Assembly (NCBI GenBank): GCA_902793435.1
Contig: CADBDF010000001.1
Coordinates: 2,418 to 66,417, forward strand
DNA length: 64,000 bases
DNA from: an uncultured Pseudomonadota bacterium
Lineage (GTDB): Bacteria; Pseudomonadota; Alphaproteobacteria; Rs-D84
Direction: 5' to 3'
Positions within the stretch are counted from its first letter, which is position 1; every line of letters begins with the position of its first letter. The notes under the pieces were generated by a model. It worked only from the letters and a program-made list of their open reading frames with translations. It did no database searches and was not told the origin of the DNA. Positions 1 through 64,000 of this stretch are shown piece by piece. The position numbers and the translations under genes were made by a program.

Positions 1-1188
1 GGCGTCACTGTCAAATTTTTTCACCAATTCATTTACCTTGGTGGTCAAAATTGTCTTGCGGGACGCGTATGCTTCGCCAAAAACATCTTCGCGTAAATCT
101 TCGTCTTGCAAATCAGCCTTGGTTGGTTTTTTGCCGTCATTAAATGTCATATAGCAATATTGGTTTGAACCAATTGTGTCGGTACATGCCGCGCGGAAGA
201 ATTTACGCACATCGCCCGCCATTTGTTTGCCAGTGCGCGTCGTATCAACCGTATCAACATCTAAACCACCAACAACAATCGATTGCGCCGCATTTACAAC
301 AGACCAATCAACATCTTCGACACAACTGTATGGGTTTTTCGCACATGCATTTGCAAAACATGTATCAACAACCTTGTAGCATGTATTTACCGCATTTGAT
401 GCCGCCAAAGCCGCACCGTCTTCGACCCATTGATGAACATCACCATCAGCCGTATATTGTCCCAATTGTTTATTAGATGGTTTTGTCGTTATTTTTTCAC
501 CAAATAATTGTTGGAACCCTTCTTTTTGGCAACGCGCCAATGTCGAATCGCACATTGTAGCCTGGCGTTTAAATTCGTCAGCAGATGTACATAATTCGAA
601 ATCTTCGCCACAAACATTATCTTTGGCCAAACATCTTTTATATTTTTTAACGCAATCCGCTGTATTTAATTTATTACGTGTTGCCGCGCCAATAATATCC
701 ATACCCATAACAGAACCATCAGTTGGATATGTATAACGCGCAACCTCACTGTTATTGGTGCCAGCAACATAGGAATCGACATTGGATAACGCGTCCAGAT
801 TACTGGTTCCCAATAATCTTTCAATCGCCGCAGGAGAGCATTGGTACAATGTACTGAAACATTCGGACATGTGTCCATGGAATAAAACATTTGTCGTGCA
901 TTCTTCAAATCCAGAACCACAGGCATTGTCGCCCTTCATACAATCGCGGTAATTATCAACGCATTCGGTATCGTCAATCAAACCCGTCCCGGTTGATGAC
1001 CCACTTGTCGATGACGATGTGGTCGTTGTAGCCGCAGATGATTTCATGACATTCGACAAAGATGGCAAACGACGCATCGCCGCCGCATTTGCCACAACGC
1101 CAACACGCGCAGGTGCAACCGCCGCCAAAGCCACGCCACATACGGACATAACCGCAATAAAACTAACAGAATTTTTGAAAAAATGCAT
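1..1188 (-). CDS. Secreted cysteine-rich protein, 3' end runs off the window (start ATG at 1188..1186)
   Basis: Manual translation of the minus strand from 1188 gives MHFFKNSVSFIAVMSVCGVALAAVAPA..., a signal-peptide-like start followed by a Cys-rich, Ser/Thr-rich sequence. The frame appears open to the window edge, and the ORF track omits it because no stop lies in the window. No family recognised. Confidence 0.45.
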   Translation of the reverse strand, partial: MHFFKNSVSFIAVMSVCGVALAAVAPARVGVVANAAAMRRLPSLSNVMKSSAATTTTSSSTSGSSTGTGLIDDTECVDNYRDCMKGDNACGSGFEECTTNVLFHGHMSECFSTLYQCSPAAIERLLGTSNLDALSNVDSYVAGTNNSEVARYTYPTDGSVMGMDIIGAATRNKLNTADCVKKYKRCLAKDNVCGEDFELCTSADEFKRQATMCDSTLARCQKEGFQQLFGEKITTKPSNKQLGQYTADGDVHQWVEDGAALAASNAVNTCYKVVDTCFANACAKNPYSCVEDVDWSVVNAAQSIVVGGLDVDTVDTTRTGKQMAGDVRKFFRAACTDTIGSNQYCYMTFNDGKKPTKADLQDEDLREDVFGEAYASRKTILTTKVNELVKKFDSDA

Positions 1189-1510
1189 CTCCTGACTCCT
1201 ATATTTATGATTTATTTTATCATATTTATAGACAAAAATAAAGCGCAATTTTCAAAGTTTGACACGTCACCAAAGGCTGTGGGTCACAGGCAAATTGCAA
1301 TAAATGAATTAAATACGAAAGTGTTTCACCAGGACCATGAGTGACGAACGTGGCAATCCGGGTGAATAATAAAAGTGTCGGCTTTGCCGACTGCATTATA
1401 TAAGACCTGGATCCTGACGACTGCGTTCGATTACTTATGGGGCATGCCCCAAAGCAATCTCACTGCGCTCAGGATGACAAAACACTTTCGTGTTTTATTT
1501 GATTGGGGTT

Positions 1511-2464
1511 TTATGAATTTTCTAAAATTTCTTTTAATTCCATCATATCGGCGGGCAATGGCGCCTTGAAAGTCATTTGTTTATGGTTTATAGGGTGTTT
1601 AAACGACAAATATGATGCATGCAACATTTGACCGTTGTGCGTCTTTAAAAATTCCAGCAACTCTGGATTTTTAACACTGCCCAATCTGGTTGTACCACGA
1701 CCATAGATTGGGTCGCACAAAACTGGAAAACCATGCGCCGATAAATGAACCCTGATTTGATGAGTGCGCCCGGTTAGCAAATTACATTTAAACTGTGAAA
1801 TACCAACCGTCCCCCACGCATCAACCACCAAAACCTCGGTCGTGGCAGGTTTGCCCCCGGATTTCACCATTGTCATTTTTTGTCTGTTGCGTGACGAACG
1901 CGCAATATTACCAGTTATCGTTGCACTTTCCCAACTTGGCACACCCCAAACAAACGCGTCATATTTACGCGTTAAATCGTGGGTTGAAAACATCTTGACC
2001 AATTCACGATATGCGGCATCTGTTTTTGCAAACACCATAACCCCAGATGTATCTTTGTCCAAACGATGAACAACCCCAGGTCGAACATCGCCACCAATTG
2101 ATGCCAACGATGTATAACACAACAAATTTTGAACCAATGTCCCAGTTTTGTTTCCAGCCGATGGATACATCACAACACCGCGCGGTTTATTTATCACAAT
2201 AATATCATCGTCTTGGTATAAAATATCCAGGTCAAAATCACATGAAATATTATCAGCCGCCACAGTTGCCCGCGGTGCATCAGGAACAATCACAATATAC
2301 AATTCACCAACGCGGACTTTGTCAGAAAACTTTACAGATGTTCCGCCACGTGATACAGAAAACTTTTGAATTTCACTACGCGAAAATTCAGGCATTTTGG
2401 ATGCTAAAAATTTATCAAGCCGTATGCCAACACTATCGTCATCAACAATAAATTCACGTTGCAT
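1511..2464 (-). CDS. rluD: 23S rRNA pseudouridine synthase, RluA/RluD family
   Basis: N-terminal S4-like region followed by the catalytic HRLDKDTSGVMVFAKTD motif; 317 aa. Confidence 0.8.
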   Translation of the reverse strand: MQREFIVDDDSVGIRLDKFLASKMPEFSRSEIQKFSVSRGGTSVKFSDKVRVGELYIVIVPDAPRATVAADNISCDFDLDILYQDDDIIVINKPRGVVMYPSAGNKTGTLVQNLLCYTSLASIGGDVRPGVVHRLDKDTSGVMVFAKTDAAYRELVKMFSTHDLTRKYDAFVWGVPSWESATITGNIARSSRNRQKMTMVKSGGKPATTEVLVVDAWGTVGISQFKCNLLTGRTHQIRVHLSAHGFPVLCDPIYGRGTTRLGSVKNPELLEFLKTHNGQMLHASYLSFKHPINHKQMTFKAPLPADMMELKEILENS

Positions 2465-2473
2465 TTTTAACCT

Positions 2474-2950
2474 TTATTTATACTTTGACCAATCGGGTCC
2501 CTTGTCACATTTTGACAAATCAATTTCCAATTCATAATCGCCCGATACATCACATGTTAAAATTCCGGTTGTTTCCGCCTGTTCTGCGTCCGCCCCGGCA
2601 TTGCGCCACGCAAATTTAATTTCACGCGGTGGATATATGCACACCAGGCGCAATTTATTTTCAGTTTTGCCAAATGAATCCAACCAAACACGAACGGAAT
2701 CAGCCTCGCCATAGCATGGAAAAGAATCCAAGTAATACAAAATCAAACCATTTTTTAACAACGATTTATCTGTTCCAACAAATTTACCCGTATATTGCGC
2801 CAACGGCAACCCTGTTATACCTGACCAATCCACAGTCGTTGAAAAAATACTGACACGCGGACCAATTGGTGCCGGTTGTGGTGGTGTGGTGGTATCTGCA
2901 AACGCAGGCACATAAAACAAACACGCAAGAAATGCAATTATTTTCTTCAT
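2474..2950 (-). CDS. Secreted hypothetical protein (signal peptide MKKIIAFLACLFYVPAFA), last gene of the prepilin-like operon
   Basis: Cleavable-looking signal peptide. A 4 bp overlap with the upstream zinc-ribbon gene implies translational coupling. Confidence 0.45.
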   Translation of the reverse strand: MKKIIAFLACLFYVPAFADTTTPPQPAPIGPRVSIFSTTVDWSGITGLPLAQYTGKFVGTDKSLLKNGLILYYLDSFPCYGEADSVRVWLDSFGKTENKLRLVCIYPPREIKFAWRNAGADAEQAETTGILTCDVSGDYELEIDLSKCDKGPDWSKYK

Positions 2951-3459
2951 TTTTCAAACTCCCCCAATTTTACAGAAATCTTTTTTACACCCGCCGATGG
3001 CGCACGCAAAGTATAAACAAATGCCGCACGCGCCCCAGATTCCAAAATTGGAACAGATGGGGTAAATTGTTCGCCAGAACCAATCTGCTTTCCATTTTCG
3101 TCGTACGATAAAACAATTATGTTTGGTGGGCTGTAAAATTCATCACTGCGATTTTCAATTATGCCCGATACAATGAAATGATTTATACCATTTCCGTCAG
3201 GTGCCAATTCTGTTTTGACGATTGATGCCGCCAATGGCGATTTTGATTCCATGTGCGAACGATATGTCGATACCGCAACAATCGAAAATATCACCGCAGA
3301 TATCAATGCGCATAATGCCGCCAAAAATAATAACAATGGATTTTTTCTGGCCCGGGTTTTAATCATCCATGAATGACCACAAATTGCACATTTAACCGGC
3401 ACCGCAGGTATTTTGGGTATCGTATATTCTGTTTTACAAAAATCACATTTTATTTTCAT
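2947..3459 (-). CDS. Zinc-ribbon (MJ0042-type CxxC...CxxC) single-pass membrane protein with a periplasmic domain; DUF3426-like architecture
   Basis: N-terminal CDFC...CAICG zinc ribbon, then a hydrophobic helix LLLFLAALCALISAVIFSIVAV, then a domain of about 100 aa. Confidence 0.5.
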   Translation of the reverse strand: MKIKCDFCKTEYTIPKIPAVPVKCAICGHSWMIKTRARKNPLLLFLAALCALISAVIFSIVAVSTYRSHMESKSPLAASIVKTELAPDGNGINHFIVSGIIENRSDEFYSPPNIIVLSYDENGKQIGSGEQFTPSVPILESGARAAFVYTLRAPSAGVKKISVKLGEFEK

Positions 3460-3481
3460 AACATACCTTTTATAGCATAAA

Positions 3482-4798
3482 TTATTGTAATTTCAACAAA
3501 CGATATTTTGCACGCACATCCGCAGCAATTTTATTCAACGCATTTTGATAATCAGCAACCGTCGCATTTGCATTGGCAGCAATAGATTTAAATGTTCGAC
3601 CGGCATTTGTTGTCGTATCAAATTCGGCACGCGGTAAATAACCAATCATTCTGTTCAAATCACCCAAAAACAAATCGTTAAAATTTGCAGATGAACTGCT
3701 GGCGTCCCAATAATAATTTGGATTTTGTGGGTCACTGATTTTTGATAAAACAGTTAATTTCGGGGTAATCGAACCCGCATAACCAACCGTCACATGCATT
3801 GCAGTAATACTGCCATAGCGCATTTTTACAGAACCATTTACAGTTAAAATTACAGGTTTGCCGTTTGCGTTATCTATGGTTAATGCCGGCAAAGTCAAAT
3901 TCGTCACCAGCAAATCGTTCGTTGTAAAAGATGAAAATTTACCCGTATCGGTCAAAGACAAACGACCAGATATTTCTAAATTTCGCGAATCCGATGTCAA
4001 AGAACCTGATACAGTCGCACTCTTGGTTGTAAATAAACTGTCAATCGTTGTGCGATTATCAAAAATCATATTGCGTGATGTTATTTTTCCAATGGTTAAA
4101 AATTCATCAAAAGAACCATCAATAAAACTCATATCTTTGACACCAATAATATCATGACCGCCCAAGTTTAATGACGAACGCATTGTCGCATCGTCTGGGT
4201 CATTTGATGGAACGCGCCACAGGTATAACGCATTATCACGATTTACCGTTGTTGTTCCAACCAACCCAGATGCCGCCGTCACACCCAAATCTGCAACAGA
4301 TGCACGCCAAGAATCATTTGCACCGTATGCTTTATTGCCATCAATAAAGCCAACCGCACCCCCAGACATATTTACAATTTGATGGGTTCGAAAAGGTGTA
4401 ATTTTATCCGATTCATAAACAACGATTCCTTGCAAAGTGGCCTGGCCATTAAAATCACGCGATTTTAAAACACGCAATTGATATTTAACATTTTTATCTG
4501 CGGCAATTTCTGTATCCAACCCATATTTTTCCAAATCAGCCAATTCAACACGTGTAATATTACGACCATAAGGCTTTAACATAGTTTCACGATTATCAAT
4601 AATATAACGTTCCAATGCGTTTTGTATTTCTGTCATCTGTTTTGTGACGACAATATTTTCACGACGTTCAATCGCCGAACGTTGATATTTAAACACAAAC
4701 GGAATTATCAACATAGCCAGCGCAACCGACAATAACAATTCCACCAGCATATTGCCGCTTTGATTCGTATTAAAAAATTTTATATTGTTTCGTTTCAT
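3482..4798 (-). CDS. Giant prepilin-like (pseudopilin-like) protein, 438 aa
   Basis: Class III signal: ...QSG|NMLVELLLSVALAMLII, with Gly at -1, Glu at +5 and a hydrophobic helix. Long S/T/N/G-rich C-terminal region. Shares a 4 bp overlap with the upstream gene. Confidence 0.55.
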   Translation of the reverse strand: MKRNNIKFFNTNQSGNMLVELLLSVALAMLIIPFVFKYQRSAIERRENIVVTKQMTEIQNALERYIIDNRETMLKPYGRNITRVELADLEKYGLDTEIAADKNVKYQLRVLKSRDFNGQATLQGIVVYESDKITPFRTHQIVNMSGGAVGFIDGNKAYGANDSWRASVADLGVTAASGLVGTTTVNRDNALYLWRVPSNDPDDATMRSSLNLGGHDIIGVKDMSFIDGSFDEFLTIGKITSRNMIFDNRTTIDSLFTTKSATVSGSLTSDSRNLEISGRLSLTDTGKFSSFTTNDLLVTNLTLPALTIDNANGKPVILTVNGSVKMRYGSITAMHVTVGYAGSITPKLTVLSKISDPQNPNYYWDASSSSANFNDLFLGDLNRMIGYLPRAEFDTTTNAGRTFKSIAANANATVADYQNALNKIAADVRAKYRLLKLQ

Positions 4799-6069
4799 TG
4801 TTCAGGCACACTTTCTTTGGTTTGCCAATCAGATGCCATAATCGCACTGAATTCATCTTTGTTTGGTGTTTGTGATATTGTTGTTCGTCCCAATTTAAAG
4901 GTCGAAAAACTGGGCATTTGATTTGACGGGAAAGACCAATTACCAATCTTTAATGGTGCGGACCCAGACATTAACAATTCACCAGACACCGTTAATCCAA
5001 AATCACCATAAAACACCATGTCATTTGCACTGATATATGGTGTATGAACAGAATTCGATGATATCGCAGTAAAAGCATTGATTGTTCGATTACTGGACGA
5101 TTTTAATTTAAACAAGTTTCCAATACGCACAGAATTTTTAATTGTTGCCCTGTCGGTAATAACCGCGCCAGTATTACTAAAATTATTTCCGTTCAGGTTA
5201 TTTGCAGTTATTGTGCGAAAACCACTGATATCGCCCAACGCACGTATCGTATCAATAACCGCATCGTTGCCTTGGATATTTGCACCAGACGAAAAATACG
5301 CAGAATCCGCGATAACATCATCAGCACGAATAAATGTTGTTTCTATATTTTTAACAGACACCGTTTCGGCATTTAATGTTCCAACATTTAACAAATCTTT
5401 GCCACCCATATTTAAATTGCGCAACATCGCATTTAAATTAAATTCTGCGGCATCTTTGGCAATTTCTTCTTCTGTTTTTTTGATTGTTATTTTTTTAGGC
5501 TTTGTTTCAACAATCGAATCCGATGCCGCACGATGCAAAAAATTCGTTCTGTCCATTGTCGCGAAATTATGCGATATACGATATATTAAATTACCAGGTT
5601 TAAAATCAGGACCCGATACCGCCCAACCTGTGCCATAGGCAACACCATCATCATCAACAATCGCGGCGGTGGCCCCAATTTGACGCGCAATTTGATTTAC
5701 CCGAACACGCGAATCGGTTATGTCAAATCCAAGATAAATATCTGTTATTGTTGTGCCACGAAATTGACGCTTGTCGATAAAACCACTGGATATAATTGGC
5801 GATATTTCTTGTAAATCTGTGGCGGTCATTTGTATTTCTGCAACATCAGGCCAATCTTCTTGGTGGGTACGAACAAAATTTAATGTTGCGTCTTGCAAAT
5901 CAACAATCTGTTGTGCCACAGAAATATTTTCCAAATCATCGTATGTGTTTGTCATTTGACGATACATAAACGGTGCCGCAACCGCAGCAATTGATATCGC
6001 CAATATCACCTCTAACAACGAGGCACCACGCGAATTATCGTTAAAGATTTTTGTTTTATATACAGTCAC
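4795..6069 (-). CDS. Giant prepilin-like protein, 424 aa
   Basis: Class III signal ...SRG|ASLLEVILAISIAAVAAPF with Glu at +5. The region after the helix is paralogous to its neighbours (ENI.V..Q...LQ pattern). Confidence 0.55.
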   Translation of the reverse strand: MTVYKTKIFNDNSRGASLLEVILAISIAAVAAPFMYRQMTNTYDDLENISVAQQIVDLQDATLNFVRTHQEDWPDVAEIQMTATDLQEISPIISSGFIDKRQFRGTTITDIYLGFDITDSRVRVNQIARQIGATAAIVDDDGVAYGTGWAVSGPDFKPGNLIYRISHNFATMDRTNFLHRAASDSIVETKPKKITIKKTEEEIAKDAAEFNLNAMLRNLNMGGKDLLNVGTLNAETVSVKNIETTFIRADDVIADSAYFSSGANIQGNDAVIDTIRALGDISGFRTITANNLNGNNFSNTGAVITDRATIKNSVRIGNLFKLKSSSNRTINAFTAISSNSVHTPYISANDMVFYGDFGLTVSGELLMSGSAPLKIGNWSFPSNQMPSFSTFKLGRTTISQTPNKDEFSAIMASDWQTKESVPEQ

Positions 6070-7417
6070 TGCGCCCCGCCATTAAACATTGTTTTGCATT
6101 TATTCTTTGTTCCAAACGTTCCCAGAACAAATATTCACACAGTATATGTTGTGCCAAAGAATTTGAATTATATACTTCGCCTAGACTTGCGACGATTGAA
6201 TTACATGTCACAGTTTCTGCATCATCTTTTTTTGGATTTTTCAAAATCGCAAAACCACCGTTATCAACATAAGACACACGAACATCGGGTAATACGGTTG
6301 TGCTGGCTGGACGAATATCTACAATAACCGCACCACTGTCGCCGGCATTTAACGCCTTGGACGTTTGGTCACGCAAAGTGACATGCGATGCAATCAGGGA
6401 ACCGGTTGAAATACCACTGGTTGAATTATACGATAAATGTCCAGAATCACCCGACACATAAACTTCTTGACCACTGCTGACATTTAAATAAGAACCGACA
6501 TCCAATGTTTCAGCACTCAACACGATATGTTCTGTTTCCAAATTACCGCGCACGTCCCATGTGACAGGCCCAGTAAATCCGGTACGCCCCGCCGTTAAAT
6601 CAAATGAATACACCGATGCAGAATCTGATTCAAAATTTCCCGTCGAACCGTATTGAGAAATTGTTTTTCCAAACACATTTTTTGCCCGCAAAGAACCACG
6701 TGTTAATGCCAATGCCGACCCACCAGATTTTGATTGGAATATACTTTTGTCTGCAACAAAATTTTTTATTTTATTTTTTGAATTCCTTTCGCCTTCATTC
6801 CCAGCAATATCCAATGTATCAAAATTTGCCACCCCAGATTCCAAATTATGCCCAATCACACTATTTGTATTTTCTATCGCAAAACCATTCATGTTCAAAT
6901 CTGTTAAAAATCCAGAATTATTTATGTCGGTTTCATTACGACGAACAACATCTTGGTATAATGTATTCAAAGGAATACCTACAATCAATCCGTCTTTACT
7001 TTTTTGTGCATAAAATCCAACACGACGAACCATTTCGGCAATTTGCATATTTGAAATTTTACCACCCGATACAACCAATGTTCCACCAACGCTTGCCTCG
7101 TCTTTATCAACAATCAAATAAATATCTTGCCCGAACGCAGTACGCGGAACATACCCCAAAGGCAAACCGTATGGTTCCAATGTATCTGCAAAATCCGGAC
7201 CACGAATAATTGTTCGACCATATGGCAAACTATCAACATTTTCACGAATAAAAATTCGTGCCGCAGTTTGTGCGGTATCAATTTGATGCGATGCAGAATA
7301 CATTTTTGCATCAACATCATTTACAATTAAACGATTTGTTAAAACCGGCATAAAAAGAAACAGCAAAGATATTGCCAGCAACGCCTGTAATAAAAAATTT
7401 CCCCTCTGGTTATGCAA
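6056..7417 (-). CDS. Giant prepilin-like protein lacking Glu+5 (GspK/PilX-like minor pseudopilin feature), 453 aa
   Basis: N-terminus ...QRG|NFLLQALLAISLLFLF has Gln instead of Glu at +5. It is the first gene of the operon; an AT-rich promoter region lies upstream. Confidence 0.55.
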   Translation of the reverse strand: MHNQRGNFLLQALLAISLLFLFMPVLTNRLIVNDVDAKMYSASHQIDTAQTAARIFIRENVDSLPYGRTIIRGPDFADTLEPYGLPLGYVPRTAFGQDIYLIVDKDEASVGGTLVVSGGKISNMQIAEMVRRVGFYAQKSKDGLIVGIPLNTLYQDVVRRNETDINNSGFLTDLNMNGFAIENTNSVIGHNLESGVANFDTLDIAGNEGERNSKNKIKNFVADKSIFQSKSGGSALALTRGSLRAKNVFGKTISQYGSTGNFESDSASVYSFDLTAGRTGFTGPVTWDVRGNLETEHIVLSAETLDVGSYLNVSSGQEVYVSGDSGHLSYNSTSGISTGSLIASHVTLRDQTSKALNAGDSGAVIVDIRPASTTVLPDVRVSYVDNGGFAILKNPKKDDAETVTCNSIVASLGEVYNSNSLAQHILCEYLFWERLEQRINAKQCLMAGRSDCI

Positions 7418-7583
7418 TAAAATCCCCTATTCTCTTTTTATATGTATATAGATTAGCAACTGAAAAAAGATATTGCAATCAGTTTTAAGATGTTTTATAT
7501 TACTGTCAGTTGTTAGTTGATTATTGTTAGAAATTTATATCAACTGAAAATTCCAAAAATAAAAAATTATAAAAAGAAAAAAT

Positions 7584-7922
7584 ATGCAAAATAAAAAAAA
7601 TCAGTCTAATGTTGGTTTGATGATTCAACGGTGTCATAAATGGCGTGTGCGTCGCAAACAATTTATTGACCAAGCACGTAATACACCCGACGAAATCGAA
7701 CGTGAACGTTTATTGCAAGCGGCAGAACACTGTGTTCGTATGACAAACGCCGAACAAGAAAAAATTGATTCTATACGCGATTCAAAAGAAAAAGCCGCCG
7801 CTGTCGCAGCCGCCGAGGCCGAAATGAAGGCAGCAGATGCAAAAGACGACAATGCCGATACAGAAAAAACCGATACAGACGAAGAAATGGGCTTTCCTGA
7901 TTTTATCACTGGATTGAATTAA
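7584..7922 (+). CDS. Hypothetical small acidic protein (112 aa), uncertain
   Basis: ORF only. It sits between the pilin-operon promoter region and dnaX and has a charged C-terminus. No recognisable family. Confidence 0.25.
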   Translation: MQNKKNQSNVGLMIQRCHKWRVRRKQFIDQARNTPDEIERERLLQAAEHCVRMTNAEQEKIDSIRDSKEKAAAVAAAEAEMKAADAKDDNADTEKTDTDEEMGFPDFITGLN

Positions 7923-7992
7923 AATCGTTTTACTTTGTTGTTGAAATTTTACTTTTCTTTGGTATGCTGAAACCACATAAGGAAAGTTCAAC

Positions 7993-9528
7993 ATGGATAA
8001 TAATTATACTGTTCTGGCGCGCAAGTATCGCAGTCAAGATTTCAATTCTTTGATTGGCCAAGATGTTTTGGTTAAAACATTGACAACCGCTATCAATACT
8101 GGCCGTATCGCACACGCATATATTTTTACAGGAATTCGTGGAACTGGAAAAACCAGTACCGCACGTATTCTGGCCAAGGCATTAAATTGTTTATCGTCAG
8201 ACGGACCAACCGCAACCCCATGTGGTGTATGTGAAAACTGTCGTGCAATCGCGGCGGGTCAGCATATCGATGTTATGGAAATTGACGCGGCATCACATAC
8301 AGGTGTTGATAATATCCGCGATATTTTAGATGCCGCACAATACAGACCAACAAATGGACGATACAAAGTTTATATAATCGACGAAGTCCATATGTTATCA
8401 ACGGCGGCCTTTAATGCGTTGCTTAAAACTTTGGAAGAACCACCTGCACATGTTATATTTATTTTGGCGACCACTGAAATTCGAAAGGTTCCCGTCACCA
8501 TATTATCGCGTTGCCAACGGTTTGATTTGGTGCGCGTGCCAATTGATACATTAAAAAAACACTTCGATTGGATTGCTACACAAGAAAAAATCGAACTGAC
8601 GGACGCGGCAAATGAAATGCTGGCACGCGCGGCGGACGGCTCTGTGCGTGATGGTTTATCTTTACTGGACCAGGCAATCGCACAAACAGGTGGTCATGTC
8701 GATGAACAGGCCGTTATGGACATGTTAAAACGCGCCGACAGAAATGTTGTTGTTGATTTTATGGATACAATTTTATCTGGGGACACCAGCAAAGCATTGG
8801 AAATGACAGATTCCATTTACACAAATGGCGCAGATTTAGTTATGTTGTTGAACGATATGATGGAATGGACACATTGGGCAACACGTATGCATCCATCGGT
8901 CAATGCAGGCGATGGGCTGTCATCACCATATACCGCCGATCAACGCGAAAAAACAAAAAAAATAAATTCACGAATTTCTTTGAATACCCTTTCACGTATT
9001 TGGCAGGTTATGGTCGCAGCAGTCAGCGAAATGCAAATGTCAGGAAACCAAAAACAATGTTTTGATATGTTGGTTGTTCGTTTGATGCATATTGCCGATA
9101 TGCCATCTGTCACAGAAATTTTAAAACAAAATGCGCCCACACCAGTGGCACAACAAAAACCGGTCGAACCCGTTGCGACACCAAAGCCTGCGAACACTAT
9201 AAACACCGCAGATGAATTAGGACGTGCAATGCAGGCCGATAAGGAAATTTTATTATACACATATTTTTCTGAAAATGTTGAAGTATGCGAAATCCAAAAT
9301 GGAAAATTAAACTATTTTGACCGCAAGGGTGATAAAGATTTTGCAAATAAATTATCGGCTTGGCTGGAAAAACATACCGGCATACATTGGGATTTGATAC
9401 ACTCTGCAACCTCATGTAATGTACCCACAGCGGTCGAGCATCAAAAACAAGAATTAGAAGCTGACCCGATGATGGCAAGCGCAATGGGATTGTTCGAAGG
9501 TGCTGAAATCGTTGAAGTTTCTAAATAG
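7993..9528 (+). CDS. dnaX: DNA polymerase III subunit tau/gamma
   Basis: Walker A GIRGTGKTSTARILAKALNC, the Zn module CGVCENC and the IIDEVHML box; 511 aa. Confidence 0.9.
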   Translation: MDNNYTVLARKYRSQDFNSLIGQDVLVKTLTTAINTGRIAHAYIFTGIRGTGKTSTARILAKALNCLSSDGPTATPCGVCENCRAIAAGQHIDVMEIDAASHTGVDNIRDILDAAQYRPTNGRYKVYIIDEVHMLSTAAFNALLKTLEEPPAHVIFILATTEIRKVPVTILSRCQRFDLVRVPIDTLKKHFDWIATQEKIELTDAANEMLARAADGSVRDGLSLLDQAIAQTGGHVDEQAVMDMLKRADRNVVVDFMDTILSGDTSKALEMTDSIYTNGADLVMLLNDMMEWTHWATRMHPSVNAGDGLSSPYTADQREKTKKINSRISLNTLSRIWQVMVAAVSEMQMSGNQKQCFDMLVVRLMHIADMPSVTEILKQNAPTPVAQQKPVEPVATPKPANTINTADELGRAMQADKEILLYTYFSENVEVCEIQNGKLNYFDRKGDKDFANKLSAWLEKHTGIHWDLIHSATSCNVPTAVEHQKQELEADPMMASAMGLFEGAEIVEVSK

Positions 9529-9555
9529 CAAAATATCAAGAGGGGGAAATTTGTA

Positions 9556-10014
9556 ATGACAAATGAATCTGGACGTTCTTTGATTGAAATGTTGGCAGTG
9601 TTGGCGATTGGTGCGGTTATGACCGCGGCGGCATACGGAACATACAATATGTTGCGAACAAACCAAACACGCAATTTGGCATTAAATGAAATGGAACAAA
9701 TTGCACGCAACACAAAGATATTATTGGAAACACGTGGTGATTATAACGGTGTGTCGGTTGATTATTTGATTAAGGCAGGCGCAATTACAAACCCAGATGC
9801 CCCAATCGGTGATGAAAACTGGTCAATAACATCATCAGTTGATGGAAAAACGTTTTCTATCAATTTAACTAATTTAACGCACAGCGATTGTTCTTATTTT
9901 GCAACAAAGAAAATCAGTTGGGCAAAATCTGTATCTGTGAACGGTTTAGAAAAAGCCGGTAGCGAAACATGTATATCGGCACCACGAAATTATATATCTA
10001 TCAATGTTGAATAA
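9556..10014 (+). CDS. Type IVa pilin-like protein (152 aa)
   Basis: Prepilin signal MTNESG|RSLIEMLAVLAIGAVM with Glu at +5, and a C-terminal Cys pair (SDCSYF...SETCIS) typical of the pilin D-region. Confidence 0.65.
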   Translation: MTNESGRSLIEMLAVLAIGAVMTAAAYGTYNMLRTNQTRNLALNEMEQIARNTKILLETRGDYNGVSVDYLIKAGAITNPDAPIGDENWSITSSVDGKTFSINLTNLTHSDCSYFATKKISWAKSVSVNGLEKAGSETCISAPRNYISINVE

Positions 10015-10678
10015 ATTAAAATATTTCTTTATTACACTATGTTTAACTGGCTGTATGCAATACACCAGTCCGGAACGTAATACATGGGATTATTATTTAA
10101 ATGGCGCCAGTTTTATGGATATGAACGAAGAATCTAAAATTGCAAAAAGACCAATATATCTTGGTAATGGCGGAAAAATACTTACCGCAACAAATGATGC
10201 AAAAAAATTAGAATATGGCGACAAGGCAACAAACGACAATATGGTCAGTGTCCAATATATGACAGAATTAGAACGCGATTTGTATGATGCCCTGCGTGCA
10301 GCAGGTGTATCGGTGGAACGCGCAGGCACAGACGTTGTTGTGATTTTGGTTCGTGGTGCGATTATGCGTATGGACGTTGCAGAAATATCATCAAATGGTG
10401 AAAATTTATTGGGAACGATTGCGCGTATTTTACGTAAATACAATTCAACCTATATTGAAATTGCGGGTTATACAGATGCGATGACTGATACATCGGCTGC
10501 AAAACGCATGTCTTTGGATATGGCGGAACGCGTTGGTGTATTTTTGGCGCGCAAAGAAATAAAACCCAGTCGCATGTTTATTGTGGGACGCGGTTCGGCA
10601 CGACCAATCGCCGCCCAGGATAGCATTGGGCGACTGACCAATCGCAGAATCGAAATTCGTATTGCACCAGCACGATAA
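10004..10678 (+). CDS. OmpA/MotB-family lipoprotein (peptidoglycan-binding C-terminal domain)
   Basis: Lipobox LTGC and the OmpA_C-like motif IEIAGYTDAMTDTSAAKRMSLDMAERV...NRRIEIRI. Overlaps the pilin gene by 11 bp. Confidence 0.65.
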   Translation: MLNKLKYFFITLCLTGCMQYTSPERNTWDYYLNGASFMDMNEESKIAKRPIYLGNGGKILTATNDAKKLEYGDKATNDNMVSVQYMTELERDLYDALRAAGVSVERAGTDVVVILVRGAIMRMDVAEISSNGENLLGTIARILRKYNSTYIEIAGYTDAMTDTSAAKRMSLDMAERVGVFLARKEIKPSRMFIVGRGSARPIAAQDSIGRLTNRRIEIRIAPAR

Positions 10679-10778
10679 CAATAATCTGCAAGAATAATTA
10701 TTTCTTTTATTTTAAATTTTTTATTGTTATACTGGGTGCGAACACAATTAAACCAATCAAAAAAAAAGGAAGGATAAC

Positions 10779-11435
10779 ATGGTAAAAACAAACACAAATA
10801 TTACAATTAAAAACTATAAAAAAACTGGCATTATCGCAGCCATCGTTTTGGTTGTTGCGGCGTTGGGAATTTGGGCGGTTGCATCTATGAATCGCGAAGT
10901 GTCTGTAAATGATGCGATTGCAGAGGTTTCAACCGATGCGGCATCTGGCGCAGATATGCGTATTGCAGTTATCCGCATGGACACAGTCCAAGCAGATGCG
11001 GCGGCTTTGAAAGATTTGCGCGCACAAAAAGAAAGTTATGAAAAAAAATTGCGCGATGAATTGACCGCTGAACAAAAAACATTAGAAAAAGAAAAAACAG
11101 AAATCGAAAAATCACAGGGTGTTTTGTCCCAGGAAGCATTGCAACACCGCGTTGTTGATTACCAAACACGCGTTGCAAAATTACAACGCAATTTAACAGA
11201 ACGCGCACAAAGCATCGAAGAATCTTATCAAAAAGCATTAAATGAATTGCAAACAAAACATCTGGACCCAGTTATCGAAGGCATTATCGCAAAAAAGAAT
11301 TTGTCTTTGGTTATTGACGGCCGTTTTGCCCGCACAGGTGCAAATGTTGGCAATTTAGATATTACAGATGAAGTCGTAAAGGCTTTGAATAAAAAAGTTT
11401 CTTCATCAAAAATGACAACACCAAAAGGTTTTTAA
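10779..11435 (+). CDS. Skp/OmpH-like periplasmic chaperone
   Basis: N-terminal hydrophobic segment, RIAVIRMDTV start of the OmpH domain, a long coiled coil, and a C-terminal ...DITDEVVKALN. Confidence 0.6.
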   Translation: MVKTNTNITIKNYKKTGIIAAIVLVVAALGIWAVASMNREVSVNDAIAEVSTDAASGADMRIAVIRMDTVQADAAALKDLRAQKESYEKKLRDELTAEQKTLEKEKTEIEKSQGVLSQEALQHRVVDYQTRVAKLQRNLTERAQSIEESYQKALNELQTKHLDPVIEGIIAKKNLSLVIDGRFARTGANVGNLDITDEVVKALNKKVSSSKMTTPKGF

Positions 11436-11451
11436 TAAGAAACCAACAAAT

Positions 11452-11482
11452 AAAAAATACCGGCGTTTGCCGGTGTTTTTTT
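11452..11482 (+). terminator. Rho-independent terminator, member of the ACCGGCRTTTGCCGGT hairpin family
   Basis: taccggcgtttgccggtg followed by a T-run, immediately after the skp-like stop. Confidence 0.6.
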
Positions 11483-11580
11483 ATTCCGGCCAATTCCACC
11501 CCATAGCCAAACCAGACAAAAGGCGCAATTGTGTCCGCCACCCGAAGGGTGGTCATTGCTCGCTCGGGATGACAAAAATG
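11468..11580. repeat. GC-rich intergenic repeat element (AATTCCACCCC terminus; CCACCC-GAA-GGGTGG hairpin; ...GCTCGGGATGACAAAA module)
   Basis: Shares the AATTCCACCCCATAG terminus with the element at 13141. Shares the GCGCTCRGGATGACAAAA module with the region at about 1395..1495. Confidence 0.45.
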
Positions 11581-11633
11581 TATTGCATTTTTGTTAATGA
11601 TATTTATTTGATTTTATTGTGTTTTTATTGATT

Positions 11634-11838
11634 AAACCGGTCTAAAAAAAACCTAGGTTTAAAAGCAACAACTTTTTTCAAAAATTTTAAAATTCACTTT
11701 TTTGTAAAAACAATGCGTTATTCAAAATCGCAATTCGCCAGATGTGGTGTCGAAAAAAACCTAGGTTTTTTGTATATTTGTTATATAGCGAAAAAGCGCG
11801 GATTTCCGCCAGTTTATAAAGTCGAGAGAGTTGCAAAA
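11634..11838 (+). promoter_or_regulatory. Conserved leader/promoter of paralog A with two AAACCTAGGTTT palindromes (11649..11660, 11757..11768)
   Basis: Near-identical, in inverted orientation, to 24483..24735 upstream of paralog B. It is AT-rich and contains perfect 12-bp palindromes about 108 bp apart. Confidence 0.55.
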
Positions 11839-13152
11839 ATGTCTGCAAAATGTGCATTTTTTAGTGTTTTTCAAAAAATAATGGTATTTTGCTGTGCCAT
11901 ATTTTTTGGATTTGCCGACGCATTTTCCGCAAATTTGCCAAGTGGGTATACGGAATTGGAATATATCGAATCCAGTGGAACACAATATATTGATACGGGA
12001 ATAAACGCCACTGGTAACCTTGATATTCAAGCCACTGTGAAAATATTATCCATGGATTCTTCTATTTCTGGTTTGTTTGGTGCCAGGAATATAAGTAACA
12101 ATTCAACTCTTGATGCGGTTTGGTTAGGGGTTTCAACATCAAGAACTTTGTGGCTATACAATAACAATACTACTAATAACCATTTGCCTGTTTGGGACAC
12201 CAATAAATGGTATGATGTGCATACGATTAATGGTGATTTATATTTAGATGCTTCGAAAATTGCTACATACGAAACCGCGACATTTTCTGGACCGTTAATA
12301 TATTTATTCTCGAGCAATAATGGTGGTTCGATACAGAAGGGGGGTGGGAATTTTCAGTTTTCTAGTTTTAAGATAAAACAAAACAATACTCTTGTTCAAG
12401 ATTTAATTCCCGCGAAACGCGATAGTGACGGTGAAATCGGTATGTACGATACGGTCAGCAACACATTCTTTACCAACGCCGGTACTGGTACATTTACCGC
12501 CGGTCCGGAGGTGTTGAATCCATGCCGGAATTTGTTTGATTCATCAGCATTTAATACAGATGTTGGACAAACTAATACTTGGTTACATTTTCAAGTACCA
12601 AACGGCACATACACAATGAGTACTAATTTTCCTCCTCAAACAGGACAAGTATATACAAATGTTTGGGTTTTGGCAGGAAATGTAACATCTGGAATTGATA
12701 GTGCAACAAATGGTGTTTCTCTTGGCCACCCAAAAACAATAACTGTCACAGACGGCTGGTATTCAGTGGTGTACAGAAGTGGCATACCTAATATTCCGAG
12801 AAATCCAAAAGATTATAACTGGCAACTTGAACAAGGTTCAACAGCAACCGAGTATGTGCCGTATAATGCCAGTTGCCACAATACAAATGGAATCAAAATC
12901 GCAACCACTGCATATAACAGCGCGCGTTTTAGTCCTGTTATGACTGATTTAAATACTACTATTGCTACAATTCGCGATATCGTGACGAATACGATAAATC
13001 AAACCGCCGCAATAGCCAGTTTGCAAGCGGACAAGCAGACCCGCCCGGAAGATGCTTGTCCCGCCGGCAAAAAATGCCTACTGGTCGAAACCGAAGAAAA
13101 CGGCGTTATTGTCCCGCATTGGTTCCCGATAATAGAGGCACCCGAAGAATAA
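11839..13152 (+). CDS. Secreted phage-receptor-binding-protein-like protein, paralog A (alternative start 11881)
   Basis: Begins with a conserved leader ORF MSAKCAFFSVFQKI, then a copy-specific signal peptide MVFCCAIFFGFADAFSA. Central motifs YTELEYIESSGTQYIDTG and NWQLEQGSTATEYVPY. The C-terminal 90 aa (IATTAYN...CPAGKKCLLVETEENGVIVPHWFPIIEAPEE) is about 85% identical to paralog B. Confidence 0.6.
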   Translation: MSAKCAFFSVFQKIMVFCCAIFFGFADAFSANLPSGYTELEYIESSGTQYIDTGINATGNLDIQATVKILSMDSSISGLFGARNISNNSTLDAVWLGVSTSRTLWLYNNNTTNNHLPVWDTNKWYDVHTINGDLYLDASKIATYETATFSGPLIYLFSSNNGGSIQKGGGNFQFSSFKIKQNNTLVQDLIPAKRDSDGEIGMYDTVSNTFFTNAGTGTFTAGPEVLNPCRNLFDSSAFNTDVGQTNTWLHFQVPNGTYTMSTNFPPQTGQVYTNVWVLAGNVTSGIDSATNGVSLGHPKTITVTDGWYSVVYRSGIPNIPRNPKDYNWQLEQGSTATEYVPYNASCHNTNGIKIATTAYNSARFSPVMTDLNTTIATIRDIVTNTINQTAAIASLQADKQTRPEDACPAGKKCLLVETEENGVIVPHWFPIIEAPEE

Positions 13153-13205
13153 TTCCACCCCATAGGGGCGGGGGACCGCCCGTCACCAAAGGTGGCGGGT
13201 GGTGG
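13141..13205. repeat. GC-rich repeat element abutting the paralog A stop codon (AATTCCACCCC...GGTGGCGGGGG)
   Basis: Same termini as the element at 22919..23030 at the homologous position after paralog B. The internal modules differ. Confidence 0.5.
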
Positions 13206-13207
13206 CG

Positions 13208-13240
13208 GGGGTAAAAAAAACGCCCGGTTGGGCGTTTTTT
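13208..13240. terminator. Bidirectional rho-independent terminator (aaaaaaaacgcccggttgggcgtttttt)
   Basis: GC hairpin flanked by an A-run and a T-run, between convergent paralog A and rpsO. Confidence 0.6.
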
Positions 13241-13241
13241 G

Positions 13242-13514
13242 TTATTTACGCAAGCCTAATTTTTTAATCAAGGCTTCATAGTCTGCTTCGTTACGGCGTT
13301 TGATATATGCCAATAACTTTTTACGACGATTAACCATCAATAACAAACCGCGTTTGCTGTGTTCGTCTTTGTGGTTGTTTTTCATGTGTTCTGTTAAATT
13401 ACGGATACGTTCGGTCAAAACTGCAACCTGGGTTGCCGCGCTGCCGCCGTTATCGTTTTCAGAAACTTTGAATTCTTTAATTAATTCAGTTTTTTTTGTT
13501 TTTGTAATGGACAT
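13242..13514 (-). CDS. rpsO: 30S ribosomal protein S15
   Basis: 90 aa MSITKTKK...LGLRK, typical S15. Confidence 0.9.
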   Translation of the reverse strand: MSITKTKKTELIKEFKVSENDNGGSAATQVAVLTERIRNLTEHMKNNHKDEHSKRGLLLMVNRRKKLLAYIKRRNEADYEALIKKLGLRK

Positions 13515-13526
13515 TACATTTCCTTT

Positions 13527-14408
13527 TTATATTGTGCGTTTTGGACGCAATTGTTTATCTTGTACAAAACCGATTCCAACCAAGGTATCATCGTTATACA
13601 CGCGTACCAAACCGTCCGGTTCTGTGGTTTTGATAAATCCACCATGCCTATAAAGTTCGGTGTCTTTATCGTCCAGATTTAAAACCGGAATGCCCCCCAG
13701 TCCTAAATCTATTGGCATCAAAAATTCATTGATGTCGCCATACATTTTAACCATATTTTCCAAAAAATCAAGTGTGACAGCATTTTTTAAATCAAAACCA
13801 TTTGTGGAAATTCGGCGAATTGCGGTGACTGTCGCAATGGTTTTACAATAATTTGCAATGTCGCGCGCCAAAGACCGAACATAAGTCCCGCGCCCACATT
13901 TTACATAAAAATTCCAATTTTCACCGTCAAAGCCATCATACCTTAAATCAAAAATATGAATTTTGCGTGGTGCAATATCAATGTTTTCGCCATTTCGCGC
14001 AATTTTATACGCACGCACCCCATCAACATGTACCGCACTGTAAATTGGTGGAACCTGCATAACATCACCAATAAAATGTGTCACAGAATCGTTTATTTGC
14101 GTGTCTGTGGGAATTTTGTTGTTTTGTTGTGTGATTGTGCCGGTTATGTCTAAACTGTCTGTGCTGATGCCAAATTTGCATGAAAACAGATATTCTTTTG
14201 TGCCATCGTTTGCAGATTCTACAAATGGAATCATTTTTGTTGCGTCGCCAATCGCGATTGGTAAAACCCCAGTCGCCATTGGGTCCAATGTTCCAATATG
14301 CCCAGATTTTTTATATCCAAACAAACGCGCCACGCGTGATGATGCACTGCGACTGAATAAACCCGATGATTTGTCTAAAATAATCCAACCAGACATTTTA
14401 TTCCCCAA
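13527..14408 (-). CDS. truB: tRNA pseudouridine(55) synthase
   Basis: TruB motif GTLDPMATGVLPIAIG; 293 aa; directly upstream of rpsO. Confidence 0.85.
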   Translation of the reverse strand: MGNKMSGWIILDKSSGLFSRSASSRVARLFGYKKSGHIGTLDPMATGVLPIAIGDATKMIPFVESANDGTKEYLFSCKFGISTDSLDITGTITQQNNKIPTDTQINDSVTHFIGDVMQVPPIYSAVHVDGVRAYKIARNGENIDIAPRKIHIFDLRYDGFDGENWNFYVKCGRGTYVRSLARDIANYCKTIATVTAIRRISTNGFDLKNAVTLDFLENMVKMYGDINEFLMPIDLGLGGIPVLNLDDKDTELYRHGGFIKTTEPDGLVRVYNDDTLVGIGFVQDKQLRPKRTI

Positions 14409-16923
14409 ACAAATTTAATTGTGGCGAATTTGATTCGTTTTTATGTTTTGGCGCACTTTTGGCTTTTTCAATTTTGATTTCATTTTTAACAGTTTTGTTT
14501 TCGCCACTTTCCAATCCCGCCAACACAGATTCTGCGCGTGCAACAACCGATTCTGGCATGCCCGCCATTTTTGCAACATGAATACCGTATGAACGATTCG
14601 CAACACCATTGACGATTTTATGCATAAATATAATTTCATTATTGTATTCACGCACATCAATTGTCAGGCATGAAACCATATTTAAAACACCGCCATTATC
14701 ACCCGACAAAGCGGTTAATTCATGATAATGTGTTGCAAATAAAGTGCGTGGTGCCATATTGTTTAAAAATTCTAATACTGATTGAGCAATTGCCATACCG
14801 TCGTATGTTGCGGTTCCGCGACCGATTTCATCAAATATAATAAAAGACCGATTTGTTGCGCGACGCAAAATATTTGCGGTCTCACTCATTTCTACCATAA
14901 ATGTCGATTGACCAGCCGCCAAATTATCGGACGCGCCAACGCGACTGAATAACTGGTCACAAATTCCAATTGTTGCAGATTTTGCTGGTACAAAAGACCC
15001 CAGGTGCGCCAACACAACAATCAACGCATTTTGACGCAGATATGTTGATTTTCCCGCCATATTTGGACCGGTAATAAGGGCAATTTTTTTATTTGATAAA
15101 TCGCAATCATTTTTTACAAAGTTATCACCATGTTTGCGTAATACGGCCTCTATTACTGGGTGGCGACCGCCAACGATGCAAAAATCTGGACCTGTTGTCA
15201 TTTCTGGACACGCCCAATCGTATTCAATCGCGACAAATGTCAAAGCCGACCAAACATCTAAATCCGCCAACAAATCAGCTGTTGCCAATAAATCGTCGGC
15301 AACATCACTGATTTTCGAAATAAATTTGTTAATGATTTCTTCTTCTATGGCAGCGGCCTTGTCGGACGCATTGCGAATATCGTTATCCAATTCAATCAGT
15401 TGTGATGTTGTAAAACGAACATTACCCGCCAGGGTTTGACGATGTATAAATCCAGATTCCGGTTTCATCATATCATCGGCGCGTGTTGCCGGAACCTCTA
15501 TAAAATATCCCAATATATTATTGAATTTTATTTTTAATGTATGAATCCCGGTTTGTTCAATATATTGTGACTGCAAACCTGCAACGGTATTGCGTGCGCC
15601 ATGTGATAATTCGCGCATTTTATCCAACGATAAATCAAACCCATCACGAATAATATTCCCGTCACGAAAAAATGTTGGCAATTCATCATTTAATGCACGA
15701 TTTAATTGCAAACCTAATTCGTCATGAGTTTTTATTGCGTATAACTTTTTTGCGAAATCGTCATCTAATGCATGGGACATCATTTTTAAATTTGGCAAAT
15801 TTATAATAAAATCGCGAACATGCGACATATCGCGTGGCGTGCCGCGACCCGCGGACAACCGCGCCAAAGAACGTCCAACATCCGGCATAGATGACAATTC
15901 ATGCGCAACATTTATTAAAACATTTCGATTAGAAATAAAATGATTTATATGTTTTTGACGCAGTTTTATTTCATCAATACTGCCCGACAAAGCACGCATA
16001 TACGCACGTAATTTTCGCGCCCCCGCGGCAGTTTTTGTTTTATCCAACACATCGACCAAACATGCACCACCGGCATTTATTGGTGCATCTATTTCCAAAC
16101 TTTTCCATGTTGCAGAATCGATTAATAATTGTGCATCGTTTTTGAACTGTCGTGGCGCACGAAAAGTTGTTGTCACACCACGACCCGCATTAAATAAATA
16201 CCCAGCCAACAAACAAATTGCGCTGTCTGCGGGGTCTGTTTTTATATCGCCGACAACACCACCAAAAACAGTTTCAACAATTTGTGAAATGTCGGAACGA
16301 ATATACAATTTTTCAAATACAGGTGTTGTTTTGAACACTGTGCGCATGTGAAATATAGTGTCGTTTTCCGCATGCGAAGATGGAAATATAACCTCGGCGG
16401 GATTTAATCGCACCAAATCATCAATTAAATCATTTGTTGCGCCAACAAAAAATTCCCCGGTTGAAATATCACAACCTGCGACATCAAATCCACCATTTTG
16501 CATTGGCACAATCGCAACCAAAAAATTTGCAGACTTTGGATTTAATAAATTTTCATCGGTCAGTGTCCCAGGTGTTAAAACACGAACAATTTTGCGTTCG
16601 ATATATTTATGTCCGCGTTCCTTTGCTTGTGCTGGGGTTTCCATTTGTTCAACCAATGCAACTTTGAATCCAGATTTTACCAATCGACCAAAATAATTAT
16701 CTGCCGCATGCCATGGAATACCGCACATTGGGATATTTGCGCCTGTTTCATCGGTTCCGCGTTTGGTTAAAACCAGACTCAAAGCTTCGCTGATGGTTTT
16801 GGCATCATCAAAGAAAGCCTCGTAAAAATCGCCCAAACGGAACAGCAACAAAGCCTCTGGGTTTTCGGCCTTCATATCCATATATTGTTGCATCACCGGT
16901 GAAAGTTTTTCTTTTGCCGCCAC
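14398..16923 (-). CDS. mutS: DNA mismatch repair protein MutS
   Basis: 841 aa with TPVMQQY, Walker A GPNMAGKSTYLRQ and the C-terminal ATPase domain. Overlaps truB by 11 bp. Confidence 0.9.
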   Translation of the reverse strand: MAAKEKLSPVMQQYMDMKAENPEALLLFRLGDFYEAFFDDAKTISEALSLVLTKRGTDETGANIPMCGIPWHAADNYFGRLVKSGFKVALVEQMETPAQAKERGHKYIERKIVRVLTPGTLTDENLLNPKSANFLVAIVPMQNGGFDVAGCDISTGEFFVGATNDLIDDLVRLNPAEVIFPSSHAENDTIFHMRTVFKTTPVFEKLYIRSDISQIVETVFGGVVGDIKTDPADSAICLLAGYLFNAGRGVTTTFRAPRQFKNDAQLLIDSATWKSLEIDAPINAGGACLVDVLDKTKTAAGARKLRAYMRALSGSIDEIKLRQKHINHFISNRNVLINVAHELSSMPDVGRSLARLSAGRGTPRDMSHVRDFIINLPNLKMMSHALDDDFAKKLYAIKTHDELGLQLNRALNDELPTFFRDGNIIRDGFDLSLDKMRELSHGARNTVAGLQSQYIEQTGIHTLKIKFNNILGYFIEVPATRADDMMKPESGFIHRQTLAGNVRFTTSQLIELDNDIRNASDKAAAIEEEIINKFISKISDVADDLLATADLLADLDVWSALTFVAIEYDWACPEMTTGPDFCIVGGRHPVIEAVLRKHGDNFVKNDCDLSNKKIALITGPNMAGKSTYLRQNALIVVLAHLGSFVPAKSATIGICDQLFSRVGASDNLAAGQSTFMVEMSETANILRRATNRSFIIFDEIGRGTATYDGMAIAQSVLEFLNNMAPRTLFATHYHELTALSGDNGGVLNMVSCLTIDVREYNNEIIFMHKIVNGVANRSYGIHVAKMAGMPESVVARAESVLAGLESGENKTVKNEIKIEKAKSAPKHKNESNSPQLNLFGE

Positions 16924-16937
16924 GATTTTACACCTAT

Positions 16938-17135
16938 TTATTCAGTAATTTTCAAAGTTTCGATTTTCAATTCGGCTTCTTTTAACAATTGTTCGCAGTA
17001 AGCCTTTAATTTAATACCTTGTTCGTATGCCGCCACAGAATCAGCCAATGGCAATTCACCAGATTCCATTTTTTTAACCAATTCGGTTAATTGTTTATAT
17101 GCTTCTTCAAAGGTTAATTTTTTTTCTTCTGCCAT
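16938..17135 (-). CDS. xseB: Exodeoxyribonuclease VII small subunit
   Basis: 65 aa helical MAEEKKLTFEEAYKQLTELVKKMESGELPL. Confidence 0.7.
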   Translation of the reverse strand: MAEEKKLTFEEAYKQLTELVKKMESGELPLADSVAAYEQGIKLKAYCEQLLKEAELKIETLKITE

Positions 17136-17147
17136 TTTCTTTCCTTT

Positions 17148-18581
17148 TTATAAATTGATATCCCATGTTGTACCATTTGGCGTATCTTTTAAAACGATAC
17201 CTTTGTCCAACAACTTGGTGCGCACGTTGTCCGCCGTTGCCCAATCTTTATTTTGTTTTGCCACTGCACGTTCATTGATATATTTTTCAATATCGCCAAC
17301 AGTTATATTGGAATTTTTTAATACAGTCGATTTTATATTGTTGATATATTCATCAGGATTTTTTTGTAATATATTCAACACACCGAACAATTCAACGATT
17401 TTATTTCCAATGCGTTTTAAATCATATTCGGTTGATTTTTTTGCCAATTCAGTATTGATAAAATTAAACCAACCAAACGCAGATGCAATAACTTCCAAAG
17501 TATTAAAATTATCGTTCATTGCGCGTTCAAATTCGTTTTTAATTTCATCGATTTTTGCGTTTGTTTTGTCGGCATCTGCGCCTGAAAAATCGCGTTCATT
17601 TAATGCCATCAGCCCAGAATACATTTTATAAATGTGTCGGCGTGATTCTGGAAACAAAGAATCTGTGATATCAATATCTGCCGAATATGTATTTCGCAAC
17701 AAAGCAAATCGTATTGTATCTGCATCGTATTTATCTAAAACATCTTTTAACAAAATACCGTTGCCAAGTGATTTGCTCATTTTTTGACCATTGATTTTGA
17801 CCAATCCGCAATGAATCCAATATTTTGCAAATTGTTTTCCGGTAAGTGATTCTGTTTGTGCAATTTCGTTTTCGTGGTGTGGAAAAACCAAATCACGACC
17901 ACCACCATGAATATCAATCTGTTCGCCCAAATATTTTAAATTCATCGCACTGCATTCAATGTGCCAGCCCGGTCGTCCCATACCCCATGGCGATTTCCAA
18001 GCAATTTCACCAGGTTTTGCAGATTTCCATAATGCAAAATCTAAATCATTTTGTTTGCCTGGTTCTGTTTCTTTGCGAACGCCAGTATCATTTTTATCAA
18101 CCTGGATATGAGATAACTTGCCGTATTCATTAAAACTGGATAACTTAAAATAAACATCGCCGAACTGCGAAACATAGGCATGCCCAGAATCAATCAATTT
18201 TTGCACAAAGTTTATAATATCATCAATACAATGTGTTGCACGTGCCATAATAGTTGGTTTTTCATTACCCAATTTATCCATTTCAATATCGGTCTGTGCT
18301 ATATATTTTTCAGCAAACTCCACAGGGTCTTCATTTGCGCGTGCTGCATTGGCAATAATTTTATCATCGACATCGGTATAGTTTCTAACATATTTAACAT
18401 CATATCCCAAATAACGCAGGTATCGTGTAATAACATCAAATACGACTGATTGATATGCATGCCCAATATGTGCATCGCCCGACACAGTAATACCACATGC
18501 GTACATATTAACGATTCCAGGGTTTAGTGGGACAAAATCTTGCTTTGTTCTGGACAAAACATTATAAACTTTCAATGCCAT
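17148..18581 (-). CDS. cysS: Cysteine--tRNA ligase
   Basis: HIGH motif (HIGHAYQ), KMSKS and Zn-binding cysteines; 477 aa. Confidence 0.9.
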   Translation of the reverse strand: MALKVYNVLSRTKQDFVPLNPGIVNMYACGITVSGDAHIGHAYQSVVFDVITRYLRYLGYDVKYVRNYTDVDDKIIANAARANEDPVEFAEKYIAQTDIEMDKLGNEKPTIMARATHCIDDIINFVQKLIDSGHAYVSQFGDVYFKLSSFNEYGKLSHIQVDKNDTGVRKETEPGKQNDLDFALWKSAKPGEIAWKSPWGMGRPGWHIECSAMNLKYLGEQIDIHGGGRDLVFPHHENEIAQTESLTGKQFAKYWIHCGLVKINGQKMSKSLGNGILLKDVLDKYDADTIRFALLRNTYSADIDITDSLFPESRRHIYKMYSGLMALNERDFSGADADKTNAKIDEIKNEFERAMNDNFNTLEVIASAFGWFNFINTELAKKSTEYDLKRIGNKIVELFGVLNILQKNPDEYINNIKSTVLKNSNITVGDIEKYINERAVAKQNKDWATADNVRTKLLDKGIVLKDTPNGTTWDINL

Positions 18582-18641
18582 GACAAATTCCTTTATATGC
18601 AGGATTCAAAATACACAATAAAAACCGAACTTTCAACAAGT

Positions 18642-19058
18642 TTAATTAAATTTTTTATCAAAAAATTTGCAGATAATATCTTTGAAATCTTGGTGCATGT
18701 CTAAATGTTCGGTGTCTTGACGATTTACCCATTTATAATCGGTGTGTTCAGGCGATAAAACAACATCACCTGAAACATATTTTGCGACGAACAAATACCC
18801 AAAAAATTGAGTGTCTTTGTTGTATGCAATACCCGTCCAACCAAATACGGGGTGGGGCATTGCATCTATGTTTAGTTTAACTTCTTCGTAAATTTCGCGT
18901 GTAATAGCCGTTTGAAAATTTTCACCAAATTCAATTTTTCCACCGGGTAAATCCCACATGCCCGGGAACACAGGTGTTTCTTTGTTTCGTTTTAACACCA
19001 AAATATTTCCCTGTGCATTATATATAATTATTTTTACGACACCCCGAAAATTTGCCAT
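18642..19058 (-). CDS. NUDIX hydrolase
   Basis: Nudix box GGKIEFGENFQTAITREIYEEVKL. Confidence 0.7.
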   Translation of the reverse strand: MANFRGVVKIIIYNAQGNILVLKRNKETPVFPGMWDLPGGKIEFGENFQTAITREIYEEVKLNIDAMPHPVFGWTGIAYNKDTQFFGYLFVAKYVSGDVVLSPEHTDYKWVNRQDTEHLDMHQDFKDIICKFFDKKFN

Positions 19059-19080
19059 TTTATAAATCCATTATTTACGA

Positions 19081-19110
19081 AAAAACACCGACACTTGCCG
19101 GTGTTTTTAT
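19081..19110. terminator. Bidirectional terminator hairpin (aaaaacaccgacacttgccggtgtttttat), variant of the CCGG-family hairpin
   Basis: Inverted repeat with flanking A and T tracts downstream of mreB. Confidence 0.5.
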
Positions 19111-19121
19111 ACGATTTTGTA

Positions 19122-20174
<1,053 letters not shown>

Positions 20175-20290
20175 TCAATCCTTATCTTTTTGTCGTGCAA
20201 ACTATAAAACGATATATGTGAAAAATCAAGCGTCCTAAACAAAAAATGTTTTTATTTGATTTCTTGGATTTTTGGGGCATAATACCCGTC

Positions 20291-20725
20291 ATGAGAAATA
20301 CAATAAAAAATCATAAAGATTTTATAACCCCGCGCGATTTTCCATATGCGGTAATGGATTGGTTTTCTGTGCATACCAAATTGGCAAAATATCCAGATGA
20401 TGCGCGTTATGGACTGACTGTGGCAAAACGTAATTTTCGTTATGCGGTTCAACGCAATCGTGCGAAGCGTCTGTTGCGTGATTGGATTGCGTTTGCAAAT
20501 CGTTATATGTGTCCAGATTTAGATTATATTTTCTTTGCGCGTCCTGGTATATTAAACGACGATGTCACGCGTGATGCCGGCCGTCAAGCGATGGTGCGCG
20601 CATTAAAAGATATTCGTCACAGAAACGATTTTCGTAAAAATGGATACCAAAAAAAACCAAAAACTAATCCCCAAAACAAATCTCAAAATGCGTGTGATAA
20701 AACAAAAAAATCCAACGAAAAGTAA
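20291..20725 (+). CDS. rnpA: RNase P protein component (start chosen at [11 protein letters not shown]; the ORF extends upstream to 20246)
   Basis: RnpA-like basic core ...[27 protein letters not shown], with a Lys-rich C-terminal tail overlapping yidD. No rpmH was found upstream. Confidence 0.7.
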
Positions 20726-20762
20726 TTCGTTTTTAACCAACGTTGGTGTGCGTTTGGTAAAA

Positions 20763-20948
20763 ATGTATCAATCGTGTATATCGCCATTTATTGGCGGTCG
20801 ATGTGCCTGCCGTTTTGTTCCCTCATGCAGTGAATACACCAAAATTGCAATTGAAAGATACGGATTGTTTCGTGGAATTTGGTTGGGTATAAACCGAATA
20901 TCGCGTTGTCGTCCGGGTGGTGGGTTTGGATATGACCCGGTACCTTGA
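20763..20948 (+). CDS. yidD: Membrane protein insertion efficiency factor YidD
   Basis: [25 protein letters not shown]... has the characteristic Cys pattern, and the gene sits in the canonical position after rnpA. The ORF-track start at 20640 is likely too far upstream. Confidence 0.75.
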
Positions 20949-21029
20949 CTTTTTGCGTATGTGTGGTAAAATTTAATTAAAACACTTGAAAAATATATTG
21001 GTGTAATAGAGTTTATAAAAGGATAAAAA

Positions 21030-21470
21030 ATGTCATTTCGTGCGACCGTTGAATCTATGTCAAAAATCATGGACGATATGGGAATAACAGAATTGGATTT
21101 GGAACGTCAATTTTTATTTGGCGTATATCGCAAACATATTCATTTGTCCAAAGGAACCGCTGTTGCGATGCCAACTTTTTCTGCGGATAAAACAATTAAA
21201 AATTCAACGACTTCTGCGGCATCTGCGCCTGAATATGCAAATGCGCTAAAATCCCCAATGGTTGGTGTTGTATATTTGGCAACCGAACCGGGTGCAAAAC
21301 CGTTTGTTCGTGTTGGCGATACGGTGCATGCTGGCGATACAGTCGCCTTGGTCGAGGCTATGAAAACATTTAATCCAATCAAGGCAACAACCGATGGTGT
21401 CGTCAAAGAAATTTTGGTGACTGATGCCCAGGCGGTTGAATTTGACCAGCCTTTGATTGTTATAGAGTAA
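21030..21470 (+). CDS. accB: Biotin carboxyl carrier protein of acetyl-CoA carboxylase
   Basis: C-terminal biotinyl domain EAMKTFNPI (AMK biotinylation motif). Confidence 0.85.
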   Translation: MSFRATVESMSKIMDDMGITELDLERQFLFGVYRKHIHLSKGTAVAMPTFSADKTIKNSTTSAASAPEYANALKSPMVGVVYLATEPGAKPFVRVGDTVHAGDTVALVEAMKTFNPIKATTDGVVKEILVTDAQAVEFDQPLIVIE

Positions 21471-21476
21471 TTTAAT

Positions 21477-22871
21477 ATGTCACAAATAAAAAAAGTTTTA
21501 ATCGCAAATCGTGGTGAAATTGCATTGCGTATAATTCGTGCGTGTCGTGATATGGGTATTCGCACAGTTGCGGTTTATTCGACCGCTGATAAAAATGCGA
21601 TGCACACACAATTGGCTGATGAAAGTGTATGTATTGGACCTGCGCCATCACGTGATTCTTACCTTAATGAATCTGCAATTTTAACTGCGGCGTTGCTGAC
21701 AAATGCGGACGCAATCCACCCAGGATATGGTTTTCTATCGGAAAATGCCGGATTTGCGCGCAAGGTTGAATCCCATGGTATGATTTGGATTGGACCATCA
21801 CCTGATATGATTGTTCGTATGGGGGACAAGGTTAATGCAAAAAAAACGGCTATTGCGTGTGGTTTGCCGGTTGTGCCGGGGTCAAGTGGTGCGGTAAATT
21901 CTTTGGCTGATGCCAAAGCATGCGCGGAAAAAATTGGTTATCCTGTAATGTTAAAGGCTGCATCTGGTGGGGGTGGTCGCGGTATTCGTGCGGTTTTTAA
22001 ACCCGAAGATTTAGCCGAGGCTTTTGCCACAACTCGTGCCGAGGCAAAATCCAGTTTTGGTGACGAAACATTATACATGGAAAAATTATTGTTGCACCCA
22101 CGTCATATTGAATTTCAAATATTGGGTGACAAACATGGAAATGTTGTTGTATTGGGCGAACGCGATTGTTCGTTGCAACGCAAAAATCAAAAGTTAATCG
22201 AAGAATGTCCTGCGGCGATTTTATCACAAAAACAACGCGATGATATGATTGAAATTTGCAAAACTGCCGCTAAAAAAATGGGGTATTTCAGTACAGGAAC
22301 TTTTGAGTTTATGTATGAAGACGGCAAATTTTATTTCTTGGAAACAAATACCAGACTCCAAGTTGAACACCCGGTCACAGAAATGGTTTATGGCATAGAT
22401 TTGGTGCGCGAACAGATTCGTATTGCGGCGGGCGAAAGGTTGGGCTATTCCCAGGCGAATATCGTGCCACATGGCCACGCGATTGAATTTCGTATCAATG
22501 CCGAAGACCCTGAAACATTTATTCCAAACCCAGGGACGATATCATTGTATGCGCCATCTGGTGGATTAGGCGTGCGTGTGGATTCCGCCGTCTATACTGG
22601 ATATACGATTCCACCGACATACGATTCCATGATTGCGAAATTGATTGTGCATAACACGTCACGTGCGACATGTATAATGCGTGCAACGCGTGCGTTGGAA
22701 GAATTTGTAATCGAAGGTGTTAAAACCACAATTCCATTACATAAAAAATTGTTAAACAATCGTGATTTCAGGCAACTGAATTTTGATAATCATTGGTTGG
22801 AAAATTATTTGTCATCTGCGCCAAATCCAGATGATGAAATAACCCCAACCGAAGAAAATTCACAAGAATAA
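21477..22871 (+). CDS. accC: Biotin carboxylase
   Basis: ATP-grasp fold with KVLIANRGEIALRIIRAC and MLKASGGGGGRG. Confidence 0.9.
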   Translation: MSQIKKVLIANRGEIALRIIRACRDMGIRTVAVYSTADKNAMHTQLADESVCIGPAPSRDSYLNESAILTAALLTNADAIHPGYGFLSENAGFARKVESHGMIWIGPSPDMIVRMGDKVNAKKTAIACGLPVVPGSSGAVNSLADAKACAEKIGYPVMLKAASGGGGRGIRAVFKPEDLAEAFATTRAEAKSSFGDETLYMEKLLLHPRHIEFQILGDKHGNVVVLGERDCSLQRKNQKLIEECPAAILSQKQRDDMIEICKTAAKKMGYFSTGTFEFMYEDGKFYFLETNTRLQVEHPVTEMVYGIDLVREQIRIAAGERLGYSQANIVPHGHAIEFRINAEDPETFIPNPGTISLYAPSGGLGVRVDSAVYTGYTIPPTYDSMIAKLIVHNTSRATCIMRATRALEEFVIEGVKTTIPLHKKLLNNRDFRQLNFDNHWLENYLSSAPNPDDEITPTEENSQE

Positions 22872-22887
22872 ATAAAAAATACACAAT

Positions 22888-22919
22888 AAAAACACCGGCA
22901 TTTGCCGGTGTTTTTTTTT
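22888..22919. terminator. Terminator hairpin aaaaacaccggcatttgccggtgttttttttt (canonical ACCGGCATTTGCCGGT family member)
   Basis: Perfect 7-bp stem with a TTT loop and flanking A and T runs. Serves convergent accC and paralog B. Confidence 0.65.
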
Positions 22920-23030
22920 ACCCCCGCCACCCGCTTTCGCTTCGCTTCAGCGAGGTTCCCCGCCCCAAGCGTCACCCACAAAATTTTACAAATTTTGCGG
23001 GGCCCGATTGGGGTGGAATTATTATTCGGG
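22919..23030. repeat. GC-rich mosaic repeat element, full-length type (CCCCCGCCACCCGCTTTCGCTTCGCTTCAGCGAGG...AT-rich module...GGGGTGGAATT)
   Basis: About 90% identical to 33638..33752 and to the shorter 63428..63495. Abuts the stop codon of paralog B. Confidence 0.6.
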
Positions 23031-24362
23031 TGCCTCTATAATTGGATACCAGTGCGGGACAATAACACCGTTTTCCTCGGTTTCGACCAATAAACATTTT
23101 TTGCCGGCGGGGCATTGTTCGTCCGGGCGGGTCTGCTTGTCCGCTTGCAAACTGGCTATCGCGGCGGTTTGATTTATCGTTTTTGTGACTATTTCGCGAA
23201 TTGTTGCAATCGTAGTATTTAAATCAGTCACCACTGGATTAAATTGCGCAGTATTATATGCCGTTGTCGCGATTTTGATACCCAATTCCAGGCTATTCGA
23301 CACAAGTGTTTGACCGTTTTGCAACAAAGTACGAATCGTTGTGGCAATCGTTCCATTATTCTGTATAACCGGCGCGGTGGTCATGGTCTGTCCCGCAACA
23401 GATTCCGTTGTCGGTTCTGCAAGTGGGTATATTACGATTACAGGTGTTCCCGCTGCATACTGGTCGGCAATATATCTTTTCCAATCGGTAACTGTTGGAA
23501 AATCAGTTACAATATTATAGAAGTTTAAATCTGCACTGCCATCTATTTCGATTTTAGACGACACAGATTCTGTTATATTGCTTAATGGCACAGTTTTTGC
23601 TCTTGCAATACTTCTAAGGACCATAGTCGTATACCCACTCCTCCAAGGACTCCAATTCTCCTTTCCATTAAACACCATGACACCGACTTTGCGGGTAATG
23701 ACGCCAGTGTTGATATTTTGTTCATCGGCATAGTCACCAACCGCAAACAAAGTTTCCACATTCGCGGAATGATTCGCACTGTCGCGCACAGTCTCCCCCG
23801 CCCCTTCGGTGTAAATTGAACCGTATGGATGATACGTCGTTGCGGTTGAACCTTTTTCAAACTGTGCATTTGCATAAGTTGTACTCGCATTACCGCCATC
23901 ACGTCCTGTGATTCTAATAAATGCGACACCAGACGGAATATTTATCTGATATGCACTTGATGCTTGTGCCAAGACAGATGATACAAAATTTTTATTATTA
24001 TCATAAAAACAATGATATGCTGGAACACCTAGTGAACTCGTAAAACCAGATAAATAATATGTTGTATTTTGCTGAACAGGTATATAGTCAGAATATCCCC
24101 ATACGATAGACCCTGTTTTTGTTCCGTCTTGAGCCAAATAATCGCCATGTGTCCAAGTGCTTACTTTAAACAAATTCTTACTCAGTTTTATCGCCCCATT
24201 ATTGGTCACGATATTGACGGGATTGCTGGGGGTTGGGGTGCCGGATTGCTCGGTTGCACCAACGACGGTGACACTGGATATCGATTCGCCATCGGCGTAT
24301 ACAGGGGATGCGGTAATTAGCACCGTTAACGCAAGCAGTAAAGATGATAAAAACTTTTTCAT
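23022..24362 (-). CDS. Secreted phage-receptor-binding-protein-like protein, paralog B (start at MKKFLSSLLLALTVLITASPVYA)
   Basis: Own signal peptide and an unrelated central region containing AQFEKGSTATTYHPY. The C-terminal IATTAYN...CPAGKKCLLVETEENGVIVPHWYPIIEAPE is conserved with paralog A. The ORF-track extension to 24488 reads through a repeat element and is unlikely to be translated. Confidence 0.6.
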   Translation of the reverse strand: MKKFLSSLLLALTVLITASPVYADGESISSVTVVGATEQSGTPTPSNPVNIVTNNGAIKLSKNLFKVSTWTHGDYLAQDGTKTGSIVWGYSDYIPVQQNTTYYLSGFTSSLGVPAYHCFYDNNKNFVSSVLAQASSAYQINIPSGVAFIRITGRDGGNASTTYANAQFEKGSTATTYHPYGSIYTEGAGETVRDSANHSANVETLFAVGDYADEQNINTGVITRKVGVMVFNGKENWSPWRSGYTTMVLRSIARAKTVPLSNITESVSSKIEIDGSADLNFYNIVTDFPTVTDWKRYIADQYAAGTPVIVIYPLAEPTTESVAGQTMTTAPVIQNNGTIATTIRTLLQNGQTLVSNSLELGIKIATTAYNTAQFNPVVTDLNTTIATIREIVTKTINQTAAIASLQADKQTRPDEQCPAGKKCLLVETEENGVIVPHWYPIIEAPE

Positions 24363-24482
24363 ACTCCCCCGTTTTCTTTTCCTTTGCCTATAACCCCCTC
24401 CGTCACTCTCGTTGCGTTGCAACTTGGTGACCCGCCTCCCCGGTCGCGCTTGCGCGCTGGGGCGGAATTCTGGACGCACAAA
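24363..24482. repeat. GC-rich repeat element inserted between the conserved leader and the paralog B start codon (…GGGGCGGAATTCTGG terminus)
   Basis: Shares CCCCCTCC and GGGGCGGAATT modules with the other elements. Absent from the homologous position in copy A. Truncates the conserved MSAK leader ORF (24359..24601). Confidence 0.5.
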
Positions 24483-24735
24483 AACCACCAGATTTTTTGT
24501 AAAACACCAAAAAATGCACGTTTTGCAGACATTTTCGCAACTCTCTCGATTTTATAAACTGGCGGAAATCCGCACCTTTTTGCCATGTTTTGATTATACA
24601 AAAAACCTAGGTTTTTTTCGACACCACATCTGGCAAATTGCGATTTTGAATAACGTATTGTTTTTACAAAAAAAGTGAATTTTAAAATTTTTGAAAAAAG
24701 TTGTTGCTTTTAAACCTAGGTTTTTTTTAGACCGG
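24483..24735 (-). promoter_or_regulatory. Conserved leader/promoter of paralog B (inverted copy of 11634..11880), with AAACCTAGGTTT palindromes at 24603..24614 and 24712..24723
   Basis: Reverse complement matches copy A almost base-for-base, including the leader ORF start MSAK(R)AFFGVLQKI. Confidence 0.55.
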
Positions 24736-24770
24736 TTTAATAAATAAAAACAGGCTATATTTAATTGGTT

Positions 24771-24805
24771 ATAAAAAAACACCCAACATGTTGTCGGGTG
24801 TTTTT
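24771..24805. terminator. Terminator hairpin (acacccaacatgttgtcgggtgttttt)
   Basis: Inverted repeat plus a T-run downstream of the TPR gene. Confidence 0.45.
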
Positions 24806-24822
24806 GTAAGACTTTTCAACCT

Positions 24823-25905
24823 TTATTGTTCAACAGATTCAGGTTGTGGTTCCACATTTGGTTGTTGTATTGGTTCCGCAACAGGTTCTGGTTGTGGTTC
24901 AGGTTCGGCACCTGTTGCCATTTCAACCTGGTCAATGGTGACAACTTTGCCTTGGCCGGCATCAATCGATGCCTGTAAATCTGCAATCAATTGATCCAGG
25001 CGCGATACACTTTCGGTATCATTTAATGCAACCGCAATTTGACGCGCACCTTGTAAATTATTCAATGCCGCCTGTTTGTTATCCATTTTCAAATATAATG
25101 CCGCACTTTTTTCAGTGTATAACATTACATCGCGTGATAATTTTTCGCCTTCGGCAACATCGGTCACACCACCCAATTGTTCTTTGATAACCTGCATCGC
25201 AGAATTGTAATCGGTTATCGCATCGGCATAATTACCTTTGGCGGTGTATGCCTCGGCACGTTCGGCATATACATCAGGATTAACTGTGCCGTCTGGGCGT
25301 GCCAATGAATTTGTATAATCCGCAATCGCACCGTCCCAATTTTTTTGCCACAAATTTAACTGGCCACGTTTTGCGTAAATATCACGCAATGGAACAGATG
25401 GATTTGTACTAGACGCGGCAACAACCAGCGCATTGTTCAAATCAATCATTGCCGAATCATAATCTTCGACACGCATTTCCAACAATGCTTTATCATAAAA
25501 TGCCAAAACATTTGTCGAATCGTGTTCAATCGCAGAATTAAAATCAGCCATCGCTTTTTTATAATCACCCAACAACAAATATGCTTCGCCACGCGCAATG
25601 TATGCAGTTCCAGATACAACACCAGAATCCACAACCGCCGTCAAATCAGCAATTGCGCCTTGGATATCGCCATCTTTTAATTTTGCCTGGCCTGCATTGT
25701 AATAATCCGTTGCCTGCATCAAAATTTCTTCATTTAATGTCGCAGGATTATGAATCATTCCATGACTGCGTCCAAGAATATAAAATGTTGCAGCAATGAA
25801 AAATAAAATAATTACCCAATAAACATAAATTGGTGTCGTCCAACCGTTTGTCTTAACAGTTGCAGTACGCGGTTTATCAGTGTTCTTTGTGGTGATTTTA
25901 GGCAT
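24823..25905 (-). CDS. Membrane-anchored TPR-repeat protein with a Pro/Glu-rich C-terminal tail
   Basis: N-terminal TM segment IYVYWVIILFFIAATFYIL, multiple TPR-like A..Y..G repeats, and a PEPQPEP tail. Confidence 0.55.
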   Translation of the reverse strand: MPKITTKNTDKPRTATVKTNGWTTPIYVYWVIILFFIAATFYILGRSHGMIHNPATLNEEILMQATDYYNAGQAKLKDGDIQGAIADLTAVVDSGVVSGTAYIARGEAYLLLGDYKKAMADFNSAIEHDSTNVLAFYDKALLEMRVEDYDSAMIDLNNALVVAASSTNPSVPLRDIYAKRGQLNLWQKNWDGAIADYTNSLARPDGTVNPDVYAERAEAYTAKGNYADAITDYNSAMQVIKEQLGGVTDVAEGEKLSRDVMLYTEKSAALYLKMDNKQAALNNLQGARQIAVALNDTESVSRLDQLIADLQASIDAGQGKVVTIDQVEMATGAEPEPQPEPVAEPIQQPNVEPQPESVEQ

Positions 25906-25942
25906 TTAATTCCCCCCTTTGTATTCTCTTTACAATTAAATA

Positions 25943-26638
25943 TTAAAGAGTTTTCAAGAGTTCGTCAATACCTTTCTGTGATACTTTGATAATTTTTCCG
26001 GGTGCCAAATTTCCCAACCGCAAATTTCCAAATGATTCGCGATGTAATTTTTGAACAGGCGCACCACACGCACGCATAACAATTCGAATTTCGTTCTTTT
26101 TACCCTCGGTTACCGTCACACGAATTTTGCCTGGCGCAATTTCATCAATCACCATTGGTCGATAATGCACACCATCAATCGTTGCACCCGTACGCGCAAT
26201 TTCATAATTCGGTTTTTTTCCACCAACACGTGCAATATATACTCGCGGAATTTTATTCGTTGGTAATGTCAATCGGCGCGCCAAATCGCCATCATTTGTC
26301 ATTAACAACAATCCTGTGGTTTTGTAATCCAATCGCCCAACATAACGCAAATGTTTGTATTCATCACCCAACACATCATAAATCGTTTTACGTTGCATTG
26401 GGTCGTGTGATGTTGTCATCACATTTAATGGTTTATGAAACATATAAAGTTCTGGTGCTTTTTGTGGTTCAACGACATTACCATTGACGGTGACAACATC
26501 TGTATCCGCGACATTTATTGCCGGCGAATCTATCGTTGTTCCATTTATAGCAACCGCGCCAGATAAGATTAATTTTTCTGCGTCCCTGCGTGATGCAATT
26601 CCAGAATGTGCGATAAATTTTGCAATTCGTGTCGTCAT
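25943..26638 (-). CDS. Pseudouridine synthase, RsuA/RluB family
   Basis: S4 domain RIAKFIAHSGIASRRDAEKLI plus the catalytic GRLDYKTTGLLLMTNDG motif. Confidence 0.75.
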   Translation of the reverse strand: MTTRIAKFIAHSGIASRRDAEKLILSGAVAINGTTIDSPAINVADTDVVTVNGNVVEPQKAPELYMFHKPLNVMTTSHDPMQRKTIYDVLGDEYKHLRYVGRLDYKTTGLLLMTNDGDLARRLTLPTNKIPRVYIARVGGKKPNYEIARTGATIDGVHYRPMVIDEIAPGKIRVTVTEGKKNEIRIVMRACGAPVQKLHRESFGNLRLGNLAPGKIIKVSQKGIDELLKTL

Positions 26639-27291
26639 GGCAACACCTTGGATATTGCAATCGGCGCCGCGACTTCTGCACGCAAAATTGTTTTTCCCAA
26701 TGACAAACCAGCCGCACCGTTTTTATCCAGCGCATCAAATTCAGTATTAGAAAAACCACCTTCGGGACCGACCAATATATTTTTTTTATCATTATATCGC
26801 GTTGGTATATCGGCACCGTATGCCGCACGTTCGTCTGCAAACACCAATTTATCAAAAGGCAATTCATTAAATTTAATCGGTGCAGTAATATTCGGTACGG
26901 AATTTCGATTTGATTGTTCGGCAGCCTCTATCACTATTTTCTTCATACGTTCCCAATTTATATGATTTGCAACTGTGCGTTCTGTTATCACAGGAACAAA
27001 TGTTTTTACACCCATTTGCGTCGCCATATTTAACATGTCGTCCAATCTTTTAATCGGTGCAAAATACAAAGTAATATCGTTTGATGGGTCAATGTGGTCT
27101 GTTTTTTCACCAATCGTCATTGTTTTTCCATCAGAATTCAAATTCGCAACGTATTCATTACCATCACCAAAAACCAAACAATCGTTTCTGCGCATAACAT
27201 GTGATAAATAATGTGCCACAGATTTATCAACCGGTATTATACTACCAGTATTTATGTTATCGCCTATAAAAATTCTGGGTATATTTTTCAT
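26635..27291 (-). CDS. rsmE: 16S rRNA (uracil1498-N3)-methyltransferase
   Basis: 218 aa with the PRIFIGDNI start and a C-terminal SPOUT-like LGKTILRAE; 4 bp overlap with the downstream gene. Confidence 0.7.
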   Translation of the reverse strand: MKNIPRIFIGDNINTGSIIPVDKSVAHYLSHVMRRNDCLVFGDGNEYVANLNSDGKTMTIGEKTDHIDPSNDITLYFAPIKRLDDMLNMATQMGVKTFVPVITERTVANHINWERMKKIVIEAAEQSNRNSVPNITAPIKFNELPFDKLVFADERAAYGADIPTRYNDKKNILVGPEGGFSNTEFDALDKNGAAGLSLGKTILRAEVAAPIAISKVLP

Positions 27292-27347
27292 AATTTTTTT
27301 ATTTCGTGATTTATCAATCTTGATTTTTATGTTATAATGTTATCACC

Positions 27348-29621
27348 ATGGTTGAAAAATTCAAGATTTTATCTGTTGGCGGTTCGTCCAAAGGATTAAA
27401 CATTTTTAAATCGTCGGCTTATAAAGAGCACGAGGCGGGGCAATTCGCCCAAATGTTTTGGATATTCCGCTGGAACGCTATGATTTGGTGCATTTGCGCA
27501 CTGATGTTTGGGTTTGCATTTATTATCGAACATATTTTCAGGTATGGGTGGTCGCCCGCATCGTTGCATTGGTCTGGTATTTTTTTGGGACATGCATTGC
27601 ATTCTTTTGGGCTGTCTGTGGTTGCAGAGGTTCCTAATTGGATTATGCGTGCAATATTTAACCCTGATTTCGAATGTATTGTGCCAATTATACCTATTAT
27701 CGCTTTCTATTTTATGGCAGATGATACATTGACCAAGGAATTTAACCCACATGGCAAAGATATGTACGACGAAAAATCTTCGCGCAAGGCAAATGCAAAT
27801 GATATTAAAAAAATGGGAAAATTTGCATGGAAAACAAAAATGGGTTTGTTCCAAGGCTTTATGATGGTTTTGGGATATTTCAAAGACGGAAAAACATCTA
27901 AACCTTTGATGATGGACGAAACATTGTCTGTGTTGTGTGTGGCGCCTCCGGGAACCGGTAAAACCGCCGGGGTTGTGATTCCTACGATTGTTGAATGTGA
28001 TAATGTTTCCATGATTATCAATGACCCAAAGCCTGAATTGAAACAATTAACATCCGCATATCGCGCGACCATTGGTCCGGTGTTCATTATGAATTGGGCG
28101 GGACAAGACGATCCAGAACGCGGAATATTTTATCCATCTTGGAATCCGTTATCCCCAGAACATGTCCCAACCGAAGTCGAACAACGCGATTTGTATGTTG
28201 ATACAATATGCAAAGTGTTGGTACCTGATGCAACCGGGTCAAGTGCAGACCCGCACTGGTCAATATCTGGACGCGCAGGATTATCTGGATTTATTCAATA
28301 TATTGTTTCAAAAATAGAACGCGCCAAAGCCGATGATTATTTTTATGCACGTTTGCAATCTGGCGAATTTAACCAAGAAGACGCAAATGTTTTGATGGAT
28401 TATTATTTATCTATGTCGTCTAATCAAAACGCGTATGCGGCATTGGGATTATTACAACGCGGTGAATTAAATACGATGAATTATGTGCATGTTGGGTCTT
28501 GGCGACATATCCCAGATGCTTGGTTGGGTAAAGAGGCATCTTTGTCCATGATTTTGGATTGGTTAAACGCATCACAATTGGCAAACGCCGCACAAATGGA
28601 AGAACGGCGCAAACAAGGCGACCAAATGGTTGCGTTGGCTGACCCAATGAAAGACGTTTTAGAAGATGCTGTAAATGAGGCTGTAGAGTTTGCATATTCG
28701 CATCGTGCGGTATTGGAATTGACGCAACTGGCAAATACACCTGATAAAGAACGCGGGTCTATTTTATCAACAATTATGGCAGGATTAGGCATTTTCCGTA
28801 ATGCCGCAGTGCGCAACAGAACATCACATTCCGATTTCCATTTCGAAGATTTAAGAGGATTAAAAGACCCACGTGATGGCAAAATTAAACCTGTATCGGT
28901 GTATCTATCTATTAACATGGTCGATGCCCAGGCTTTGAACCCAATTACTGGAATTTTCATTGAATTGATGTCTAATTATCTGTTGGTAAATACCCCAGAT
29001 GTTATTAGCACGTCTGGTAAAAGATTGGGGCCATACCCGGTATTGTTCGTGTTGGACGAAATGCCAAAAATGCAAAAATTAGATGCGGTTATCCAAGGAC
29101 CTGATTTGGGACGTGGGCAACAAATTTCTTATCTGATTATTGGCCAGGATTTACACCAAATCCAAGAAAAATATGGCGCGGACGCAGCGGCAACTATTAT
29201 TTCAACAACCGCGGCAAAAATCATTATGCGTCAAAATGACCCGGATACCGCAAAACGCTTTTCCGACATGATTGGAAAAGAAATCAAAAAAGAAAAAAAG
29301 AAAGACAAAGACGGAAAAGAAACCATTGAAACCAAGGCACCAAAAGATTTATACTCGCCAATGGATATTATGACCCTGCCCGAAGGCAAGCAGATTGTTT
29401 TGTTCCAAGGTTGGTATCATAGACCGATTGAGGCCGACCAAGAAAGACATTTTTTGGAAAAGAACGATATTCAAAAGAAACTGCACGCCAAAGTGGCAAT
29501 GGGCGAATCTGCACCTATGCCTGAATTCTTGGTACCGGCACACTATCGTGCGATGGGGTATAGTGGCCCAATTAAATTCTTGGACCCAACCACAAAGACA
29601 ATTAAAGTTTTGGCTGAATAA
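27348..29621 (+). CDS. Type IV secretion coupling protein (VirD4/TraG family), orphan
   Basis: N-terminal TM helices, Walker A VLCVAPPGTGKTAGVVIPT and Walker B/arginine-finger region VLFVLDEMPKM...GRGQQISYLIIGQD. A Lys-rich C-terminal extension is present. No relaxase or VirB genes are in the window. Confidence 0.65.
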   Translation: MVEKFKILSVGGSSKGLNIFKSSAYKEHEAGQFAQMFWIFRWNAMIWCICALMFGFAFIIEHIFRYGWSPASLHWSGIFLGHALHSFGLSVVAEVPNWIMRAIFNPDFECIVPIIPIIAFYFMADDTLTKEFNPHGKDMYDEKSSRKANANDIKKMGKFAWKTKMGLFQGFMMVLGYFKDGKTSKPLMMDETLSVLCVAPPGTGKTAGVVIPTIVECDNVSMIINDPKPELKQLTSAYRATIGPVFIMNWAGQDDPERGIFYPSWNPLSPEHVPTEVEQRDLYVDTICKVLVPDATGSSADPHWSISGRAGLSGFIQYIVSKIERAKADDYFYARLQSGEFNQEDANVLMDYYLSMSSNQNAYAALGLLQRGELNTMNYVHVGSWRHIPDAWLGKEASLSMILDWLNASQLANAAQMEERRKQGDQMVALADPMKDVLEDAVNEAVEFAYSHRAVLELTQLANTPDKERGSILSTIMAGLGIFRNAAVRNRTSHSDFHFEDLRGLKDPRDGKIKPVSVYLSINMVDAQALNPITGIFIELMSNYLLVNTPDVISTSGKRLGPYPVLFVLDEMPKMQKLDAVIQGPDLGRGQQISYLIIGQDLHQIQEKYGADAAATIISTTAAKIIMRQNDPDTAKRFSDMIGKEIKKEKKKDKDGKETIETKAPKDLYSPMDIMTLPEGKQIVLFQGWYHRPIEADQERHFLEKNDIQKKLHAKVAMGESAPMPEFLVPAHYRAMGYSGPIKFLDPTTKTIKVLAE

Positions 29622-30884
29622 TTGATGAAAAGTTTTGTATCTGCTTTTGTTATTTTGACGATATTAAACGGATGCGCAACAATCGCCACCAGCGAATTAA
29701 CCGAATTGCGCGATGGATTCGCAAATGATAATTTTGTTGTGGCGGCTGATAAATATTCAAATGGCACCGATATTCAATCCCAAGATAGTTTGCAGTTAAT
29801 GATGACGGGACTTGCCAATTTTCAAGAAAAAAATTATCAAGTCAGCGATGATGCTTTTGAAGAATTCAACCGGAGAAATTATGACACCACCGGGGGCAGC
29901 ATTATTCGCGAAGCAAAAATATTTCTGGGTGGCGGTTTGGCGGCTGAATACAAACCGTCTATGATGGATTCTTTGTTTGTTTCGTATTATCAAATATGGG
30001 ACGCGATTGGTTTGGGGCATAAAAACGATGTACGCGTAATTATTAATCAATCTTATGCACGACAACAAGAAATGTCACGCGCATACGCCGACTTGGTTGA
30101 AAAAAACCAATCACGTATAACAGATGAAAACAAAGGTTTATTGGATAAAATACAACAAGAAAGCGCCACATGGGGTGCATATACCGATATTATGAATCCT
30201 GCGTTAATGTATTTATCTGGGATATGGTTTTTGAATTCTGGTGATTTTAATGATGCCGAAACATATTTAAAACGCGCGGTTGGTATGGCGCCAAAAAACA
30301 CATACGTTGCAACAGATTTAAAATCTGCAGAATCAAAATCGCGACCAAATAATACAACATGGATTTTTATTGAATCAGGATTCGCACCAATATTACATGA
30401 ACAAACGATATCTTTGCCGGTTATTACCAGCAACGGTATAATTGTTCCAGAAATATCAATTGCGGAACCCGTATTTAACAACAGCAAATTTTCTGTTGGT
30501 GGCGCACAAGATTTGGCTGATGTAAATGCAATGTTTATGACCGAATTTAATGAATACAGAATAAATGATGCTTTGCGTGCATGGAGTTCCGCTGTCGCAC
30601 GCACAATCGCCCAGGCGACCGCATATAATTCAAACAGCAAATATGCTGGTTTGATTGGTTTGGGTTCCACTTTATTTTCAATATCAACCACAAATGCAGA
30701 AGTGCGTTCTTGGGTGACATTACCAGAAAAAATTAGTGTTATTCGCGTAAAAACAGGCGACTTGATTGCAAACAATTTTAATGATAAACTGGGCACTGAT
30801 ATAAAATTACCGAAATCTGGGAATCATTTAATTTATATGCGTCAATTAAGTAAAAAACCAATTGTGCATATATTCGATTTATAA
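29622..30884 (+). CDS. Lipoprotein of unknown function (420 aa), co-operonic with the LpoB-like gene
   Basis: Lipobox ILNGCA. Start codon directly abuts the T4CP stop. No family confidently recognised. Confidence 0.45.
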   Translation: MMKSFVSAFVILTILNGCATIATSELTELRDGFANDNFVVAADKYSNGTDIQSQDSLQLMMTGLANFQEKNYQVSDDAFEEFNRRNYDTTGGSIIREAKIFLGGGLAAEYKPSMMDSLFVSYYQIWDAIGLGHKNDVRVIINQSYARQQEMSRAYADLVEKNQSRITDENKGLLDKIQQESATWGAYTDIMNPALMYLSGIWFLNSGDFNDAETYLKRAVGMAPKNTYVATDLKSAESKSRPNNTTWIFIESGFAPILHEQTISLPVITSNGIIVPEISIAEPVFNNSKFSVGGAQDLADVNAMFMTEFNEYRINDALRAWSSAVARTIAQATAYNSNSKYAGLIGLGSTLFSISTTNAEVRSWVTLPEKISVIRVKTGDLIANNFNDKLGTDIKLPKSGNHLIYMRQLSKKPIVHIFDL

Positions 30885-30903
30885 AAAACAAAGGAGTAAA
30901 TAA

Positions 30904-31509
30904 ATGAAAAAAATATTACCATTGGCACTGTGTGCGGTGTTGGCGGCATGTGGTGGAACACGCGTTGTTGATTTGGAAAATGAACGCGATGTCCAAACCA
31001 TGCAAGATGTAATGGAATTGGAATATCGTGATTGGGAAAAAACCGCAACAAAAATGACAGAATCTATGTTGAAAAGCAATGCATTTGCCGGAATTTCAAA
31101 ACCTGTGATTGCGGTTGCAGACATTAAAAACGACACAATGCAAAGATTAGATAGCGATATTTTGGTAAAGAAAATTCGCACAACAATTTTGAAATCTGGT
31201 CGCGCACAAATTGCCACAAACTTTACTGGCGAAGACACAACATCTAACAAAATGCGCAACACACGTGGAAATACCGAATATGACCAATCGACATTTGCCG
31301 ATACTAGAACATTGGTTGCCCCAAACATGTCTTTGTCTGGCAAAATGATTCAACGCAATTTAAAATTGGAATCAGGTTGGTTTTCATCGGTTGATACACG
31401 CGTAGAATATTATTTGCAATTAACATTGACCGATTTGAAAACAGGCCTGGCTGTGTGGGAAGACGAACAACCAATCGTCAAAGAAGGCACCCATGCACCA
31501 ACATGGTAA
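30904..31509 (+). CDS. LpoB-like lipoprotein (COG3417 family)
   Basis: Lipobox LAACGG. The layout of conserved blocks resembles E. coli LpoB: W..T...M..SML, a VADIKNDT...ILKSG block, and a C-terminal YYLQLTLTDLKTG. Confidence 0.5.
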   Translation: MKKILPLALCAVLAACGGTRVVDLENERDVQTMQDVMELEYRDWEKTATKMTESMLKSNAFAGISKPVIAVADIKNDTMQRLDSDILVKKIRTTILKSGRAQIATNFTGEDTTSNKMRNTRGNTEYDQSTFADTRTLVAPNMSLSGKMIQRNLKLESGWFSSVDTRVEYYLQLTLTDLKTGLAVWEDEQPIVKEGTHAPTW

Positions 31510-31529
31510 TCAATATACATAAATATAAA

Positions 31530-31560
31530 ACACCCGATTTTCATCGGGTGTTTTTTGTGA
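31530..31560. terminator. Bidirectional terminator (aaacacccgattttcatcgggtgttttttg)
   Basis: Hairpin with an A/T flank between convergent lpoB-like and der. Confidence 0.55.
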
Positions 31561-31586
31561 CGGATAGATTTTGATTAATGTTGCCA

Positions 31587-32924
31587 TCAATCAAATGGAT
31601 TTTCCGCTTTTTCGTATTCAATTACAATTGGCAAGTGTTCCCAATGCAATGCCGTTGCAATTCCACGTCGCAAATAACGTGTATATGATTCTGGAATATC
31701 CGATGCACCGCCAACATTTATCAATATTCTCATTGGGTGGCGACCTGTTTGACGCGCAAATTTTATGCGCATTGCACGTTTCAATCGCGACATTGGTGGT
31801 TGGCGTTCGGCAACCAATTTTTCAACAATTCTATTTAATAAACTGGTTGGGACATTCGCCATGGATATATCATATTGTTCATAAATGCGTTTAAACATAT
31901 TTTGAACACCGGTACCCTGTTCCGCAGATATCGCCAATATCATCGGTTTTATTATTTGATGAAATGAATTTGTAAATTGATGTTTTAACTTTAATAATTT
32001 TTCATCACGAATTTCAGGTTCAACCAAATCCCACTTATTTAATGCAACACATAAAATCTTGCCCGCATCATAAACACGCGCCGCAATACCTAATGCCTGG
32101 TTTTCTATATTTTTTGTTGCATCAACAACCAAAATTACTATATCTGCGCGTTCAATCGAATCCAATGCCTTTAACGCAGACAATGTTTCAACATCGTCGG
32201 TCACCCCAGATTTACGGCGTAATCCCGCCGTATCCATCAGCAATATATCACGACCATAAAAACGCGTTGGAATTTTTACTGTATCACGTGTGATTCCAGG
32301 TGCGTCCATAACAATTTGACGGTTTTCGCCCAATACACGATTTACAAATGTCGATTTACCCACATTTGGCTGACCCAAAACAGCAATTTTTATACGTGTA
32401 TCTGGTTCGGGCTCGATGGCATTTATATCAATATTTTTTTCCAGTGCGATTTTATCCAAAAATTCAAAAATTTCATCAAAACCGCGTTTATGTTCCGCAG
32501 ATACCATTACAGCCGCACCACAACCCAATTTCAAAAATTCATGTATATCTGCAATTTTTTTGTTAGATTCTGTTTTATTCGCCAACAATAAAATTGGCGC
32601 CTTTGTTTTACGATGAATTAGTTTCGCCCATTCTATATCCATCGCATTTAATCCAGCACGTCCATCAACAACAAATAACACCGCGTCCGCAGATGCAATC
32701 GCATTTATCGCGATATTCGTAGAATCTGCGGCTATCCCAGTTTTAGCATTTTCCAAACCCGCCGTATCAAATAATTCATACGGACGATTTTTGATTTGCC
32801 CGGATACCATATCACGCGTCACCCCAGGGCGATCATGCACCAGCGCATCACGCGACCCAGTCAGCGCGTTAAATAAAGTTGATTTTCCCGTATTGGGGCG
32901 ACCCGCTATTATTACTTTCATCAT
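31587..32924 (-). CDS. der: Ribosome-biogenesis GTPase Der (EngA)
   Basis: Two tandem GTPase domains (GRPNTGKSTLFN, GQPNVGKSTFVN) and a KH-like C-terminus. Confidence 0.9.
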   Translation of the reverse strand: MMKVIIAGRPNTGKSTLFNALTGSRDALVHDRPGVTRDMVSGQIKNRPYELFDTAGLENAKTGIAADSTNIAINAIASADAVLFVVDGRAGLNAMDIEWAKLIHRKTKAPILLLANKTESNKKIADIHEFLKLGCGAAVMVSAEHKRGFDEIFEFLDKIALEKNIDINAIEPEPDTRIKIAVLGQPNVGKSTFVNRVLGENRQIVMDAPGITRDTVKIPTRFYGRDILLMDTAGLRRKSGVTDDVETLSALKALDSIERADIVILVVDATKNIENQALGIAARVYDAGKILCVALNKWDLVEPEIRDEKLLKLKHQFTNSFHQIIKPMILAISAEQGTGVQNMFKRIYEQYDISMANVPTSLLNRIVEKLVAERQPPMSRLKRAMRIKFARQTGRHPMRILINVGGASDIPESYTRYLRRGIATALHWEHLPIVIEYEKAENPFD

Positions 32925-32995
32925 TTGTTTTTCTCGTTGATTTTTTGTTATTATAAAGCAAAAATAGAAATAAGCAAATCAAAGGGAGTTAAAAT

Positions 32996-33592
32996 ATGCA
33001 CTACAAAACAAAAAAATTGCTGAATAATATTCGCGACGCAATTATCAACCCCAAAAGTTTTTTCAAAAAAATTGTCGCTGATGGTGATTTGGAAGAATCT
33101 ATGCTTATGGCATTTATATATGGATTGATTGGGGGTGCGTTGGTGTTGTTTTTCCGCTTAATTGGTGGTGCAACAATCACAATTGGAACTGTATTTTCTC
33201 AATTAATTATCGTTCCGGTTTTGGCGGTGGCTTTGTTATTTATCATGGGCGGATTGCTGATGCTGATTTCCGAAATTACTGGTGGCGAACGCGATTGGGA
33301 AATTGCAATCAAAGGTTTGGCATCTGTATTTTTTATGTATCCTGTGATATTGTTATTAAATTCTTGCGCGTTTAACTGTTGGTCAATGTGGGTAATTAGT
33401 TTATTAGTTGATGCATGGATTTTATACATGCTGTATTGTCTGTCTGTTTATTGCATGCGTGGCGCTCGATTTAATGTGTTGTTAGTTATTGGTATTTTGG
33501 CTGTATTTATTTTAACAGTATATGTCAGTGATTACAGAATTAGTTGGTTTATGATGAAAAATGCCGGCGCAACACTTTCGTGTTTGTTATAA
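32996..33592 (+). CDS. Yip1-domain-like polytopic membrane protein
   Basis: About five TM helices; the N-terminal PKSFFKKI region is typical of the Yip1/DUF1282 family. Confidence 0.45.
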   Translation: MHYKTKKLLNNIRDAIINPKSFFKKIVADGDLEESMLMAFIYGLIGGALVLFFRLIGGATITIGTVFSQLIIVPVLAVALLFIMGGLLMLISEITGGERDWEIAIKGLASVFFMYPVILLLNSCAFNCWSMWVISLLVDAWILYMLYCLSVYCMRGARFNVLLVIGILAVFILTVYVSDYRISWFMMKNAGATLSCLL

Positions 33593-33637
33593 TCAAACGG
33601 GCAATGCCCGTTTTTTTTAAGTATGGTGCTTTTTGTA

Positions 33638-33752
33638 ACACCCCCTCCACCCGCTTTCGCTTCGCTGCAGCGAGGTCCCCCTCCCCAATGCTTACCCAAA
33701 AAATTTTTACAAATTTTTCGAGGCCCAGCGGGGCGGAATTTATTTGCAAATG
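33638..33752. repeat. GC-rich mosaic repeat element, full-length type
   Basis: CCCCCTCCACCCGCTTTCGCTTCGCTGCAGCGAGGTCCCCCTCCCCA...TTTTTACAAATTTTTCGAGGCCCAGCGGGGCGGAATT; homolog of 22919..23030. Confidence 0.6.
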
Positions 33753-33902
33753 GGAATTTTTGATTTTATAATACGACGGTTGCGGGGGGCAATTGTTCAT
33801 TTTTGCACTTTTATTGTTTTTTATTTTTAGCACGAGTGTAAAAACGAATAATTTTCTCCGCAAAATAAACTTTAATTTAACAATAAAAAATGGAGAAAAC
33901 TG

Positions 33903-36086
33903 ATGTTATTTGGTTTATTAAATAAAAATAACAAAGATGCAGATGCGCATCCTTTGAATCACCCAGTCGCAGTTGAAATCAAATATGGTGATGAAACATT
34001 GCGTTTGGAAACAGGCCGTATGGCAAAACAGGCAAATGGTTCTGTGTTTGCAACAATGGGCGGAACAATGGTTTTGGCAACTGTGTGCGCCGAAAAAACC
34101 GCGGTCGAAGGTCAAGATTTCTTTCCTTTGACGGTTGATTATCAAGAAAAATTTGCGTCATCTGGTCGTATTCCGGGTTCCCGCGACAGACGTGAAGGCA
34201 AACCATCAACCAGCGAAACATTGATTGCGCGTTTGATTGACCGCCCTATTCGTCCATTGTTTCCAGAAACATTTAAAAACAAAGTTCAAATTATTGCCCA
34301 GGTGTTTTCATACGATAAAAAAAATCAACCTGATATTTTGGCTATGATTGCGTCAAGTGCGGCATTGGCTTTGTCTGGTGTTCCTTTCCAAGGTCCAATT
34401 GGTGCGGCACGTGTTGGTTATGTCGATGGCAAATATGTATTGAATCCTTCGAAACGCGATGTCGATACACAATCTGAAATGGATTTGGTTGTTGCCGCAA
34501 CACATGATGGTGTGTTGATGGTCGAATCCGAAATCGGCGAATTAGACGAAGAAACAACTTTGGGTGCGGTTAAATTCGGTTTTGATGCACAACAAACTGT
34601 GATTGATGCCATCAATGAATTGGTCCAACAGGCCGGTAAGGAACGTTGGGAAATTCCACAAAATACCGCTGAATATGACGCAATGGTTGCAGATTTTGCT
34701 CAATTCGAACCACAAATTAGTGATGCTTTGTTAATCAAAGAAAAACTGCACAGATTGGAAACATTGGCGGAAATTCATGCCGCTGCCAAGGCACGAATCC
34801 CAGAATTGTTCAACGACACAACAACCGCAACATCAACTTTGGAATCATGGGCTGATGAAATTATTGAAAATTTGACCGCTAAAATTATGCGCGGAAACAT
34901 ATTGGCTGGGAAACCACGTATTGATGGACGTGATACAAAAACTGTGCGTCCAATCGAAATTGAATTGGGCGTATTACCACGCGCACATGGTTCCGCATTA
35001 TTTACACGCGGCGAAACCCAGGCTTTGGTTTCATTGACATTGGGTGGCGGCAAAGATGCATTGCCAATCGAAAGTTTGGACGGTGCCGATGAACGCGATT
35101 TCATTTTGAACTATAATTTCCCAGGTTATTCTGTGGGCGAAGCCAAAGGTTTAAAATCCCCAGGTCGTCGTGAATTGGGGCATGGTAATTTGGCATGGCG
35201 TGCATTGCACCCAATGATGCCAAGTCGTGAAAAATTCGATTATGTCGTACGTGTTTGCAGTGATATTTTAGAATCTAATGGTTCTTCATCAATGGCAACA
35301 ACATGTGGCGCGACATTGGCAATGATGGACGGTGGTGTGCCTATTACTCGTCCGGTTGCAGGTATCGCAATGGGATTGATTAAAGAAGGCGACGATTATG
35401 CAATATTGACCGATATTTTGGGCGACGAAGACCACTTGGGCGATATGGACTTTAAAGTGACCGGAACCAAAGACGGTATTACTGCATTGCAAATGGATAT
35501 CAAAATCACTTCTATCACATTTGATATTATGAAACATGCGTTGGAACAGGCAAAGGCTGGTCGTATGCACATTTTGGGCAAAATTACCGATGCCATTGCA
35601 GAACCACGCAATACGGTTTCTAAATATGCACCACAGGTTTATACAATCAATATCAATCCTGAAAAAGTACGCGATGTTATCGGCAAAGGCGGCGTTGTTA
35701 TCCAGGCTTTGGTTAGAGAAACAAACACAACCATTGATTTGGAAGACGACGGAACCGTCAAGATTTTGGCAACAACCAAAGAGGACGCAGACGCCGCAAT
35801 CGCACGCATCAAAGAAATCTGCGCAGAACCAGAGGTTGGCCATATTTACAAAGGAACCGTCACTGGCGTAAAAGACTTTGGTATTTTCGTTAAAATTATG
35901 AACAATTTTGAATCCATGGTTCATATTTCCGAAATATCCAAAAAACGCCTGAAAAAGATTGAAGACGCCGGCATCAAAGAAGGCGACACCGTATATGTAA
36001 GATACACCGGTATCGATGCACGCGGTAAGACCCATTTGTCTATGCTGGGTATCAATCAAGAAACAGGCGAAGAAGTCGAACAATAA
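33903..36086 (+). CDS. pnp: Polyribonucleotide nucleotidyltransferase
   Basis: 727 aa with two RNase PH domains plus KH and S1 domains. It is not preceded by rpsO, which lies at 13.2 kb. Confidence 0.9.
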   Translation: MLFGLLNKNNKDADAHPLNHPVAVEIKYGDETLRLETGRMAKQANGSVFATMGGTMVLATVCAEKTAVEGQDFFPLTVDYQEKFASSGRIPGSRDRREGKPSTSETLIARLIDRPIRPLFPETFKNKVQIIAQVFSYDKKNQPDILAMIASSAALALSGVPFQGPIGAARVGYVDGKYVLNPSKRDVDTQSEMDLVVAATHDGVLMVESEIGELDEETTLGAVKFGFDAQQTVIDAINELVQQAGKERWEIPQNTAEYDAMVADFAQFEPQISDALLIKEKLHRLETLAEIHAAAKARIPELFNDTTTATSTLESWADEIIENLTAKIMRGNILAGKPRIDGRDTKTVRPIEIELGVLPRAHGSALFTRGETQALVSLTLGGGKDALPIESLDGADERDFILNYNFPGYSVGEAKGLKSPGRRELGHGNLAWRALHPMMPSREKFDYVVRVCSDILESNGSSSMATTCGATLAMMDGGVPITRPVAGIAMGLIKEGDDYAILTDILGDEDHLGDMDFKVTGTKDGITALQMDIKITSITFDIMKHALEQAKAGRMHILGKITDAIAEPRNTVSKYAPQVYTININPEKVRDVIGKGGVVIQALVRETNTTIDLEDDGTVKILATTKEDADAAIARIKEICAEPEVGHIYKGTVTGVKDFGIFVKIMNNFESMVHISEISKKRLKKIEDAGIKEGDTVYVRYTGIDARGKTHLSMLGINQETGEEVEQ

Positions 36087-36097
36087 AAAACAATATT

Positions 36098-36128
36098 CAG
36101 CCCTGGGATTTTCCAGGGCTGAATCATA
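36098..36128 (+). terminator. Terminator hairpin cagccctgggattttccagggctg
   Basis: Perfect 9-bp stem immediately after the pnp stop. Confidence 0.55.
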
Positions 36129-36147
36129 ACAGTTAAGGATTTTATGT

Positions 36148-36531
36148 ATGAAAAACAAACCTGTGAGAAATACTGTTGCGGGTCGCTGGGCGGATGCAAA
36201 TGGATACAGCATTCACAAGGCAATCATTTATCGGCACAGATTAAAACAAAACATCCGTTTTGGTTGTGCAAAAACGGGATACAGAGATACGTTTTTAACA
36301 TGCCTTGATAAGCCATATTACCATTTTGCTATTTATTATCGCCAGGATGATGAATGGTTATTGTATGGCATTAACGACCATTGGGAATTTCGGTCTGAAT
36401 ACGAAGTGGCAGAGTTTGCAAACAAACATTTAATACCGTTCTATGAATTGGATTCTGGGTTTGCAAATATGTGCAAAGTGCCAAATAATGCAGTACAATT
36501 ATTACGCATAAATAAACAAAGGATAAAATAA
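36148..36531 (+). CDS. Hypothetical protein (127 aa), translationally coupled to ybaB
   Basis: ORF; its stop overlaps the ybaB start (TAATG). No family recognised. Confidence 0.4.
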   Translation: MKNKPVRNTVAGRWADANGYSIHKAIIYRHRLKQNIRFGCAKTGYRDTFLTCLDKPYYHFAIYYRQDDEWLLYGINDHWEFRSEYEVAEFANKHLIPFYELDSGFANMCKVPNNAVQLLRINKQRIK

Positions 36532-36830
36532 TGGATTTAAACGAAATGTTGGCCCAGGCCAAAGATTTACAAGCCCGCGTGGCAGATGTTCAAAACTCTT
36601 TGGATAATATTACAGTCAAAGGTTTGGCTGGAAATGGCGCGTGCATTGTTGAATTAACCGGGAAATACGATTTGGTTAATGTGACCATCGCAGAAAGCGC
36701 AATGCAAAACACCGCCGATAACATGTCTAAAATCGTCGCAGACGCGTTTAAAGATGCAAAAGCAAAAGCAGATGCCATAATCGACGAAAAGATGTCTGCG
36801 GCGACAAATGGCGTTAATTTACCGTTTTAA
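36531..36830 (+). CDS. ybaB: Nucleoid-associated protein YbaB/EbfC
   Basis: 99 aa MDLNEMLAQAKDLQ...VELTGKYDLVNVTI, typical YbaB. Confidence 0.8.
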   Translation: MDLNEMLAQAKDLQARVADVQNSLDNITVKGLAGNGACIVELTGKYDLVNVTIAESAMQNTADNMSKIVADAFKDAKAKADAIIDEKMSAATNGVNLPF

Positions 36831-36835
36831 TCCGC

Positions 36836-36905
36836 TTGCGCTACGCTACAGCGAGACAGGTCCGTTTATGCCCTGGTGGGATACAGCGAGATTACAGGGT
36901 TCAAT
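36836..36905. repeat. GC-rich repeat variant (GCGCTACGCTACAGCGAG module)
   Basis: Related to the GCTTCGCTTCAGCGAGG core of the main repeat family. Confidence 0.35.
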
Positions 36906-36932
36906 AAATGCGTATGGCAAAGACATACAACA

Positions 36933-37151
36933 TTACTTATATGTGCGGACAGCGGTTAATGCCAGCCCACGATGAAACAAAGCACACATCAAGTCTGGTG
37001 GCACAGGCTGTTTGCCAGATTCGTATTTATGTAAATCACGAACAGATATTTTTAATATTTTAGCGGCATCATTGGTATTTATACGCAATCCACGACGGGC
37101 ACGCCGTAATTGTTCGCCAACATGGCGTGCATCAATTAAAACGATAGACAT
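36933..37151 (-). CDS. Small HTH (XRE-like) transcriptional regulator
   Basis: 72 aa; LRRARRGLRINTNDAAKILKISVRDLHKYESG matches the helix-turn-helix pattern. Confidence 0.45.
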   Translation of the reverse strand: MSIVLIDARHVGEQLRRARRGLRINTNDAAKILKISVRDLHKYESGKQPVPPDLMCALFHRGLALTAVRTYK

Positions 37152-37415
37152 TTTCTTTCCTCCCCTTGATTTAAAAAAAATACCGCAAAAAATGTGCGGT
37201 TGGAGGCAAGAAAAACTACTACCAAGAATAGCGTTGCTTATTCAAAATATTCGCAACCCTCCAACCACATGGTGCTGGAGATAACTTGGTAATAAGGGTT
37301 TTCTTGTCCCACATTGGCAACCCACCAATGCAAGTGTATTTTAACCGATATGTTATAAATTTGCAAATCTTTTATTTATTTTTGACATCAAAATACCGCC
37401 CATTTGGGCGGTGTT

Positions 37416-37958
37416 TTATTTTTTAGCGGGCGCAACGATTATTGATTTTGTTCTTTCATCTGGTTTGGATTTTGATTCCAATGTGCCGCGTTCCCCGATT
37501 ATTTCCAAAATGTGTGCGAATAATTCAGGAATCGCGTCACGACCCTGACCCAAAACCCTTTTGTTACCCTTGGTCATAACAGAGATTTTTACTTTGTCGC
37601 CGTCACCCAAAAATTCAAAAACCTTTTTCATTTTAATTTGCAAATCGTTTTCTTCGATAAATGGTTTTACCCACACATCACGCAAACTGGTTGTTTTTTG
37701 GTTTTTGCGAGCCTCGGCCGCACGTTTTTTCTGGTCGTATTTATATTTGCCATAATCCATTATTTTTACGATAGGTGTATCGCCATTGCTGTTGATTTCA
37801 ACCAAATCTAAGCCGGCATTTGCCGCCATTTCCAAGGCAGCGGTTGTTGGCATTACGCCCATATTTTGTCCGTCAGCATTGATTACCTGGACAGATTTTG
37901 CAAAAATCCGGTTGTTTATACGCGGACCCATATCGCGGCGATTGTCACGGTTATTCAT
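37416..37958 (-). CDS. infC: Translation initiation factor IF-3
   Basis: 180 aa with ...INEEIRA-like N and C domains (VKIMDYGKYKYDQKKR). Solitary: no thrS, rpmI or rplT nearby. Confidence 0.85.
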   Translation of the reverse strand: MNNRDNRRDMGPRINNRIFAKSVQVINADGQNMGVMPTTAALEMAANAGLDLVEINSNGDTPIVKIMDYGKYKYDQKKRAAEARKNQKTTSLRDVWVKPFIEENDLQIKMKKVFEFLGDGDKVKISVMTKGNKRVLGQGRDAIPELFAHILEIIGERGTLESKSKPDERTKSIIVAPAKK

Positions 37959-38010
37959 GTGTTTTTAGGCTCCTTTATTTTTTTACCTGTAATCAAATTA
38001 TTAAATATAT

Positions 38011-38784
38011 TTATTGGTTTTTCAACATTTTTTGCAATTCTTGTAATGCCGTCCATGCATCGCGTTTCGCCGATGGTTTTAACATTAAATAATTCGGGTG
38101 ATAAATCGACATTACCGTTGTGCCGCTTTCTGTGACTGATACGCGTCCATGCGCGTGCGCCAGTTGAATTCCCGCAATTTCCATTGCCGGTGTTGCACCA
38201 AGTGTTAAAATCATTTTTGGTGATAAAAATTCTAATATTCTGTTTAAAAATGGACGCGTCAAAGCCAATTCATCCGCCGTTGGGGTGCGACCACCCGGGG
38301 TGCGCCAAAATACAATCGGCACAATCGAAACATTGTCACGCGACATGCCAATCGCAGACAACATTTTATCAAATAATTCCCCTGCCCCACCTGATAAAAC
38401 ACAACCAGACGCATCATCATCGGCACCCGGCACATCGGTTATTACAACCAATCCGTTTGGATTTTTTGCAATGTTTGGGAAAACTGTCTTGGTTGCAACA
38501 GAACGCAAAGGATGATTAAATTCCCCAATCATGCGAATCAAATTATCCAAATCCCCAGGACGAGATGCCATAGAAATTGCCGTATCAACAGATACAGTTT
38601 CAATTGGTGAAATTGGTGGTACAACCGTCACATGTTGCAAACCCGCATGCACATTGGGGGTTGTCGTTGTTTGTGTTTGTGTATTTTGTGCGCCATTCCA
38701 TTTTGCACGCAATACAAACGGAACATCTGCCAATTCCCATTTAACCCCAGCCAATTCTAAATCGCGTATATTATAGTCGTTCAT
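38011..38784 (-). CDS. Uracil-DNA glycosylase superfamily protein (family 4/5-like) with an N-terminal extension of about 110 aa
   Basis: Motif A-like VITDVPGADDD and a C-terminal HPNYLMLKPSAKRDAW (HPS.LLRNP..K..AW pattern). Confidence 0.55.
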   Translation of the reverse strand: MNDYNIRDLELAGVKWELADVPFVLRAKWNGAQNTQTQTTTTPNVHAGLQHVTVVPPISPIETVSVDTAISMASRPGDLDNLIRMIGEFNHPLRSVATKTVFPNIAKNPNGLVVITDVPGADDDASGCVLSGGAGELFDKMLSAIGMSRDNVSIVPIVFWRTPGGRTPTADELALTRPFLNRILEFLSPKMILTLGATPAMEIAGIQLAHAHGRVSVTESGTTVMSIYHPNYLMLKPSAKRDAWTALQELQKMLKNQ

Positions 38785-38866
38785 TTTTTATGTTTTCCCA
38801 CTTGCTTTTAGACTTATTTTAGTATAAAATAAACCACGAGTAACAAAAACTCAAGGGAGTATTTTC

Positions 38867-39283
38867 ATGAAAGTAAGAAACTTTGCTTTGTTGGCTGGTG
38901 TTGCTGGTATGTTGGCCGCCTGTGGTGGTTCAAATATTGTCGAACCTGCTGACTTGAATAATCAACGCGTGTTCTTCGCATTTAATTCTTCTGAAATTTC
39001 CAAAGAAGCCAATGACAATTTGTTGGCACAATCTTTGTATATGAAAAATCACGAAGATGTTAAAGTCCAAATTGCTGGTAATTGCGACGAACGTGGTTCC
39101 ACAGAATACAACTTGGCATTGGGCGCACGTCGTGCAAACGCTGCTAAATCAGTGTTAGTCAATGACGGTATCGATGCAAAACGTATTTCCACAATTTCAT
39201 ACGGTAAAGAACGTCCTTTGGTTAAAGGAACCGGCGAATCCGTATGGCAATGGAACCGTAACGCAACAACAACTGTTAAATAA
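38867..39283 (+). CDS. pal: Peptidoglycan-associated lipoprotein (OmpA family)
   Basis: Lipobox LAACGG; OmpA_C motifs NCDERGSTEYNLALGARRANA. Solitary: no tolB is adjacent. Confidence 0.8.
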   Translation: MKVRNFALLAGVAGMLAACGGSNIVEPADLNNQRVFFAFNSSEISKEANDNLLAQSLYMKNHEDVKVQIAGNCDERGSTEYNLALGARRANAAKSVLVNDGIDAKRISTISYGKERPLVKGTGESVWQWNRNATTTVK

Positions 39284-39303
39284 TAGTTAGTTGAAAGATT
39301 CAA

Positions 39304-39404
39304 AAAAATACCGGCAATTGTCGGTATTTTTTTAAATTCAGTGTTCAACACACAGAGTTCGGTTATGGCATAAAAAATACCGGCATTTGCCGGTATTTTT
39401 TGCT
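39304..39404. terminator. Tandem pair of terminator hairpins (taccggcaattgtcggta; taccggcatttgccggta), ACCGGCATTTGCCGGT family
   Basis: Two hairpins 68 bp apart, each with A/T flanks, between convergent pal and parB. Confidence 0.55.
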
Positions 39405-39418
39405 ATTTTTTAACATTT

Positions 39419-40297
39419 TTATTTGATTAGTTTTGAAATCAATTCGTTCATTTCAACGCGGGTGTTGAATTTCAAAACTATTTGCCCCGCCCCGCCCCGT
39501 TTTTCAAGGATTTTTGCAGAAACATTTAACGATTTTTGAATATCATTTTCCATGCGTTTTATATCAGCGGCGGCAATTGTTTTGCTTACAAACTGCCGGG
39601 CTTTGCCGGTTCTTTTTGTATTTTTTACCAAAGCCGATGTATCCGCCACAGACATTTTTTTATTTACAATTTCTTGGGCCAATTTTTCGGGGTTTTCGGC
39701 GACCGCGATTGTGCGTGCGTGTGATGCCGATAATTCACCATTTGAAACCATTGAACGCACAGATTCAGGCAATTCCAAAATCCGCATTGAATTACGAATA
39801 TAACTGGCAGATTTACCAATTAAACGCGACACATCGTCCATTTCATAATTACATTTTTCTATCAAATTTTTGTATGCGGCAGCCTCTTCCACTGGGTCCA
39901 GATTTTCGCGTTGCACATTTTCAATTAGTGCAATTTCCATTGCGTTATTATCGTCTAACTTTTTAACAACAGCCGGAATTTCGGTCAAGCCCGCCAATTT
40001 AGATGCACGAAAACGACGTTCGCCAGCAACAATTTCATAATTATACGGGCGTCCAGCAACCGCACGCAATAAAATCGGTTGCAAAACACCTTTTTCTTTG
40101 ATTGATGCCGCCAAATCATTTAATTCGGCATCACGAAATGTTTTACGTGGCTGGTCTGGATTTGCACCAATTTGCACCAGTGGTATTTGCTTAATCACGA
40201 CACGTTCGCCACCTGTTAAAATCGAAATATCCGGCAAAGCGCCCTGTGCCATTTGAATATCCGCAAGACCTCGTCCCAATCCAAATTTAGATGCCAT
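39419..40297 (-). CDS. parB: Chromosome partitioning protein ParB
   Basis: ParB box GERRFRA and the HTH region. Confidence 0.9.
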   Translation of the reverse strand: MASKFGLGRGLADIQMAQGALPDISILTGGERVVIKQIPLVQIGANPDQPRKTFRDAELNDLAASIKEKGVLQPILLRAVAGRPYNYEIVAGERRFRASKLAGLTEIPAVVKKLDDNNAMEIALIENVQRENLDPVEEAAAYKNLIEKCNYEMDDVSRLIGKSASYIRNSMRILELPESVRSMVSNGELSASHARTIAVAENPEKLAQEIVNKKMSVADTSALVKNTKRTGKARQFVSKTIAAADIKRMENDIQKSLNVSAKILEKRGGAGQIVLKFNTRVEMNELISKLIK

Positions 40298-40299
40298 TT

Positions 40300-41100
40300 T
40301 TAACCCTCTTGTTCCAATTTATTTACAATTTCTGTGGCGACACGCAAATACGCCTGGGCACCGGTTGAATTAAAATCATAAAACAGTGCCGGTTTGCCAT
40401 GGCTTGGTGCCTCGGACACACGAACATTGCGCGGAATAACCGTTTTAAACACCGTATCACCAAATGTTTTGCGCACATCATTTTCAACATCGCGCGTCAC
40501 AGAATAACGTTTATCATACATTGTCAGCAATACGCCCAATATACGCAAATCAGGATTCCATTTTTGCTGGACTACATTGATTGTATTAACCAACTGACGA
40601 ATACCTTCCAACGCAAAAAATTCGCATTGCAACGGTATAATCACACTGTCGGCAGCATTTAATGCGTTTAACGTCAAATGTCCCAATGCGGGCGGACAAT
40701 CCAATAATATAAAGTCGTAATAATCCAAAATTGGTTGCAAAGCATCACGCAATCGGTATTCGCGATTTTCCACGTCCAATAAATCAACCTCGGCCCCGGC
40801 AAGTTCAATACCCGAAGGCAATAAATGCAATCCAGGAACCGCAGTTGATAAAATATTATCAACAATATTATCCGTTCCCATTATAACCCCATAAACACTT
40901 TGTGGATGTTCGGCACGAACAAAACCCAAACCTGTACCGGCATTTCCCTGTTGGTCTAAATCTATTAACAATACGCGTTTTTTTATCGCCGCCAAAGATG
41001 CACCAATATTTATTGCAGTTGTAGTTTTACCAACACCGCCCTTTTGATTTGCAAATGCTATTATCCTGACCATTGTAAATTCACTTCCTTTTTTTATCAC
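40300..41100 (-). CDS. parA: Chromosome partitioning ATPase ParA
   Basis: Deviant Walker A KGGVGKTT. Confidence 0.9.
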   Translation of the reverse strand: MIKKGSEFTMVRIIAFANQKGGVGKTTTAINIGASLAAIKKRVLLIDLDQQGNAGTGLGFVRAEHPQSVYGVIMGTDNIVDNILSTAVPGLHLLPSGIELAGAEVDLLDVENREYRLRDALQPILDYYDFILLDCPPALGHLTLNALNAADSVIIPLQCEFFALEGIRQLVNTINVVQQKWNPDLRILGVLLTMYDKRYSVTRDVENDVRKTFGDTVFKTVIPRNVRVSEAPSHGKPALFYDFNSTGAQAYLRVATEIVNKLEQEG

Positions 41101-41185
41101 AACAAATGATATTTATTCGTTTCGATTCGGTCAAGGAATATAAAACCAAAACACAAAAATCGCGCAGAATCAAAATATTATTTTT

Positions 41186-41379
41186 TATTTCACATGAAAC
41201 AACAATCATTTTACACATATTTATTTATAACCGGTTTTTTAACAATTTTTATCAAAAGCGCCGGCAAAAGCCGTTAATTTTTTTTAACAAACATATTTAT
41301 AATAAAACACCGGTATTCGCCGGTCTTTTTTCTGTTTTTACGCATTTTCAATATGTTATATTTTATTTCACATGAAATA
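41186..41379. promoter_or_regulatory. Two parS-like 16-mers (TATTTCACATGAAACA at 41186..41201; TATTTCACATGAAATA at 41364..41379) plus two family terminators, in the rsmG-parA intergenic region
   Basis: 14/16 and 13/16 matches to the parS consensus TGTTTCACGTGAAACA. Confidence 0.4.
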
Positions 41380-41415
41380 ACGCAAAAAAATGCCGGCATT
41401 TACCGGTGTTTTTTT

Positions 41416-41970
41416 TTACTTTTTTATTATATGCACAACAAACCCATCACCTGTCTTGGACGAAAACAATTCATAATCAAATTTATATTTTTGTTTGGCT
41501 GTTGCAATTTCATTTAAAATATCCCTGCCCTTTAACAAAAATAATTCATAATTTGTTTTGCCCACATAATTCAAAATCTTTATCAGTGGCGCAAACGCAC
41601 GCGCCGTAAATACATATTTTTTATTACGCGGTAATGTTGCAATAAAATCTTCTATACGACCATGATACACAGTCAAATTATCTAAATCCAATTCTTGCTT
41701 TACCGCATTTAAAAAAGAAACCTTTTTACCAATAGATTCTGTTGCCGTCACATGCCAACCCAAAACAGCCAAAACAACCGCCGGAAAACCCGCCCCAGAC
41801 CCCAAATCAATAATATCAATATCGCGTGGCAAATAATCCGCCAACTGGGCAGAATCCGCGATATGACGCGTATCAATATCGTTTAATGTACTGGGCGCAA
41901 CCAGGTTCATTTTTGACGACCAATCGCGTAAAATATTTTTGTACAAATTAAATTTATCTTGGTTTTCCAT
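41416..41970 (-). CDS. rsmG: 16S rRNA m7G527 methyltransferase
   Basis: SAM motif IIDLGSGAGFPAVVLA; conserved position upstream of parAB. Confidence 0.85.
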   Translation of the reverse strand: MENQDKFNLYKNILRDWSSKMNLVAPSTLNDIDTRHIADSAQLADYLPRDIDIIDLGSGAGFPAVVLAVLGWHVTATESIGKKVSFLNAVKQELDLDNLTVYHGRIEDFIATLPRNKKYVFTARAFAPLIKILNYVGKTNYELFLLKGRDILNEIATAKQKYKFDYELFSSKTGDGFVVHIIKK

Positions 41971-41996
41971 AAAGATTATTCTAACATATAAAAATC

Positions 41997-43616
41997 ATGA
42001 AACCAATAAAAACATTTTTGTGGGTGTCGGGGGGATTGGTTGCCGGATTGGTGGCCGTTCATTTGCTGGGCACCAAAACCGCCACTGTTCAACCAAGTGG
42101 CACAATTCCAACAACCAGTTATGGCGCATTTTTGGCAGCACAACACGCGCTTTATACAAATAATTTCGACAAGGCTGATGAATTTATCGCCAATATCGAT
42201 GAAAATGCACGCGATTATAAATCTGTGCAAGAGATGCGTATTTTAACAGACTTTTTAAATGGAAAAATACCGGAAAACACCGACAATTTGGCGAAACAAA
42301 AAAACATTGTTTCGCGTGTTGTTTTAAATGCCAAATTGGCAAATGATGGTAAATGGATTGAGATTTACAACAAACATAAAACTGATAAAATGCGTATGAT
42401 GGCACCATTTCGTATTTGGTCTGGGGTCGCAATCAACCATATTACAGAAACTTTGAAATTCATAGACTCTTTGGACACAAACCCATCATGGCAATCGTTT
42501 TTACGCGGTCAAATATTTGCAGAGCAGGGCAAAATACAAAAAGCCGCAGACGAATTCGATAAAGTACGTCCAGAATTCATGAATATAAACGATTATTTAT
42601 ATTTAATGTCTTTCTATAAACACAATGGTTTAGACACGAACGCAAACAAATTGCGGACCGCATTTACAACAAAACCTGGCAGTATGTTTATGATTAATTA
42701 TACAGACATTCCAGATTGGTCAAAATATGCCGGGTATAAAAATCAGTTGGCTTTTAATTTTGTTCAAACGATTGCACATACACAATCTATGTCGCATTCT
42801 GATTTGTCTTTGTTGTTGTTGCATTTTGCAAAAAATGTCGGCGATGAAAATTCTGTACAGTTAGATGCAATAAATTATCATTCTGGATTGTATATGATTT
42901 CAAATATGGGAAATTACGATAAATATTTTTCCAAAGTTTCACAAACCAGTCCATATTATCCATTTGTAAATTTGCGCTTGGCTGAATTAAAACATGACGA
43001 AAATGCCGTAAAACGCGCGATTGATGCCCAGCCTTTGTTTATGCCGGCAACTAATTTGTATGTCGGTTGGCAAATTCAATCTGGCGATAAATCTGGTGCA
43101 TTAAAGACAATAGATAAAGCATTATCAAACGCAGATATTTCAACCGGTGCGCGTGCGTACCTGTATAAAATGCGTGCGGAAACCAACTTTATTTTTGAAG
43201 ATTTAGACGCATCACAAAAAGATTTGGATTCTGCATTTATATTGATTCAAAAACCAGACCCAGATGTATTTAGTATCCAGGCACGTCTGTGGGCGGCACG
43301 TGGCGAAAACCTGGATAAAGCATACGCGTATAGTTTGAGTTTGGTTCAATTTGCACCAACCGACACATGCACATGGGATACACTGGGTTATGTAATGCGT
43401 GCCCGCGAAGGTCTGGACGCCGCATTAGATGTAATGCAACGTGTTGGCGAATTCGCAAATTCTTGTTCGGCTTTGTTCGAACATTTGGGCGACATGTACA
43501 TAGAAAGTGGCGATAATAAATTGGCACGTGATGCATATTTGCGCGCAATCGAATTATCCGATGATGGATTGTCTGTAAAACCTGTTTTGGAAAAGAAATT
43601 AAAAAGGATTAAATAA
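41997..43616 (+). CDS. Membrane-anchored TPR-repeat protein (539 aa)
   Basis: N-terminal TM segment and C-terminal TPR-like repeats (LGDMYIESGDNKLARDAYLRAIEL). Confidence 0.5.
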   Translation: MKPIKTFLWVSGGLVAGLVAVHLLGTKTATVQPSGTIPTTSYGAFLAAQHALYTNNFDKADEFIANIDENARDYKSVQEMRILTDFLNGKIPENTDNLAKQKNIVSRVVLNAKLANDGKWIEIYNKHKTDKMRMMAPFRIWSGVAINHITETLKFIDSLDTNPSWQSFLRGQIFAEQGKIQKAADEFDKVRPEFMNINDYLYLMSFYKHNGLDTNANKLRTAFTTKPGSMFMINYTDIPDWSKYAGYKNQLAFNFVQTIAHTQSMSHSDLSLLLLHFAKNVGDENSVQLDAINYHSGLYMISNMGNYDKYFSKVSQTSPYYPFVNLRLAELKHDENAVKRAIDAQPLFMPATNLYVGWQIQSGDKSGALKTIDKALSNADISTGARAYLYKMRAETNFIFEDLDASQKDLDSAFILIQKPDPDVFSIQARLWAARGENLDKAYAYSLSLVQFAPTDTCTWDTLGYVMRAREGLDAALDVMQRVGEFANSCSALFEHLGDMYIESGDNKLARDAYLRAIELSDDGLSVKPVLEKKLKRIK

Positions 43617-44530
43617 TGTTATATAAAACCGTTGGTATTATCGGTGCAGGCGCGTGGGGAACTGCGTTGGCGATAAATATCGCACGGGGAGGGACAAATG
43701 TCGTTCTGTGGTCATTTGACGGCGAATGCGCGCATTTTGATAATGTTAATATGCCAGACAATTTAACAGTGGTACAAAATCCAAGTGATTTAGCAGATAC
43801 AGATGTTTGGTTATTGGTGACACCGGCATCGTTTGTTCGCGAAACATTACATAAGTTTGCAACAGTATATAACAACCAACCAATTATTATCTGTACCAAG
43901 GGCGCAGACAGTAAAACACACGAATTTATGAGCGAGGTTTTAACAGACGTATTGCCTAAATGTACTGATTTTGGTGTATTGTCTGGCCCACAATTCGCAG
44001 TCGAGGTTGCACAAGGTGCGCCCACCGGTTCAACATTGGCTGGGACATCACAAAATGTACTGACTGCGGGTTTGCAGGTGTTAAACTTGGCACATTTAGA
44101 TGTCACAGATGATATTATCGGCACACAAATTGCTGGGGTTGGTAAAAATATTATCGCGTTGATTTCTGGATATATTCACGAAACAGTTTCATCAGAAAAC
44201 GAACGCGCAATGATTTTTACATTGTGTTGTCATGAAATTATCAAGGTCGGTTTGGCGTTGGGTGCTAAATTAGAAACATTTACAGGACTTTGCGGATTGG
44301 GCGATTTGTTTTTGTCAGCAACATCACCAACCAGTCGTAATTATTCTGGGGGTGTGGCGATTGCGCATAACGAAAAACTGCAAGGCACAATTGAAGGTAT
44401 ATACGCGTACGAAACCATTGTTGTTCGTGCGAACAAGGCCAATTGTGATACACCAACATTGGAAAAAATTCGCGCAGAAATCCATAAAATCATCAGGAAA
44501 TCCGCGCATTACCAAGATTTATTCAAATAA
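43616..44530 (+). CDS. gpsA: NAD(P)H-dependent glycerol-3-phosphate dehydrogenase
   Basis: Rossmann motif GIIGAGAWGTALA; 304 aa. Confidence 0.85.
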   Translation: MLYKTVGIIGAGAWGTALAINIARGGTNVVLWSFDGECAHFDNVNMPDNLTVVQNPSDLADTDVWLLVTPASFVRETLHKFATVYNNQPIIICTKGADSKTHEFMSEVLTDVLPKCTDFGVLSGPQFAVEVAQGAPTGSTLAGTSQNVLTAGLQVLNLAHLDVTDDIIGTQIAGVGKNIIALISGYIHETVSSENERAMIFTLCCHEIIKVGLALGAKLETFTGLCGLGDLFLSATSPTSRNYSGGVAIAHNEKLQGTIEGIYAYETIVVRANKANCDTPTLEKIRAEIHKIIRKSAHYQDLFK

Positions 44531-44556
44531 AAAACCGCCGATTTGGCGGTTTTTTT
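44524..44556. terminator. Terminator (aaaaaccgccgatttggcggttttttt)
   Basis: Hairpin plus a T-run after gpsA. Confidence 0.55.
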
Positions 44557-44796
44557 ATCTAATACGACCATATAACCAATCTTTGACATTTTGGAATATT
44601 TCCGTCATCGCTGTATCTTTGATTCTACGATTTTCAGGAATAATCCGTCCATTTGGCAATACAAGTTCCCCAGTATTATTTTTATATTCTTCAAAACTGT
44701 ACCGTATTTTATATATACCAGGTTTATTTGCACATTTCATTAAAAGCCCCTTGCTATTACACAAGCAATATTAACACAAAACATACCATTGTCAAA

Positions 44797-45708
44797 TTAA
44801 AACATAGAATACACATAAAAACCGTATGCGATTAGGAATACAAAACCTGTGATACGGTGAATTTTACCCATAATACCGCACACCAACAGCAAAAGTGTTG
44901 CGGCGGTCATAACACCAAAACTTTGCCACATTTGCGGAACATGTGTCGGTTTTACCACACCAATCGTTCCCAAAATCAAAAATATGTTTGCAATATTACT
45001 GCCCACGATATTACCAAACGCAATTGCACTTTGTTTATGGATTGCTGCAACTGTGGATACTGTAATTTCTGGTAAAGATGTTCCAAATGCTATCAATGTT
45101 AATCCCATGACTGATTTTGATACCCCCAGTGCGGTTGCTATTTTTGATGCGTTATCAACCAACAAGTCCGCACCATACACAATCGCACCTATACCTATGG
45201 CAGAAAACACGCCCAACACCCATGCAGATTTATTAAATTTTGCGTGATGCCGGGAATCGTCGTGGTTGTTATTATCGTGACATATCACAAAATACCCAGC
45301 AATAAACAATAATAAAAATGTACCTATTACTCGGTCCAGATACCCGAATAACATTATCATATACAGCATTACAACAGACAACAATATAAACAATCCATCA
45401 CGACGAAATCCAACACGATTTATATGTATAGGATTGATAAAAGACGCCAAGCCTAATATAAATAAAATGTTTGTGATATTTGACCCAATAACATTACCAA
45501 ACGCAATCCCAGGGGTAGGGGGATTCGCCACCATTGCGGTCACAGATGCAGATAATTCCGGCAACGATGTTCCAACACCCATTAAAACAATACCGATGAT
45601 TAATGGGTTCAGGCGCATTTTATGTGCCAATGCCATACCTGATTGTACCAACAATTCGCCACCACCAACCAATAAAGCCAATCCAAGAGCAAATAAAAAG
45701 TATGTCAC
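44797..45708 (-). CDS. Ca2+/Na+ antiporter (CaCA/YrbG family)
   Basis: Two alpha-repeat motifs: GNVIGSNITNILFILG and GNIVGSNIANIFLILG. Confidence 0.75.
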   Translation of the reverse strand: MTYFLFALGLALLVGGGELLVQSGMALAHKMRLNPLIIGIVLMGVGTSLPELSASVTAMVANPPTPGIAFGNVIGSNITNILFILGLASFINPIHINRVGFRRDGLFILLSVVMLYMIMLFGYLDRVIGTFLLLFIAGYFVICHDNNNHDDSRHHAKFNKSAWVLGVFSAIGIGAIVYGADLLVDNASKIATALGVSKSVMGLTLIAFGTSLPEITVSTVAAIHKQSAIAFGNIVGSNIANIFLILGTIGVVKPTHVPQMWQSFGVMTAATLLLLVCGIMGKIHRITGFVFLIAYGFYVYSMF

Positions 45709-45722
45709 ATGTTTCCTTTTTA

Positions 45723-46940
45723 TTATTCGTAACGCAAACTGTCAATCGGGTTTAATTTTGCCGCCTTAATCGCCGGAAAAACCCCAGACGCCAAACCAAC
45801 CACAATCGCAACCGTCACAGATACCACAACCGGCCAAATACTCAAAGGAACATTATATCCTAGGGCAAAACGACCGACACCTTGGGCTAAACCTTCGCCC
45901 AGTACCAAACCAGTCATGGAACCTATAAAAGAAATCAATATAGATTCCGATAAAAATTGAATAATTATGTTTTTTTCACGCGCACCGATTGCCTTGCGCA
46001 CACCGATTTCACGCGTTCTTTCCGCAACAGATACCAACATCATATTCATAATACCAATCGAACCAACCAATAACGACACCGCCGCAATAGCAACCAACAA
46101 TAATTTAATATAACCCGTCACTGTATTCATTGTTTCCATTACCTGTTTCATATCTGTAATTTGGAAATCGTCATCATCGCCGTCTTTTAACCTATGGCGC
46201 GAACGCAAAATCGCCGTAATCTGTTCAGTTGCAATATTGTTGTCTGCATCTTGGTATAATTTTAATACTATCGCTTGGACCGAATTAGGAAAACGACTGC
46301 CGGACAGGCGTTTCTTTAATGTTGTGATTGGAATTAAAACCATGTCATCAGGACTGCCCATTGCGGAATCGCCCTTGGCCTTGGTGACACCGATAATTAC
46401 AAACGGTGTATTCATAATTCGAATTATTTGTCCAACTGGATTTGATGGCAAATCTAATTCTTTGGCAGTATCAGGACCAATTACCGCGTATGTAGATGCA
46501 CTTTTTACCGCATCCATATCAAAGAAGGTTCCATATTCTATATCTATATTTTGAACTGTTTGATAATCAGGATAAACACCAACCAATGATGTTCCCCAAT
46601 TTTTATTTCCAAATACAACCTGGGCGGCAGAATTCTGCATTGGGCTGACCGCCGCAACATCAGGCATTCTTGCCAAATATTCTGCATCGTCGGTGGTTAA
46701 TGTTTGACGATTTCCAGTACGCACACCACCAACACGCGCCGCACCCGCACGAATAACTATTGTATTTGTCCCAAGGGATGAAAATTGGTCTGTGATTGAT
46801 TGTTGTACCGTTTCGCCAACAGCAACCATTATAACCACCGCCATAACACCAATAATAATACCCAATACGGTCAAAAAAGAACGCAATTTATTGCCACTGA
46901 TTGACAGCCAAGATTCTTTCATAATATCATTAAAGGTCAT
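45723..46940 (-). CDS. ABC transporter permease, MacB/FtsX family
   Basis: N-terminal TM segment, periplasmic MacB_PCD-like region, and C-terminal FtsX TM helices. Confidence 0.8.
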   Translation of the reverse strand: MTFNDIMKESWLSISGNKLRSFLTVLGIIIGVMAVVIMVAVGETVQQSITDQFSSLGTNTIVIRAGAARVGGVRTGNRQTLTTDDAEYLARMPDVAAVSPMQNSAAQVVFGNKNWGTSLVGVYPDYQTVQNIDIEYGTFFDMDAVKSASTYAVIGPDTAKELDLPSNPVGQIIRIMNTPFVIIGVTKAKGDSAMGSPDDMVLIPITTLKKRLSGSRFPNSVQAIVLKLYQDADNNIATEQITAILRSRHRLKDGDDDDFQITDMKQVMETMNTVTGYIKLLLVAIAAVSLLVGSIGIMNMMLVSVAERTREIGVRKAIGAREKNIIIQFLSESILISFIGSMTGLVLGEGLAQGVGRFALGYNVPLSIWPVVVSVTVAIVVGLASGVFPAIKAAKLNPIDSLRYE

Positions 46941-47686
46941 TTTTTGTCCTTTTTATGTTTTGGCATTAAATCGGCTTCGTTGCGCGGTATTTTTCCATCG
47001 TATGTTATACGACCATCGTAAATATGAATCAGCCTCGACGAATATTTTGCAATATCAAATTCGTGCGTTATCATCACGATTGTTATTCCCATATCTTTAT
47101 TCAATTTTTTAAAAAATTGCAAAATTTCATTTCCCATTTTGGAATCTAAAGCACCCGTAGGTTCGTCTGCTAAAATCAATTTTGGGTCGCCAGCCAATGC
47201 ACGTGCAATCGCAACACGTTGTTTCATACCACCAGACAACTGTGTCGGCAGATACGTTTCAAATTTTTCCAAACCAACCAGTTTTAACATTTCGCGAGCA
47301 CGACGGATTCTTTCGTCCATTGGCAGACCGCGATACATCAAGGGCAACATAACATTGTCCAAAATATTCCTTTTAGATAACAAATTAAAGTTTTGAAAAA
47401 CAAAACCTATATATTCATTTCGCACCACCGCCAATTCATCAGCCGTCATTGTTGATATATCACGACCGTATAATTTATATACCCCAGATGTCGCACTGTC
47501 CAGCGCACCAACAATATTCATACATGTCGATTTTCCAGAACCAGACGGTCCCATTATCGATACAAATTCGCCAGATTTAACATTAAAAGTTATATCAAAT
47601 AAAACCTGTTGGACACCGCCGATTTCCAGCGGAAAACTTTTACAAATTTTATTCATTGATATTATATCAGGTTGCGATATTGCCAT
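46937..47686 (-). CDS. ABC transporter ATP-binding protein (MacB/LolD-like)
   Basis: Walker A GPSGSGKST, signature LSGGMKQR and Walker B ILADEPT. Confidence 0.85.
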   Translation of the reverse strand: MAISQPDIISMNKICKSFPLEIGGVQQVLFDITFNVKSGEFVSIMGPSGSGKSTCMNIVGALDSATSGVYKLYGRDISTMTADELAVVRNEYIGFVFQNFNLLSKRNILDNVMLPLMYRGLPMDERIRRAREMLKLVGLEKFETYLPTQLSGGMKQRVAIARALAGDPKLILADEPTGALDSKMGNEILQFFKKLNKDMGITIVMITHEFDIAKYSSRLIHIYDGRITYDGKIPRNEADLMPKHKKDKK

Positions 47687-47703
47687 TTTTTCAAACCACT
47701 ATG

Positions 47704-48897
47704 TTATCTGGGGCCACCGCCCATTGGTCCGCCACGCATCGTGGATTTTTTCGTTGTTGATTCTTGACCAACACGACCAACGATTATTCTGTCACCAGAT
47801 TTTACATCGTTGGAAATAATTTCTGTTTCGGTTGCGGTGACCAAACCTTTTTCATAATCAATAATAACCACTTTTTTATCACGCAATACAGCCAAATGAT
47901 TTGCCGTTGATACATTTGCAGCCGCCGGATCTATGTTTGCAAATGATTTTAATAAAAATGCAGAATTTTGTGCCTTCCACACATCTTCGGCACGATTGAC
48001 AACAATGGTCACAAATGCGGTCATACCAGGCATCAATTTTAAATCTGCATTATCAACATCAATTACAACCGTATAAACAACAACATTAGATGTCATTGTT
48101 GGCGATAAACGAATTTGGCGCACAACACCTTTGAATTTATCACCTGCGTATGCATCAACTGTAAAATTAACCGATTGACCAGTTTGAATCATACCTATAT
48201 CAGCCTCGCTGACAGCGGTTTCAATTTGCATTTTCGTTAAATCTTCGGCGATTTCAAATAAATCTGGGGTTTGGAAAGATGCCGCAACAGTTTGACCTTT
48301 ATCGACCTTGCGCGAGATGACCGTTCCATTTACAGGTGATGTAATTGTTGCATAACCCAAATTTGTGACGGCTTTGTCATATTGTGATTGCGCACGAACA
48401 ACGGCGGCCTCGGCCTGTTCATATTGTGCCTGGGATTTTTCCATTTCGGCACGCGCAATAAAACCATCGTTATATAAAGAACGGTCGCGGATATAGTCAC
48501 TTTTTGCCAAATTACGTTGCGATTTTGCAGAATCCAAAGACGCCTTGGCCTCGGTCACAGATGCCTGTAATACAGACGGTTCAATTTTTAACAAAACTTC
48601 GCCTTGTTTAACCTGGGAATTAAAATCAACAAAAATGTCTTCTATTGTACCAGACACCTGGGAACCAACACTGACGGTATTTACGGGGCTGATTTCGCCA
48701 GTTGCACTAACAACCTGTTCCATATCGCCACGCGTGATTTTTACAGTCACAAAATCACCCTTGTTTGATTTTTTGGACGCACCACCAAATATCAAAAACA
48801 ATGCAATCACAACAATAATTATTATCAATGACCACCATTTATGACGCAATGGCCATGATAAAATATTTTTTATTTTACTTAACATTTGTCCCCCCAT
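47704..48897 (-). CDS. Efflux periplasmic adaptor (HlyD/MacA family)
   Basis: N-terminal TM segment with coiled-coil and beta-barrel regions; overlaps tolC by 23 bp. Confidence 0.8.
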   Translation of the reverse strand: MGGQMLSKIKNILSWPLRHKWWSLIIIIVVIALFLIFGGASKKSNKGDFVTVKITRGDMEQVVSATGEISPVNTVSVGSQVSGTIEDIFVDFNSQVKQGEVLLKIEPSVLQASVTEAKASLDSAKSQRNLAKSDYIRDRSLYNDGFIARAEMEKSQAQYEQAEAAVVRAQSQYDKAVTNLGYATITSPVNGTVISRKVDKGQTVAASFQTPDLFEIAEDLTKMQIETAVSEADIGMIQTGQSVNFTVDAYAGDKFKGVVRQIRLSPTMTSNVVVYTVVIDVDNADLKLMPGMTAFVTIVVNRAEDVWKAQNSAFLLKSFANIDPAAANVSTANHLAVLRDKKVVIIDYEKGLVTATETEIISNDVKSGDRIIVGRVGQESTTKKSTMRGGPMGGGPR

Positions 48898-50233
48898 CTA
48901 TTTGTGATTGTATATCACCAATCGCCAGCGCAACCGCCGCGCGTTTTACATACAAATCATATTTTGCCGCATTGTTTTGATTGCGCGCATCCGCCAAATC
49001 ACTTTGCGCCTGTTGCCAATCCAACATAGTGGAACGCCCAACCTTGTACATGCCCGATGTGACACGTTCTGTTTCGGTTGCAGATTTCAACAAAGCATCC
49101 GTTTGTTCTAATACTGTTTTCGCAGTTTTATAATTTTGATATGCCGTAAAAACATCCATCATTGCATTATTTTTAACCGCACGTTCGTTTTCAACCGCCG
49201 TTTCATAATTTGAATTTGCAGCACGCAATCCATACATATTTGCAAACCCGGCAAATATTGGCATAGACGCACGAATACCAATCGAGCCACTTAAATCATT
49301 ACTGCTTGGGCTGAAAGTATCACTAAAACTATCATCACCCCAACCAAGCGATGCCGATGCAGAAATCGATGGTAAATTTTTCAAAAACGCACTGGCACGA
49401 CGATTCCATGCCGCATCTTTGTTCGCCGATGCTTTCAACAGGTCAGGGCGTTTTTTACGCGCAACCTCTATCAGTTTATCAATATTTTCACTTTCGGCAT
49501 CACTGCCAAACGAAGCCGGCATATCAGCAATTGTTATTTCTTGATCTGCCGAAAAAGATAATTTTGTAAGAAGGGTTCCCTTGGCAATTTCACGATTATT
49601 TTTTGCACGTTCTAATTTTAATTCCGCAGATGCCAATGTCGTATCCGCACGATAAACATCAGCCTTGGCAACCGCACCAGCCTTGAATTTTTTATCCGCT
49701 GTATCTTTGGCGGTTTGTGCAACCTTTAATGTCATTTTTGCCGCCTCGACAGATGCGTCTGCGTTCAACAATTCATAGTATGCCCCAATGACAGAATAGA
49801 CATAATTTTGAATTGATTCATCATAATCAAATCCAGCCGCACGATATTGTGCCAAAGTCGCCGCAAAATCTGCACTGCGTTTTCCAAAATCAAATATTAA
49901 ATACGATGCCGATAAAGATGCACTGTAATTCCAATCTTGCCAACCCGTTTTAACATTTGGTCCTGTTGAATTTTTACTGACATAATTTTTTCCAGCCGAC
50001 ACACCCGCCGACACAGATGGTAAATATGCCGCATAACCCGCATTTTTATTAAAATGTGATGCACGATACGATGCGTATGCCGCCGCCGTTTGCGGATTAC
50101 GACACAACCCATAATCAACAACCTGTTGCAGAGTCAAAACTGTATCTGGGACCGTACGAATTGTCGCACAATCGTCCGCACCAAATGCGACACATGGCGC
50201 AAAAACAAAAAATAATATGCTTTTTTTCATCAA
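48875..50233 (-). CDS. TolC-family outer membrane efflux protein
   Basis: Signal peptide plus two repeated TolC-type helical and barrel halves. Confidence 0.75.
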   Translation of the reverse strand: MMKKSILFFVFAPCVAFGADDCATIRTVPDTVLTLQQVVDYGLCRNPQTAAAYASYRASHFNKNAGYAAYLPSVSAGVSAGKNYVSKNSTGPNVKTGWQDWNYSASLSASYLIFDFGKRSADFAATLAQYRAAGFDYDESIQNYVYSVIGAYYELLNADASVEAAKMTLKVAQTAKDTADKKFKAGAVAKADVYRADTTLASAELKLERAKNNREIAKGTLLTKLSFSADQEITIADMPASFGSDAESENIDKLIEVARKKRPDLLKASANKDAAWNRRASAFLKNLPSISASASLGWGDDSFSDTFSPSSNDLSGSIGIRASMPIFAGFANMYGLRAANSNYETAVENERAVKNNAMMDVFTAYQNYKTAKTVLEQTDALLKSATETERVTSGMYKVGRSTMLDWQQAQSDLADARNQNNAAKYDLYVKRAAVALAIGDIQSQIDGGTNVK

Positions 50234-50388
50234 TCTCTCTCACAAAATTTTATCTTTGATATTATACGGTAAATCAACAAGTTATTGCAACAAAAAACCG
50301 TTATTTATACTACCGATTTTTATCACAAATTTTATGGTTGCAATGGCATATTTTTTCGTTTAATATGACTGCACACGTTGTGAAAGAT

Positions 50389-50463
50389 GGCCAGGTGGCA
50401 GAGTGGTTATGCAGAGGACTGCAAATCCTTGTATGCCGGTTCGATTCCGACCCTGGCCTCCAA
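50389..50463 (+). tRNA. tRNA-Cys (GCA)
   Basis: Cloverleaf GGCCAGG acceptor stem, anticodon loop CTGCAAATC, T-arm GGTTCGATTCC and an encoded CCA. Confidence 0.85.
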
Positions 50464-50474
50464 TTTTTTCCATT

Positions 50475-51560
50475 ATGATTAACTGTTTGACCCTGAACGA
50501 TTTTCGTAATCATAAAATTTCACGCATAAATGTGCGTGATGCAAAAAACATTATTATTGTTGGCGAAAACGGGGCAGGTAAAACCGCAATATTGGAAGCA
50601 ATTTCTATGTTGGCTGGCGACCGCGGTATGCGTGGTGCAGACATGAGTGAAATTGCACGATTTGATGGTTCTGGCGGTTTTTCGGTATATGCTGAAACAG
50701 ATGATGGGGATTCGATATCTGTATATTTTAATTCTGGGGATAATAATCGACATGCAAAGATAAATGATGAATCTGCGAATTTAAGCAATCTGGGGAAATT
50801 ATTACAAATCGTTTGGATTTCCCCAAAAGAAGACAGATTGTTTGTGGATTCTGGTGCCGATAGACGTGCCTTTTTCGACAGATTAGCCAACACATTTGAT
50901 ACAAACCATAATGGCAGATGTGCGAATTTTTCGAAATTATTAACATCGCGCGCATTTGCATTAAAAAATGGCGCAGACCCAAAATGGCTGAACGCATTAG
51001 ATGACCAGTTGGCAGCAGCAGCGGTGGCAATATCTGCAGCACGCGTGCAATACGCCGGTGAATTAAATTATTTTTTGGATAAATTTTCTGTATCGGTTGA
51101 TGGCTTAACCGAAAAAATGATTATCAATGGTATGCCGGTGGCGGCGGTCGAACGTGAATACAGAAATTATTTGGAACAAAACAGAATATTGGCTGGCGAC
51201 AAAATGGTTCTGGACGGACCACACAAGGCAGATTTTGGTATGTTTAACAACGAATTAAAATTACCTGTAAAACTAACCAGTACCGGTCAGCAAAAAATGG
51301 CTTTGTTTGATTTAATTTTGGCACATACAAATTTATTACACACAAAGACCAAGCGCAAATGTATTGTTTTATTTGACGAAGCCGCCGCACATTTGGACGC
51401 GGGTGCGCGCGCAAAGATTTTTGGTTCGTTAAAACAAACACATACCCAGGTTTGGGCAACAGGTCTGGATAAAAATTCTTTTATCGATATCGATGATGCA
51501 ATATTTGTCACTTGCAACAATGGTGAAATAAATAATATACTGTATGCCAAAGAAGGATAA
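50475..51560 (+). CDS. recF: DNA replication and repair protein RecF
   Basis: MINCLTLNDFRNH...GENGAGKTAILEAI Walker A and an SMC-like C-terminus. The ORF-track start at 50403 overlaps the tRNA and is rejected. Confidence 0.8.
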   Translation: MINCLTLNDFRNHKISRINVRDAKNIIIVGENGAGKTAILEAISMLAGDRGMRGADMSEIARFDGSGGFSVYAETDDGDSISVYFNSGDNNRHAKINDESANLSNLGKLLQIVWISPKEDRLFVDSGADRRAFFDRLANTFDTNHNGRCANFSKLLTSRAFALKNGADPKWLNALDDQLAAAAVAISAARVQYAGELNYFLDKFSVSVDGLTEKMIINGMPVAAVEREYRNYLEQNRILAGDKMVLDGPHKADFGMFNNELKLPVKLTSTGQQKMALFDLILAHTNLLHTKTKRKCIVLFDEAAAHLDAGARAKIFGSLKQTHTQVWATGLDKNSFIDIDDAIFVTCNNGEINNILYAKEG

Positions 51561-52026
51561 CATGGCACGAATTGATTACCAATTATTGTTGGATAATGCT
51601 TTAAAATCTGTGGTCAAAGATGCTTTGATTCATGCGCAAATAAATGGCTTGGGCGATGGGTCGCATTTTTTTATCACTTTCAAAACGCGTGATGCGGGTG
51701 TTGTTTTGCCTGATTTTCTGCGTATGCGGTATCCTGATGTTATGACAATCGTGTTGCAATATTCTTATAATAATTTGCATGTTTCCGATAAAGAGTTTGG
51801 TGTGCAACTGACTTTTGATGGACGACCATTTTTTATTCGCGTGCCTTTTTCGGCATTGGTTGAATTCAAAGACCCGTCCGTTGATTTTATTTTGACTTTT
51901 CAACATAAATCATCACCAGATGCCGCCGATAACGATATGGAATTGCCTTTGGACGGCGAAAAAGGTGTGCAAGATGATGCACGCGTTGTATCATTGGACG
52001 AATTTAGAAAACGCAAAAACAGTTAA
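51544..52026 (+). CDS. sspB: SspB(alpha)-like ClpXP adaptor
   Basis: Close match to the Caulobacter SspB-alpha pattern HFFITF...YP..MTIVLQ...L.V.D..F.V.L.F.G.P....VPFSA...F.DPSV. Confidence 0.6.
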   Translation: MPKKDNMARIDYQLLLDNALKSVVKDALIHAQINGLGDGSHFFITFKTRDAGVVLPDFLRMRYPDVMTIVLQYSYNNLHVSDKEFGVQLTFDGRPFFIRVPFSALVEFKDPSVDFILTFQHKSSPDAADNDMELPLDGEKGVQDDARVVSLDEFRKRKNS

Positions 52027-52074
52027 ATATATATGATTTTGATAAAAAAATTACCCGCAATTTATGCGGGATTT

Positions 52075-52599
52075 TTATTTATTCAATATTTCGCCACGAA
52101 ATTCTGGGTCGTCCAAGAAATTATATGAACAACGATACGTACAAAGATTTGCACACTGTCCAGGATTTTCATATTCACCACGATAAACCCATTTACTGGG
52201 GCTGGATTTATGGACATTGTTAGTTGTTGCGATAATTTTACACCAACAATTTGCACCACGCGTTTCGCCCGCCGCAAAATATGTATCCGTATTTTTGGAA
52301 TACGAATTACATGTGGCGGTGCCCAGAACCTGGGTTTCGCCGTTAAATGCATGCCAATCCCCAGGATTTAATCCGGTCGCATGACTTTGCGCGGTTCCGT
52401 CCAATTCAAAATACCCAGACGAAAATTCGCGCCATGCAATGCCTGTATCATCAATATACCCAGGCGCATTTAACTGTTCCAACAATGCGACATTTTCAGG
52501 AATTGGATTTGTATCAACATCAACATATTCAACATAACCGTCTGTTGCAAATGCCGGCATACAAATCAAACATAAAAAAATCGTAAATAAATTTTTCAT
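52075..52599 (-). CDS. Secreted Cys-rich hypothetical protein (174 aa)
   Basis: Signal peptide MKNLFTIFLCLICMPAFA and eight or more cysteines. Confidence 0.4.
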   Translation of the reverse strand: MKNLFTIFLCLICMPAFATDGYVEYVDVDTNPIPENVALLEQLNAPGYIDDTGIAWREFSSGYFELDGTAQSHATGLNPGDWHAFNGETQVLGTATCNSYSKNTDTYFAAGETRGANCWCKIIATTNNVHKSSPSKWVYRGEYENPGQCANLCTYRCSYNFLDDPEFRGEILNK

Positions 52600-52677
52600 T
52601 GTGTTTTATATTATATCACAAAAATAAATATAAAAAAAGGGGCGTTTAATCGCCCCCACTATTTTTTACAAAATCAA

Positions 52678-55077
52678 TTAAATTTCGGCACGAACCTCGG
52701 TGACCTCGTAACATTCGACACGGTCGCCTTCTTTCAGGTCGTTATATTTGTCGAAACTCATACCAAATTCAACACCATTTGATACTTCTTTGACTTCGTT
52801 TTTTTCGCGACGCAACTCGCCGATTTTACCGTCATAAATCACGACATTGTTGCGCAACAAACGAACAAAGGCATCTTTTTTAATTACACCTTCGGTCATA
52901 CGACAACCGGCAACACGCGTACCTTTGCCAACGGTAAATAATGCGATAACATCGGCATAACCGATAAATGTTTCGCGTTTTTCAGGTGCTAATTTACCCG
53001 ACAATATTTCTTTGATTTCATCGGTGATACGATAAACAACACTGTGATAACGGATATCAACACCGCCGGCACGCGCCATATCACGAACGGCGCTGTCGGC
53101 ACGAACATTAAACGCAATAATAACCGCACCAGATGCCGTCGCCAAACGAATATCGCCTTCGGTAATTTGACCAACCCCAGACGACAATATATCAACACCA
53201 ACTTTGTCGGTATTTATGCCGCGCAACATGTCGGTAATGGCTTCAACAGAACCTTGCACATCGGCACGCAAAATAACCGGCAACATTAATTTTTTAGATT
53301 CGTCACGTGCTGCGAACAAATCTTGCAATGATGAACGTTTAACCGCGTTGGCCTTATCTTTGGCCTGTTGCACACGATATGCGGCAACCTCACGCGTTTG
53401 GGCCTCGGTTTCCATAACACGCAATTCATCACCCGCAGATGGCACAGAATCCAAACCCAACACCATAACTGGTTGTCCAGGTTTTACAGATTTAACACGT
53501 TCGCCAAAAGAATTTATCAACCCACGAACACGACCAAATGTTTCACCAACAACAAAAACATCGCCAATTTTTAATGTTCCCTGCCTGATAATCATTGTTG
53601 CAACGGCGCCCAAGCCCCGTTCCATTTTTGCCTCTACAACATTGGCAACCGCAGGCATATCAGCGTCCGCACGCAAATCCATCATGGCCGCTTGCAATAA
53701 AATCGCCTCTTCTAATTTGTCCAAATTGGTTCTTTTCTTGGCAGAAATTTCAACACATTGAACATCACCACCCATTGATTCAACCTGGACTTCTTGTTGC
53801 AGTAAGTCAATTTTAACCTTTTCAGGATTGGCTTCGGGCAGGTCGCATTTATTTATTGCAACAATAAATGGAACATTTGCTGCACGAATATGATTTATCG
53901 CCTCTATGGTTTGTGGCATAATTGAATCATTTGCCGCAACAACCAATACAACGATGTCTGCCATTTGGGCACCACGCGCACGCATAGCCGTAAATGTTTC
54001 GTGACCAGGTGTATCCAAAAATGTAATCATTTGACCAGACGATGTTTTAACCTCGTACGATGAAATATGTTGTGTGATTCCACCAGCCTCGCCAGCCACA
54101 ACATTTGCATTACGGAATGCGTCCAGCAAAGATGTTTTACCATGATCGACATGTCCCACAACAGTCACAATTGGCGCACGTGGGGTTAGATTTTCTGGGT
54201 TTGGTTCGCGTTCTAATTGGTCGGCATACGGTTTAACAACAACACGTTTTACCGTTGCACCAAATTCGCCCGCAATCAGTTCGGCTGTATCGGCATCAAT
54301 AGATTGATTAACAGATACCATCATACCCATTTCCATCAATTTTTTGATAACATTGCCAACCTTTTCCGCCAGCGCATTTGCTAAATCTTTGACAACAATG
54401 GTTTCACCCAGATTCACAACACGTTCAACCTTTTGTGGTGCAGAAAATACCGCACGCGCCTTTTCACGAAAACGTTTTAACGATGCCTCGGACCGACGAC
54501 GGTTGGCGCCACGCAATTCAATTTCATCATCATCGTCATCGTTGCTGATAATAATGTCATGAATAGAAATTTTGCCAGATTTTTTGAAATCTTTTTTGAA
54601 AGATTTTGTATTATTTTTTGGCGTAGAATCTTCATCGTCATTATTACGATTTGGGCGCTGATGTTGTGTAAATTGTTGTTTTTTGTTGTTATTGCGTTCG
54701 TCACGAACAGGCGCAACATCGGGTTCAGGGGTCACATCAGGTTCCGCGTTTAATTCATTTTCACGCGCAGACAACTGAGATTTAACCTGTTCGTATTCTG
54801 CGGCCTCGCGGGCAATTTCAGCCTCGCGAGCGGCGGCGGCAGCAGCCTCGGCAGCCTGACGTTGTTTCTGTTCTTCTTCGCGAGCCTTTGCTGCCTCTAA
54901 AACGGCACGCAATTTTTCGTCCGCAGCATTATGTTGCACAACCTTTTCAGGTTCGTCACGTAATTCATGACTGCCAGGTGCGACAATACGACGGCGACGT
55001 TCAACAAAAACGGAATCACCCTTTTTGCTATGCACCGCGTCCAAAGTCACAGATTTTCCAAGTGTTAATGTTGCCAT
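52678..55077 (-). CDS. infB: Translation initiation factor IF-2
   Basis: G domain [14 protein letters not shown]; 799 aa; directly downstream of nusA. Confidence 0.9.
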
Positions 55078-55106
55078 TAATTTTGTTCCCTTAATTTATT
55101 TTTTGT

Positions 55107-56639
55107 TTAGTCTTGTTTAATACCGTATGCCAATTCACGTGCCTTCATAATTACACGACCAGCCAAACGCGATGACATTGTATCTTCGCCCAATATTTCA
55201 ACCAATTCGTCTGCAGACAAATCAGCCAAATCATTCAATGTTTTAATACCAGCATTTCCCAATTTCATTAAAATTGGACGTTGAACAAACGAAAAGTTTA
55301 ATAAATCGTCACTCATGCCAATTGCATGACCGGATTCGATATAATCTTGTTCTTGTTTATTCAAATATTCTTTGGCACGTTTTTGTAATTCAGCCGCCAA
55401 TTCTGCATTGAAACTTTCGATAGATTCTAATTCTTGGATATCAACAAATGCGATTTCTTCGATTGTACGGAATCCTTCGTTGATTAAAATTTGTGCAATC
55501 ATTTCATCGACATCCAAACCACGAATAAACAATTCTGTTTTTTCTTTTGTTTCTTTGGCTCTGCGTTCTTGTTCTTCTTCTTCGCTTAACACATCGATTT
55601 CCCAACCAGTTAATTGAGAAGCAAGACGAACATTTTGACCACGACGACCAATAGCCAAAGATTGTTGGTCAGGATTTACCACGATTGCAGCACGATGATT
55701 GTCTTCATCAATAATGATTTTTGCAACTTTTGCCGGTTGCATCGCATTGACAATATAAACCGCAGGGTCTTCGGAATACAAAATCACATCGATTTTTTCA
55801 CCATTGCATTCGTTTATAACAGGTTGAATACGTGTTCCTTTGATACCAACAGTCATACCAACTGCATCAATAGATGGGTCGGTTGCTTCGACTGCGATTT
55901 TTGCATGCGACCCAGGTGCGCGTGATACAGATTTGATTTTGATAATACCCTCATAGATTTCTGGAACTTCTTGGGTGAATAATTTTTCCATAAACGATGG
56001 GTGCGTACGCGTTAAATAAATTTGTGGGCCAGAATTTGAACGTTCCACATTCATAATCAATGCACGCACACGATCACCGACAGCCAAACGTTCCCCAGGT
56101 ATTAATTCTGTGCTTTTAATATAACCTTCGGCTTTGCCGTTGATATCAACATAGACATTGCCAAATTCCAAACGTTTAACAACACCACTGACAATTGTGC
56201 CAATTTCGTCTTTGAAATCTTCGTATTGGTGTCCTTTTTCAGCGTCCCTGACACGACCAATCATAATTTGACGCGCGGTTTGAAACGCAACACGACCAAA
56301 ATCAGGTTCTGGTAATGGGTCTGTGACAACATCGCCAACAACCGGATTTTCAGCATATTTCTTTGCCTGGGCCACAGTCAGCATTGTATTTGGGTCGTAT
56401 TCATCACCCATTGATTCAGGTGATTCAATAACTGTAAATAAACGCTGGGTATGAATTGCACCGTTTTTGCGGTCAATAGATGCAGTTATGTTGAATTCTT
56501 CGCCATATTTATGCTTTGCAATTTTTGCAATCGCCAATTCCAAAGATTCAAACACAATTTCTTTGTCTATGTTTTTTTCAGCAGCCAAAGATTTAATACC
56601 TTCTAATAAATCTTGACGAGGCATAGAAACAAACGCCAT
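55107..56639 (-). CDS. nusA: Transcription termination/antitermination factor NusA
   Basis: S1 and KH domains plus C-terminal acidic repeats; 510 aa. No rimP is adjacent. Confidence 0.9.
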   Translation of the reverse strand: MAFVSMPRQDLLEGIKSLAAEKNIDKEIVFESLELAIAKIAKHKYGEEFNITASIDRKNGAIHTQRLFTVIESPESMGDEYDPNTMLTVAQAKKYAENPVVGDVVTDPLPEPDFGRVAFQTARQIMIGRVRDAEKGHQYEDFKDEIGTIVSGVVKRLEFGNVYVDINGKAEGYIKSTELIPGERLAVGDRVRALIMNVERSNSGPQIYLTRTHPSFMEKLFTQEVPEIYEGIIKIKSVSRAPGSHAKIAVEATDPSIDAVGMTVGIKGTRIQPVINECNGEKIDVILYSEDPAVYIVNAMQPAKVAKIIIDEDNHRAAIVVNPDQQSLAIGRRGQNVRLASQLTGWEIDVLSEEEEQERRAKETKEKTELFIRGLDVDEMIAQILINEGFRTIEEIAFVDIQELESIESFNAELAAELQKRAKEYLNKQEQDYIESGHAIGMSDDLLNFSFVQRPILMKLGNAGIKTLNDLADLSADELVEILGEDTMSSRLAGRVIMKARELAYGIKQD

Positions 56640-56784
56640 TTTTTACTCCTGTTGTTTATATTTTAATTTTATTAAAAGGGCGGGGTTTTTATGCCCCGCC
56701 CTTAAAAAAACTATTTTTTAAGAACACTTGTATTATGACATGCTTTTTTGTAATTGCAAGAAAATTTATAAATAATTTGACGGT

Positions 56785-57876
56785 GTGGGTTTTGGGCTCT
56801 ATACTTATTCTATTATGAGAATTATAAATAGGTATCTTTCCCGGCAACTGATTGCAATTTTTGTTATGCTGTTGCTGATATTGACGGGGTTGGCATGGAC
56901 CATGCAGATTATGGCCATGATGAAATTTTTATTAAATTATGGTATAAATTTTGGCAGTTTTATCGGTTTGGTTGCATTTTTAATACCTTTTATAATTTCT
57001 ATTATTATTCCATTTGTGACATTTATTGCGGTTATTTTCGTATATAATAAAACAATTGCTGATAATGAAGTGTCGGTTATGATGGCGTCCGGCCTGTCGC
57101 CATGGCAACTGGCCCGGCCGGCAATTAGATTTGCAACAATTTTAACCGTTTTGAATTTGATTTTAAATATTTGGTTGGTGCCAATCAGTCAAAGTTATTT
57201 TTATGACACACAATGGAACCTGCGTTATGGATTGGCACATTTAAAAGTTCAAGAATCTGCATTTACAAATATTACCGATGGTTTGGTCGTTTATGTTGAT
57301 AAGGTTTCTGGACACGACATGTCCCAGGTTATGCTATCCGATACACGAAACGAAAAAAATAATATGGTTGTTTTTGCAGAAACTGGAAAATTGGTGACAA
57401 CACCACGCGGTTTATCAATTGTTATGGAAAACGGCTCTTTGCAATCACATGGTCGCGCAATGGTGACCGGAACATTTGACACATTTGATATGGATTTAGG
57501 ATTGGCAGAACAAGAAAATTCGGGGGCTTTTCGTGTGCGTAGAATTTCATCTGGTAATTTATTGAAATATGTTCGCAACCCTGTTGGCGATGCCAAGCAA
57601 CAAAAGGCTGTTTTGAGCGAATTAAGCAATCGATTTTTGATGCCGTTTATGAATTTAATTTTGGCAATTGTGTGTGCAACAATATTATTAAAAACATCTT
57701 TGTTGCGTCGTCGCGCCAGTTTTTCACCTGCGATGGCGGTGTTGTCTATGGCAATTTTAATGACATTGTATATGACATCTGCAAATATGTTAGTATCGTT
57801 AAATGACTTTTATATACTGGCATTTGGGGTATTTTTGGTATTGGGTGTATCCATAATGGTATTACGCAAAAAATGA
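56785..57876 (+). CDS. LPS export permease, LptF/LptG (YjgP/YjgQ) family
   Basis: MRIINRYLSRQL start typical of the family; six TM helices with a periplasmic beta-jellyroll region. Confidence 0.7.
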   Translation: MGFGLYTYSIMRIINRYLSRQLIAIFVMLLLILTGLAWTMQIMAMMKFLLNYGINFGSFIGLVAFLIPFIISIIIPFVTFIAVIFVYNKTIADNEVSVMMASGLSPWQLARPAIRFATILTVLNLILNIWLVPISQSYFYDTQWNLRYGLAHLKVQESAFTNITDGLVVYVDKVSGHDMSQVMLSDTRNEKNNMVVFAETGKLVTTPRGLSIVMENGSLQSHGRAMVTGTFDTFDMDLGLAEQENSGAFRVRRISSGNLLKYVRNPVGDAKQQKAVLSELSNRFLMPFMNLILAIVCATILLKTSLLRRRASFSPAMAVLSMAILMTLYMTSANMLVSLNDFYILAFGVFLVLGVSIMVLRKK

Positions 57877-59888
57877 AAAAAGGCATTATTAATTTTTGGT
57901 TAGTGTTTTTATATTGTGCAACTGCAAATGCGTTGCCTGGGGCGGTTAATGTTGATGAACCCAAGACGATTGTGGCTGATAAAATCGAATATGATTTACA
58001 TAGTGCAGAAATAAAAACAGTTGGAAAAACAACGGTCACGAATCAATCAGGACAAACATTAAAACTAACAGATTCCAGTTTTTCTAATCGTGGAACAAAA
58101 ATAGATGGCAAAGATGTTGAATTATGGTTGGGTGACCATGTTTATATTAGTGCAGAATCCATCACACGCGATGGCGATTTGACCGTTGCAAAACATGCGG
58201 TATTTACCGCGTGTGATGGTTGTGATTCATTTGGTAATGCATGGGAAATTTCTGCATCAAAAATTAAACACGATTACGCAGAACGCAATTTATATTTTTA
58301 TAATCCTGTGTTATGGGTATATGAATTGCCGGTGTTCTGGTTTCCATATTATTCTATGCCAGACCCAGGTGTTAAATATCGTTCTGGTTTGTTGATGCCT
58401 GATTTCCGTTCCACAAACAACATGGGAACACAAATAAATATTCCGTTGTATTTAAATTTCAGTGATTATCATGACGCAACGGTGACATTGTCTTATTTAA
58501 CCGCAGAAAACCCATTAATTCAGTTAGAACATCGGTTAAATGGCGAACATAGTGAATACAGAACACGCGGGTCTTTTACGCAAAATCGTAATGGTGAAAA
58601 CCGGTGGCATATATTTAATAATGATGTTATCGAATTTGGTGAATATACACGTATGAAGGTTGCTTTGGAACGCGTGTCCGACAAGACATATTTGCAAAAA
58701 TATGGATTTTATGATGACCAACCGTATTTGGATTCTGGGGCAGAAATAGAATTATTTGGGCAATCAGGTTATATTGTTGCAGATACGCACATATTCCAGG
58801 AATTGCGTGATTCTAATTCAAATGAAGCAACCGTTAATGGAAACATTTTACCAAATATACGTGGCGTTTTTCAAACCGCACCGATATTCCAAGAAACCTA
58901 TGCGATATTTGCGAGTGATATTTTGGCGGTTGATGGACATGATAATACATCAATGCAACGCGTGATTGGTGATGCACGAATTGTTTCGCCATGGACATTA
59001 TGGGGCGGAAACAGATTTACACTCAGTTTGGATACACGATATGATGTTTATAATTTCAGGAATTATAATTTAATAGATACCCCAGAATATACCGGTATGA
59101 AAAATAGATTTTTACCATCAGGTTATGCAGAGTGGTCTTTGCCGTTATTTCGTCCCGGACACACATGGACACACATTATTGAACCACGTGCCAGAATTAC
59201 GGTTATGCGTCACACAGAAACCCAAGAATTATTTGCAACACGCGAAGCCAGCGATTCTGCAGGTGCATTATTATCCGATACAACTTTATTTTCAAACAAT
59301 CGTTTTGCCGGGTATGATTTGTGGGAAAATGGGACGTTTGCTGACTATGGGGTGCGTTGGGCAACATTTAGTAATGACGGTGAATCCGCAGAAGTATTTT
59401 TAGGTCAAAGTTATGATTTAAGTGCGCGCGCAAAAACCGATCCAAACAGCGGATTTCACAAAGATGCGTCTGATTATGTTGGACGGGTTAGTTTGGATAA
59501 TGGTTCTTGGTTAGGATTAAATTCCAGATTCCGTCTGGATCGCGATTCTTTGGCATTACGCCATATTGAAACAGATGGTCGCATTGGAACGTCACATAAT
59601 TATATATATGTCGGGCACATTTGGTCAGAACAATTAGATGAAGCATTTTTGGGTCAAGATATAAATGAAACCGCTGGTGGTCTCAGGATTCAATTAACAG
59701 AACGGTTGTCTTTTAATTTTGATGCGATATATAATAACACGTATAACCAATTCCAAAGACACTCTGGACAGTTGTATTATAAACACCCATGCTATTTCTT
59801 GTCATTGGGATATCATCGTGATTACGCAATTCGCGAAGATTATACAGGAAACACAACATTCCAGTTCAGGTTTGGTTTAGATTATTAA
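57873..59888 (+). CDS. lptD: LPS-assembly protein LptD
   Basis: Signal peptide, an OstA-like N-terminal domain and a large C-terminal beta-barrel. Canonical position upstream of surA. Confidence 0.75.
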   Translation: MKKGIINFWLVFLYCATANALPGAVNVDEPKTIVADKIEYDLHSAEIKTVGKTTVTNQSGQTLKLTDSSFSNRGTKIDGKDVELWLGDHVYISAESITRDGDLTVAKHAVFTACDGCDSFGNAWEISASKIKHDYAERNLYFYNPVLWVYELPVFWFPYYSMPDPGVKYRSGLLMPDFRSTNNMGTQINIPLYLNFSDYHDATVTLSYLTAENPLIQLEHRLNGEHSEYRTRGSFTQNRNGENRWHIFNNDVIEFGEYTRMKVALERVSDKTYLQKYGFYDDQPYLDSGAEIELFGQSGYIVADTHIFQELRDSNSNEATVNGNILPNIRGVFQTAPIFQETYAIFASDILAVDGHDNTSMQRVIGDARIVSPWTLWGGNRFTLSLDTRYDVYNFRNYNLIDTPEYTGMKNRFLPSGYAEWSLPLFRPGHTWTHIIEPRARITVMRHTETQELFATREASDSAGALLSDTTLFSNNRFAGYDLWENGTFADYGVRWATFSNDGESAEVFLGQSYDLSARAKTDPNSGFHKDASDYVGRVSLDNGSWLGLNSRFRLDRDSLALRHIETDGRIGTSHNYIYVGHIWSEQLDEAFLGQDINETAGGLRIQLTERLSFNFDAIYNNTYNQFQRHSGQLYYKHPCYFLSLGYHRDYAIREDYTGNTTFQFRFGLDY

Positions 59889-59903
59889 TTAAAGGAAGGA
59901 AAG

Positions 59904-60725
59904 ATGAAAAAATATATTATTGCAATGTTATGTATGTTTTTGATGTTGCCAGCAAATGCAACAACTGTTGTTGCAACAGTAAATGGCAAAGTTATTACAG
60001 ACGCAGATATTACAGCAAGAACAAAACTAATGTCATACCAAGGTAAAATATCAACTGATAATCGACGCGTTGCATTGCAAAATATTATTGATGATGTGGT
60101 TAAATTAAACTATGCCAGTAATTTTGGTGTAAATATACCTGATAAAGATGTTGATGCAGAAATAAAACGTATGAATTTACCAGAACTTTCCACAAATGAA
60201 AAAAATATTGCGCGCGATGCCGTACGCGCCGGTATTGCATGGCAGATTGTTGTTGCAAAAACTGTATTGCCAATGGTTGATGTGACCGATGCAGATATTG
60301 CCGCAGAACGCACTGAATTGGCACGAGACCGCGGTTTGCCTTTAAATGTGACATTGGTGCGATTGGTTGATGTTCCGGAATCTGTGCGTGCAAATTTAAG
60401 TTCGCCAAAAAACTGTGATGATGCAATGCGTATGGCGGAAAACTTTGGTGGCGCGCCACAAAAAATTACCGCGAAACAATATGAATTATCCCCAGATGTC
60501 AGGGACGCAATCGCCGAATTACCAAAATTAACATGGTCTAAGCCGGTAAATTCGTCTGTATTTTTGGTGTGTGACACAAAAAAGACAGATGAATATAAAA
60601 ACCTGGATAAAATCATTAAACAAAATGCCGAATACAAACAGGCTATGTTTATGGCAGACCAACAACTAAAACAATTACGGCGTCGTGCTATGATTGTTAT
60701 TAAGGACGAAAGATATAAATTATGA
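59904..60725 (+). CDS. SurA N-terminal-domain chaperone-like protein (no obvious PPIase domain)
   Basis: Signal peptide and SurA_N-like helical region; synteny after lptD. Confidence 0.5.
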   Translation: MKKYIIAMLCMFLMLPANATTVVATVNGKVITDADITARTKLMSYQGKISTDNRRVALQNIIDDVVKLNYASNFGVNIPDKDVDAEIKRMNLPELSTNEKNIARDAVRAGIAWQIVVAKTVLPMVDVTDADIAAERTELARDRGLPLNVTLVRLVDVPESVRANLSSPKNCDDAMRMAENFGGAPQKITAKQYELSPDVRDAIAELPKLTWSKPVNSSVFLVCDTKKTDEYKNLDKIIKQNAEYKQAMFMADQQLKQLRRRAMIVIKDERYKL

Positions 60726-61813
60726 AACCTGTTTTATTTTCATTTAATGATGCAGAATTACAAAAATTCGTTATGGACATGGGCGAGCCCAAATTTCGCG
60801 CCGCGCAAATTCGCGATTGGTTGCAACGCGGGGCACCTGATGCAGCATCTATGAAAAATTTGCCTGCAAACTTGCGTGAAAAACTTGATTTGGTTGCACA
60901 AACTTTACCCGTTAAAATTGTTAAAAAACTGCAATCTGGGGACGGGGAAACAACCAAATTTTTATTAGAATTAAATGACGCTGAACAAATCGAGTGCGTG
61001 TTAATGCGAACAACATACGGAAATTCTGTGTGTGTATCCAGTCAGGCCGGTTGTGCCATGGGATGTAAATTTTGTGCCAGCACTTTATTGGGATTAAAAC
61101 GCAATTTGACCCCAGATGAAATATATTCACAAATTTTGGTTGCACAATGGGAATTACGAAATGGCGATGTAAAAATTCGTGCAAATGGTGACGCAAATAA
61201 CAATGATGTTTCGCATATTGTTGTTATGGGAACGGGCGAACCATTGCAAAACACCGAAAATGTTATTGGATTTCTGGAACGCGCAAATAGCGAATTAAAT
61301 ATTTCTTGGCGACGCATGACGGTTTCAACATGTGGAATTGTACCGGGAATTTATGATTTAATAAAATGGGGACGACCGATAAATTTGGCGGTATCATTGC
61401 ATGCACCAACCGACGAATTACGTTCAACAATAATGCCAATCAATAACAAATATAAAATTGCAGAGGTTTTAACGGCAGCAGACGAATTTACAAATTTGCA
61501 CAATCGCCAATTAATGATTGAATATATTTTATTAGGTAAAAAAGATAAAAATGGCGAAACAATATTATACAACTGCACACCAGAATATGCCGAAACTTTA
61601 TCAAAATTATTGACTGGTAAAAATTGTATGGTAAATTTAATTCCATGGAACGCGGTTGATGAACGCGATTTTGTGTCCCCCTCTGGCAACGCCGTTCATC
61701 GTTTCCAAGATATTTTAATTAAAAACGGAATACATACACGCATACGGCGAGAGAGAGGGACCGATATTGGTTCTGCATGTGGGCAACTGCGATTGAATAA
61801 CAAAAAGGATTAA
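60722..61813 (+). CDS. rlmN: 23S rRNA/tRNA m2A methyltransferase RlmN (radical SAM)
   Basis: CAMGCKFCAS radical-SAM cysteine motif and a C-terminal GSACGQL. Confidence 0.85.
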   Translation: MKPVLFSFNDAELQKFVMDMGEPKFRAAQIRDWLQRGAPDAASMKNLPANLREKLDLVAQTLPVKIVKKLQSGDGETTKFLLELNDAEQIECVLMRTTYGNSVCVSSQAGCAMGCKFCASTLLGLKRNLTPDEIYSQILVAQWELRNGDVKIRANGDANNNDVSHIVVMGTGEPLQNTENVIGFLERANSELNISWRRMTVSTCGIVPGIYDLIKWGRPINLAVSLHAPTDELRSTIMPINNKYKIAEVLTAADEFTNLHNRQLMIEYILLGKKDKNGETILYNCTPEYAETLSKLLTGKNCMVNLIPWNAVDERDFVSPSGNAVHRFQDILIKNGIHTRIRRERGTDIGSACGQLRLNNKKD

Positions 61814-61815
61814 AT

Positions 61816-62595
61816 ATGAATATACGGTATATAACATGTTCTGACCCACGCAATCATAATACACACGATGAAATGTTTGATTTGTGGAAAATTGACCCAC
61901 GTGTTGAAATCGCGGTTCAAATGCACCCAGGCAAAGTTTCACCCGACACAGAAAGATATAAATGGATTCGCCAATTGGTTGATAAAGCATCTCAATCCAG
62001 CGAAAATGCGCCCAGGTTGGCGGTTCATGTAAATAATGATTGGTGTGATGAAATTTGTAATGGGAAAATTCCTGGACCTTTGGCATTTGTATTCACTACC
62101 AGGAATATTGACGATTTTTTCCCTGTGGTTGAACGCATTCAATTAAACATGCCACAAAAAACCGCAGACAATTTTAATCCTGAAAAATTAAAGCGTGTGA
62201 TTGATCATTTTGGTGATATTTCATTTATTATCCAATATAACAATCGCACCAAAGATGCGACGGATAAATTGTATAAAACCGGCGCACAATTTGGTTTGTT
62301 ATTTGATGCATCGGGTGGCCGCGGTGAATCCCCAGAATCATGGCAAAAACCTGTTTATGGTCCCGAATATTTGCAAGGTTATGCGGGTGGATTAAAACCT
62401 GAAACTGTGGGTACAGAATTGGATAAAATTGTAAAGGTTGCCCGCAATCGTGATATCTGGGTTGATATCGAAGGTGGCGTGCAAAAACCAACCGGTGAAT
62501 TAAAACCCGATGGCAAACCAATAAAATTATTTCACGCACCATTTGCGGCGGAATATATTCGCAATACTTTGGCGTGGGAACAAAAACACAGATAA
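61816..62595 (+). CDS. Hypothetical protein with a TrpF (PRAI)-like C-terminal half
   Basis: DASGGRGESPESW ... YAGGLKPETV ... IWVDIEGGVQ resembles the phosphate-binding and barrel-closing motifs of phosphoribosylanthranilate isomerase. The N-terminal half is unrecognised. Confidence 0.35.
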   Translation: MNIRYITCSDPRNHNTHDEMFDLWKIDPRVEIAVQMHPGKVSPDTERYKWIRQLVDKASQSSENAPRLAVHVNNDWCDEICNGKIPGPLAFVFTTRNIDDFFPVVERIQLNMPQKTADNFNPEKLKRVIDHFGDISFIIQYNNRTKDATDKLYKTGAQFGLLFDASGGRGESPESWQKPVYGPEYLQGYAGGLKPETVGTELDKIVKVARNRDIWVDIEGGVQKPTGELKPDGKPIKLFHAPFAAEYIRNTLAWEQKHR

Positions 62596-62616
62596 AAAAA
62601 CATCTGGATTTTATTT

Positions 62617-63378
62617 TTGTTTTGCACCAGAATTAGACTGATAAAAAAGGAGAGTTATTTCATGAAAAAAATATCACTGTGGTATGTTGGTATAATCGCA
62701 CTGGGGTTATTGTTTGTTGGATTTTTCCCGGGGTATTATTATTACAAATCTAAATTTAATTATAATGCCGTAACGGTCAAAGGTTTGGCGGAAACCGATG
62801 TCGAGGCAAACCTGGCGATTTGGGAAATTAAATTTGTCGCAACCGGAAACGATGTTGTAAAAACAAAAAATGATTTGGAAAAACAGACAGATGCAATTGT
62901 AAATTTCTTGCATGACAATGGTTTTAACGACAATGAAATTGAAATGGGTGGAACAGAAACAAATGATTTGATGGCAAACCCATATCGCGGAAACGAGGCT
63001 ATTACATCGCGGTTCATTTTAACACGCACGATGACCCTGCGTTCAAACCAGGTGCATAATGTCGCAGAAACTTATACAAAAACAGGTGATTTAATTAGCC
63101 ATGGTGTTGTATTTGAAAATCGCTACGATTCGCCAATTTCATATATATTTACCAGCCTGAACGAAATTAAACCACAATTATTGGAAACAGCGACCAAAAA
63201 CGCGCGTCAGGCGGCATTGGAATTCGCAAAATCCAGCGATAGCAAAGTTGGTAAAATACACAGCGCAAATCAGGGTGTAATTTCAATTTTGCCACGCGAT
63301 AATTCCAACGCACCAGAATCACAACAGATAAACAAAAAAGTTCGCGTTGTTGCAACGGTAGAATACTTCTTGGAATAA
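62617..63378 (+). CDS. SIMPL/DUF541-family periplasmic protein (likely start MKKISLWYV at 62662)
   Basis: N-terminal TM or signal segment; C-terminal pattern VVATVEYFLE is typical of YggE/SIMPL. Confidence 0.5.
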   Translation: MFCTRIRLIKKESYFMKKISLWYVGIIALGLLFVGFFPGYYYYKSKFNYNAVTVKGLAETDVEANLAIWEIKFVATGNDVVKTKNDLEKQTDAIVNFLHDNGFNDNEIEMGGTETNDLMANPYRGNEAITSRFILTRTMTLRSNQVHNVAETYTKTGDLISHGVVFENRYDSPISYIFTSLNEIKPQLLETATKNARQAALEFAKSSDSKVGKIHSANQGVISILPRDNSNAPESQQINKKVRVVATVEYFLE

Positions 63379-63427
63379 TTTAACAAAAGCCCATTCGGGC
63401 TTTTGTTACACAATTATTGTGCTTTTT

Positions 63428-63495
63428 GTAAAACCCCCTCCACCCGCTTTCGCTTCGCTTCAGCGAGGTCCCCCTCCCCACGGGGGCGGAATTAA
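63428..63495. repeat. GC-rich mosaic repeat element, short (internal-deletion) type
   Basis: CCCCCTCCACCCGCTTTCGCTTCGCTTCAGCGAGGTCCCCCTCCCCACGGGGGCGGAATT. Same termini as 22919 and 33638 but lacking the AT-rich middle module. Confidence 0.6.
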
Positions 63496-63601
63496 CAACC
63501 AAAAATGAATCGGTTTTTGTGCAAAAAGCACCGGTATTTTGGTATTTATTAAAAAAACTAGACAATGAAAAAAATTAATCTATAATCAAATTACCTTTGT
63601 T

Positions 63602-63678
63602 GGATGTTTAGCTCAGTTGGCTAGAGCATCTGCTTTACACGCAGAGGGTCAGGGGTTCGAGTCCCTTAACATCCACCA
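63602..63678 (+). tRNA. tRNA-Val (TAC)
   Basis: Acceptor GGATGTT/AACATCC, D-arm AGCTCAGTTGG, anticodon loop TTTACAC and T-arm GGTTCGAGTCC, with an encoded CCA. Confidence 0.85.
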
Positions 63679-63763
63679 TCGTTTGGTTGTTTGTAAATTG
63701 CCCGCCCCCGCGGGCAATTTTTATTTGCAAAACAAAAATTTATTGTTATAATGCTTTGGCTTT

Positions 63764-63840
63764 GGGTGGTTAGCTCAGTTGGCTAGAGCGTCACGTTGAC
63801 ATCGTGGAGGTCGTTGGTTCGAGCCCAATACCACCCACCA
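63764..63840 (+). tRNA. tRNA-Val (GAC)
   Basis: Acceptor GGGTGGT/ACCACCC, anticodon loop TTGACAT and T-arm GGTTCGAGCCC, with an encoded CCA. Confidence 0.85.
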
Positions 63841-63901
63841 GAATTTTAAGAAAAACGACCAAAGTATTGGTCGTTTTTTTATTAAGACCCAGGGGGCAAA
63901 T

Positions 63902-64000
63902 ATGGCACAAAAATATTTGATTACATCGGCTTTACCATATGTGAATAATCAACTGCATATTGGACATTTAATTGGCTGTCTGTTGCCAAGTGATGTGTAT
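63902..64000 (+). CDS. metG: Methionine--tRNA ligase, 5' end (continues past the window)
   Basis: [25 protein letters not shown]... class I HIGH motif. Confidence 0.8.

Follow-up and report, generated by a model that had tools for sequence, protein, structure and literature searches.

The operon g1–g5 of Candidatus Enterousia (order Rs-D84, Alphaproteobacteria) probably encodes a set of minor pilins for a type IVb-like thin pilus, whose fixed tip of three parts would cap a PilS-like filament and serve in cell adhesion; we put the probability of this reading at roughly 60%. The source lineage is a gut bacterium, and Rs-D84 genomes, which are smaller than 1 Mb, are thought to belong to partner-dependent organisms (PMC12306168). 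The tip is probably sticky and would let the thin pilus grip a partner cell. Its placement in the type IVb thin-pilus kind follows from the PilS-like character of the neighboring pilin and the PilV-like character of g3, which argues against the uncharacterized type IV filament class considered in the preliminary description of this DNA.

Gene Organization and Conservation

g1–g5 are five tightly packed open reading frames on the minus strand, at the coordinates given in the preliminary description (Table 1). Consecutive genes overlap by 14 nt (g1/g2) or by 4 nt (ATGA; g2/g3 and g4/g5), and g3 is separated from g4 by 22 nt. The rluD-like gene is probably co-transcribed with g5 and marks the 3′ border of the set, of which it is no functional part. 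The region upstream of g1 is presumed to be the promoter region of the operon, and the sequence AGGGGA lies 7 nt ahead of the TTG start of g1. A consensus scan of this region gave matches not above the shuffled expectation; thus, the promoter was not located. The GC content of the gene set is similar to that of the remaining window, i.e., the whole 64-kb stretch of DNA that was analyzed.

Table 1. Features of the locus, with positions in the window.
Feature	Position	Strand	Description
g1	6056-7417	-	453 aa, TTG start; PilV-like minor prepilin (predicted); first gene of the operon
g2	4795-6069	-	424 aa, GTG start inside the end of g1; PilV-like minor prepilin (predicted)
g3	3482-4798	-	438 aa; predicted PilV homolog
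g4	2947-3459	-	170 aa; ZitP-like bitopic protein
g5	2474-2950	-	158 aa; secreted protein, orphan family
Candidate major pilin, putatively PilS-type (type IVb)	9556-10014	+	152 aa; 27 nt after dnaX
OmpA-family lipoprotein	10004-10678	+	Pfam OmpA 45.9 bits
AT-rich divergent intergenic region	7418-7583	.	166 bp, flanked by g1 and by the 112-aa gene that lies upstream of dnaX
rluD-like pseudouridine synthase	1511-2464	-	TIGR00005 243 bits; 9 nt after g5
Terminator-like hairpin	1391-1377		downstream of the rluD-like gene

The block composed of skp-ompA-pilin-dnaX-h112 and, across the intergenic region, g1-g5-rluD is syntenic in approximately 80 GTDB species. It is also found in two distant rumen lineages, where g1, g2, and g3 encode 493–531, 414–455, and 469–653 aa, respectively. 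Full-length, in-frame orthologs of all five genes are present in at least 75 of 80 loci, the remainder being truncated loci, and rluD directly follows g5 in every locus. The genes occupy a fixed chromosomal site between housekeeping genes and are under purifying selection, with dN/dS values of 0.15–0.27 for the set (g1, 0.15; g2, 0.20; g5, 0.19). The C-terminal halves are conserved equally with the N-terminal halves; thus, the signature of an adhesin arms race is absent.

Class III Signals of g1–g3 and the Neighboring Pilin

Each of g1, g2, g3, and the pilin encoded at 9556 begins with a short basic leader that ends in Gly and is followed by approximately 20 hydrophobic residues. With the predicted cleavage site marked by a slash, the signals read MHNQRG/NFLLQ (g1), ...NSRG/ASLLE (g2), ...NQSG/NMLVE (g3), and MTNESG/RSLIE (pilin), the first three as described previously. 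Gly at position −1 is invariant among the orthologs of all four proteins (g1, 75/75; g2, 79/79; g3, 81/81; pilin, 74/74). Glu at +5 is equally constant in g3 (81/81) and the pilin (74/74) and is present in 78 of 79 g2 orthologs; as the preliminary description had claimed for one product, g1 lacks it, and it is the only one to do so, having Gln in 75 of 75 orthologs. The type IV pilin-like arrangement of a long N-terminal α-helix on a β-sheet head was predicted as well.

When the 387 open frames in the window with a length of 60 aa or more were scanned for the pattern, g1, g2, g3, and the 9556 pilin were selected, and the sole further match lay inside a multi-pass membrane protein. The signals of g1–g3 and the pilin therefore exceed chance. 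The residues at +1 (N, A, S, and R) are unusual compared with those of known prepilins, and the pilin, with a leader of 6 aa and a mature part of 146 residues, is unlike classical type IVb pilins. Gene callers often begin g1 at Met23 (431 aa), by which its signal is hidden; the TTG start is kept in 57 of 75 species.

g3 Is Related to PilV, and g1 and g2 Are Related to g3

g3 matches Pfam Shufflon_N (PF04917) with 29.0 bits, above the gathering cut-off of 27.5, and its profile search reaches annotated PilV at an E-value of 9e-12. The g3 family aligns with Salmonella PilV by hhalign at 97% (E 7.6e-11), all 14 plasmid matches of g3 in a tblastn search are annotated pilV, and a reverse search with a Pantoea plasmid PilV matched g3 in 81 sequences (loci and window). 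As judged from these sequence matches, g3 is a chromosomal homolog of the adhesin PilV, which sits at the tip of the thin pili encoded by IncI plasmids. PilV selects recipient cells and binds the surface of the other bacterium (PMC9045228). Since PilV proteins are equally large (447 aa in Salmonella), a length of 424–453 aa is ordinary for this family, and the earlier term 'giant' for g1–g3 was an overstatement.

The AlphaFold model of g3 comprises a type IVb pilin-like module (residues ~1–190), a β-helix-like middle part, and a helical C-terminus. The β-helix, one of the folds for which a search had been advised, resembles those of adhesins, although pLDDT in this part is only 60–70. A Foldseek search of the model against the PDB gave no significant match, and the g3 family profile showed no sequence similarity to PDB chains past the N-terminal helix.

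By hhalign, g1 aligns with the g3 family at 96% (E 3.9e-9, 244 columns) and g2 at 98% (E 2.2e-13, 232 columns). In g1 and g2, the pilin module at the N-terminus is retained together with the LN(M/L)GGxD(I/L)xN motif, which is included in the g2 alignment as LN(M/L)GGxD(L/I)xN, whereas their C-terminal halves differ. When g2 was compared directly with PilV, a weak match was obtained (58%, E 1e-4), and 4 of 42 g2 orthologs matched Shufflon_N at E up to 1. In a direct comparison with PilV, the detectable similarity of g1 was limited to the N-terminal helix, and g1 is tied to PilV only via g3. The invariant positions in the g1 alignment are G6, F8, L9, Q11, C405, C427, C444, and C452, including four Cys residues at the C-terminus. 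The alignments identify g1 and g2 as diverged, older tandem paralogs of g3.

The Candidate Major Pilin and Its OmpA-Family Neighbor

The pilin in the window scores 22.6 bits against Pfam N_methyl (cut-off 21.2) and 19.7 bits against PilS (PF08805), the latter under the cut-off of 22. Among its orthologs, 36 of 39 match PilS at E up to 1, the best at 1e-5. Its position is unchanged in 73 loci, and its invariant residues are G6, E11, C112, and C139, the two Cys residues being a predicted C-terminal disulfide pair. This pilin is probably the shaft subunit of the filament. The first 11 nt of the OmpA-family lipoprotein gene coincide with the end of the pilin gene, and the two genes adjoin in all loci extending that far as well as in the two distant rumen lineages. 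From this coupling and synteny, the lipoprotein may be a partner of the filament in the envelope.

g4 and g5

g4 consists of a cytoplasmic zinc ribbon (CxxC-x15-CxxC), one transmembrane segment, and a periplasmic DUF3426/FxLYD-type domain, which agrees with the earlier description of a zinc-ribbon, DUF3426-like membrane protein. In NCBIfam, the g4 of the window matches MJ0042_CXXC with 22.0 (cut-off 20.9) and FxLYD with 23.4 (cut-off 23). Zn_ribbon_4 is found in 42 of 42 orthologs and DUF3426 in 31 of 42 (best E 2.7e-6), and C5, C8, C24, and C27 are invariant. A weak match (E 0.012) was obtained to the 49-residue PDB chain 2nb9, which is labelled 'Uncharacterized protein' and which we take to be the zinc finger of ZitP. 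Judging by its predicted parts, g4 has the architecture of ZitP, i.e., zinc ribbon, one transmembrane segment, and periplasmic DUF3426. In Caulobacter, the DUF3426 domain of ZitP is needed for pilus assembly via CpaM and the secretin, and ZitP binds PopZ and recruits CpaM, functions known in that genus only (PMC5182063).

g5, correctly recognized earlier as a small secreted protein, has a signal peptide-like N-terminus (...PAFA/D), a low-complexity linker, and a domain of ~125 aa. It is present in 80 of 80 loci, and C79, C104, C133, and C148 are invariant. No match was found in Pfam, NCBIfam, or PDB sequences.

Searches for Assembly Machinery and a Shufflon

In keeping with the preliminary description, the 64-kb window contains no genes of the T2SSE, T2SSF, Secretin, or Peptidase_A24 families. 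A pilus ATPase, platform protein, secretin, and prepilin peptidase were likewise not found in the window, its flanks, or 1.78 Mb around the locus from ~85 genomes; of a genome of ~0.9 Mb, the search covered ~9%. Nine plasmid Pil proteins, PilV excepted, had no match in the window or the other 90 loci. One published survey gives type IV pili for another lineage, not for Rs-D84.

A search for sfx-type shufflon repeats in 2300–7700 returned only chance-size pairs, and the families identified in the window include no integrase or recombinase. Two attributes of PilV, namely the C-terminal segments exchanged by a shufflon (sfx sites and the Rci recombinase) and a place among type IVb pil genes (those for the secretin PilN, the ATPase PilQ, the platform protein PilR, and the peptidase PilU), are thus not seen at this locus.

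Proposed Function and Alternative Explanations

In the proposed mechanism, a prepilin peptidase would cut each protein after the invariant Gly, and g1–g3, joined by the hydrophobic helices at their N-termini, would form a three-subunit cap and prime the filament. g1, which never has Glu at +5, would sit apically in the manner of GspK, and PilS-like subunits would polymerize below the cap. The target of the exposed β-helix-type C-terminal domains may then be a conserved structure on the surface of another cell or of the host. g4 probably helps to place or assemble the envelope machine, and g5 could be either a secreted tip partner or an assembly helper. The minor-pilin tip or priming set with large adhesin domains that had been suggested earlier agrees with the PilV homology, the paralogy, the adhesin-like β-helix of the g3 model, and the lack of Glu+5 in g1, whereas the arrangement of the subunits in a tip complex is our inference.

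An unlikely alternative is a type II secretion-like pseudopilus, in which the pilin would be a GspG-like piston and g1–g3 a GspK/I/J-like tip, serving the export of, e.g., g5 and not adhesion. Type IVb pili export TcpF and CofJ, and the small secreted protein g5 lies in the same operon. Glu+5 is missing from one of the three proteins, as it is from GspK, relatives are publicly annotated as 'PulG' or 'type II secretion system protein', and NCBIfam gives matches below threshold to GspI for g2 and to GspH for the pilin. However, these scores fall far short of the equivalog level (GspI, 16.7 versus a cut-off of 44.35; GspH, 15.2 versus 80), and at the family level the specific matches are to PilV and PilS. 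Moreover, GspI, GspJ, and GspK have no β-helix domains of ~200 aa, and no gspD, gspE, or gspF is near the locus in any genome. It is also improbable that g1–g3 and the pilin remain unprocessed in the inner membrane as bitopic proteins, whose pilin-like signal-anchor would have outlasted the lost machine and whose role would now be periplasmic or in the envelope. The unusual +1 residues, the survey giving no pili for Rs-D84, and the failure to find the machine in any of the sequence examined would suit such proteins, but that sequence is only ~9% of the genome. Furthermore, Gly−1 and Glu+5 (Gln in g1) are invariant in four separate genes whose proteins have diverged by ~50%; thus, a simple anchor is insufficient as an explanation. 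The disulfide pair kept in the pilin and the ZitP-like pilus factor in the same operon also argue against this reading.

The lack of biosynthetic pathways and standard transporters in Rs-D84 genomes would accord with a competence-type pilus for the uptake of DNA or nutrients, by which an auxotroph would scavenge nucleic acids and in which g1–g3 would be a priming complex, not cell adhesins. The conservation of the C-terminal domains would suit a generic ligand. Reduced-genome bacteria such as Patescibacteria retain type IV pili and competence genes. We nevertheless consider this doubtful, as the detectable relatives are cell-binding PilV adhesins (PMC9045228), the predicted C-terminal fold is like adhesin β-helices and unlike known DNA-binding minor pilins, and comEC and comEA are absent from the window. 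It is very improbable that the genes are the decaying, now functionless remains of an IncI-like conjugative element that once integrated. PilV and PilS are indeed plasmid-type families, and a VirD4/TraG-type coupling protein is encoded 20 kb away. Yet, the full-length orthologs at a fixed chromosomal position, the low dN/dS, and the GC content shared with the remaining window contradict decay, an IMG/VR search gave no relatives, and shufflon repeats and, among the window families, a recombinase are absent. The remnant reading is largely refuted by the conservation.

Comparison with Known Systems

The tapirins of Caldicellulosiruptor are β-helix adhesins encoded in type IV pilus loci; however, they are not pilins and have neither a class III signal nor a pilin module. 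The sequence identity is 8–13%, and the matched part of the model is of moderate confidence.

The order of parts in g4 is identical to that in Caulobacter crescentus ZitP, a polar zinc-finger protein required for Tad pilus biogenesis. ZitP, however, has 311 aa and a CxxC spacing of 19, whereas g4 has 170 aa and a spacing of 15; zitP is located outside the cpa locus, whereas g4 is inside a pilin operon; and ZitP goes with Flp-type pilins, whereas g4 accompanies PilS/PilV-type proteins. ZitP is common throughout Alphaproteobacteria, and the likeness of g4 is one of architecture, with the E-value of 0.012 to 2nb9 as the sole direct sequence link.

GspH-I-J-K and FimU-PilV-PilW-PilX likewise comprise several co-transcribed minor pilins or pseudopilins, which form a priming tip, and the apical GspK/PilX-type subunit lacks Glu+5, as does g1. 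Yet, there is no family-level match between these proteins and those described here, their subunits are small except for GspK, and their domain content is different. TcpB of the Vibrio cholerae TCP and CofB of ETEC CFA/III are homotrimers encoded by one gene, whereas three genes are present here, one of them for a protein without Glu+5. No sequence or fold relation to the solved structures of these initiator minor pilins was found, and neither of their secreted partners, TcpF and CofJ, is detectably related to g5.

The IncI1/IncI2 thin pilus of R64 and TP114, with PilS as major pilin and PilV as tip adhesin, resembles this locus in several features: g3 has the N-terminal constant region of PilV (residues ~10–270), including the motif before the variable part, PilV is of similar size (~440 aa), and most orthologs of the neighboring pilin match the PilS family. 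The plasmid pilV is flanked by the machinery genes pilL–pilU, of which no homolog is detectable near this locus, and the genes described here are chromosomal, lying among housekeeping genes. The pilin leader is short in comparison, and the C-terminal halves of plasmid PilV, which in Salmonella include a phage tail collar domain, are unrelated to those of g1–g3. Finally, whereas IncI plasmids switch the C-terminus of a single PilV adhesin by a shufflon, this lineage carries three fixed paralogs.

Gene Organization and Conservation

The operon comprises five minus-strand genes (g1–g5), of which g1–g3 encode PilV-like minor prepilins, g4 a zinc-ribbon/transmembrane protein, and g5 a secreted protein. 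As the preliminary description had stated, these five genes lie together, and the window holds no filament machinery genes. The reading frames overlap by 14 nt at g1/g2 and by 4 nt each at g2/g3 and g4/g5. On the divergent side, upstream of g1, are located a 112-aa gene (h112), dnaX, a PilS-like candidate major pilin, an OmpA-family lipoprotein that overlaps the end of the pilin gene by 11 nt (pilin–lipoprotein stretch: window 9528–10678, plus strand), and then skp. The usual follower of dnaX, ybaB, sits elsewhere in the window, with a YbaB_DNA_bd gene near window 36.5 kb in the locus matching that part. The charged h112 protein matches no family and is conserved in all loci with 55–84% identity. 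Scans for promoters and terminators gave nothing above shuffled expectation, except one hairpin after the rluD-type gene.

Coordinates of the operon and other features in the window, with conservation of the class III signal among orthologs extracted from the species loci
Feature	Position	Strand	Length (aa)	Gly-1	Residue +5	Remarks
g1	7417–6056	−	453	75/75	Gln 75/75	TTG start
g2	6069–4795	−	424	79/79	Glu 78/79	GTG start
g3	4798–3482	−	438	81/81	Glu 81/81	
g4	3459–2947	−	170			
g5	2950–2474	−	158			
rluD-type pseudouridine synthase	2464–1511	−				9 nt past g5
Cys-rich secreted protein	1–1188	−	~1151			N-terminus; directly after rluD
h112	7584–7922	+	112			
Pilin	9556–10014	+	152	74/74	Glu 74/74	upstream of g1; begins 27 nt past dnaX
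479-aa protein	11713–13152	+	479			
488-aa protein	23022–24488	−	488			
VirD4/TraG-type coupling protein	27348–29621	+	757			
TPR-like protein	29622–30884	+	420			directly after coupling protein

Homologs came solely from uncultured gut Alphaproteobacteria. When a single genome was scanned for each GTDB species, 80 loci emerged, many of them bearing the label Candidatus Enterousia. The window is ~98% identical to the MAG RUG14746, and KS320-82, a MAG from PMC12306168, is among the 80 loci. The order skp-ompA-pilin-dnaX-h112, divergent from g1-g2-g3-g4-g5-rluD, is identical in essentially all of them and is also found in two far more distant rumen lineages. There, the counterparts of g1, g2, and g3 measure 493–531, 414–455, and 469–653 aa, respectively, so that the C-terminal parts alter their size over long distances. 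Within Enterousia, the C-terminal halves are conserved as much as the N-terminal ones, with ~50% identity at the deepest splits, and the median dN/dS is 0.15–0.27 for all six genes compared.

The remaining window genes are housekeeping genes plus a single type IV coupling protein. The latter matches Pfam T4SS-DNA_transf with 175 bits, has an N-terminal extension of ~400 aa, and finds its best NCBIfam model in the CD1115 family (143 bits, under the cut-off); no further type IV secretion genes were seen beside it in the window. The Cys-rich secreted protein, complete in another locus (L001:13611–17066), matches no family. A protein of 989–1239 aa occupies the same position after rluD in all relatives, the distant rumen lineages included, and because this position is kept, it may share a surface system with the operon. 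The 479-aa and 488-aa proteins belong to no Pfam or NCBIfam family and look like paralogs, since a tblastn search with the first gave an 88% match inside the gene of the second in locus L005. The 479-aa protein has a hydrophobic N-terminus and a tail-fiber-like low-complexity composition.

Family Assignment of g1–g3 and the Pilin

The g3 protein matches Pfam Shufflon_N with 29.0 bits (gathering score 27.5). Shufflon_N covers the constant region of PilV, a minor pilin that acts as tip adhesin on the thin (type IVb) pilus encoded by IncI plasmids. A g3-family profile run against 1.84 billion representatives recovered 347 relatives, including an annotated Salmonella PilV (E = 9e-12). Alignment of the two with hhalign gave a probability of 97% (E = 7.6e-11) over 266 columns, including LYRYSVDGHPALNQMQTSIDMDANDLNNV aligned to LYLWRVPSNDPDDATMRSSLNLGGHDIIGV. 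Likewise, all 14 records that g3 alone matched by tblastn among 72,556 plasmids are annotated pilV, and the reverse search with a Pantoea plasmid PilV returned g3 in 81 sequences (loci plus window; window E = 1.9e-13). g1 and g2 are paralogs of g3 across the first 230–245 columns (hhalign 96% and 98%), and the motif LN(M/L)GGxD(I/L)xN is common to all three; the C-terminal halves of g1 and g2 align neither to g3 nor to one another. Among the pilin orthologs, 36 of 39 match the PilS family, and the C-terminal cysteine pair is kept.

The kinship of g3 with PilV and the PilS-like nature of the pilin assign the set to the type IVb thin pili with PilS and PilV. Thus, of the interpretation in the preliminary description, the minor-pilin adhesin tip is supported, but the uncharacterized filament class is not. 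Nor are the proteins "giant", as was claimed: Salmonella PilV has 447 aa, so 424–453 aa is an ordinary size for the family. Searching with an outgroup profile recovered mainly Enterousia proteins once more.

The g3 profile also matches metagenome-contig proteins of ~900–1200 aa (P0330, P0343, P0355, and similar ones) that share only the first ~230 residues, P0355 matching Shufflon_N with 57.6 bits. Such matches indicate that PilV-type N-terminal modules bear far larger C-terminal cargo in other organisms. Two other identities were considered and rejected: TadE/F/G of the Tad system, for which family matches were absent and the motif context was wrong, and a prophage or tail-fiber origin, for which no viral relatives were found (none in an IMG/VR scan).

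Class III Signals and Start Codons

In a pattern scan of all 387 open frames with a minimum length of 60 aa, the class III-type motif occurred only in g1, g2, g3, the pilin, and one internal membrane segment elsewhere. The signals noted earlier in g1–g3 are therefore real, and the ortholog counts (Table) show them to be conserved. The invariance of Gly-1 and Glu+5 across deep divergence argues indirectly that the prepilins are still processed and assembled. Both unusual start codons are kept as well, TTG in 57 of 75 species for g1 and GTG in 64 of 78 for g2, and AGGGGA stands 7 nt 5' of the g1 start. Public gene calls often place the g1 start at Met23 (431 aa; region 7417–7349, minus strand), by which the class III signal is lost.

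Structure Model of g3

A first AlphaFold model of g3, built from a shallow alignment of 23 close orthologs, was unusable (pLDDT 48). With 65 sequences including distant relatives, pLDDT rose to 75.6, with values of 80–90 for residues 20–185, 60–70 for the middle part, and 80–89 for the C-terminal helices. In this model, the middle part is β-helix-like. Foldseek, however, found no match in the PDB at E up to 0.001 and one marginal unnamed match in BFVD (TM 0.15), so that the evidence for the β-helix is moderate.

Features of g4 and g5

In g4, four cysteines (CxxC-x15-CxxC) are invariant, and a single transmembrane segment is combined with a periplasmic domain. Its orthologs match Zn_ribbon_4 in 42 of 42 cases and DUF3426 in 31 of 42, and the window copy reaches the cut-offs of MJ0042 and FxLYD. 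This is the same architecture as that of Caulobacter ZitP. The sole direct sequence link, to PDB chain 2nb9, presumably the ZitP zinc finger, is weak (E = 0.012), and g4 is therefore named ZitP-like rather than a ZitP ortholog. ZitP is widespread in Alphaproteobacteria, and its periplasmic DUF3426 is needed for Tad pilus assembly via CpaM and the secretin (PMC5182063; PMC12637624). In g5, a signal peptide and a linker precede a domain of ~125 aa that carries four invariant cysteines; relatives outside the clade were not detected, nor was any sequence match in Pfam, NCBIfam, or the PDB.

Searches for Assembly Machinery

T2SSE, T2SSF, Secretin, and Peptidase_A24 were absent from the window genes and flanks (Pfam, NCBIfam). 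Ten IncI-type Pil proteins searched by tblastn against the window and the other 90 loci matched only at PilV, and the T2SSE Walker A, His box, and Asp box and the A24 GxGDxK motif were not found; these searches covered 1.78 Mb, i.e., all surroundings of this one locus and ~10% of each genome. The distant relatives P0268 and P0260 have the same synteny, likewise with no machine in the locus context. In IncI-type plasmids, in contrast, pilV lies among machinery genes, whereas the Enterousia loci have no detectable homologs except PilV. In a Pantoea plasmid, for example, pilV is beside PilN, PilO2, PilP, an ATPase, a platform protein, PilS, and a transglycosylase, and an A24 peptidase is annotated under one Yersinia plasmid match. 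The locus also lacks a shufflon: neither shufflon nor inversion repeats are present there, and no recombinase occurs among the families identified for the window genes.

Possible Function

To our knowledge, no attachment structure of the order Rs-D84, to which Enterousia belongs, has been described. We favor, with a probability of about 0.6, a PilS-like filament capped by a g1–g3 tip that serves adhesion to a partner or host. After the presumed class III cleavage of the prepilins, g1, g2, and g3 would prime and cap this filament, and g1, which lacks Glu+5, may be the apical subunit, the place held by GspK in type II secretion. The putative β-helix domains would bind a conserved ligand on the surface of a partner cell or of the host, with three fixed paralogs in place of the shufflon used by IncI plasmids. 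g4 may aid the siting or building of the envelope machine, and for g5 the analogy of TcpF and CofJ suggests a secreted partner or helper.

The likeness of g1 to GspK would also suit a secretion-type pseudopilus; given the kinship with PilS and PilV, we regard this as unlikely. The kinship with PilV leaves little weight for a pilus that takes up DNA or nutrients. Similarly improbable are unprocessed membrane-anchored proteins left over once the machine was lost: the loci do contain no machinery, but the conserved processing signals speak for continued assembly. A dead mobile-element remnant, to which the plasmid relatives might point, is contradicted by the conservation of the block and is hardly credible.

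According to PMC12306168, Rs-D84 genomes, those of Enterousia included, measure 0.75–1.0 Mb and encode neither respiration nor a TCA cycle, only an incomplete glycolysis, and no standard transporters; a partner-dependent life is proposed, and type IV pili are reported there for another lineage and not for Rs-D84. Since such pared-down genomes keep a ~5 kb operon with three PilV-like proteins in every species examined, and under purifying selection, we regard the operon as a strong contact-device candidate in Enterousia. A broader and doubtful proposal is that the block is the attachment organelle on which the entire order relies for its partner-dependent way of living: a domesticated IncI-like thin pilus with a heterotrimeric tip of three fixed PilV paralogs replacing the switched adhesin, built by a non-canonical machine or a highly diverged one missed by standard annotation, and perhaps exchanging material with the partner cell through a VirD4-type secretion system 20 kb away. 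If the genomes truly lack a canonical filament machine, the finding would be far more surprising.

The operon is a candidate for the contact organelle of an uncultured order, and one that can be tested; its surface proteins could serve as targets of antibodies or of FISH-coupled pull-downs that identify the partner. It is also a test case of how a plasmid-type mating adhesin can turn into an organelle fixed in the chromosome, a three-gene alternative that nature provides to switching by a shufflon, and the first case in which a ZitP-like protein is genetically linked with PilS/PilV-type pilins. Collectively, a gut lineage with reduced genomes and a probably partner-dependent life carries on its chromosome a triplicated PilV set that lacks a shufflon and is accompanied by a ZitP-like protein: whereas IncI plasmids employ a shufflon-switched adhesin, Enterousia carries three fixed PilV paralogs instead.

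Follow-up and report, generated by a model that had tools for sequence, protein, structure and literature searches.

Two convergent genes share a leader and a 3' module

The features of the locus, located within the 64-kb stretch of DNA that was analysed (hereafter the window), are listed in Table 1. Gene A (plus strand) and gene B (minus strand) converge on a housekeeping block, the minus-strand genes of which are rpsO, truB, mutS, xseB, cysS, a Nudix hydrolase gene and mreB, and the plus-strand genes rnpA, yidD, accB and accC. Two pairs of inverted repeats were detected by repeat search and blastn. The upstream pair (11620-11879 versus 24752-24492) extends over 261 nt with 92.7% identity and a longest perfect run of 67 nt. 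The second pair (12889-13162 versus 23282-23009; 274 nt, 86% identity, longest perfect run 38 nt) codes for the last 86 residues of both proteins, which are 88% identical at the amino acid level (E 2e-50). The stop codons of both genes are followed by the motifs AATAATTCCACCCCA and GGTGGCGGGGGTAAAAAAAA and by a hairpin terminator. This confirms the proposal of the first-pass annotation that an inverted gene pair shares a leader and a C-terminal-plus-3' module. The centres were said to be unrelated, and comparison of the two proteins outside the last 86 residues indeed left only a short 'QxExGSTATxYxPY' motif in common.

Table 1. Coordinates of genes A and B, their subregions and the surrounding elements (window positions).
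Feature	Position	Strand	Evidence
REP-like GC-rich element, between OmpH terminator and leader A	11492..11560	+	exact AATTCCACCCC head
Leader A, a conserved promoter region with a short 5' UTR	11620..11838	+	blastn, promoter-like hexamers
Gene A, 437 aa	11839..13152	+	sequence, AlphaFold model, Foldseek
Gene A, signal peptide	11839-11931	+	
Gene A, Concanavalin-A/LamG/CBM40-like beta-sandwich	11932-12522	+	model and Foldseek
Gene A, second beta domain	12523-12888	+	
Gene A, conserved helix plus beta-hairpin module	12889-13149	+	
3' flank of A: REP-like element (13151-13214), then hairpin terminator (13215-13240)	13151..13240	+	
Housekeeping block	13242..22871	mixed	NCBIfam and Pfam on called genes
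3' flank of B: REP-like element (23020-22925), bidirectional hairpin terminator (22885-22918)	22881..23021	-	
Gene B, 446 aa	23022..24362	-	sequence, structure model, tblastn
Gene B, signal peptide	24362-24291	-	
Gene B, CBM-like sandwich, related to phage tail-fibre domain	24290-23817	-	
Gene B, second domain	23816-23397	-	
Gene B, linker	23396-23283	-	
Gene B, conserved helix plus beta-hairpin module	23282-23025	-	
REP-like GC-rich insertion (~85 nt), splits leader B from the B start codon	24385..24469	-	
Leader B	24492..24752	-	blastn versus leader A

An open reading frame from position 11713 (called as 479 aa) was rejected for gene A as an over-extension, the likely start being the ATG at 11839. 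This indicates that most of the 5' repeat is non-coding promoter and leader. Leader A contains twin 12-bp palindromes AAACCTAGGTTT (11649-11660 and 11757-11768), a -35-like TCGAAA (11750-11755) and a -10 TATATT (11773-11778), followed by a small hairpin GCGGATTTCCGC and a Shine-Dalgarno-like GAGAGAG upstream of the ATG. In leader B the palindromes are found at 24603-24614 and 24712-24723, together with a TG-extended -10, TGTATAAT. Within the window the palindrome is confined to the two leaders (chance expectation 0.03), and one copy of the pair is placed between the -35 and -10 hexamers. To judge from this arrangement, the twin palindromes are putative operators of a common regulator. The insertion that splits leader B from its gene has left the ancestral start codon (ATG 24531) at the head of an upstream open reading frame of 57 codons, the end of which overlaps the gene B start (24362) in an ATGA.

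The 3' flank of both genes is a copy of a dispersed REP-like element, of which six exact AATTCCRCCCC heads are present in the window; the variant downstream of gene B recurs at 33625-33740, as detected by blastn within the window. As with REP and Rickettsia-palindromic-element repeats, these are short, GC-rich, structured intergenic elements, here in an AT-rich alphaproteobacterial genome. They differ from those repeats in that a search of Rfam gave no match and no RAYT-type transposase was found in the 64-kb window.

Predicted structure of the A and B proteins

A protein database search retrieved 2144 homologues of gene A, and profile searches assigned it to no Pfam or PHROG family. The structure models of A and B are monomeric and of moderate confidence (mean pLDDT 74 and 63, respectively), and a sequence search found no matching PDB chain. 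In the model of A the pLDDT is 80-96 across most of residues 31-220, with a dip to ~61-64 at residues 81-120. Foldseek comparison of the head of A with the PDB matched trypanosomal and bacterial sialidase lectin domains and the CBM40 of R. gnavus (E 1e-5 to 1e-3, best 1.2e-5; probability ~1.0; ~140-170 aligned columns). The modelled head is of the Concanavalin A-like lectin/LamG/CBM40 fold and may bind sugars. The model of B gave weak CBM4/CBM32-like fold matches (best E ~1e-3), and tblastn showed residues ~28-180 of B to be homologous to tail-fibre proteins of Klebsiella phages (E 1e-7, 31-36% identity).

The conserved helix plus beta-hairpin module contains a disulfide loop (CPAGKKC) and is near-invariant across more than 150 proteins, in which it is either C-terminal or internal; in about half of the family it is internal and is followed by another lectin-like head. 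This module may act as a trimerising stalk. Between A and B it shows a dS of 0.62 and a dN of 0.06, indicating purifying selection on the protein and no recent homogenisation. With a predicted long helix that leads into a short, Trp-containing beta-hairpin, the end of these fibre-like proteins recalls the coiled coil plus C-terminal foldon of T4 fibritin. Unlike fibritin, the module has no sequence match in the PDB, was modelled as a monomer, carries the disulfide loop and is often followed by a further head.

The family proteins retrieved were full-length, and all those inspected have an N-terminal signal peptide, which suggests Sec export. By analogy, the signal peptides and the lectin/CBM-like folds point to surface or secreted glycan-binding fibres, probably adhesins.

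Genes A and B belong to a large paralog family

The first-pass annotation had asked for further copies of the module beyond the pair, and these were found in relatives. At least 25 are present in the related ~1 Mb metagenome-assembled genome (MAG) RUG14746, ~40 module matches (overlapping loci not de-duplicated) were obtained in Ca. Enterousia onthequi (order Rs-D84), and the library-wide count was 338 clusters at 50% identity. The family, for which there is no Pfam model, is restricted to MAGs of Alphaproteobacteria, with many genes per contig. According to the search of RUG14746 and to PMC12306168, it takes up several percent of a ~1 Mb genome. The A/B family is thus a large, undescribed group of predicted secreted, lectin-like fibres, here in a gut bacterium with a tiny genome. 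Homologues of the leader are located 5' of paralogs in other genomes and genera, upstream of 7 of the 23 assessable family copies in RUG14746 and of 16 of 23 in Ca. Enterousia onthequi. A sizeable part of the family, A and B among them, is under the control of one and the same predicted promoter-leader of ~220 nt. Many such dispersed pairs of paralogs exist besides A and B, and the bracketing of essential genes looks incidental.

The family comprises several complete paralogs whose 5' and 3' ends are conserved and whose middles diverge. The product of the rpsO-adjacent gene has 437 aa in the window (called as 479), and 331, 428, 474, 477, 481 or 273/274 aa in other strains, while the TPR-side products have 446, 438 or 273/274 aa. 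Conserved flanks surround a hypervariable centre; at a given locus every strain has a different, mosaic central body, and the best partner, like its position, varies between segments of A and B. The leaders are also mosaic in their sub-segments: the OmpH-side leader of L079 is nearer to that of gene B in the window (95.5%) than to that of gene A (91.6%).

Both orientations of the housekeeping block occur in related strains

The predicted inversion of the 10-kb block was borne out by the relatives that were compared, which carry both orientations between the same flanks (OmpA/OmpH on one side and TPR/RluA-like/RsmE on the other). The window orientation was found in L001/L002, L072/L081, L079, L080 and on one side of L071. 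In L069 (a 183-kb contig), L070 and L005 (RUG14746) the rpsO..accC block is collinear with that of the window and inverted relative to the flanks. This state is limited to one subclade, ~3% diverged from its window-type sisters, which fits a single old event.

In the inverted-state relatives the TPR-side leader is contiguous with its flank through both palindromes, and the breakpoint is at the 3' end of the genes. In L070 the REP-like element is of the accC-side type (wB, L071) over its second half, with 100% identity, while the terminator next to it has 95% identity to the type found on the rpsO side. This combination of types indicates a crossover within the shared 3' flank, at the GGTGGCGGGGGTAAAAAAA motif. 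The stalk modules of L069 and L070 differ, so that the crossover point is not uniquely defined. On the OmpH side of the inverted-state genomes there is a 113-aa gene and no family gene. The reciprocal junction of a simple inversion has therefore not been kept, and at least two events are needed.

Recombination at the shared repeats is thus shown on the evolutionary scale. Assemblies identical to the window contained only the window junctions; neither within-strain inversion nor A/B chimeras were seen in these assemblies or in database proteins, and no A/B chimeric protein was present among 5.8 billion database entries. A and B have only short perfect tracts in common (38 and 67 nt) and the window contains an intact mutS, so the present-day frequency of inversion may be very low.

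Probably a recombination-prone family rather than a programmed switch

We consider that A and B belong to a recombination-prone, adhesin-like, lineage-specific paralog family of gut and rumen Alphaproteobacteria with reduced genomes (of the order Rs-D84 and related to Ca. Enterousia), and that they do not form a programmed inversion switch; we give this reading a probability of about 0.7. The inverted repeats are shared family modules plus the REP-like 3' element. Ordinary homologous recombination (presumably RecA-dependent) between the 3' modules or flanks could then invert the housekeeping block, because A and B converge. With the leader and the stalk as flanks, recombination would also replace or shuffle the central heads, which would place a different gene at the same locus in each strain. 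Expression would not be switched by inversion or by exchange, since genes A and B each possess a full promoter-leader, a ribosome-binding site and a signal peptide. Inversion and head shuffling would be a by-product and an evolutionary driver of family diversification, not an on/off or cassette switch. Of the cassette or inversion system envisaged in the first-pass annotation, the repeats, the modules, the additional copies and the inversion stand, but its dedicated or programmed nature is not supported.

In Salmonella, RecA-type recombination between inverted homologous genes (tufA/tufB, rRNA operons) inverts a chromosome segment and generates strain polymorphism. The inversion described here also occurs between inverted paralogs and is polymorphic among strains, but the repeats are only 86-93% identical over ~270 nt and are part of a diversifying family. 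The Hop adhesins of H. pylori (babA/babB/babC, sabA/sabB) are full-length, promoter-equipped paralogs with near-identical ends and divergent lectin-like middles; different paralogs occupy the same locus among strains, and homologous recombination or gene conversion makes swaps and chimeras. The A/B family resembles them in its complete paralogs, divergent middles and strain-dependent loci. It is not related to them in sequence or fold (no Pfam match), its conserved 3' part is a helix plus hairpin stalk and not a beta-barrel anchor, its copies are far more numerous (at least 25), and most of its conserved 5' part consists of a non-coding promoter that bears twin palindromes.

One alternative is programmed antigenic or host-range variation, in which ~25 paralogs would be copied at high frequency by gene conversion with the leader and stalk as handles. 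The conserved flanks with mosaic, hypervariable centres, the other body at the same locus in every strain, the mosaic leader of L079 and the share of the ~1 Mb genome given to the family (PMC12306168) are all compatible with it. A hypervariable centre between conserved, recombination-guiding segments is likewise a feature of Anaplasma msp2/p44 and Neisseria pilE/pilS, the former also a multigene family in a reduced-genome alphaproteobacterium. Those systems comprise one expression site and many promoterless, truncated donors. The copies of the A/B family, in contrast, are complete genes, each equipped with a signal peptide and with a promoter-leader or another 5' region of its own. They include no single expression site, and arrays of truncated, promoterless silent cassettes were not found. 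Together with the absence of A/B chimeras and a stalk dS of ~0.6, which means no recent conversion, this makes such a programme unlikely.

It is less likely still that A and B are receptor-binding fibres of a phage-derived particle (a prophage, a tailocin or a gene-transfer-agent-like particle) instead of cell-surface proteins. In favour are the homology between phage tail-fibre domains and the first domain of B, the resemblance of the helix plus hairpin layout to fibritin, and the 'LExGSTATxYxPY' motif, which may be phage-fibre-like. In one IMG/VR contig (L067) a family gene lies beside T7-like scaffold, capsid and tail-tube genes. However, L067 is the only one of 2.9 million viral contigs with the stalk module, and it is the single exception to a chromosomal context in which the copies are dispersed among housekeeping genes, the neighbours of A and B included. 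Furthermore, the inspected family proteins carry signal peptides and lack a virion-attachment domain, A gave no phage match, and there was no PHROG hit.

A site-specific invertible element, shufflon-like or Gin/Hin-like, with a recombinase acting on AAACCTAGGTTT-type sites in the leaders, is very improbable. Perfect palindromes paired in both leaders and absent elsewhere in the window would suit it, and a PilV/Shufflon_N-like gene lies 7 kb away. Nevertheless, neither a serine nor a tyrosine recombinase was detected in NCBIfam and Pfam scans of the open reading frames of the 64-kb window, in agreement with what had been stated at the outset. The boundaries are homology tracts of 260-280 nt and not short sites, the breakpoint is at the 3' end of the genes and not in the leaders, the palindromes are not at the breakpoints, and each gene keeps its own leader either way round, so that inversion joins no new coding segment to a fixed promoter or constant region. 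In the Mu G and P1 C segments and the R64 shufflon, a dedicated recombinase of the serine or tyrosine type acts on short sites, and a constant N-terminal part is combined with alternative C-terminal parts. The likeness lies in the inversion between inverted repeats within genes of fibre receptor-binding proteins and in one head module here that is related to a phage fibre domain. Here, in contrast, the constant part is C-terminal, the segment consists of 10 kb of housekeeping genes, and the expression of either product is unchanged by inversion.

Finally, contigs often break at these repeats, and L074, 100% identical to window positions 13148-22949, ends at both of them, but an assembly artefact as the source of the two orientations is hardly credible, given that each was recovered in at least three independent assemblies from different studies, that orientation tracks phylogeny and that lineage-specific flanking genes (the 273/274-aa X gene and the 113-aa gene) differ between the two states.

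Layout of the convergent gene pair

Gene A (11839-13152, plus strand, 437 aa) and gene B (24362-23022, minus strand, 446 aa) are convergent paralogs, and two pairs of inverted repeats enclose the region of the window between 11.6 and 24.8 kb. Pair 1 (261 nt, 92.7% identity, longest perfect run 67 nt) holds the upstream regions, hereafter the leaders. In pair 2 (274 nt, 86% identity, longest perfect run 38 nt) lie the codons for the 86 C-terminal residues of both products, these residues being 88% identical; the ~350 residues before them show no relationship beyond a short QxExGSTATxYxPY motif. Common 3' motifs followed by a hairpin terminator are located behind the stop codons of both genes. 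The first-pass annotation had therefore described the architecture correctly, with its near-identical inverted 5' repeats, its shared C-terminal-plus-3' module around unrelated centres and its 3' flank motifs with a terminator.

The 3' flank (AATTCCRCCCC...GGGTGGCGGGGG) is a dispersed, GC-rich, hairpin-forming REP-like element in a genome of 40% GC. The element consists of the head AATTCCRCCCC, variable internal hairpins and the tail GGGTGG(C/A)GGGGG, and four of the six copies present in the window flank or interrupt A and B. Near-identical palindromic hairpin terminators (AAAAACACCGGC.TTTGCCGGTGTTTTT) were also found between convergent genes at three positions, representing additional small inverted and direct repeats around the block of housekeeping genes. 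A tRNA-Asp (anticodon ATC) called by ARAGORN at 18624-18714, overlapping the nudix 5' end and the spacer between nudix and cysS, lacks Rfam support and is probably a false positive.

Features of the A/B locus and related repeats (window positions)
Feature	Position	Remark
Inverted repeat pair 1	11620-11879; 24752-24492	leaders
Inverted repeat pair 2	12889-13162; 23282-23009	C-terminal module
Genes between A and B		minus strand: rpsO, truB, mutS, xseB, cysS, Nudix hydrolase, mreB
Genes between A and B		plus strand: rnpA, yidD, accB, accC
AAACCTAGGTTT palindromes	11649-11660; 11757-11768	leader A
AAACCTAGGTTT palindromes	24603-24614; 24712-24723	leader B
REP-like element	11492-11560	upstream of leader A
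REP-like element	13151-13214	after A
REP-like element	22925-23020	after B
REP-like element	24385-24469	inside the 5' UTR of B
REP-like element	33625-33740
REP-like element	63433-63493
Hairpin terminators	11446-11487; 19074-19115; 22881-22922	between convergent genes

Gene starts and leader

The long open reading frame of A starting at 11713 was rejected as an over-extension, because the equivalent frame is closed in copy B. Since, in addition, many homologues begin with the conserved sequence MSAKRAFF..., the start of A is most likely the ATG at 11839, with GAGAGAG just ahead; the product then begins with a Sec signal peptide of typical form (MSAKCAFFSVFQKIMVFCCAIFFGFADAFS/A). The start of B is at 24362, with the ribosome-binding site GGGGGAG ahead and the signal peptide MKKFLSSLLLALTVLITASPVYA/D, and a GC-rich element of ~85 nt sits between leader B and this start. 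The ancestral start of B (24531) opens a 57-codon upstream open reading frame (24361-24531, minus strand) that runs through the REP-like insertion and ends in an ATGA overlapping the start of B, so that translational coupling is possible. With these starts the 5' repeat is almost wholly non-coding, and gene callers systematically over-extend the 5' ends of the family into the leader.

Each leader contains two perfect 12-bp palindromes (AAACCTAGGTTT) spaced by 108-109 bp. In the 64-kb window this sequence is confined to the two leaders (8 strand matches against 0.03 expected), as are four of the five CCTAGG sites. The downstream palindrome is located between a -35-like TCGAAA and the -10 sequence TATATT, which is replaced in B and most paralogs by the TG-extended -10 TGTATAAT. 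Both palindromes are kept in leaders of another genus (Ca. Enterousia). Homopolymer tracts of the leader, inspected as a possible basis of phase variation, showed T6/T7 differences upstream of the -35 and no other change in length, and an Rfam scan of the whole window returned tRNAs only, with no match in the leader or the REP-like elements. Our reading of the leader is a putative sigma-70-type promoter carrying two operators of a dimeric regulator, with a 5' UTR of ~55 nt behind it that in A would begin near 11785; the twin palindromes are probably the operators of this putative regulator.

Predicted proteins

Searches of Pfam and PHROG with A and B assigned no family and gave one insignificant PHROG match. 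AlphaFold models were obtained from 41-sequence alignments, with a mean pLDDT of 74 for A and 63 for B. The model of A comprises a signal helix, a beta-sandwich (residues 37-211), a second beta domain (246-332) and a 44-residue helix followed by a beta-hairpin. For the beta-sandwich, Foldseek returned sialidase lectin domains, both trypanosomal and bacterial, together with CBM40 (best E 1.2e-5, probability ~1). In the model of B the sandwich resembles CBM4/CBM32 more weakly, and a second domain and a helix plus hairpin as in A follow. The first domain of B is homologous to a domain in tail-fibre proteins of Klebsiella, Streptococcus and Staphylococcus phages (tblastn E 1e-7); A gave no match to phage records.

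The shared C-terminal module (IKIATTAYN...TINQTAAIA.LQA.KQTRP...CPAGKKCLLVE..G..PHW..IIE), hereafter the stalk module, found no relative among PDB sequences when used as a profile, the only matches being chance coiled coils with E > 0.6. In the models its plan of a coiled coil with a terminal hairpin resembles that of fibritin, as a likeness only. The function we infer comprises glycan adhesion, a trimeric stalk and a common regulator.

A lineage-specific family of predicted lectin-headed fibres

Homologue searches returned 2144 proteins with A and 807 with B; among the matches listed with a named source, all came from gut or rumen MAGs of uncultured 'Alphaproteobacteria' or 'Proteobacteria', where one contig often encodes several of them. 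More than 150 of the retrieved proteins carry the stalk module in near-invariant form, at the C-terminus or internally, another lectin-like head following downstream in the latter case. In one 2075-aa protein (P0301) the second half of the stalk, the KQTRP...CPAGKKCLLVE...PHW hairpin part, is matched 16 times in tandem. Among 1.84 billion representatives, the stalk profile matched 338 clusters (50% identity), and because 320 of them fall below 1e-10 the family is sharply bounded and lineage-specific.

The GTDB species representatives carrying the module are RUG14746, Ca. Enterousia onthequi, RUG13827, UBA3635 and RUG13375. At least 25 copies, de-duplicated by contig coordinate, are present in RUG14746 on both strands with a spacing of 5-200 kb, and the leader precedes 7 of the 23 assessable ones. 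In the loci fetched from Ca. Enterousia onthequi ~40 module matches were counted (overlapping loci not de-duplicated), and the leader, ~70-77% identical with both palindromes kept, precedes 16 of 23 assessable copies. Genomes of the order Rs-D84 are mostly below 1 Mb (PMC12306168), and the family therefore makes up several percent of the genome. This indicates that the pair A/B, for which a search for further copies of leader and C-terminal module had been suggested, is not isolated: what is repeated are the regular end modules (5' and 3') of a recombination-prone family of secreted lectin-headed fibres. The family is undescribed, and neither it nor its stalk module or leader has a Pfam or Rfam model.

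Against viral contigs the stalk profile matched a single locus, IMGVR_UViG_3300028888_005254 (245-8087), where a family gene with a signal peptide lies immediately 5' of an endolysin-like gene. This contig also encodes a T7-like scaffold, major capsid, tail tube A and B and a terminase fragment, and the scanned ORFs included no portal gene; either a degraded podovirus-like element or a phage with a host-type fibre gene would fit this content.

Both orientations of the essential-gene block

The locus was fetched from independent metagenomes and MAGs by means of the window MreB and S15, identical in many public assemblies. Two arrangements were found between common flanks, dnaX-OmpA-OmpH on one side and TPR-RluA-like-RsmE-TraG on the other. 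The window type (OmpH-family gene-rpsO...accC-family gene-TPR) is present in the window and in the fetched loci L001 with L002, L072/L081, L079 and L080, and in L071 for the TPR side. The inverted type, OmpH-(113 aa)-(125 aa)-accC...rpsO-family gene X (273/274 aa)-TPR, is present in L069 (a 183-kb contig), L070 and RUG14746 (L005). In L082 a third junction was observed, with rpsO followed by a family gene and different neighbours (AhpC, GH108, PFOR). The block thus stands in both orientations between identical flanks, as expected from the inversion that the first-pass annotation had predicted.

In a neighbour-joining tree of 3.5 kb (mutS-cysS) the inverted genomes form one subclade that branches from within the window-type genomes, ~3% away from them, which makes the inverted arrangement the derived one; divergence between this subclade and the window is ~6-7%. 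The inversion probably arose once and is polymorphic at about the species level.

The crossover was mapped by fine alignment of stalk module, REP-like element and terminator, which was informative for L070. Over the second half of its REP-like element L070 shows 100% identity with the accC-side variant (window B, L071), against only 62-63% with rpsO-side variants; the terminator behind it is 95% identical to the rpsO-side type. The change from one type to the other lies at the GGTGGCGGGGGTAAAAAAA motif, within the 3' flank homology flagged by the first-pass annotation. L069 shows a deletion in the REP-like element of the 3' flank and a stalk module nearer to that of L079, evidence of further conversion or mosaicism. 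No reciprocal junction has survived, the OmpH side of the inverted genomes carrying a small membrane-protein gene and no family gene; hence, more than one event separates the two states. Homologous recombination between convergent copies has inverted the essential-gene block in a related lineage.

Two candidate junctions were withdrawn. The blastn boundary at 12892 is not an orthology or crossover boundary, the fine alignment revealing that rpsO-side stalk modules are themselves mosaic; rpsO-adjacent modules show high synonymous divergence from A, and the sole clean junction is the 3' flank of L070. The chimeric REP of L069 was discarded, as clade-2 window-type genomes have this long REP variant too at the rpsO side.

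The same 10-kb essential-gene block is thus found in both orientations within roughly species-level diversity and with a traceable recombinant junction, a clean natural case of dispersed paralogs restructuring a small chromosome.

Head exchange and the question of a programmed switch

The rpsO-adjacent product has 479 aa as called in the window (437 from the likely start) and 331, 428, 474, 477, 481 or 273/274 aa elsewhere, and the TPR-side product has 446, 438 or 273/274 aa. The second domain of A is 85% identical to residues 213-330 of the homologue P0004 and 84% to 407-519 of P0047, its first domain being at most 51% identical to anything; that of B is 92% identical to P0122 and 87% to P0132. 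Leader sub-segments are also mosaic between loci. Head-swapping between conserved ends over evolutionary time is therefore well supported by sequence comparison, and heads are exchanged between strains and loci. Moreover, a family gene replaces the Nudix gene between mreB and cysS in L071 (11201-12412, 403 aa) and L072 (2954-3835, 293 aa), which shows the family gaining copies at new intergenic positions between common hairpin terminators.

The first-pass annotation had interpreted the pair as a candidate inversion or cassette system. Homologous inversion in a related lineage and head exchange stand; for a dedicated inversion or cassette machine no evidence was found. No recombinase was detected in the window, as already noted from its sequence. 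Both genes carry complete expression signals, so inversion or exchange would switch nothing on or off, and the inversion breakpoints lie away from the palindromes. Assemblies identical to the window show the window junctions alone or contigs ending at the repeats, and exact look-ups of the proteins P0001 and P0121 returned short contigs only, repeating those junctions. The exact strain of the window is contained in the samples ERR3275131, ERZ1029115 and ERZ28613018. The best non-self matches are 56% (A) and 73% (B) identical, and no A/B chimera is therefore on record. Between the stalk modules of A and B dS is 0.62 and dN 0.06, indicating that the protein sequence is strongly constrained and that the two copies have not recently been homogenised. 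Conservation of the non-coding leader far exceeds that of the stalk synonymous sites, in line with a regulatory role that depends on its sequence, with gene conversion, or with both.

Inside the block, codon 297 of the mismatch-repair gene mutS is changed from AAA to the nonsense codon TAA in two related assemblies, L080 (3480-3482) and L084; a split mutS in L072/L081 proved to be an artefact of a run of N. MutS loss would relax the barrier to recombination between repeats of 86-93% identity.

A further reading, to which we give a probability of only about one in five, is that the family is a purpose-built combinatorial repertoire, in which at least 25 lectin-fibre genes with standardised handles provide genomes below 1 Mb with a fast-changing glycan-binding surface. 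The twin-palindrome promoter-leader would be the 5' handle, and the stalk with the REP-like element the 3' handle. Such handles would give many paralogs a single shared regulator, possibly making their expression selective or exclusive, and would promote frequent head-swapping and local inversions, to the benefit of an uncultured, partner-dependent gut lineage. The mutS nonsense allele of one strain could further raise recombination between diverged handles.

Genomic context

Rs-D84 and Ca. Enterousia are widespread in animal guts and have genomes below 1 Mb. Published analyses mention merely 'hypothetical membrane proteins' (PMC12306168). At least 25 genes for secreted lectin/CBM-headed fibres, several percent of the genome, suggest that attaching to glycans of the host or of other microbes is a core part of the biology of these bacteria, and heads, stalk and common promoter offer concrete entry points for experiments.

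Elsewhere in the window (1511-7417, minus strand), a 438-aa protein (3482-4798) matches Pfam Shufflon_N, the PilV constant region, with E 1e-6, just over the gathering score. It lies among ORFs without Pfam match (158, 170, 424 and 453 aa), and together these ORFs may form a cluster for a type IVb pilus tip or minor pilins; in a related genome (L068) secretin and TcpQ genes adjoin a family gene. A TraG/VirD4-like type IV secretion coupling protein is encoded beside the TPR-side flank (27348-29621, plus strand), and L068 contains CagX and TrbI homologues (1302-5308), a type IV secretion system being thus retained in a genome below 1 Mb.

Follow-up and report, generated by a model that had tools for sequence, protein, structure and literature searches.

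The stretch of DNA analysed here (the window, 64 kb in length) contains two genes whose predicted products each have an N-terminal export signal and a closely similar C-terminal module. Paralog A lies on the forward strand at 11839-13152, and encodes 437 aa plus a stop codon, with its ATG at 11839 and its stop at 13150-13152. A putative signal peptide (residues 1-31) is followed by two domains, D1 (residues 33-225, 11935-12513) and D2 (residues 226-345, 12514-12873), and then by the shared module (residues 351-437, 12889-13149). A longer database model of paralog A, comprising 479 aa with a start at 11713, enters the noncoding region of the switch described below. Its upstream ATG reads ATA in the B copy, whereas the ATG at 11839 and its GAGAGAG ribosome-binding site are conserved at all loci, from which we judge the longer model to be probably over-extended.

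Paralog B is encoded on the reverse strand at 23022-24362, outside the coordinates quoted in the first-pass annotation. It comprises 446 aa plus a stop, beginning MKKFLSS, with a putative signal peptide (residues 1-23), an N-domain (residues 24-182, 24293-23817) that terminates in AQFEKGSTATTYHPY, a middle domain (residues 183-360, 23816-23283) and the shared module (residues 361-446, 23282-23025). The model of its structure is poor overall (pLDDT 59.5), and only the fold of the N-domain has been taken from it. The other motifs recorded earlier, YTELEYIESSGTQYIDTG and NWQLEQGSTATEYVPY, are both present in paralog A, and the N-termini do have the character that had been ascribed to them. That of A is MSAKCAFFSVFQKIMVFCCAIFFGFADAFSA followed by NLP, and that of B is MKKFLSSLLLALTVLITASPVYA followed by DGE. 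In both, a basic n-region and a hydrophobic core lead to small residues ahead of the probable cleavage site, and the structure models show an N-terminal helix. Both look like Sec signal peptides.

Comparison of the two proteins using BLASTP aligned A351-436 with B361-446 with an E value of 2e-50, with 76 of 86 residues identical (88%), close to the 85% or so over about 90 residues that had been estimated earlier. Outside the module the proteins match only at a short QLExGSTAT stretch (E 0.002), and their central regions are unrelated, as had been noted. At the DNA level the shared 3' block extends over 274 nt with 86% identity. The module has dS of 0.62 and dN/dS of 0.10 between the paralogs, and on these values we rejected recent gene conversion as its origin.

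In the models of both proteins (monomers, with pLDDT of 40-75 in this region) the module is a helix plus a hairpin. In paralog A a heptad helix spans residues 357-400, followed by the Cys pair of CPAGKKC and a beta-hairpin at 413-430. The helix has a hydrophobic periodicity of 3.5 residues, with F V L T I V T Q I L in the core positions, and the Cys pair (CxxxxxC, a disulfide-type loop) is invariant. In overall shape the module looks like a coiled-coil stalk followed by a hairpin, and so suggests a role in assembly more than in anchoring. T4 fibritin ends in a trimeric coiled coil with the foldon beta-hairpin as its cap. The module is predicted to have a similar form, with a heptad helix and then a hairpin of about 20 residues at the end of a fibre-like protein, but the likeness comes from monomer models, there is no detectable sequence similarity, and the module differs in its invariant Cys pair and in its frequent internal location.

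The module finds no match in Pfam or NCBIfam, including their intramolecular-chaperone families, and a profile search of the PDB gave a best E value of 0.18, to unrelated proteins. PDB searches with A, B and the module profile returned nothing significant, and its identification as a foldon, an intramolecular chaperone or an enzyme is unsupported. The chaperone fold raised for checking in the first-pass annotation thus has no counterpart among solved or curated families, and the match to an unrelated enzyme family that would have undermined its reading was absent from the Pfam, NCBIfam and PDB searches. The module also lacks the features of known C-terminal sorting or anchor signals (T9SS CTD, PEP-CTERM, LPXTG and trimeric autotransporter adhesins). 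It has no Pfam or NCBIfam match, it consists of a helix and one hairpin with no barrel, and in 98 of 175 family copies it lies inside the chain, with another D1 domain after it; for these reasons we do not regard it as a sorting or anchor domain. Of the earlier proposal of variable binding heads fused to a common anchoring or assembly module, the heads are supported by their homology to phage tail proteins, the C-terminal anchor is not supported, and assembly is the favoured role.

The D1 domain opens with the sequence YTxLEYIESxGTQYIDTG, and is modelled as a 13-14-stranded beta-sandwich of the ConA/LamG/pentraxin type, placing it in the Concanavalin A-like lectin / LamG superfamily. The N-domain of paralog B is CBM-like, and domains of this kind end in QLExGSTATxYxPY. 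Jelly rolls of CBM-like and ConA/LamG-like types form the distal domains of phage tail fibres and receptor-binding proteins (RBPs), and the binding domains here are homologous to them. Residues 28-180 of B match annotated phage tail-fibre genes (E 2e-7), residues 26-327 match 216 viral stretches in IMG/VR, and D1 of paralog A matches 94. Genes beside these viral relatives match the tail, tail-fibre and tape-measure families of PHROG, and the binding domains are 30-40% identical to the tail-module proteins. The earlier link of the motifs to tail fibres and RBPs is supported, both lying within these domains. The suggested search against phage families succeeded for the binding domains (B 26-327 and D1) and failed for the shared module. 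For paralog A the link surfaced only in IMG/VR and BFVD; tblastn against 50,697 deposited phage genomes gave no match, and neither Pfam, NCBIfam and PHROG scans nor PDB sequence searches with A and B gave anything significant.

This homology raises the question of whether A and B might themselves be structural parts of a particle, as tail fibres or RBPs of a resident prophage, a gene-transfer agent (GTA) or a tailocin. In its favour, Alphaproteobacteria are known to carry GTAs with fibre genes away from the main cluster. However, phage particles assemble in the cytoplasm, and A, B and the family consensus begin with Sec-type signal peptides. The mature protein opens straight into D1, where a phage-type virion-attachment region would be expected and is absent, and neither gene is located in a phage structural module. 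The 64-kb window contains no phage genes; the neighbours of A and B are the housekeeping genes dnaX, skp, rpsO, truB, mutS, accBC and mreB, in agreement with the earlier view that no prophage is present. At least 21 copies occur among housekeeping genes in a genome of about 1 Mb, and the module is essentially missing from viruses, being found on 1 of 2.9 million viral contigs. We therefore consider a role in a phage-like particle to be very improbable.

Upstream of both genes lies a second shared region. The conserved 5' block of paralog A (11620-11879, forward strand) runs from the left repeat to the first 14 codons, in the order left repeat, core, right repeat, a -10-like TATATT, 5' UTR, GAGAGAG, ATG and 14 codons. 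The 5' UTR contains a GCGG-ATTT-CCGC hairpin, and an Rfam search of the whole window found tRNAs only, with no known riboswitch or other RNA in the block. The corresponding block of paralog B (24752-24492, reverse strand) is 92.7% identical over 261 nt, and blocks in RUG14746, a metagenome-assembled genome (MAG) of a relative, and in metagenome loci are 85-93% identical. The identity of 92.7% in this block may be set against the dS of 0.62 in the coding module.

In switch A a core of 108 bp (11655-11762) is flanked by inverted repeats with arms TAAAAAAAACCTAGGTTT and AAACCTAGGTTTTTTGTA, placed by a repeat finder at 11622-11660 and 11757-11795, with CCTAGG centers at 11652-11657 and 11760-11765. 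Switch B has a 109-bp core, with CCTAGG centers at 24606-24611 and 24715-24720; its arms (24597-24614 and 24712-24729) are 18 nt in length, 94% complementary and 97 nt apart, and a perfect TATAAT follows the gene-proximal repeat. The repeats are palindromic, and their core AAACCTAGGTTT is a perfect palindrome. Within the window AAAAAACCTAGGTTT is confined to the two switch loci, against 0.01 occurrences expected. Both A and B have inverted repeats around a short segment directly upstream of a gene, the arrangement expected of an inverton.

Both orientations of the core occur across homologous loci. About 15 loci, including both copies in the window, are in the majority orientation (state 1), and in three others (L002, L016 and L050, from three assemblies) the core is exactly inverted (state 2), with the junctions located in the palindrome centers. 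Switch A flipped in silico aligns collinearly with these three, and L050 retains the outer flanks of state 1 despite its inverted core. Judged from sequence, this exact inversion is the signature of an invertible switch. One metagenome contig carries a locus in each state (L050 and L074), three contigs stop at a repeat (L004, L051 and L079), and the core is 90-97% conserved in either orientation. Variants of the switch are also found upstream of secreted-protein genes in Ca. Enterousia onthequi, in RUG13827 and on one metagenome contig. We found no single locus in both states; the orthologous sets (L005, L070 and B; L007, L077 and L091; L001 and A) are all in state 1. The fixed -10 (TATAAT or TATATT) sits outside the invertible segment. 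State 1 presents TCGAAA-17-TATATT, and state 2 presents TTGCWT-18-TATAAT plus an AT-rich tract, these being consensus matches from which the assignment of ON and OFF is ambiguous.

There is no invertase gene in the window, and in 494 kb of related loci the only recombinase near family genes is XerC-like, scoring 300 bits against a cutoff of 335, and probably a housekeeping gene. The failure to find an invertase in these regions would be expected if the 5' block were an ordinary promoter and operator, with a dimeric regulator seated on the palindromes, perhaps looping the DNA, and with the three inverted loci as rare fixed inversions. The operator-like perfection of AAACCTAGGTTT, the weak -35-like hexamers in either orientation and the single state found in each orthologous set fit the same explanation. 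It would have to account, however, for precise inversions at three independent loci with junctions at the palindrome centers, for opposite states on one contig, for contigs that break at the repeats, for conservation of the core in both orientations, and for a geometry that is that of known invertons (a core of about 108 bp, inverted repeats of 15-18 nt and a surface-protein gene just downstream). We think a simple operator unlikely, and prefer an invertible switch.

Well-characterized invertons include fimS of E. coli, inverted by FimB and FimE, and the capsule promoters of Bacteroides fragilis, inverted by the global invertase Mpi. The present elements resemble these in having a short segment between inverted repeats directly upstream of genes for surface structures, in occurring in both orientations across homologous loci and, as in B. 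fragilis, in reusing one repeat sequence at many loci per genome. They differ in that the core of each repeat forms a perfect palindrome of its own with a CCTAGG center, in that no invertase was found in the regions searched, and in that the promoter appears to be split, its -35/UP region lying within the segment and its fixed -10 beyond it. DNA inversion also varies a receptor-binding repertoire in the G segment of Mu and the C segment of P1, and in the R64 shufflon for PilV, a likeness of concept. In the present case, however, the proteins are exported cellular proteins lacking virion-attachment domains, and the flip would affect a promoter segment rather than coding sequence. A limited literature search found no published report of such a switch in the Rs-D84/Enterousia lineage.

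The 3' ends of the genes carry a further recurrent element. The 3' UTR of paralog A (13151-13240, forward strand) contains a GC-rich hairpin element (AATTCCACCCCATAGGGGCGGGGG...) and then, at 13215-13240, a hairpin resembling an intrinsic terminator. The GC-rich element has AATTCCACCCCA as its 5' arm, which is found at 23009-23020 on the reverse strand, directly after the stop codon of B, and at 11492-11503 on the forward strand, upstream of switch A, where it is probably the relic of a lost upstream family gene. There are four exact copies, all gene-oriented, compared with 1.27 expected with one mismatch allowed. The element is usually located directly 3' of the stop codons of family genes, and it is also found after truncated leaders at two loci (L006 and L023).

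Such a leader remnant precedes paralog B (24359-24532, reverse strand). It is a 57-codon ORF (MSAKRAFFGVLQKIWW...) that starts from the ATG within the switch block (24532-24530) and diverges some 14 codons later; it spans a relic of the AATTCCGCCCCA hairpin (24469-24458), and has a stop that overlaps the start codon of B as ATGA. L005 and L070, and likewise L006 and L023, show the same layout, in which a different family gene comes after a truncated leader. We considered AATTCCRCCCCA as a recombination site bounding a cassette. Its positions are not kept in other genomes, yet it recurs after truncated leaders; we rejected that role, and prefer to read it as a GC-rich hairpin of the 3' UTR, with copies found out of place marking deletions. 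New family members would arise when domains are shuffled while the conserved 5' leader and stalk module are kept.

Paralogs A and B belong to a large family. Homologs number 2144 for A and 807 for B, all the named sources being uncultured Alphaproteobacteria, and the family has no significant match in Pfam, NCBIfam or PHROGs. The shared module is carried by 311 of 1.84 billion representative proteins. RUG14746, with a genome of about 1 Mb, has 22 scattered module loci with 21 intact genes, of which about 7 have the switch, and further carriers are Enterousia and related MAGs. The proteins are 250-700 aa in length, and the architectures in RUG14746 are D1-CC, D1-CC-D1, D1-X-CC and BN-Bmid-CC. 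The first-pass annotation had missed how large and combinatorial the family is, the reduced genome of the host lineage, and the second shared block at the 5' end with its invertible segment. Members of the Rs-D84/Enterousia lineage are uncultured and common across animal guts, with genomes of about 1 Mb and a predicted dependence on partner cells, and the means by which they recognize a partner is not known (PMC12306168).

The closest known parallel is the MAT (mosaic adhesive trimer) fibre superfamily of Bdellovibrio bacteriovorus, with about 21 copies per genome (Caulton et al. 2024, PMC10769870). Like the present family, MATs form a bacterial, not phage, multigene family of signal-peptide-bearing, phage-tail-fibre-like mosaics that combine one invariant module with swappable binding domains, in a bacterium that lives off other cells (PMC10769870); for the Rs-D84/Enterousia lineage such a life is predicted. 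However, MATs have a conserved beta-rich N-terminal domain of about 130 aa and long trimeric stalks of beta-prism/beta-helix type, and many carry an S74 chaperone-protease (PMC10769870), whereas the invariant part here is a helix-hairpin module of about 85 aa, central or C-terminal in position, and no beta-helix is seen. The signal peptide is followed by a variable D1 or CBM-like domain, Pfam detects no Peptidase_S74, and PDB searches with A, B and the module profile gave no sequence match to solved MAT fragments, all of which places the family outside the MAT superfamily. Nor is an invertible switch reported for MATs in that paper (PMC10769870).

Taken together, our preferred reading is that A and B are phase-variable, probably oligomeric, modular lectin-fibre adhesins of an obligately partner-dependent Rs-D84/Enterousia-like bacterium, encoded in invertible-promoter cassettes; we put its probability at about 60%. 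They would be two members of a lineage-restricted, Sec-exported multigene family of Rs-D84 / Candidatus Enterousia-like Alphaproteobacteria, each protein comprising ligand-binding beta-sandwich domains of phage-fibre/RBP type and a family-specific module of about 85 aa through which chains most likely oligomerize to form a short fibre or stalk. Both genes would be transcribed from the conserved 5' cassette, in which the 108-bp segment between the palindromic repeats may be inverted by site-specific recombination. Inversion would swap the -35/UP region placed before the fixed -10, so that each gene could be switched on or off. We infer both active switching and the identity of the ON state, and assign the copies in the window tentatively as OFF. 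From the folds, export, copy number and lifestyle, the function is most likely phase-variable adhesion to glycans or surface structures of partner cells or the host. Counting against this reading, we identified no route across the outer membrane and no surface anchor, and the switch is present at only about 7 of the 21 family genes of RUG14746.

The same proteins might instead be secreted glycan-binding proteins of lectin or CBM type that capture or scavenge nutrients, with expression still switched. Proteins with ConA/LamG and CBM folds typically bind carbohydrates, glycans abound in the gut and rumen, and no surface anchor was identified for the family. On the other hand, no catalytic domain is attached in any architecture seen, and the nearest relatives of the domains are phage receptor-binding modules. 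Extreme paralog diversity together with on/off switching is typical of molecules of surface recognition or immune evasion. Moreover, standard sugar transporters and most of sugar metabolism are reported to be missing from the lineage (PMC12306168). We regard nutrient capture as quite unlikely, and retain adhesion as the probable function.

The family, at about 21 genes of 0.75-2 kb each, would occupy about 3% of a genome of about 1 Mb. It joins two themes that have mostly been studied apart, the cellular capture of phage receptor-binding domains (RBDs) and inverton-controlled surface variation. The sequence of the switch, the stalk module and the catalogue of domains are handles by which partner organisms may be sought and expression states read directly from metagenomic reads, and with which it could be tested whether a cellular symbiont owes its range of partners to binding modules derived from phages. 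More speculatively, it is possible, if still doubtful, that the family serves an obligately cell-dependent (episymbiotic or parasitic) alphaproteobacterium as its apparatus for recognizing partners. Captured phage RBDs would have been combined with export signals and a private stalk in more than 20 variants, and a multi-locus inverton would pick which 'host-range' fibres are displayed. If this were true, the repeated modules would also drive chromosomal inversions, and the system would be a cellular counterpart to the switching of phage tail fibres.

Paralog A (437 amino acids) runs on the forward strand from the ATG at 11839 to the stop at 13152 and carries YTELEYIESSGTQYIDTG and NWQLEQGSTATEYVPY, while paralog B (446 amino acids) lies on the reverse strand at 23022-24362 and carries AQFEKGSTATTYHPY. 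The pair and its motifs are as described in the first-pass annotation, whose coordinates span A alone. BLASTP aligns the final 86 residues of the two proteins with 76 identities (88%), the QLExGSTAT stretch matches weakly, and the remainder is unrelated. Both have the signal peptides assigned to them from the sequence, with an n/h/c layout and an N-terminal helix in each model, and these look like Sec-type export signals. The public model of A (P0001, 479 amino acids) begins 42 codons further upstream (11713-11838), inside an invertible segment, and is probably over-extended, that of B (P0121, 485 amino acids) is also long, and the models of many homologs are likewise over-extended by 18-43 codons. 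Both the invertible switch and the signal peptides are therefore hidden in automatic annotation. Scans of A and B against Pfam, NCBIfam and PHROGs gave no significant match, and none of the database homologs (2144 for A and 807 for B) has a Pfam domain; all those named are 'hypothetical protein' from Alphaproteobacteria MAGs.

Homolog matches mapped onto A divide it into four parts, comprising the signal peptide, a ConA/LamG-like domain D1 (residues 33-225), D2 (residues 226-345, ending in QLEQGSTATEYVPY) and the module shared with B (residues 351-437). The AlphaFold model (pLDDT 72.5) has two beta-sandwiches, a long helix and a terminal hairpin. Foldseek comparison with viral models matches A to gut siphovirus proteins (E 5.5e-17, 30% identity) and to many phage proteins labelled ConA-like lectin or LamG-like. 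Alignment of D1 only gives 94 relatives on IMG/VR contigs, with 30-40% identity across the entire domain. On one viral contig (L174) D1 lies within a 1071-amino acid protein whose N-terminus is a PHROG tail protein, followed by tail-fibre-assembly-like genes and an endolysin, and on another (L176) the D1 gene is placed after tape-measure, distal-tail and tail-associated genes. Residues 28-180 of B match annotated tail-fibre genes of Klebsiella, Bacillus, Streptococcus, Staphylococcus and Clostridium phages, and for residues 26-327 there are 216 viral-contig relatives, the top one (39% identity, E 1e-46) belonging to a tail module. The first-pass annotation assigned both motifs to phage fibre or receptor-binding-type proteins, and this is supported by homology extending beyond them through D1 and the body of B; the phage receptor-binding-protein-like reading is largely right.

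These phage-type lectin and CBM binding domains are joined to a conserved module private to the family, and the viral matches end immediately ahead of it. That A and B are components of a phage-like particle is very improbable, being contradicted by the signal peptides and by the genomic context. The surroundings of A (dnaX, skp, rpsO, truB, mutS) and of B (accB, accC and a TPR gene) are housekeeping, no phage structural genes or recombinase were found within the 64-kb window, and the genes flanking A and B are 92-97% identical to those of the rumen MAG RUG14746.

In the models of A and B the shared module forms a helix of ~45 residues and then a beta-hairpin. The helix has a hydrophobic periodicity of 3.5 residues, with core positions F V L T I V T Q I L, and its sequence is compatible with a coiled coil; trimeric coiled coils often hold polar T and Q residues in the core. 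Invariant features are the Cys pair of CPAGKKC and three motifs, KQTRP, CLLVE and PHW. Comparing the modules of A and B gives a dS of 0.62 and a dN/dS of 0.10, indicating that the paralogs are old and their protein sequence strongly constrained; the same values argue against recent gene conversion. The module had been taken for a common C-terminal anchor. It is internal in 98 of 175 copies, running via ...IIENxYGLP directly into a further D1, so it is not a C-terminal sorting or anchor signal and is better described as a central or terminal stalk module. A profile search of the PDB found no relative (best E 0.18). Exhaustive search found the module in 311 of 1.84 billion representative proteins, one copy in each, and its most conserved peptides occur on a single one of 2.9 million viral contigs (10.6 kb, 74% identical), which is probably bacterial. 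We interpret the module as a lineage-specific stalk that would oligomerise. It is like fibritin, with its coiled coil and foldon end, in shape only.

A and B also have in common a 5' block of 261 nt (11620-11879 and 24752-24492, reverse strand) that is 92.7% identical and conserved far better than the synonymous sites of the coding module. It contains two copies of AAAAAACCTAGGTTT 108 nt apart, forming inverted repeats (arms of 18 nt and 94% complementary in B), and the motif is absent elsewhere in the window (0.01 expected). On the 3' side of the repeats lies a -10-like hexamer (TATAAT in B, TATATT in A), and then a 5' UTR containing a small hairpin, the GAGAGAG ribosome-binding site, the ATG and the first 14 codons of a D1-type leader. 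The block is found upstream of family genes in RUG14746 and on metagenome contigs with 85-93% identity. Three of the homologous loci fetched (L002, L016 and L050) carry an exact inversion of the segment between the two CCTAGG centres. When flipped in silico, A aligns collinearly with L002 (85% over 257 nt) and L016 (84.5% over 258 nt); the outer flanks of L050 are those of loci in the majority orientation (state 1), with junctions between CCT and AGG. One metagenome contig holds both states, one at each of two loci (L050 and L074). The contigs of L004, L051 and L079 terminate at a repeat, as assemblies do where an inversion is heterogeneous; this is weak evidence. Divergent versions of the switch lie 5' of a B-type gene in Candidatus Enterousia onthequi and of a D1-type gene in RUG13827. 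This orientation-polymorphic promoter cassette has the anatomy of an inverton, with one repeat sequence at many loci. The cassette lies just beyond the description given in the first-pass annotation. A switch variant at L053:1560-1690 precedes a secreted protein (MNNKLILTSLTAMMLAMPALA...) with, by eye, no obvious kinship to the family, and the switch may control other surface or secreted proteins too.

The block might instead be an operator with fossil inversions and no active switch, which we consider unlikely. Among the loci compared none of the orthologous loci was present in both states, and no invertase was found; the one recombinase close to a family gene in the 494 kb of related loci is XerC-like. 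This tyrosine recombinase (L009:4399-5406, reverse strand, in RUG14746), convergent with a family gene ~150 nt away, scores 300 bits against an XerC cutoff of 335 and is probably housekeeping. For an active switch, a consensus promoter scan is ambiguous as to the ON orientation. In the minority state 2 the fixed -10 is preceded at 18 nt by TTGCWT and an AT-rich tract, and we tentatively assign this state as ON; both window genes would then be OFF. Other RUG14746 loci (L009, L011, L012, L013, L014, L018, L020 and L022) have a different conserved leader, in the ~260 nt upstream of their family genes, without the CCTAGG switch. This has a GC-rich structured stretch with a terminator-like hairpin (...gaacaccccgaccgc...gcggtatttttatttttt) and a palindrome (ttttgcgttgcaaaa) right before the ribosome-binding site, and may be an attenuator or operator, hence a second regulatory class of the family.

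Within the block of B its own ATG (24532) starts a 57-codon remnant that diverges after ~14 codons, spans the relic of a GC-rich hairpin (AATTCCGCCCCA, 24469-24458) and terminates in an ATGA overlap with the B start codon. L005/L070 and L006/L023 show the same layout, in which a leader is cut short and a different family gene, bearing its own signal peptide, comes next, and thus the switch cassette is kept while gene bodies are deleted or replaced. The 5' arm of the GC-rich hairpin directly 3' of family-gene stop codons, AATTCCRCCCCA, occurs at 11492, 13151, 23009-23020 (reverse) and 24458-24469 (reverse) and in L006 and L023, with near-matches at 33729 and 63482; copies 5' of the switch of A or following truncated leaders seem to be what is left of deleted family genes. 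Terminator-like hairpins (aaaaaataccggcgtttgccggtgttttttt) recur in near-identical form after unrelated genes (11450-11482, 22888-22917, 39303-39334 and 39370-39401), apparently as a small family of repeated terminators.

A and B are transcribed towards each other, so that their homologous 3' modules are face to face. In RUG14746 and the independent contig L070 a family gene links the TPR gene (upstream of B in the window) to rpsO-truB-mutS (downstream of A in the window). In L005/L070 the order is TPR, switch, family gene and rpsO/truB/mutS, with breakpoints inside family genes. Such a junction is the product expected of recombination between the two modules, inverting the intervening 10 kb, and 13162-23009 (~10 kb, rpsO to accC) is inverted relative to RUG14746 and the independent contig; the loci fetched did not include the reciprocal junction, skp to accC. 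It seems that the repeated modules serve as substrates for chromosomal inversion, by which the family would also shape chromosome structure.

Copy number is high, with 22 module loci (21 intact genes) dispersed around the ~1-Mb genome of RUG14746. Domains are shuffled, in architectures that include D1-CC, D1-CC-D1, D1-X-CC(-D1), D1-D2-CC-D1, BN-Bmid-CC and X-CC, where CC is the shared module and BN and Bmid are the CBM-like N-domain and middle domain of B. Other carriers are uncultured Alphaproteobacteria, including Candidatus Enterousia onthequi, UBA3635, RUG13827 and RUG13375. Enterousia is placed in the order Rs-D84, whose members have genomes of <1 Mb from which most biosynthetic pathways are missing, and are predicted obligate symbionts or parasites that depend on other cells (PMC12306168).

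Judged by eye, several window ORFs (3482-7417, reverse; 9556-10014, forward) have prepilin/pseudopilin-type N-termini (such as ...SLIEMLAVLAIGAVMTAAAY). They may belong to a type II secretion or type IV pilus-like system, a candidate route by which the family proteins could be exported or displayed. A 757-amino acid ORF (27348-29621, forward) with a Walker A motif and N-terminal membrane segments, in a housekeeping setting, looks like a putative VirD4/TraG-type coupling protein. Another unannotated secreted protein, of 174 amino acids (52075-52599, reverse), has a signal peptide (MKNLFTIFLCLICMPAFA...) and no Pfam family. A 91-nt tRNA-Asp (anticodon ATC; 18624-18714, forward) called by ARAGORN is absent from the Rfam tRNA-model output at the gathering threshold and is probably a false positive.

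A limited search of the literature on Enterousia, Rs-D84 and alphaproteobacterial invertible promoters found no description of either the family or the switch; we regard them as variants of phage-derived adhesin families and of invertons, both already known. In function, the Bdellovibrio MAT fibres come nearest: these 21 secreted, mosaic trimers resemble phage fibres, share one invariant domain and bind prey glycans through variable tips (PMC10769870). Every structural detail differs, and the tests run revealed no homology. Proteins with lectin- and CBM-type domains might alternatively scavenge glycans, a role that we regard as unlikely for A and B. We infer rather that the family proteins would form oligomeric fibres, displayed on the surface and subject to phase variation, that adhere to glycans of partner cells or the host.

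Follow-up and report, generated by a model that had tools for sequence, protein, structure and literature searches.

Intergenic GC-rich repeats of an uncultured rumen bacterium raise the question of what kind of element they are and how they spread. The window (the whole stretch of DNA analysed here, 64,000 nt) holds several of them, and a sequence-only reading had described them as a family of mosaic, MITE-like elements in an AT-rich genome. The AT-richness is moderately true, as the GC content of the window is 39.7%, and the elements stand out from it with 56-70%. They form an undescribed small family of GC-rich, hairpin-forming intergenic repeats whose host is an uncultured rumen alphaproteobacterium. 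With modest confidence, the family is classified here as a lineage-restricted mosaic repeat similar to REP/BIME, NIME or RIME elements and not as a cut-and-paste MITE.

The window is chromosomal, with accB, accC, pnp, truB, mutS, cysS, mreB, rpsO, dnaX, lptD and parAB among its genes. Rumen metagenome scaffolds of the series STEW19-1 and SHIW14-1 encode proteins identical to ones of the window, and MAGs labelled 'Alphaproteobacteria bacterium' carry homologues of one local hypothetical protein. The closest genome among the species representatives is the rumen MAG RUG14746, an 'uncultured proteobacterium'. A VirD4/TraG-like type IV coupling protein is encoded amid housekeeping genes (27348-29621, +); downstream of it lie a gene for a 419-aa protein, with a sub-threshold TPR-type match only, and then one for an LpoB-like lipoprotein. 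ARAGORN reports a 91-nt tRNA-Asp with the anticodon ATC (18624-18714, +), which has no Rfam match and overlaps a NUDIX ORF (18642-19058, -); this call is probably a false positive. The L-numbered labels used below (L001-L050) denote loci of 1-15 kb from relatives, metagenomes and MAGs.

Architecture of the repeat unit

The comparison covered at least 25 different units, drawn from at least 17 sites. Each unit is non-coding, modular and palindromic, has a length of 47-126 nt and follows one scaffold, 5'-ACCCCCKCC, H1, TCCCCCKCCCC-loop-GGGGYGG (which forms H2), AATT-3'. The stem-loop H1 is in most cases closed by ACC...GGT. At least seven H1 module types, unrelated in sequence, occur on this one scaffold among 25 distinct units; they include H1a (the 'core' of the sequence-only reading), ACCGTCTTCGACGGT, GTCAC...GTGAC and ACCAC...GTGGT. 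In H1c, the stem ACCAC/GTGGT has a relative with ACCGC/GCGGT, which is a compensatory change.

H2 arises from pairing of the second C-tract with the G-rich right end. The loop of H2 has 2-3 nt in the short forms, and in the long forms it contains an inserted hairpin, which is an AT-rich cassette, the CGCGCTTGCGCG hairpin or another hairpin (L009). In L039 the AT-rich cassette is also found within an H1 stem, and one hairpin is thus nested in another. The left end, ACCCCCKCC, repeats the middle C-tract in direct orientation, and the right end, GGGGYGGAATT, is complementary to that same tract. The imperfect inverted termini claimed previously are therefore a misreading.

Units occur singly, in tandem or head to head, and most are single and in one orientation; head-to-head pairs are present in L045 and L039 only. 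The tandem array of L039 has a junction in which ...GGCGGAATT is directly followed by ACCCCCTCC... (also written as ...GGGGCGGAATT followed by ACCCCCTCC...), and this junction defines the boundaries of the unit.

Two hairpins are predicted in every version of the unit. The long forms fold better than shuffled sequences (z=-3.7, -2.9 and -2.4), as seen in the DNA folds of W1 (z=-3.66) and E24 (z=-2.36). The short forms do not outperform shuffles of matched composition (z=-0.5 to -1.9), since a C/G-rich sequence folds well in any shuffled order. Pairing in H2 was also evaluated in an alignment assembled by hand from 12 H2 hairpins of four subfamilies. In this alignment 91.7% of the cells are paired and three pairs are changed on both sides. 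The H2 register exceeds 500 of 500 shuffles on two of five measures, namely the percentage of paired cells and the covariation score, and it is also better than all slid registers. A T.C mismatch is retained in H2 of the commonest subfamily. The G.U pairs of the H1a stem exist on the C-rich strand only.

Copies in the window

The exact 30-mer CCACCCGCTTTCGCTTCGCTKCAGCGAGGT has three matches in the window, all on the plus strand, compared with 0.00 expected from 100 dinucleotide-preserving shuffles. This confirms the three main copies (W1, W2 and W3 in Table 1) and the consensus that had been proposed for them. The copy at 63.4 kb had been said to lack an AT-rich module of about 45 bp; the missing module is 43 nt long and is present in the other two copies. 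Two of the three stretches put forward as related, module-shuffled elements (13141-13205 and 24363-24482) do have the same ends with other modules. The third (36836-36905, +) is rejected as a member of the family, as it has no scaffold motif, a profile E-value of 0.29, no structure (z=+0.29) and only weak similarity to the H1a hairpin. Its site, at the 3' end of ybaB, carries a genuine long unit in strain L039.

Table 1. Repeat units of the window and the features next to them.
Feature	Coordinates	Strand	Description	Parts	Position
W1	22920-23020	+	long form, G-subfamily	leader ACCCCCGCC 22920-22928; H1a 22929-22956; C-tract TCCCCGCCCC 22957-22966; nested AT-rich hairpin cassette 22967-23009; GGGGTGGAATT 23010-23020	between bidirectional terminator 22888-22915 and stop codon of gene 23022-24362 (-)
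W2	33640-33740	+	long form, T-subfamily	leader 33640-33648; H1a 33649-33676; C-tract 33677-33686; AT-rich cassette 33687-33729; GGGGCGGAATT 33730-33740	right end 3 nt upstream of promoter-like -35 (TTGCAA, 33744) of pnp
AT-rich left arm of W2	33621-33639	+	GTATGGTGCTTTTTGTAAC, common to the T-subfamily (W2, W3, L034, L011, L007b, L039)		
W3	63433-63493	+	short form, T-subfamily	left arm 63414-63432; leader 63433-63441; H1a 63442-63469; C-tract 63470-63479; loop ACG; GGGGCGGAATT 63483-63493	between terminator of SIMPL gene (63386-63405) and tRNA-Val promoter
E13	13151-13212	-	short form, G-subfamily	H1 module 'g'	between stop codon of gene 11839-13152 (+) and bidirectional terminator 13215-13240
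E24	24393-24469	+		H1 module 'e' (GTCAC...GTGAC); CGCGCTTGCGCG hairpin in H2 loop	30 nt upstream of start codon (24362) of gene 23022-24362 (-); at breakpoint of homology with paralogous locus
E11	11492-11573	-	partial/degenerate, without C-tract leader	right end CTATGGGGTGGAATT and three small hairpins	between a terminator and upstream region of gene 11839-13152 (+)
Secreted hypothetical protein gene	23022-24362	-	446 aa		conserved 86-aa C-terminus directly followed by W1
Paralogue of the 446-aa gene	11839-13152	+	437 aa		E13 directly 3'

The six units are clustered in about 76 kb of the source genome, which comprises the window, 9.4 kb past its end and 2.4 kb before its start; no further unit is found in these two extensions. 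All copies of the window are intergenic and none lies in frame inside a coding sequence. The placement at gene 3' ends beside terminators, which had been described for all the elements of the sequence-only reading, is only partly true, as E24 and the additional copy E11 depart from it.

The neighbourhood of the units has further sequence features. The promoter-like site of pnp is TTGCAA-17-TATAAT (33740-33772); in strain L023, which has no unit here, both hexamers are present and the spacer has diverged. The terminator hairpin ACCGGCATTTGCCGGT, flanked by A/T runs, is a second repeat family with eight sites in the window (11459, 19087, 22894, 39310, 39379, 40936, 41309 and 41392). It gives 11 strand-matches at two or fewer mismatches, compared with 0.07 expected, and is reminiscent of uptake-sequence pairs.

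Distribution outside the window

A search with the 23-mer core gives five matches on four contigs of RUG14746 and single matches in six unrelated MAGs. A 20-mer search of metagenomes gives 19 loci, of which 12 are family members, and a profile search of the collected DNA adds a few more divergent units. One metagenome contig (L027) ends within the repeat, as would be expected of a multi-copy sequence.

Two pattern scans of viral contigs return no match, so a phage or viral origin was rejected. A known RNA family was also rejected from the Rfam results. At gathering thresholds only tRNAs pass in the window, and in E-value mode the best matches reach at most 27 bits against thresholds of at least 39 and are driven by a neighbouring terminator. 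A full-text literature search returns no match to the core, and its 11-mer matches are unrelated primers. The view that this is a dispersed, mosaic intergenic family unlike any named one is thus upheld within Rfam and the literature searched.

The exact H1a 23-mer GCTTTCGCTTCGCTNCAGCGAGG also occurs in unrelated lineages: Parcubacteria, Acidobacteriaceae, Rhodospirillales, Gammaproteobacteria, Candidatus Enterousia and another proteobacterial MAG (loci L002, L003, L005, L006, L008, L010 and L040). Here it mostly lies in other flanks, cccGCTTTCGC...GCGAGGcaagcc (ccc...caagcc), and the gammaproteobacterial copy (L003) directly adjoins a tRNA-Gly gene at the gene's 5' end. The chance expectation for the 23-mer is about 0.07 matches at equal base frequencies. 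Since the 23-mer is of low complexity, (CGCTT)n-like, its presence in these lineages could reflect convergence, horizontal spread or a shared target.

A more distant organism (L045) has two tandem paralogous surface-protein genes (2256-4771), and behind each of them lie divergent units with this architecture. Pairing is perfect in the H2 stems of these units (CCCCTCC/GGAGGGG and CTCCCCC/GGGGGAG), and one pair of the units is head to head. In L030, an ORF for a stand-alone GIY-YIG nuclease domain (5171-5488, 105 aa) lies about 230 nt from a unit.

Variation between strains

The strains compared have flanking genes that are about 97% identical in DNA and identical in protein. At the site upstream of pnp, L023 has no unit, the window has one and L039 has two in tandem, the first of these with a different H1. 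At the SIMPL/tRNA-Val site, L028 and L029 have no unit, the window has one and L043 has one with a different H2 centre. Three alleles, which differ in the H1 module and in the number of units, are seen at the E24 site (window, L038 and L044). At the E13 site, L042 has a W1-type unit with H1a and the AT-rich cassette, and the unit of the window lacks the cassette and has another H1; this exchange is bounded exactly by the conserved C-tracts. Presence/absence polymorphism, proposed as a check on the family, is therefore found at two sites (zero, one or two units at pnp; zero or one at SIMPL/tRNA-Val). Together with the copies outside the window, it contradicts the possibility, raised in the sequence-only reading, of elements restricted to the window and without insertion polymorphism.

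The 'empty' alleles of both sites are not products of precise excision. The whole intergenic stretch is replaced by unrelated sequence; one empty allele has also lost the neighbouring terminator and the 19-nt AT-rich left arm, and in L023 the left arm (33621-33639) is replaced along with the element. No clean empty site was seen at the two presence/absence sites. The search for target-site duplications suggested earlier was negative, as neither a duplication nor a common target is present in about 17 distinct flank pairs. The left flanks are merely A/T-rich and often consist of the T-run of a terminator.

Module swapping and the gain and loss of units at fixed sites suggest recombination rather than transposition. 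From the comparison of alleles we infer a mechanism in which recombination, gene conversion or template switching, with the C-tracts of 8-10 nt as anchors, most likely keeps the copies alike and reshuffles them. Units would most likely be gained and lost with the surrounding intergenic DNA, through allelic replacement after DNA exchange between strains. Recombination alone leaves the arrival of units at unrelated intergenic sites unexplained. Colonisation of a new site, often at the A/T run of a terminator, would need an extra step, for which illegitimate recombination and an enzyme that recognises hairpins in trans are the candidates. An effect on the host, if any, would be secondary and could come, for example, from stable 3' UTR hairpins or from homology patches beside variable surface-protein genes. 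The reading as a lineage-restricted mosaic repeat takes as observed the multi-copy dispersal, the two-hairpin architecture with compensatory changes, the differences in units and modules at fixed sites and the co-duplication with a gene family.

Transposition by an enzyme acting in trans

The main rival explanation is an enzyme that recognises hairpins in trans. In a system of the REPIN/RAYT or IS200/IS605 type, a single-copy HUH tyrosine transposase would recognise hairpins of single-stranded DNA and copy units without target duplication. A REPIN is defined as two inverted REPs mobilised by a RAYT (PMC3337134). The present units are compatible with such a system in that they are hairpins with conserved structure and variable sequence, have neither target-site duplications nor terminal inverted repeats (TIRs), include some head-to-head pairs (L045, L039) and lie beside terminator hairpins and A/T runs. 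However, most units are single and do not form inverted doublets, and a by-eye reading of the unit ends finds no GTAG-type 5' motif, the signature of REP elements. A tblastn search of 422 kb with approximate IS200/RAYT queries, which has low sensitivity, gives no such ORF, and a Pfam scan of 38 flanking and window proteins gives no transposase. The clean empty sites that would fit this mode of movement are also not seen. Mobilisation by such an enzyme is therefore considered rather unlikely.

Association with secreted-protein genes

Two of the units of the window, W1 and E13, follow the inverted paralogues that encode secreted hypothetical proteins (Table 1). The two paralogues share 88% identity over their last 86 residues and have unrelated N-terminal parts. 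The C-terminus is 79-93% identical to that of proteins with unrelated N-termini. Neither paralogue has a match in Pfam, PHROG or NCBIfam. The family is a mosaic one with at least 788 matches, in gut and rumen Alphaproteobacteria. In the collected DNA, a unit lies directly after the conserved C-terminus in eight of 12 cases. The long W1 subtype is found only directly behind this C-terminus, which suggests that it has spread by co-duplication with the end of the gene. The gene family is present without units in a distant MAG (L050).

The two paralogues, their upstream regions and their downstream units are part of an inverted duplication (11620-13212 and 22920-24752) with arms that are 83-96% identical. 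It brackets about 10 kb with rpsO, truB, mutS, cysS, NUDIX, mreB, rnpA-like, accB and accC genes, a segment that could invert by homologous recombination. Elsewhere in the window, the protein encoded at 3482-4798 (-), among clustered ORFs (2474-7351) that lack Pfam matches, has a weak, above-threshold match to Shufflon_N (29 bits, cutoff 27.5). Shufflon_N is the constant region of PilV-type minor pilins.

The proximity to these genes raises the possibility that the units are cassette-exchange recombination sites, similar to NIME/dRS3 or attC, at which a recombinase or Chi-, G4- or i-motif-like tracts would promote the exchange of secreted-protein genes. Units abutting the conserved 3' end in eight of the 12 cases would agree with this, as would the homology arms of the inverted duplication, which terminate at units. 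At the paralogue-2 type locus (window, L044 and L007), the variable gene body is bracketed by units on both sides. Many other flanking ORFs encode large proteins without a Pfam match, and NIME arrays beside surface-antigen genes have been proposed to act in this way (PMC1797815). Bracketing on two sides is not general, however, as it is absent at L004, L042 and L038. Half of the sites are next to housekeeping genes (pnp, tRNA-Val, accC, rpsO, fba and PBP), L050 has the gene family without the units, and no recombinase was found nearby. Overall, such a role is unlikely.

A stronger version, in which the scaffold is a dedicated recombination signal that drives the exchange of the variable bodies of the secreted-protein family, as an antigenic or surface-variation cassette system, is a long shot. 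The signal could be a folded single strand as in attC, Chi-like G-rich octamers, or a G-quadruplex or i-motif on the strand-asymmetric C/G runs. If this were true, the 10-kb segment between the inverted paralogues could invert, and the cross-phylum H1a 23-mer would reflect a shared protein target.

Orientation and transcription

The orientation of the units relative to flanking transcription and terminators is mixed. W1 and E13 are transcribed in the sense of the G-strand as part of 3' UTRs, between the stop codons of the two inverted paralogues and the bidirectional terminators. W2 and W3 come after terminators, in the sense of the C-strand, ahead of the promoters of pnp and tRNA-Val. L001 and L009 have C-strand-sense copies in a 3' UTR, and both units of L030 come after terminators in the opposite orientation. 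A rule that the C-strand always follows a terminator was considered; it fits W1, W2, W3, E13, L042, L044 and L047 and was rejected on account of L030 (both units), L009 and L001, in which the other end abuts a terminator or a stop codon.

This mixture makes a strand-specific RNA role unlikely. The units would in that case act as an sRNA or as a module of UTRs, and would control translation, the stability of mRNA or termination through their single-stranded C-tracts (CCUCC, anti-Shine-Dalgarno-like) or their hairpins. Such a role would fit the conserved hairpins with compensatory changes, the copies between stop codon and terminator (E13, W1, L001 and L009) and the restriction of the H1a G.U pairs to one strand, and C-rich anti-Shine-Dalgarno seeds are known from sRNAs. 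Against it, either orientation may be transcribed depending on the site, or the unit may lie behind a terminator without a promoter-like site. No Rfam match comes near threshold, and module swaps and alleles with zero, one or two units beside housekeeping genes have no visible consequence. A function as an RNA element is accordingly judged improbable.

A leader peptide was also considered for E24, as a 57-codon ORF (24532-24362, -) runs through it, starting at the ancestral signal-peptide ATG (24532) and ending in an ATGA overlap with the downstream start codon. The candidate was rejected, since the frame is closed in the L044 allele and is probably a coincidence.

The classical Correia-like MITE, a deletion derivative of a DDE transposon with TIRs that inserts by cut-and-paste with target-site duplication, matches the small size, dispersal, intergenic position and presence/absence polymorphism of the units, but its other hallmarks are missing, with ends that are not mutual inverted repeats, about 17 flank pairs without duplication or common target and empty alleles that are imprecise, so this reading is largely refuted and very improbable.

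Comparison with known repeat systems

The reading as a lineage-restricted mosaic repeat places the units beside several described systems. The neisserial NIMEs are the closest functional analogue. In Neisseria, the 20-bp dRS3 inverted repeats flank more than 100 families of RS elements (PMC1797815). The units resemble them in that a short, conserved, GC-rich inverted repeat (here H2, CCKCCCC-N3-GGGGYGG) alternates with many exchangeable modules, and in that recombination has been proposed as the driver. Functionally only, they are also alike in having syntenic arrays that vary in unit number, length and module content near variable surface-protein genes. The units are outside the NIME family, because dRS3 (ATTCCCNNNNNNNNGGGAAT; ATTCCCN8GGGAAT) has no match in the window at one or fewer mismatches. 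They also differ from NIMEs in that the host is an alphaproteobacterium, H2 is asymmetric and of another sequence, and units are mostly single or double rather than in long arrays. The variable modules are themselves hairpins that can be nested on a C-tract scaffold.

The REP, BIME and REPIN elements of Enterobacteria and Pseudomonas, with their RAYT transposases, are a second such system (PMC3337134, PMC3116915). Like them, the units are short, GC-rich palindromes that lie outside genes, at gene ends and near terminators, with mosaic motifs as in BIMEs and no target-site duplication. REP elements are possible stabilisers of 3' UTRs. The units differ from REPs and REPINs in being unrelated in sequence, in having no regular inverted doublet and in their asymmetric scaffold, which is C-rich on one strand. 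RIMEs of Rhizobium are, by description, also intergenic mosaic palindromes of an alphaproteobacterium with conserved sequence and secondary structure. They differ from the present family in host lineage and base composition, and the comparison is one of description and claims no sequence identity.

Correia elements and other MITEs, the RPE of Rickettsia and the GC clusters of yeast mitochondria are all small GC-rich palindromic repeats in an AT-richer genome, as is the present family, and the nested insertion pattern of the mitochondrial GC clusters resembles that of the units. The units are unrelated in sequence to all of these. They have neither the TIRs nor the target-site duplications of Correia elements and MITEs, and unlike RPE they are not found in frame in coding sequences. 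They also differ from attC sites, as their ends are ACCCCC.../...GGAATT and not the core sites RYYYAAC/GTTRRRY; no integrase is encoded among the window and flanking proteins scanned.

Significance

The family is an ordinary kind of repeat and does not overturn current understanding. It is, however, novel in sequence and well delimited, and it comes from an uncultured, host-associated alphaproteobacterial lineage. In practical terms, the repeats break metagenome assemblies, as in L027, and could serve as strain markers. The grammar of the family is unusually clear, with one scaffold and exchangeable hairpin cassettes, and natural alleles with zero, one or two units and with swapped modules are available in strains that are about 97% identical. 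These properties make it a tractable case for understanding how REP-, NIME- and RIME-like repeats arise, move and are reshuffled. The family also bears on the question of whether such repeats promote variation in adjacent surface-protein genes.
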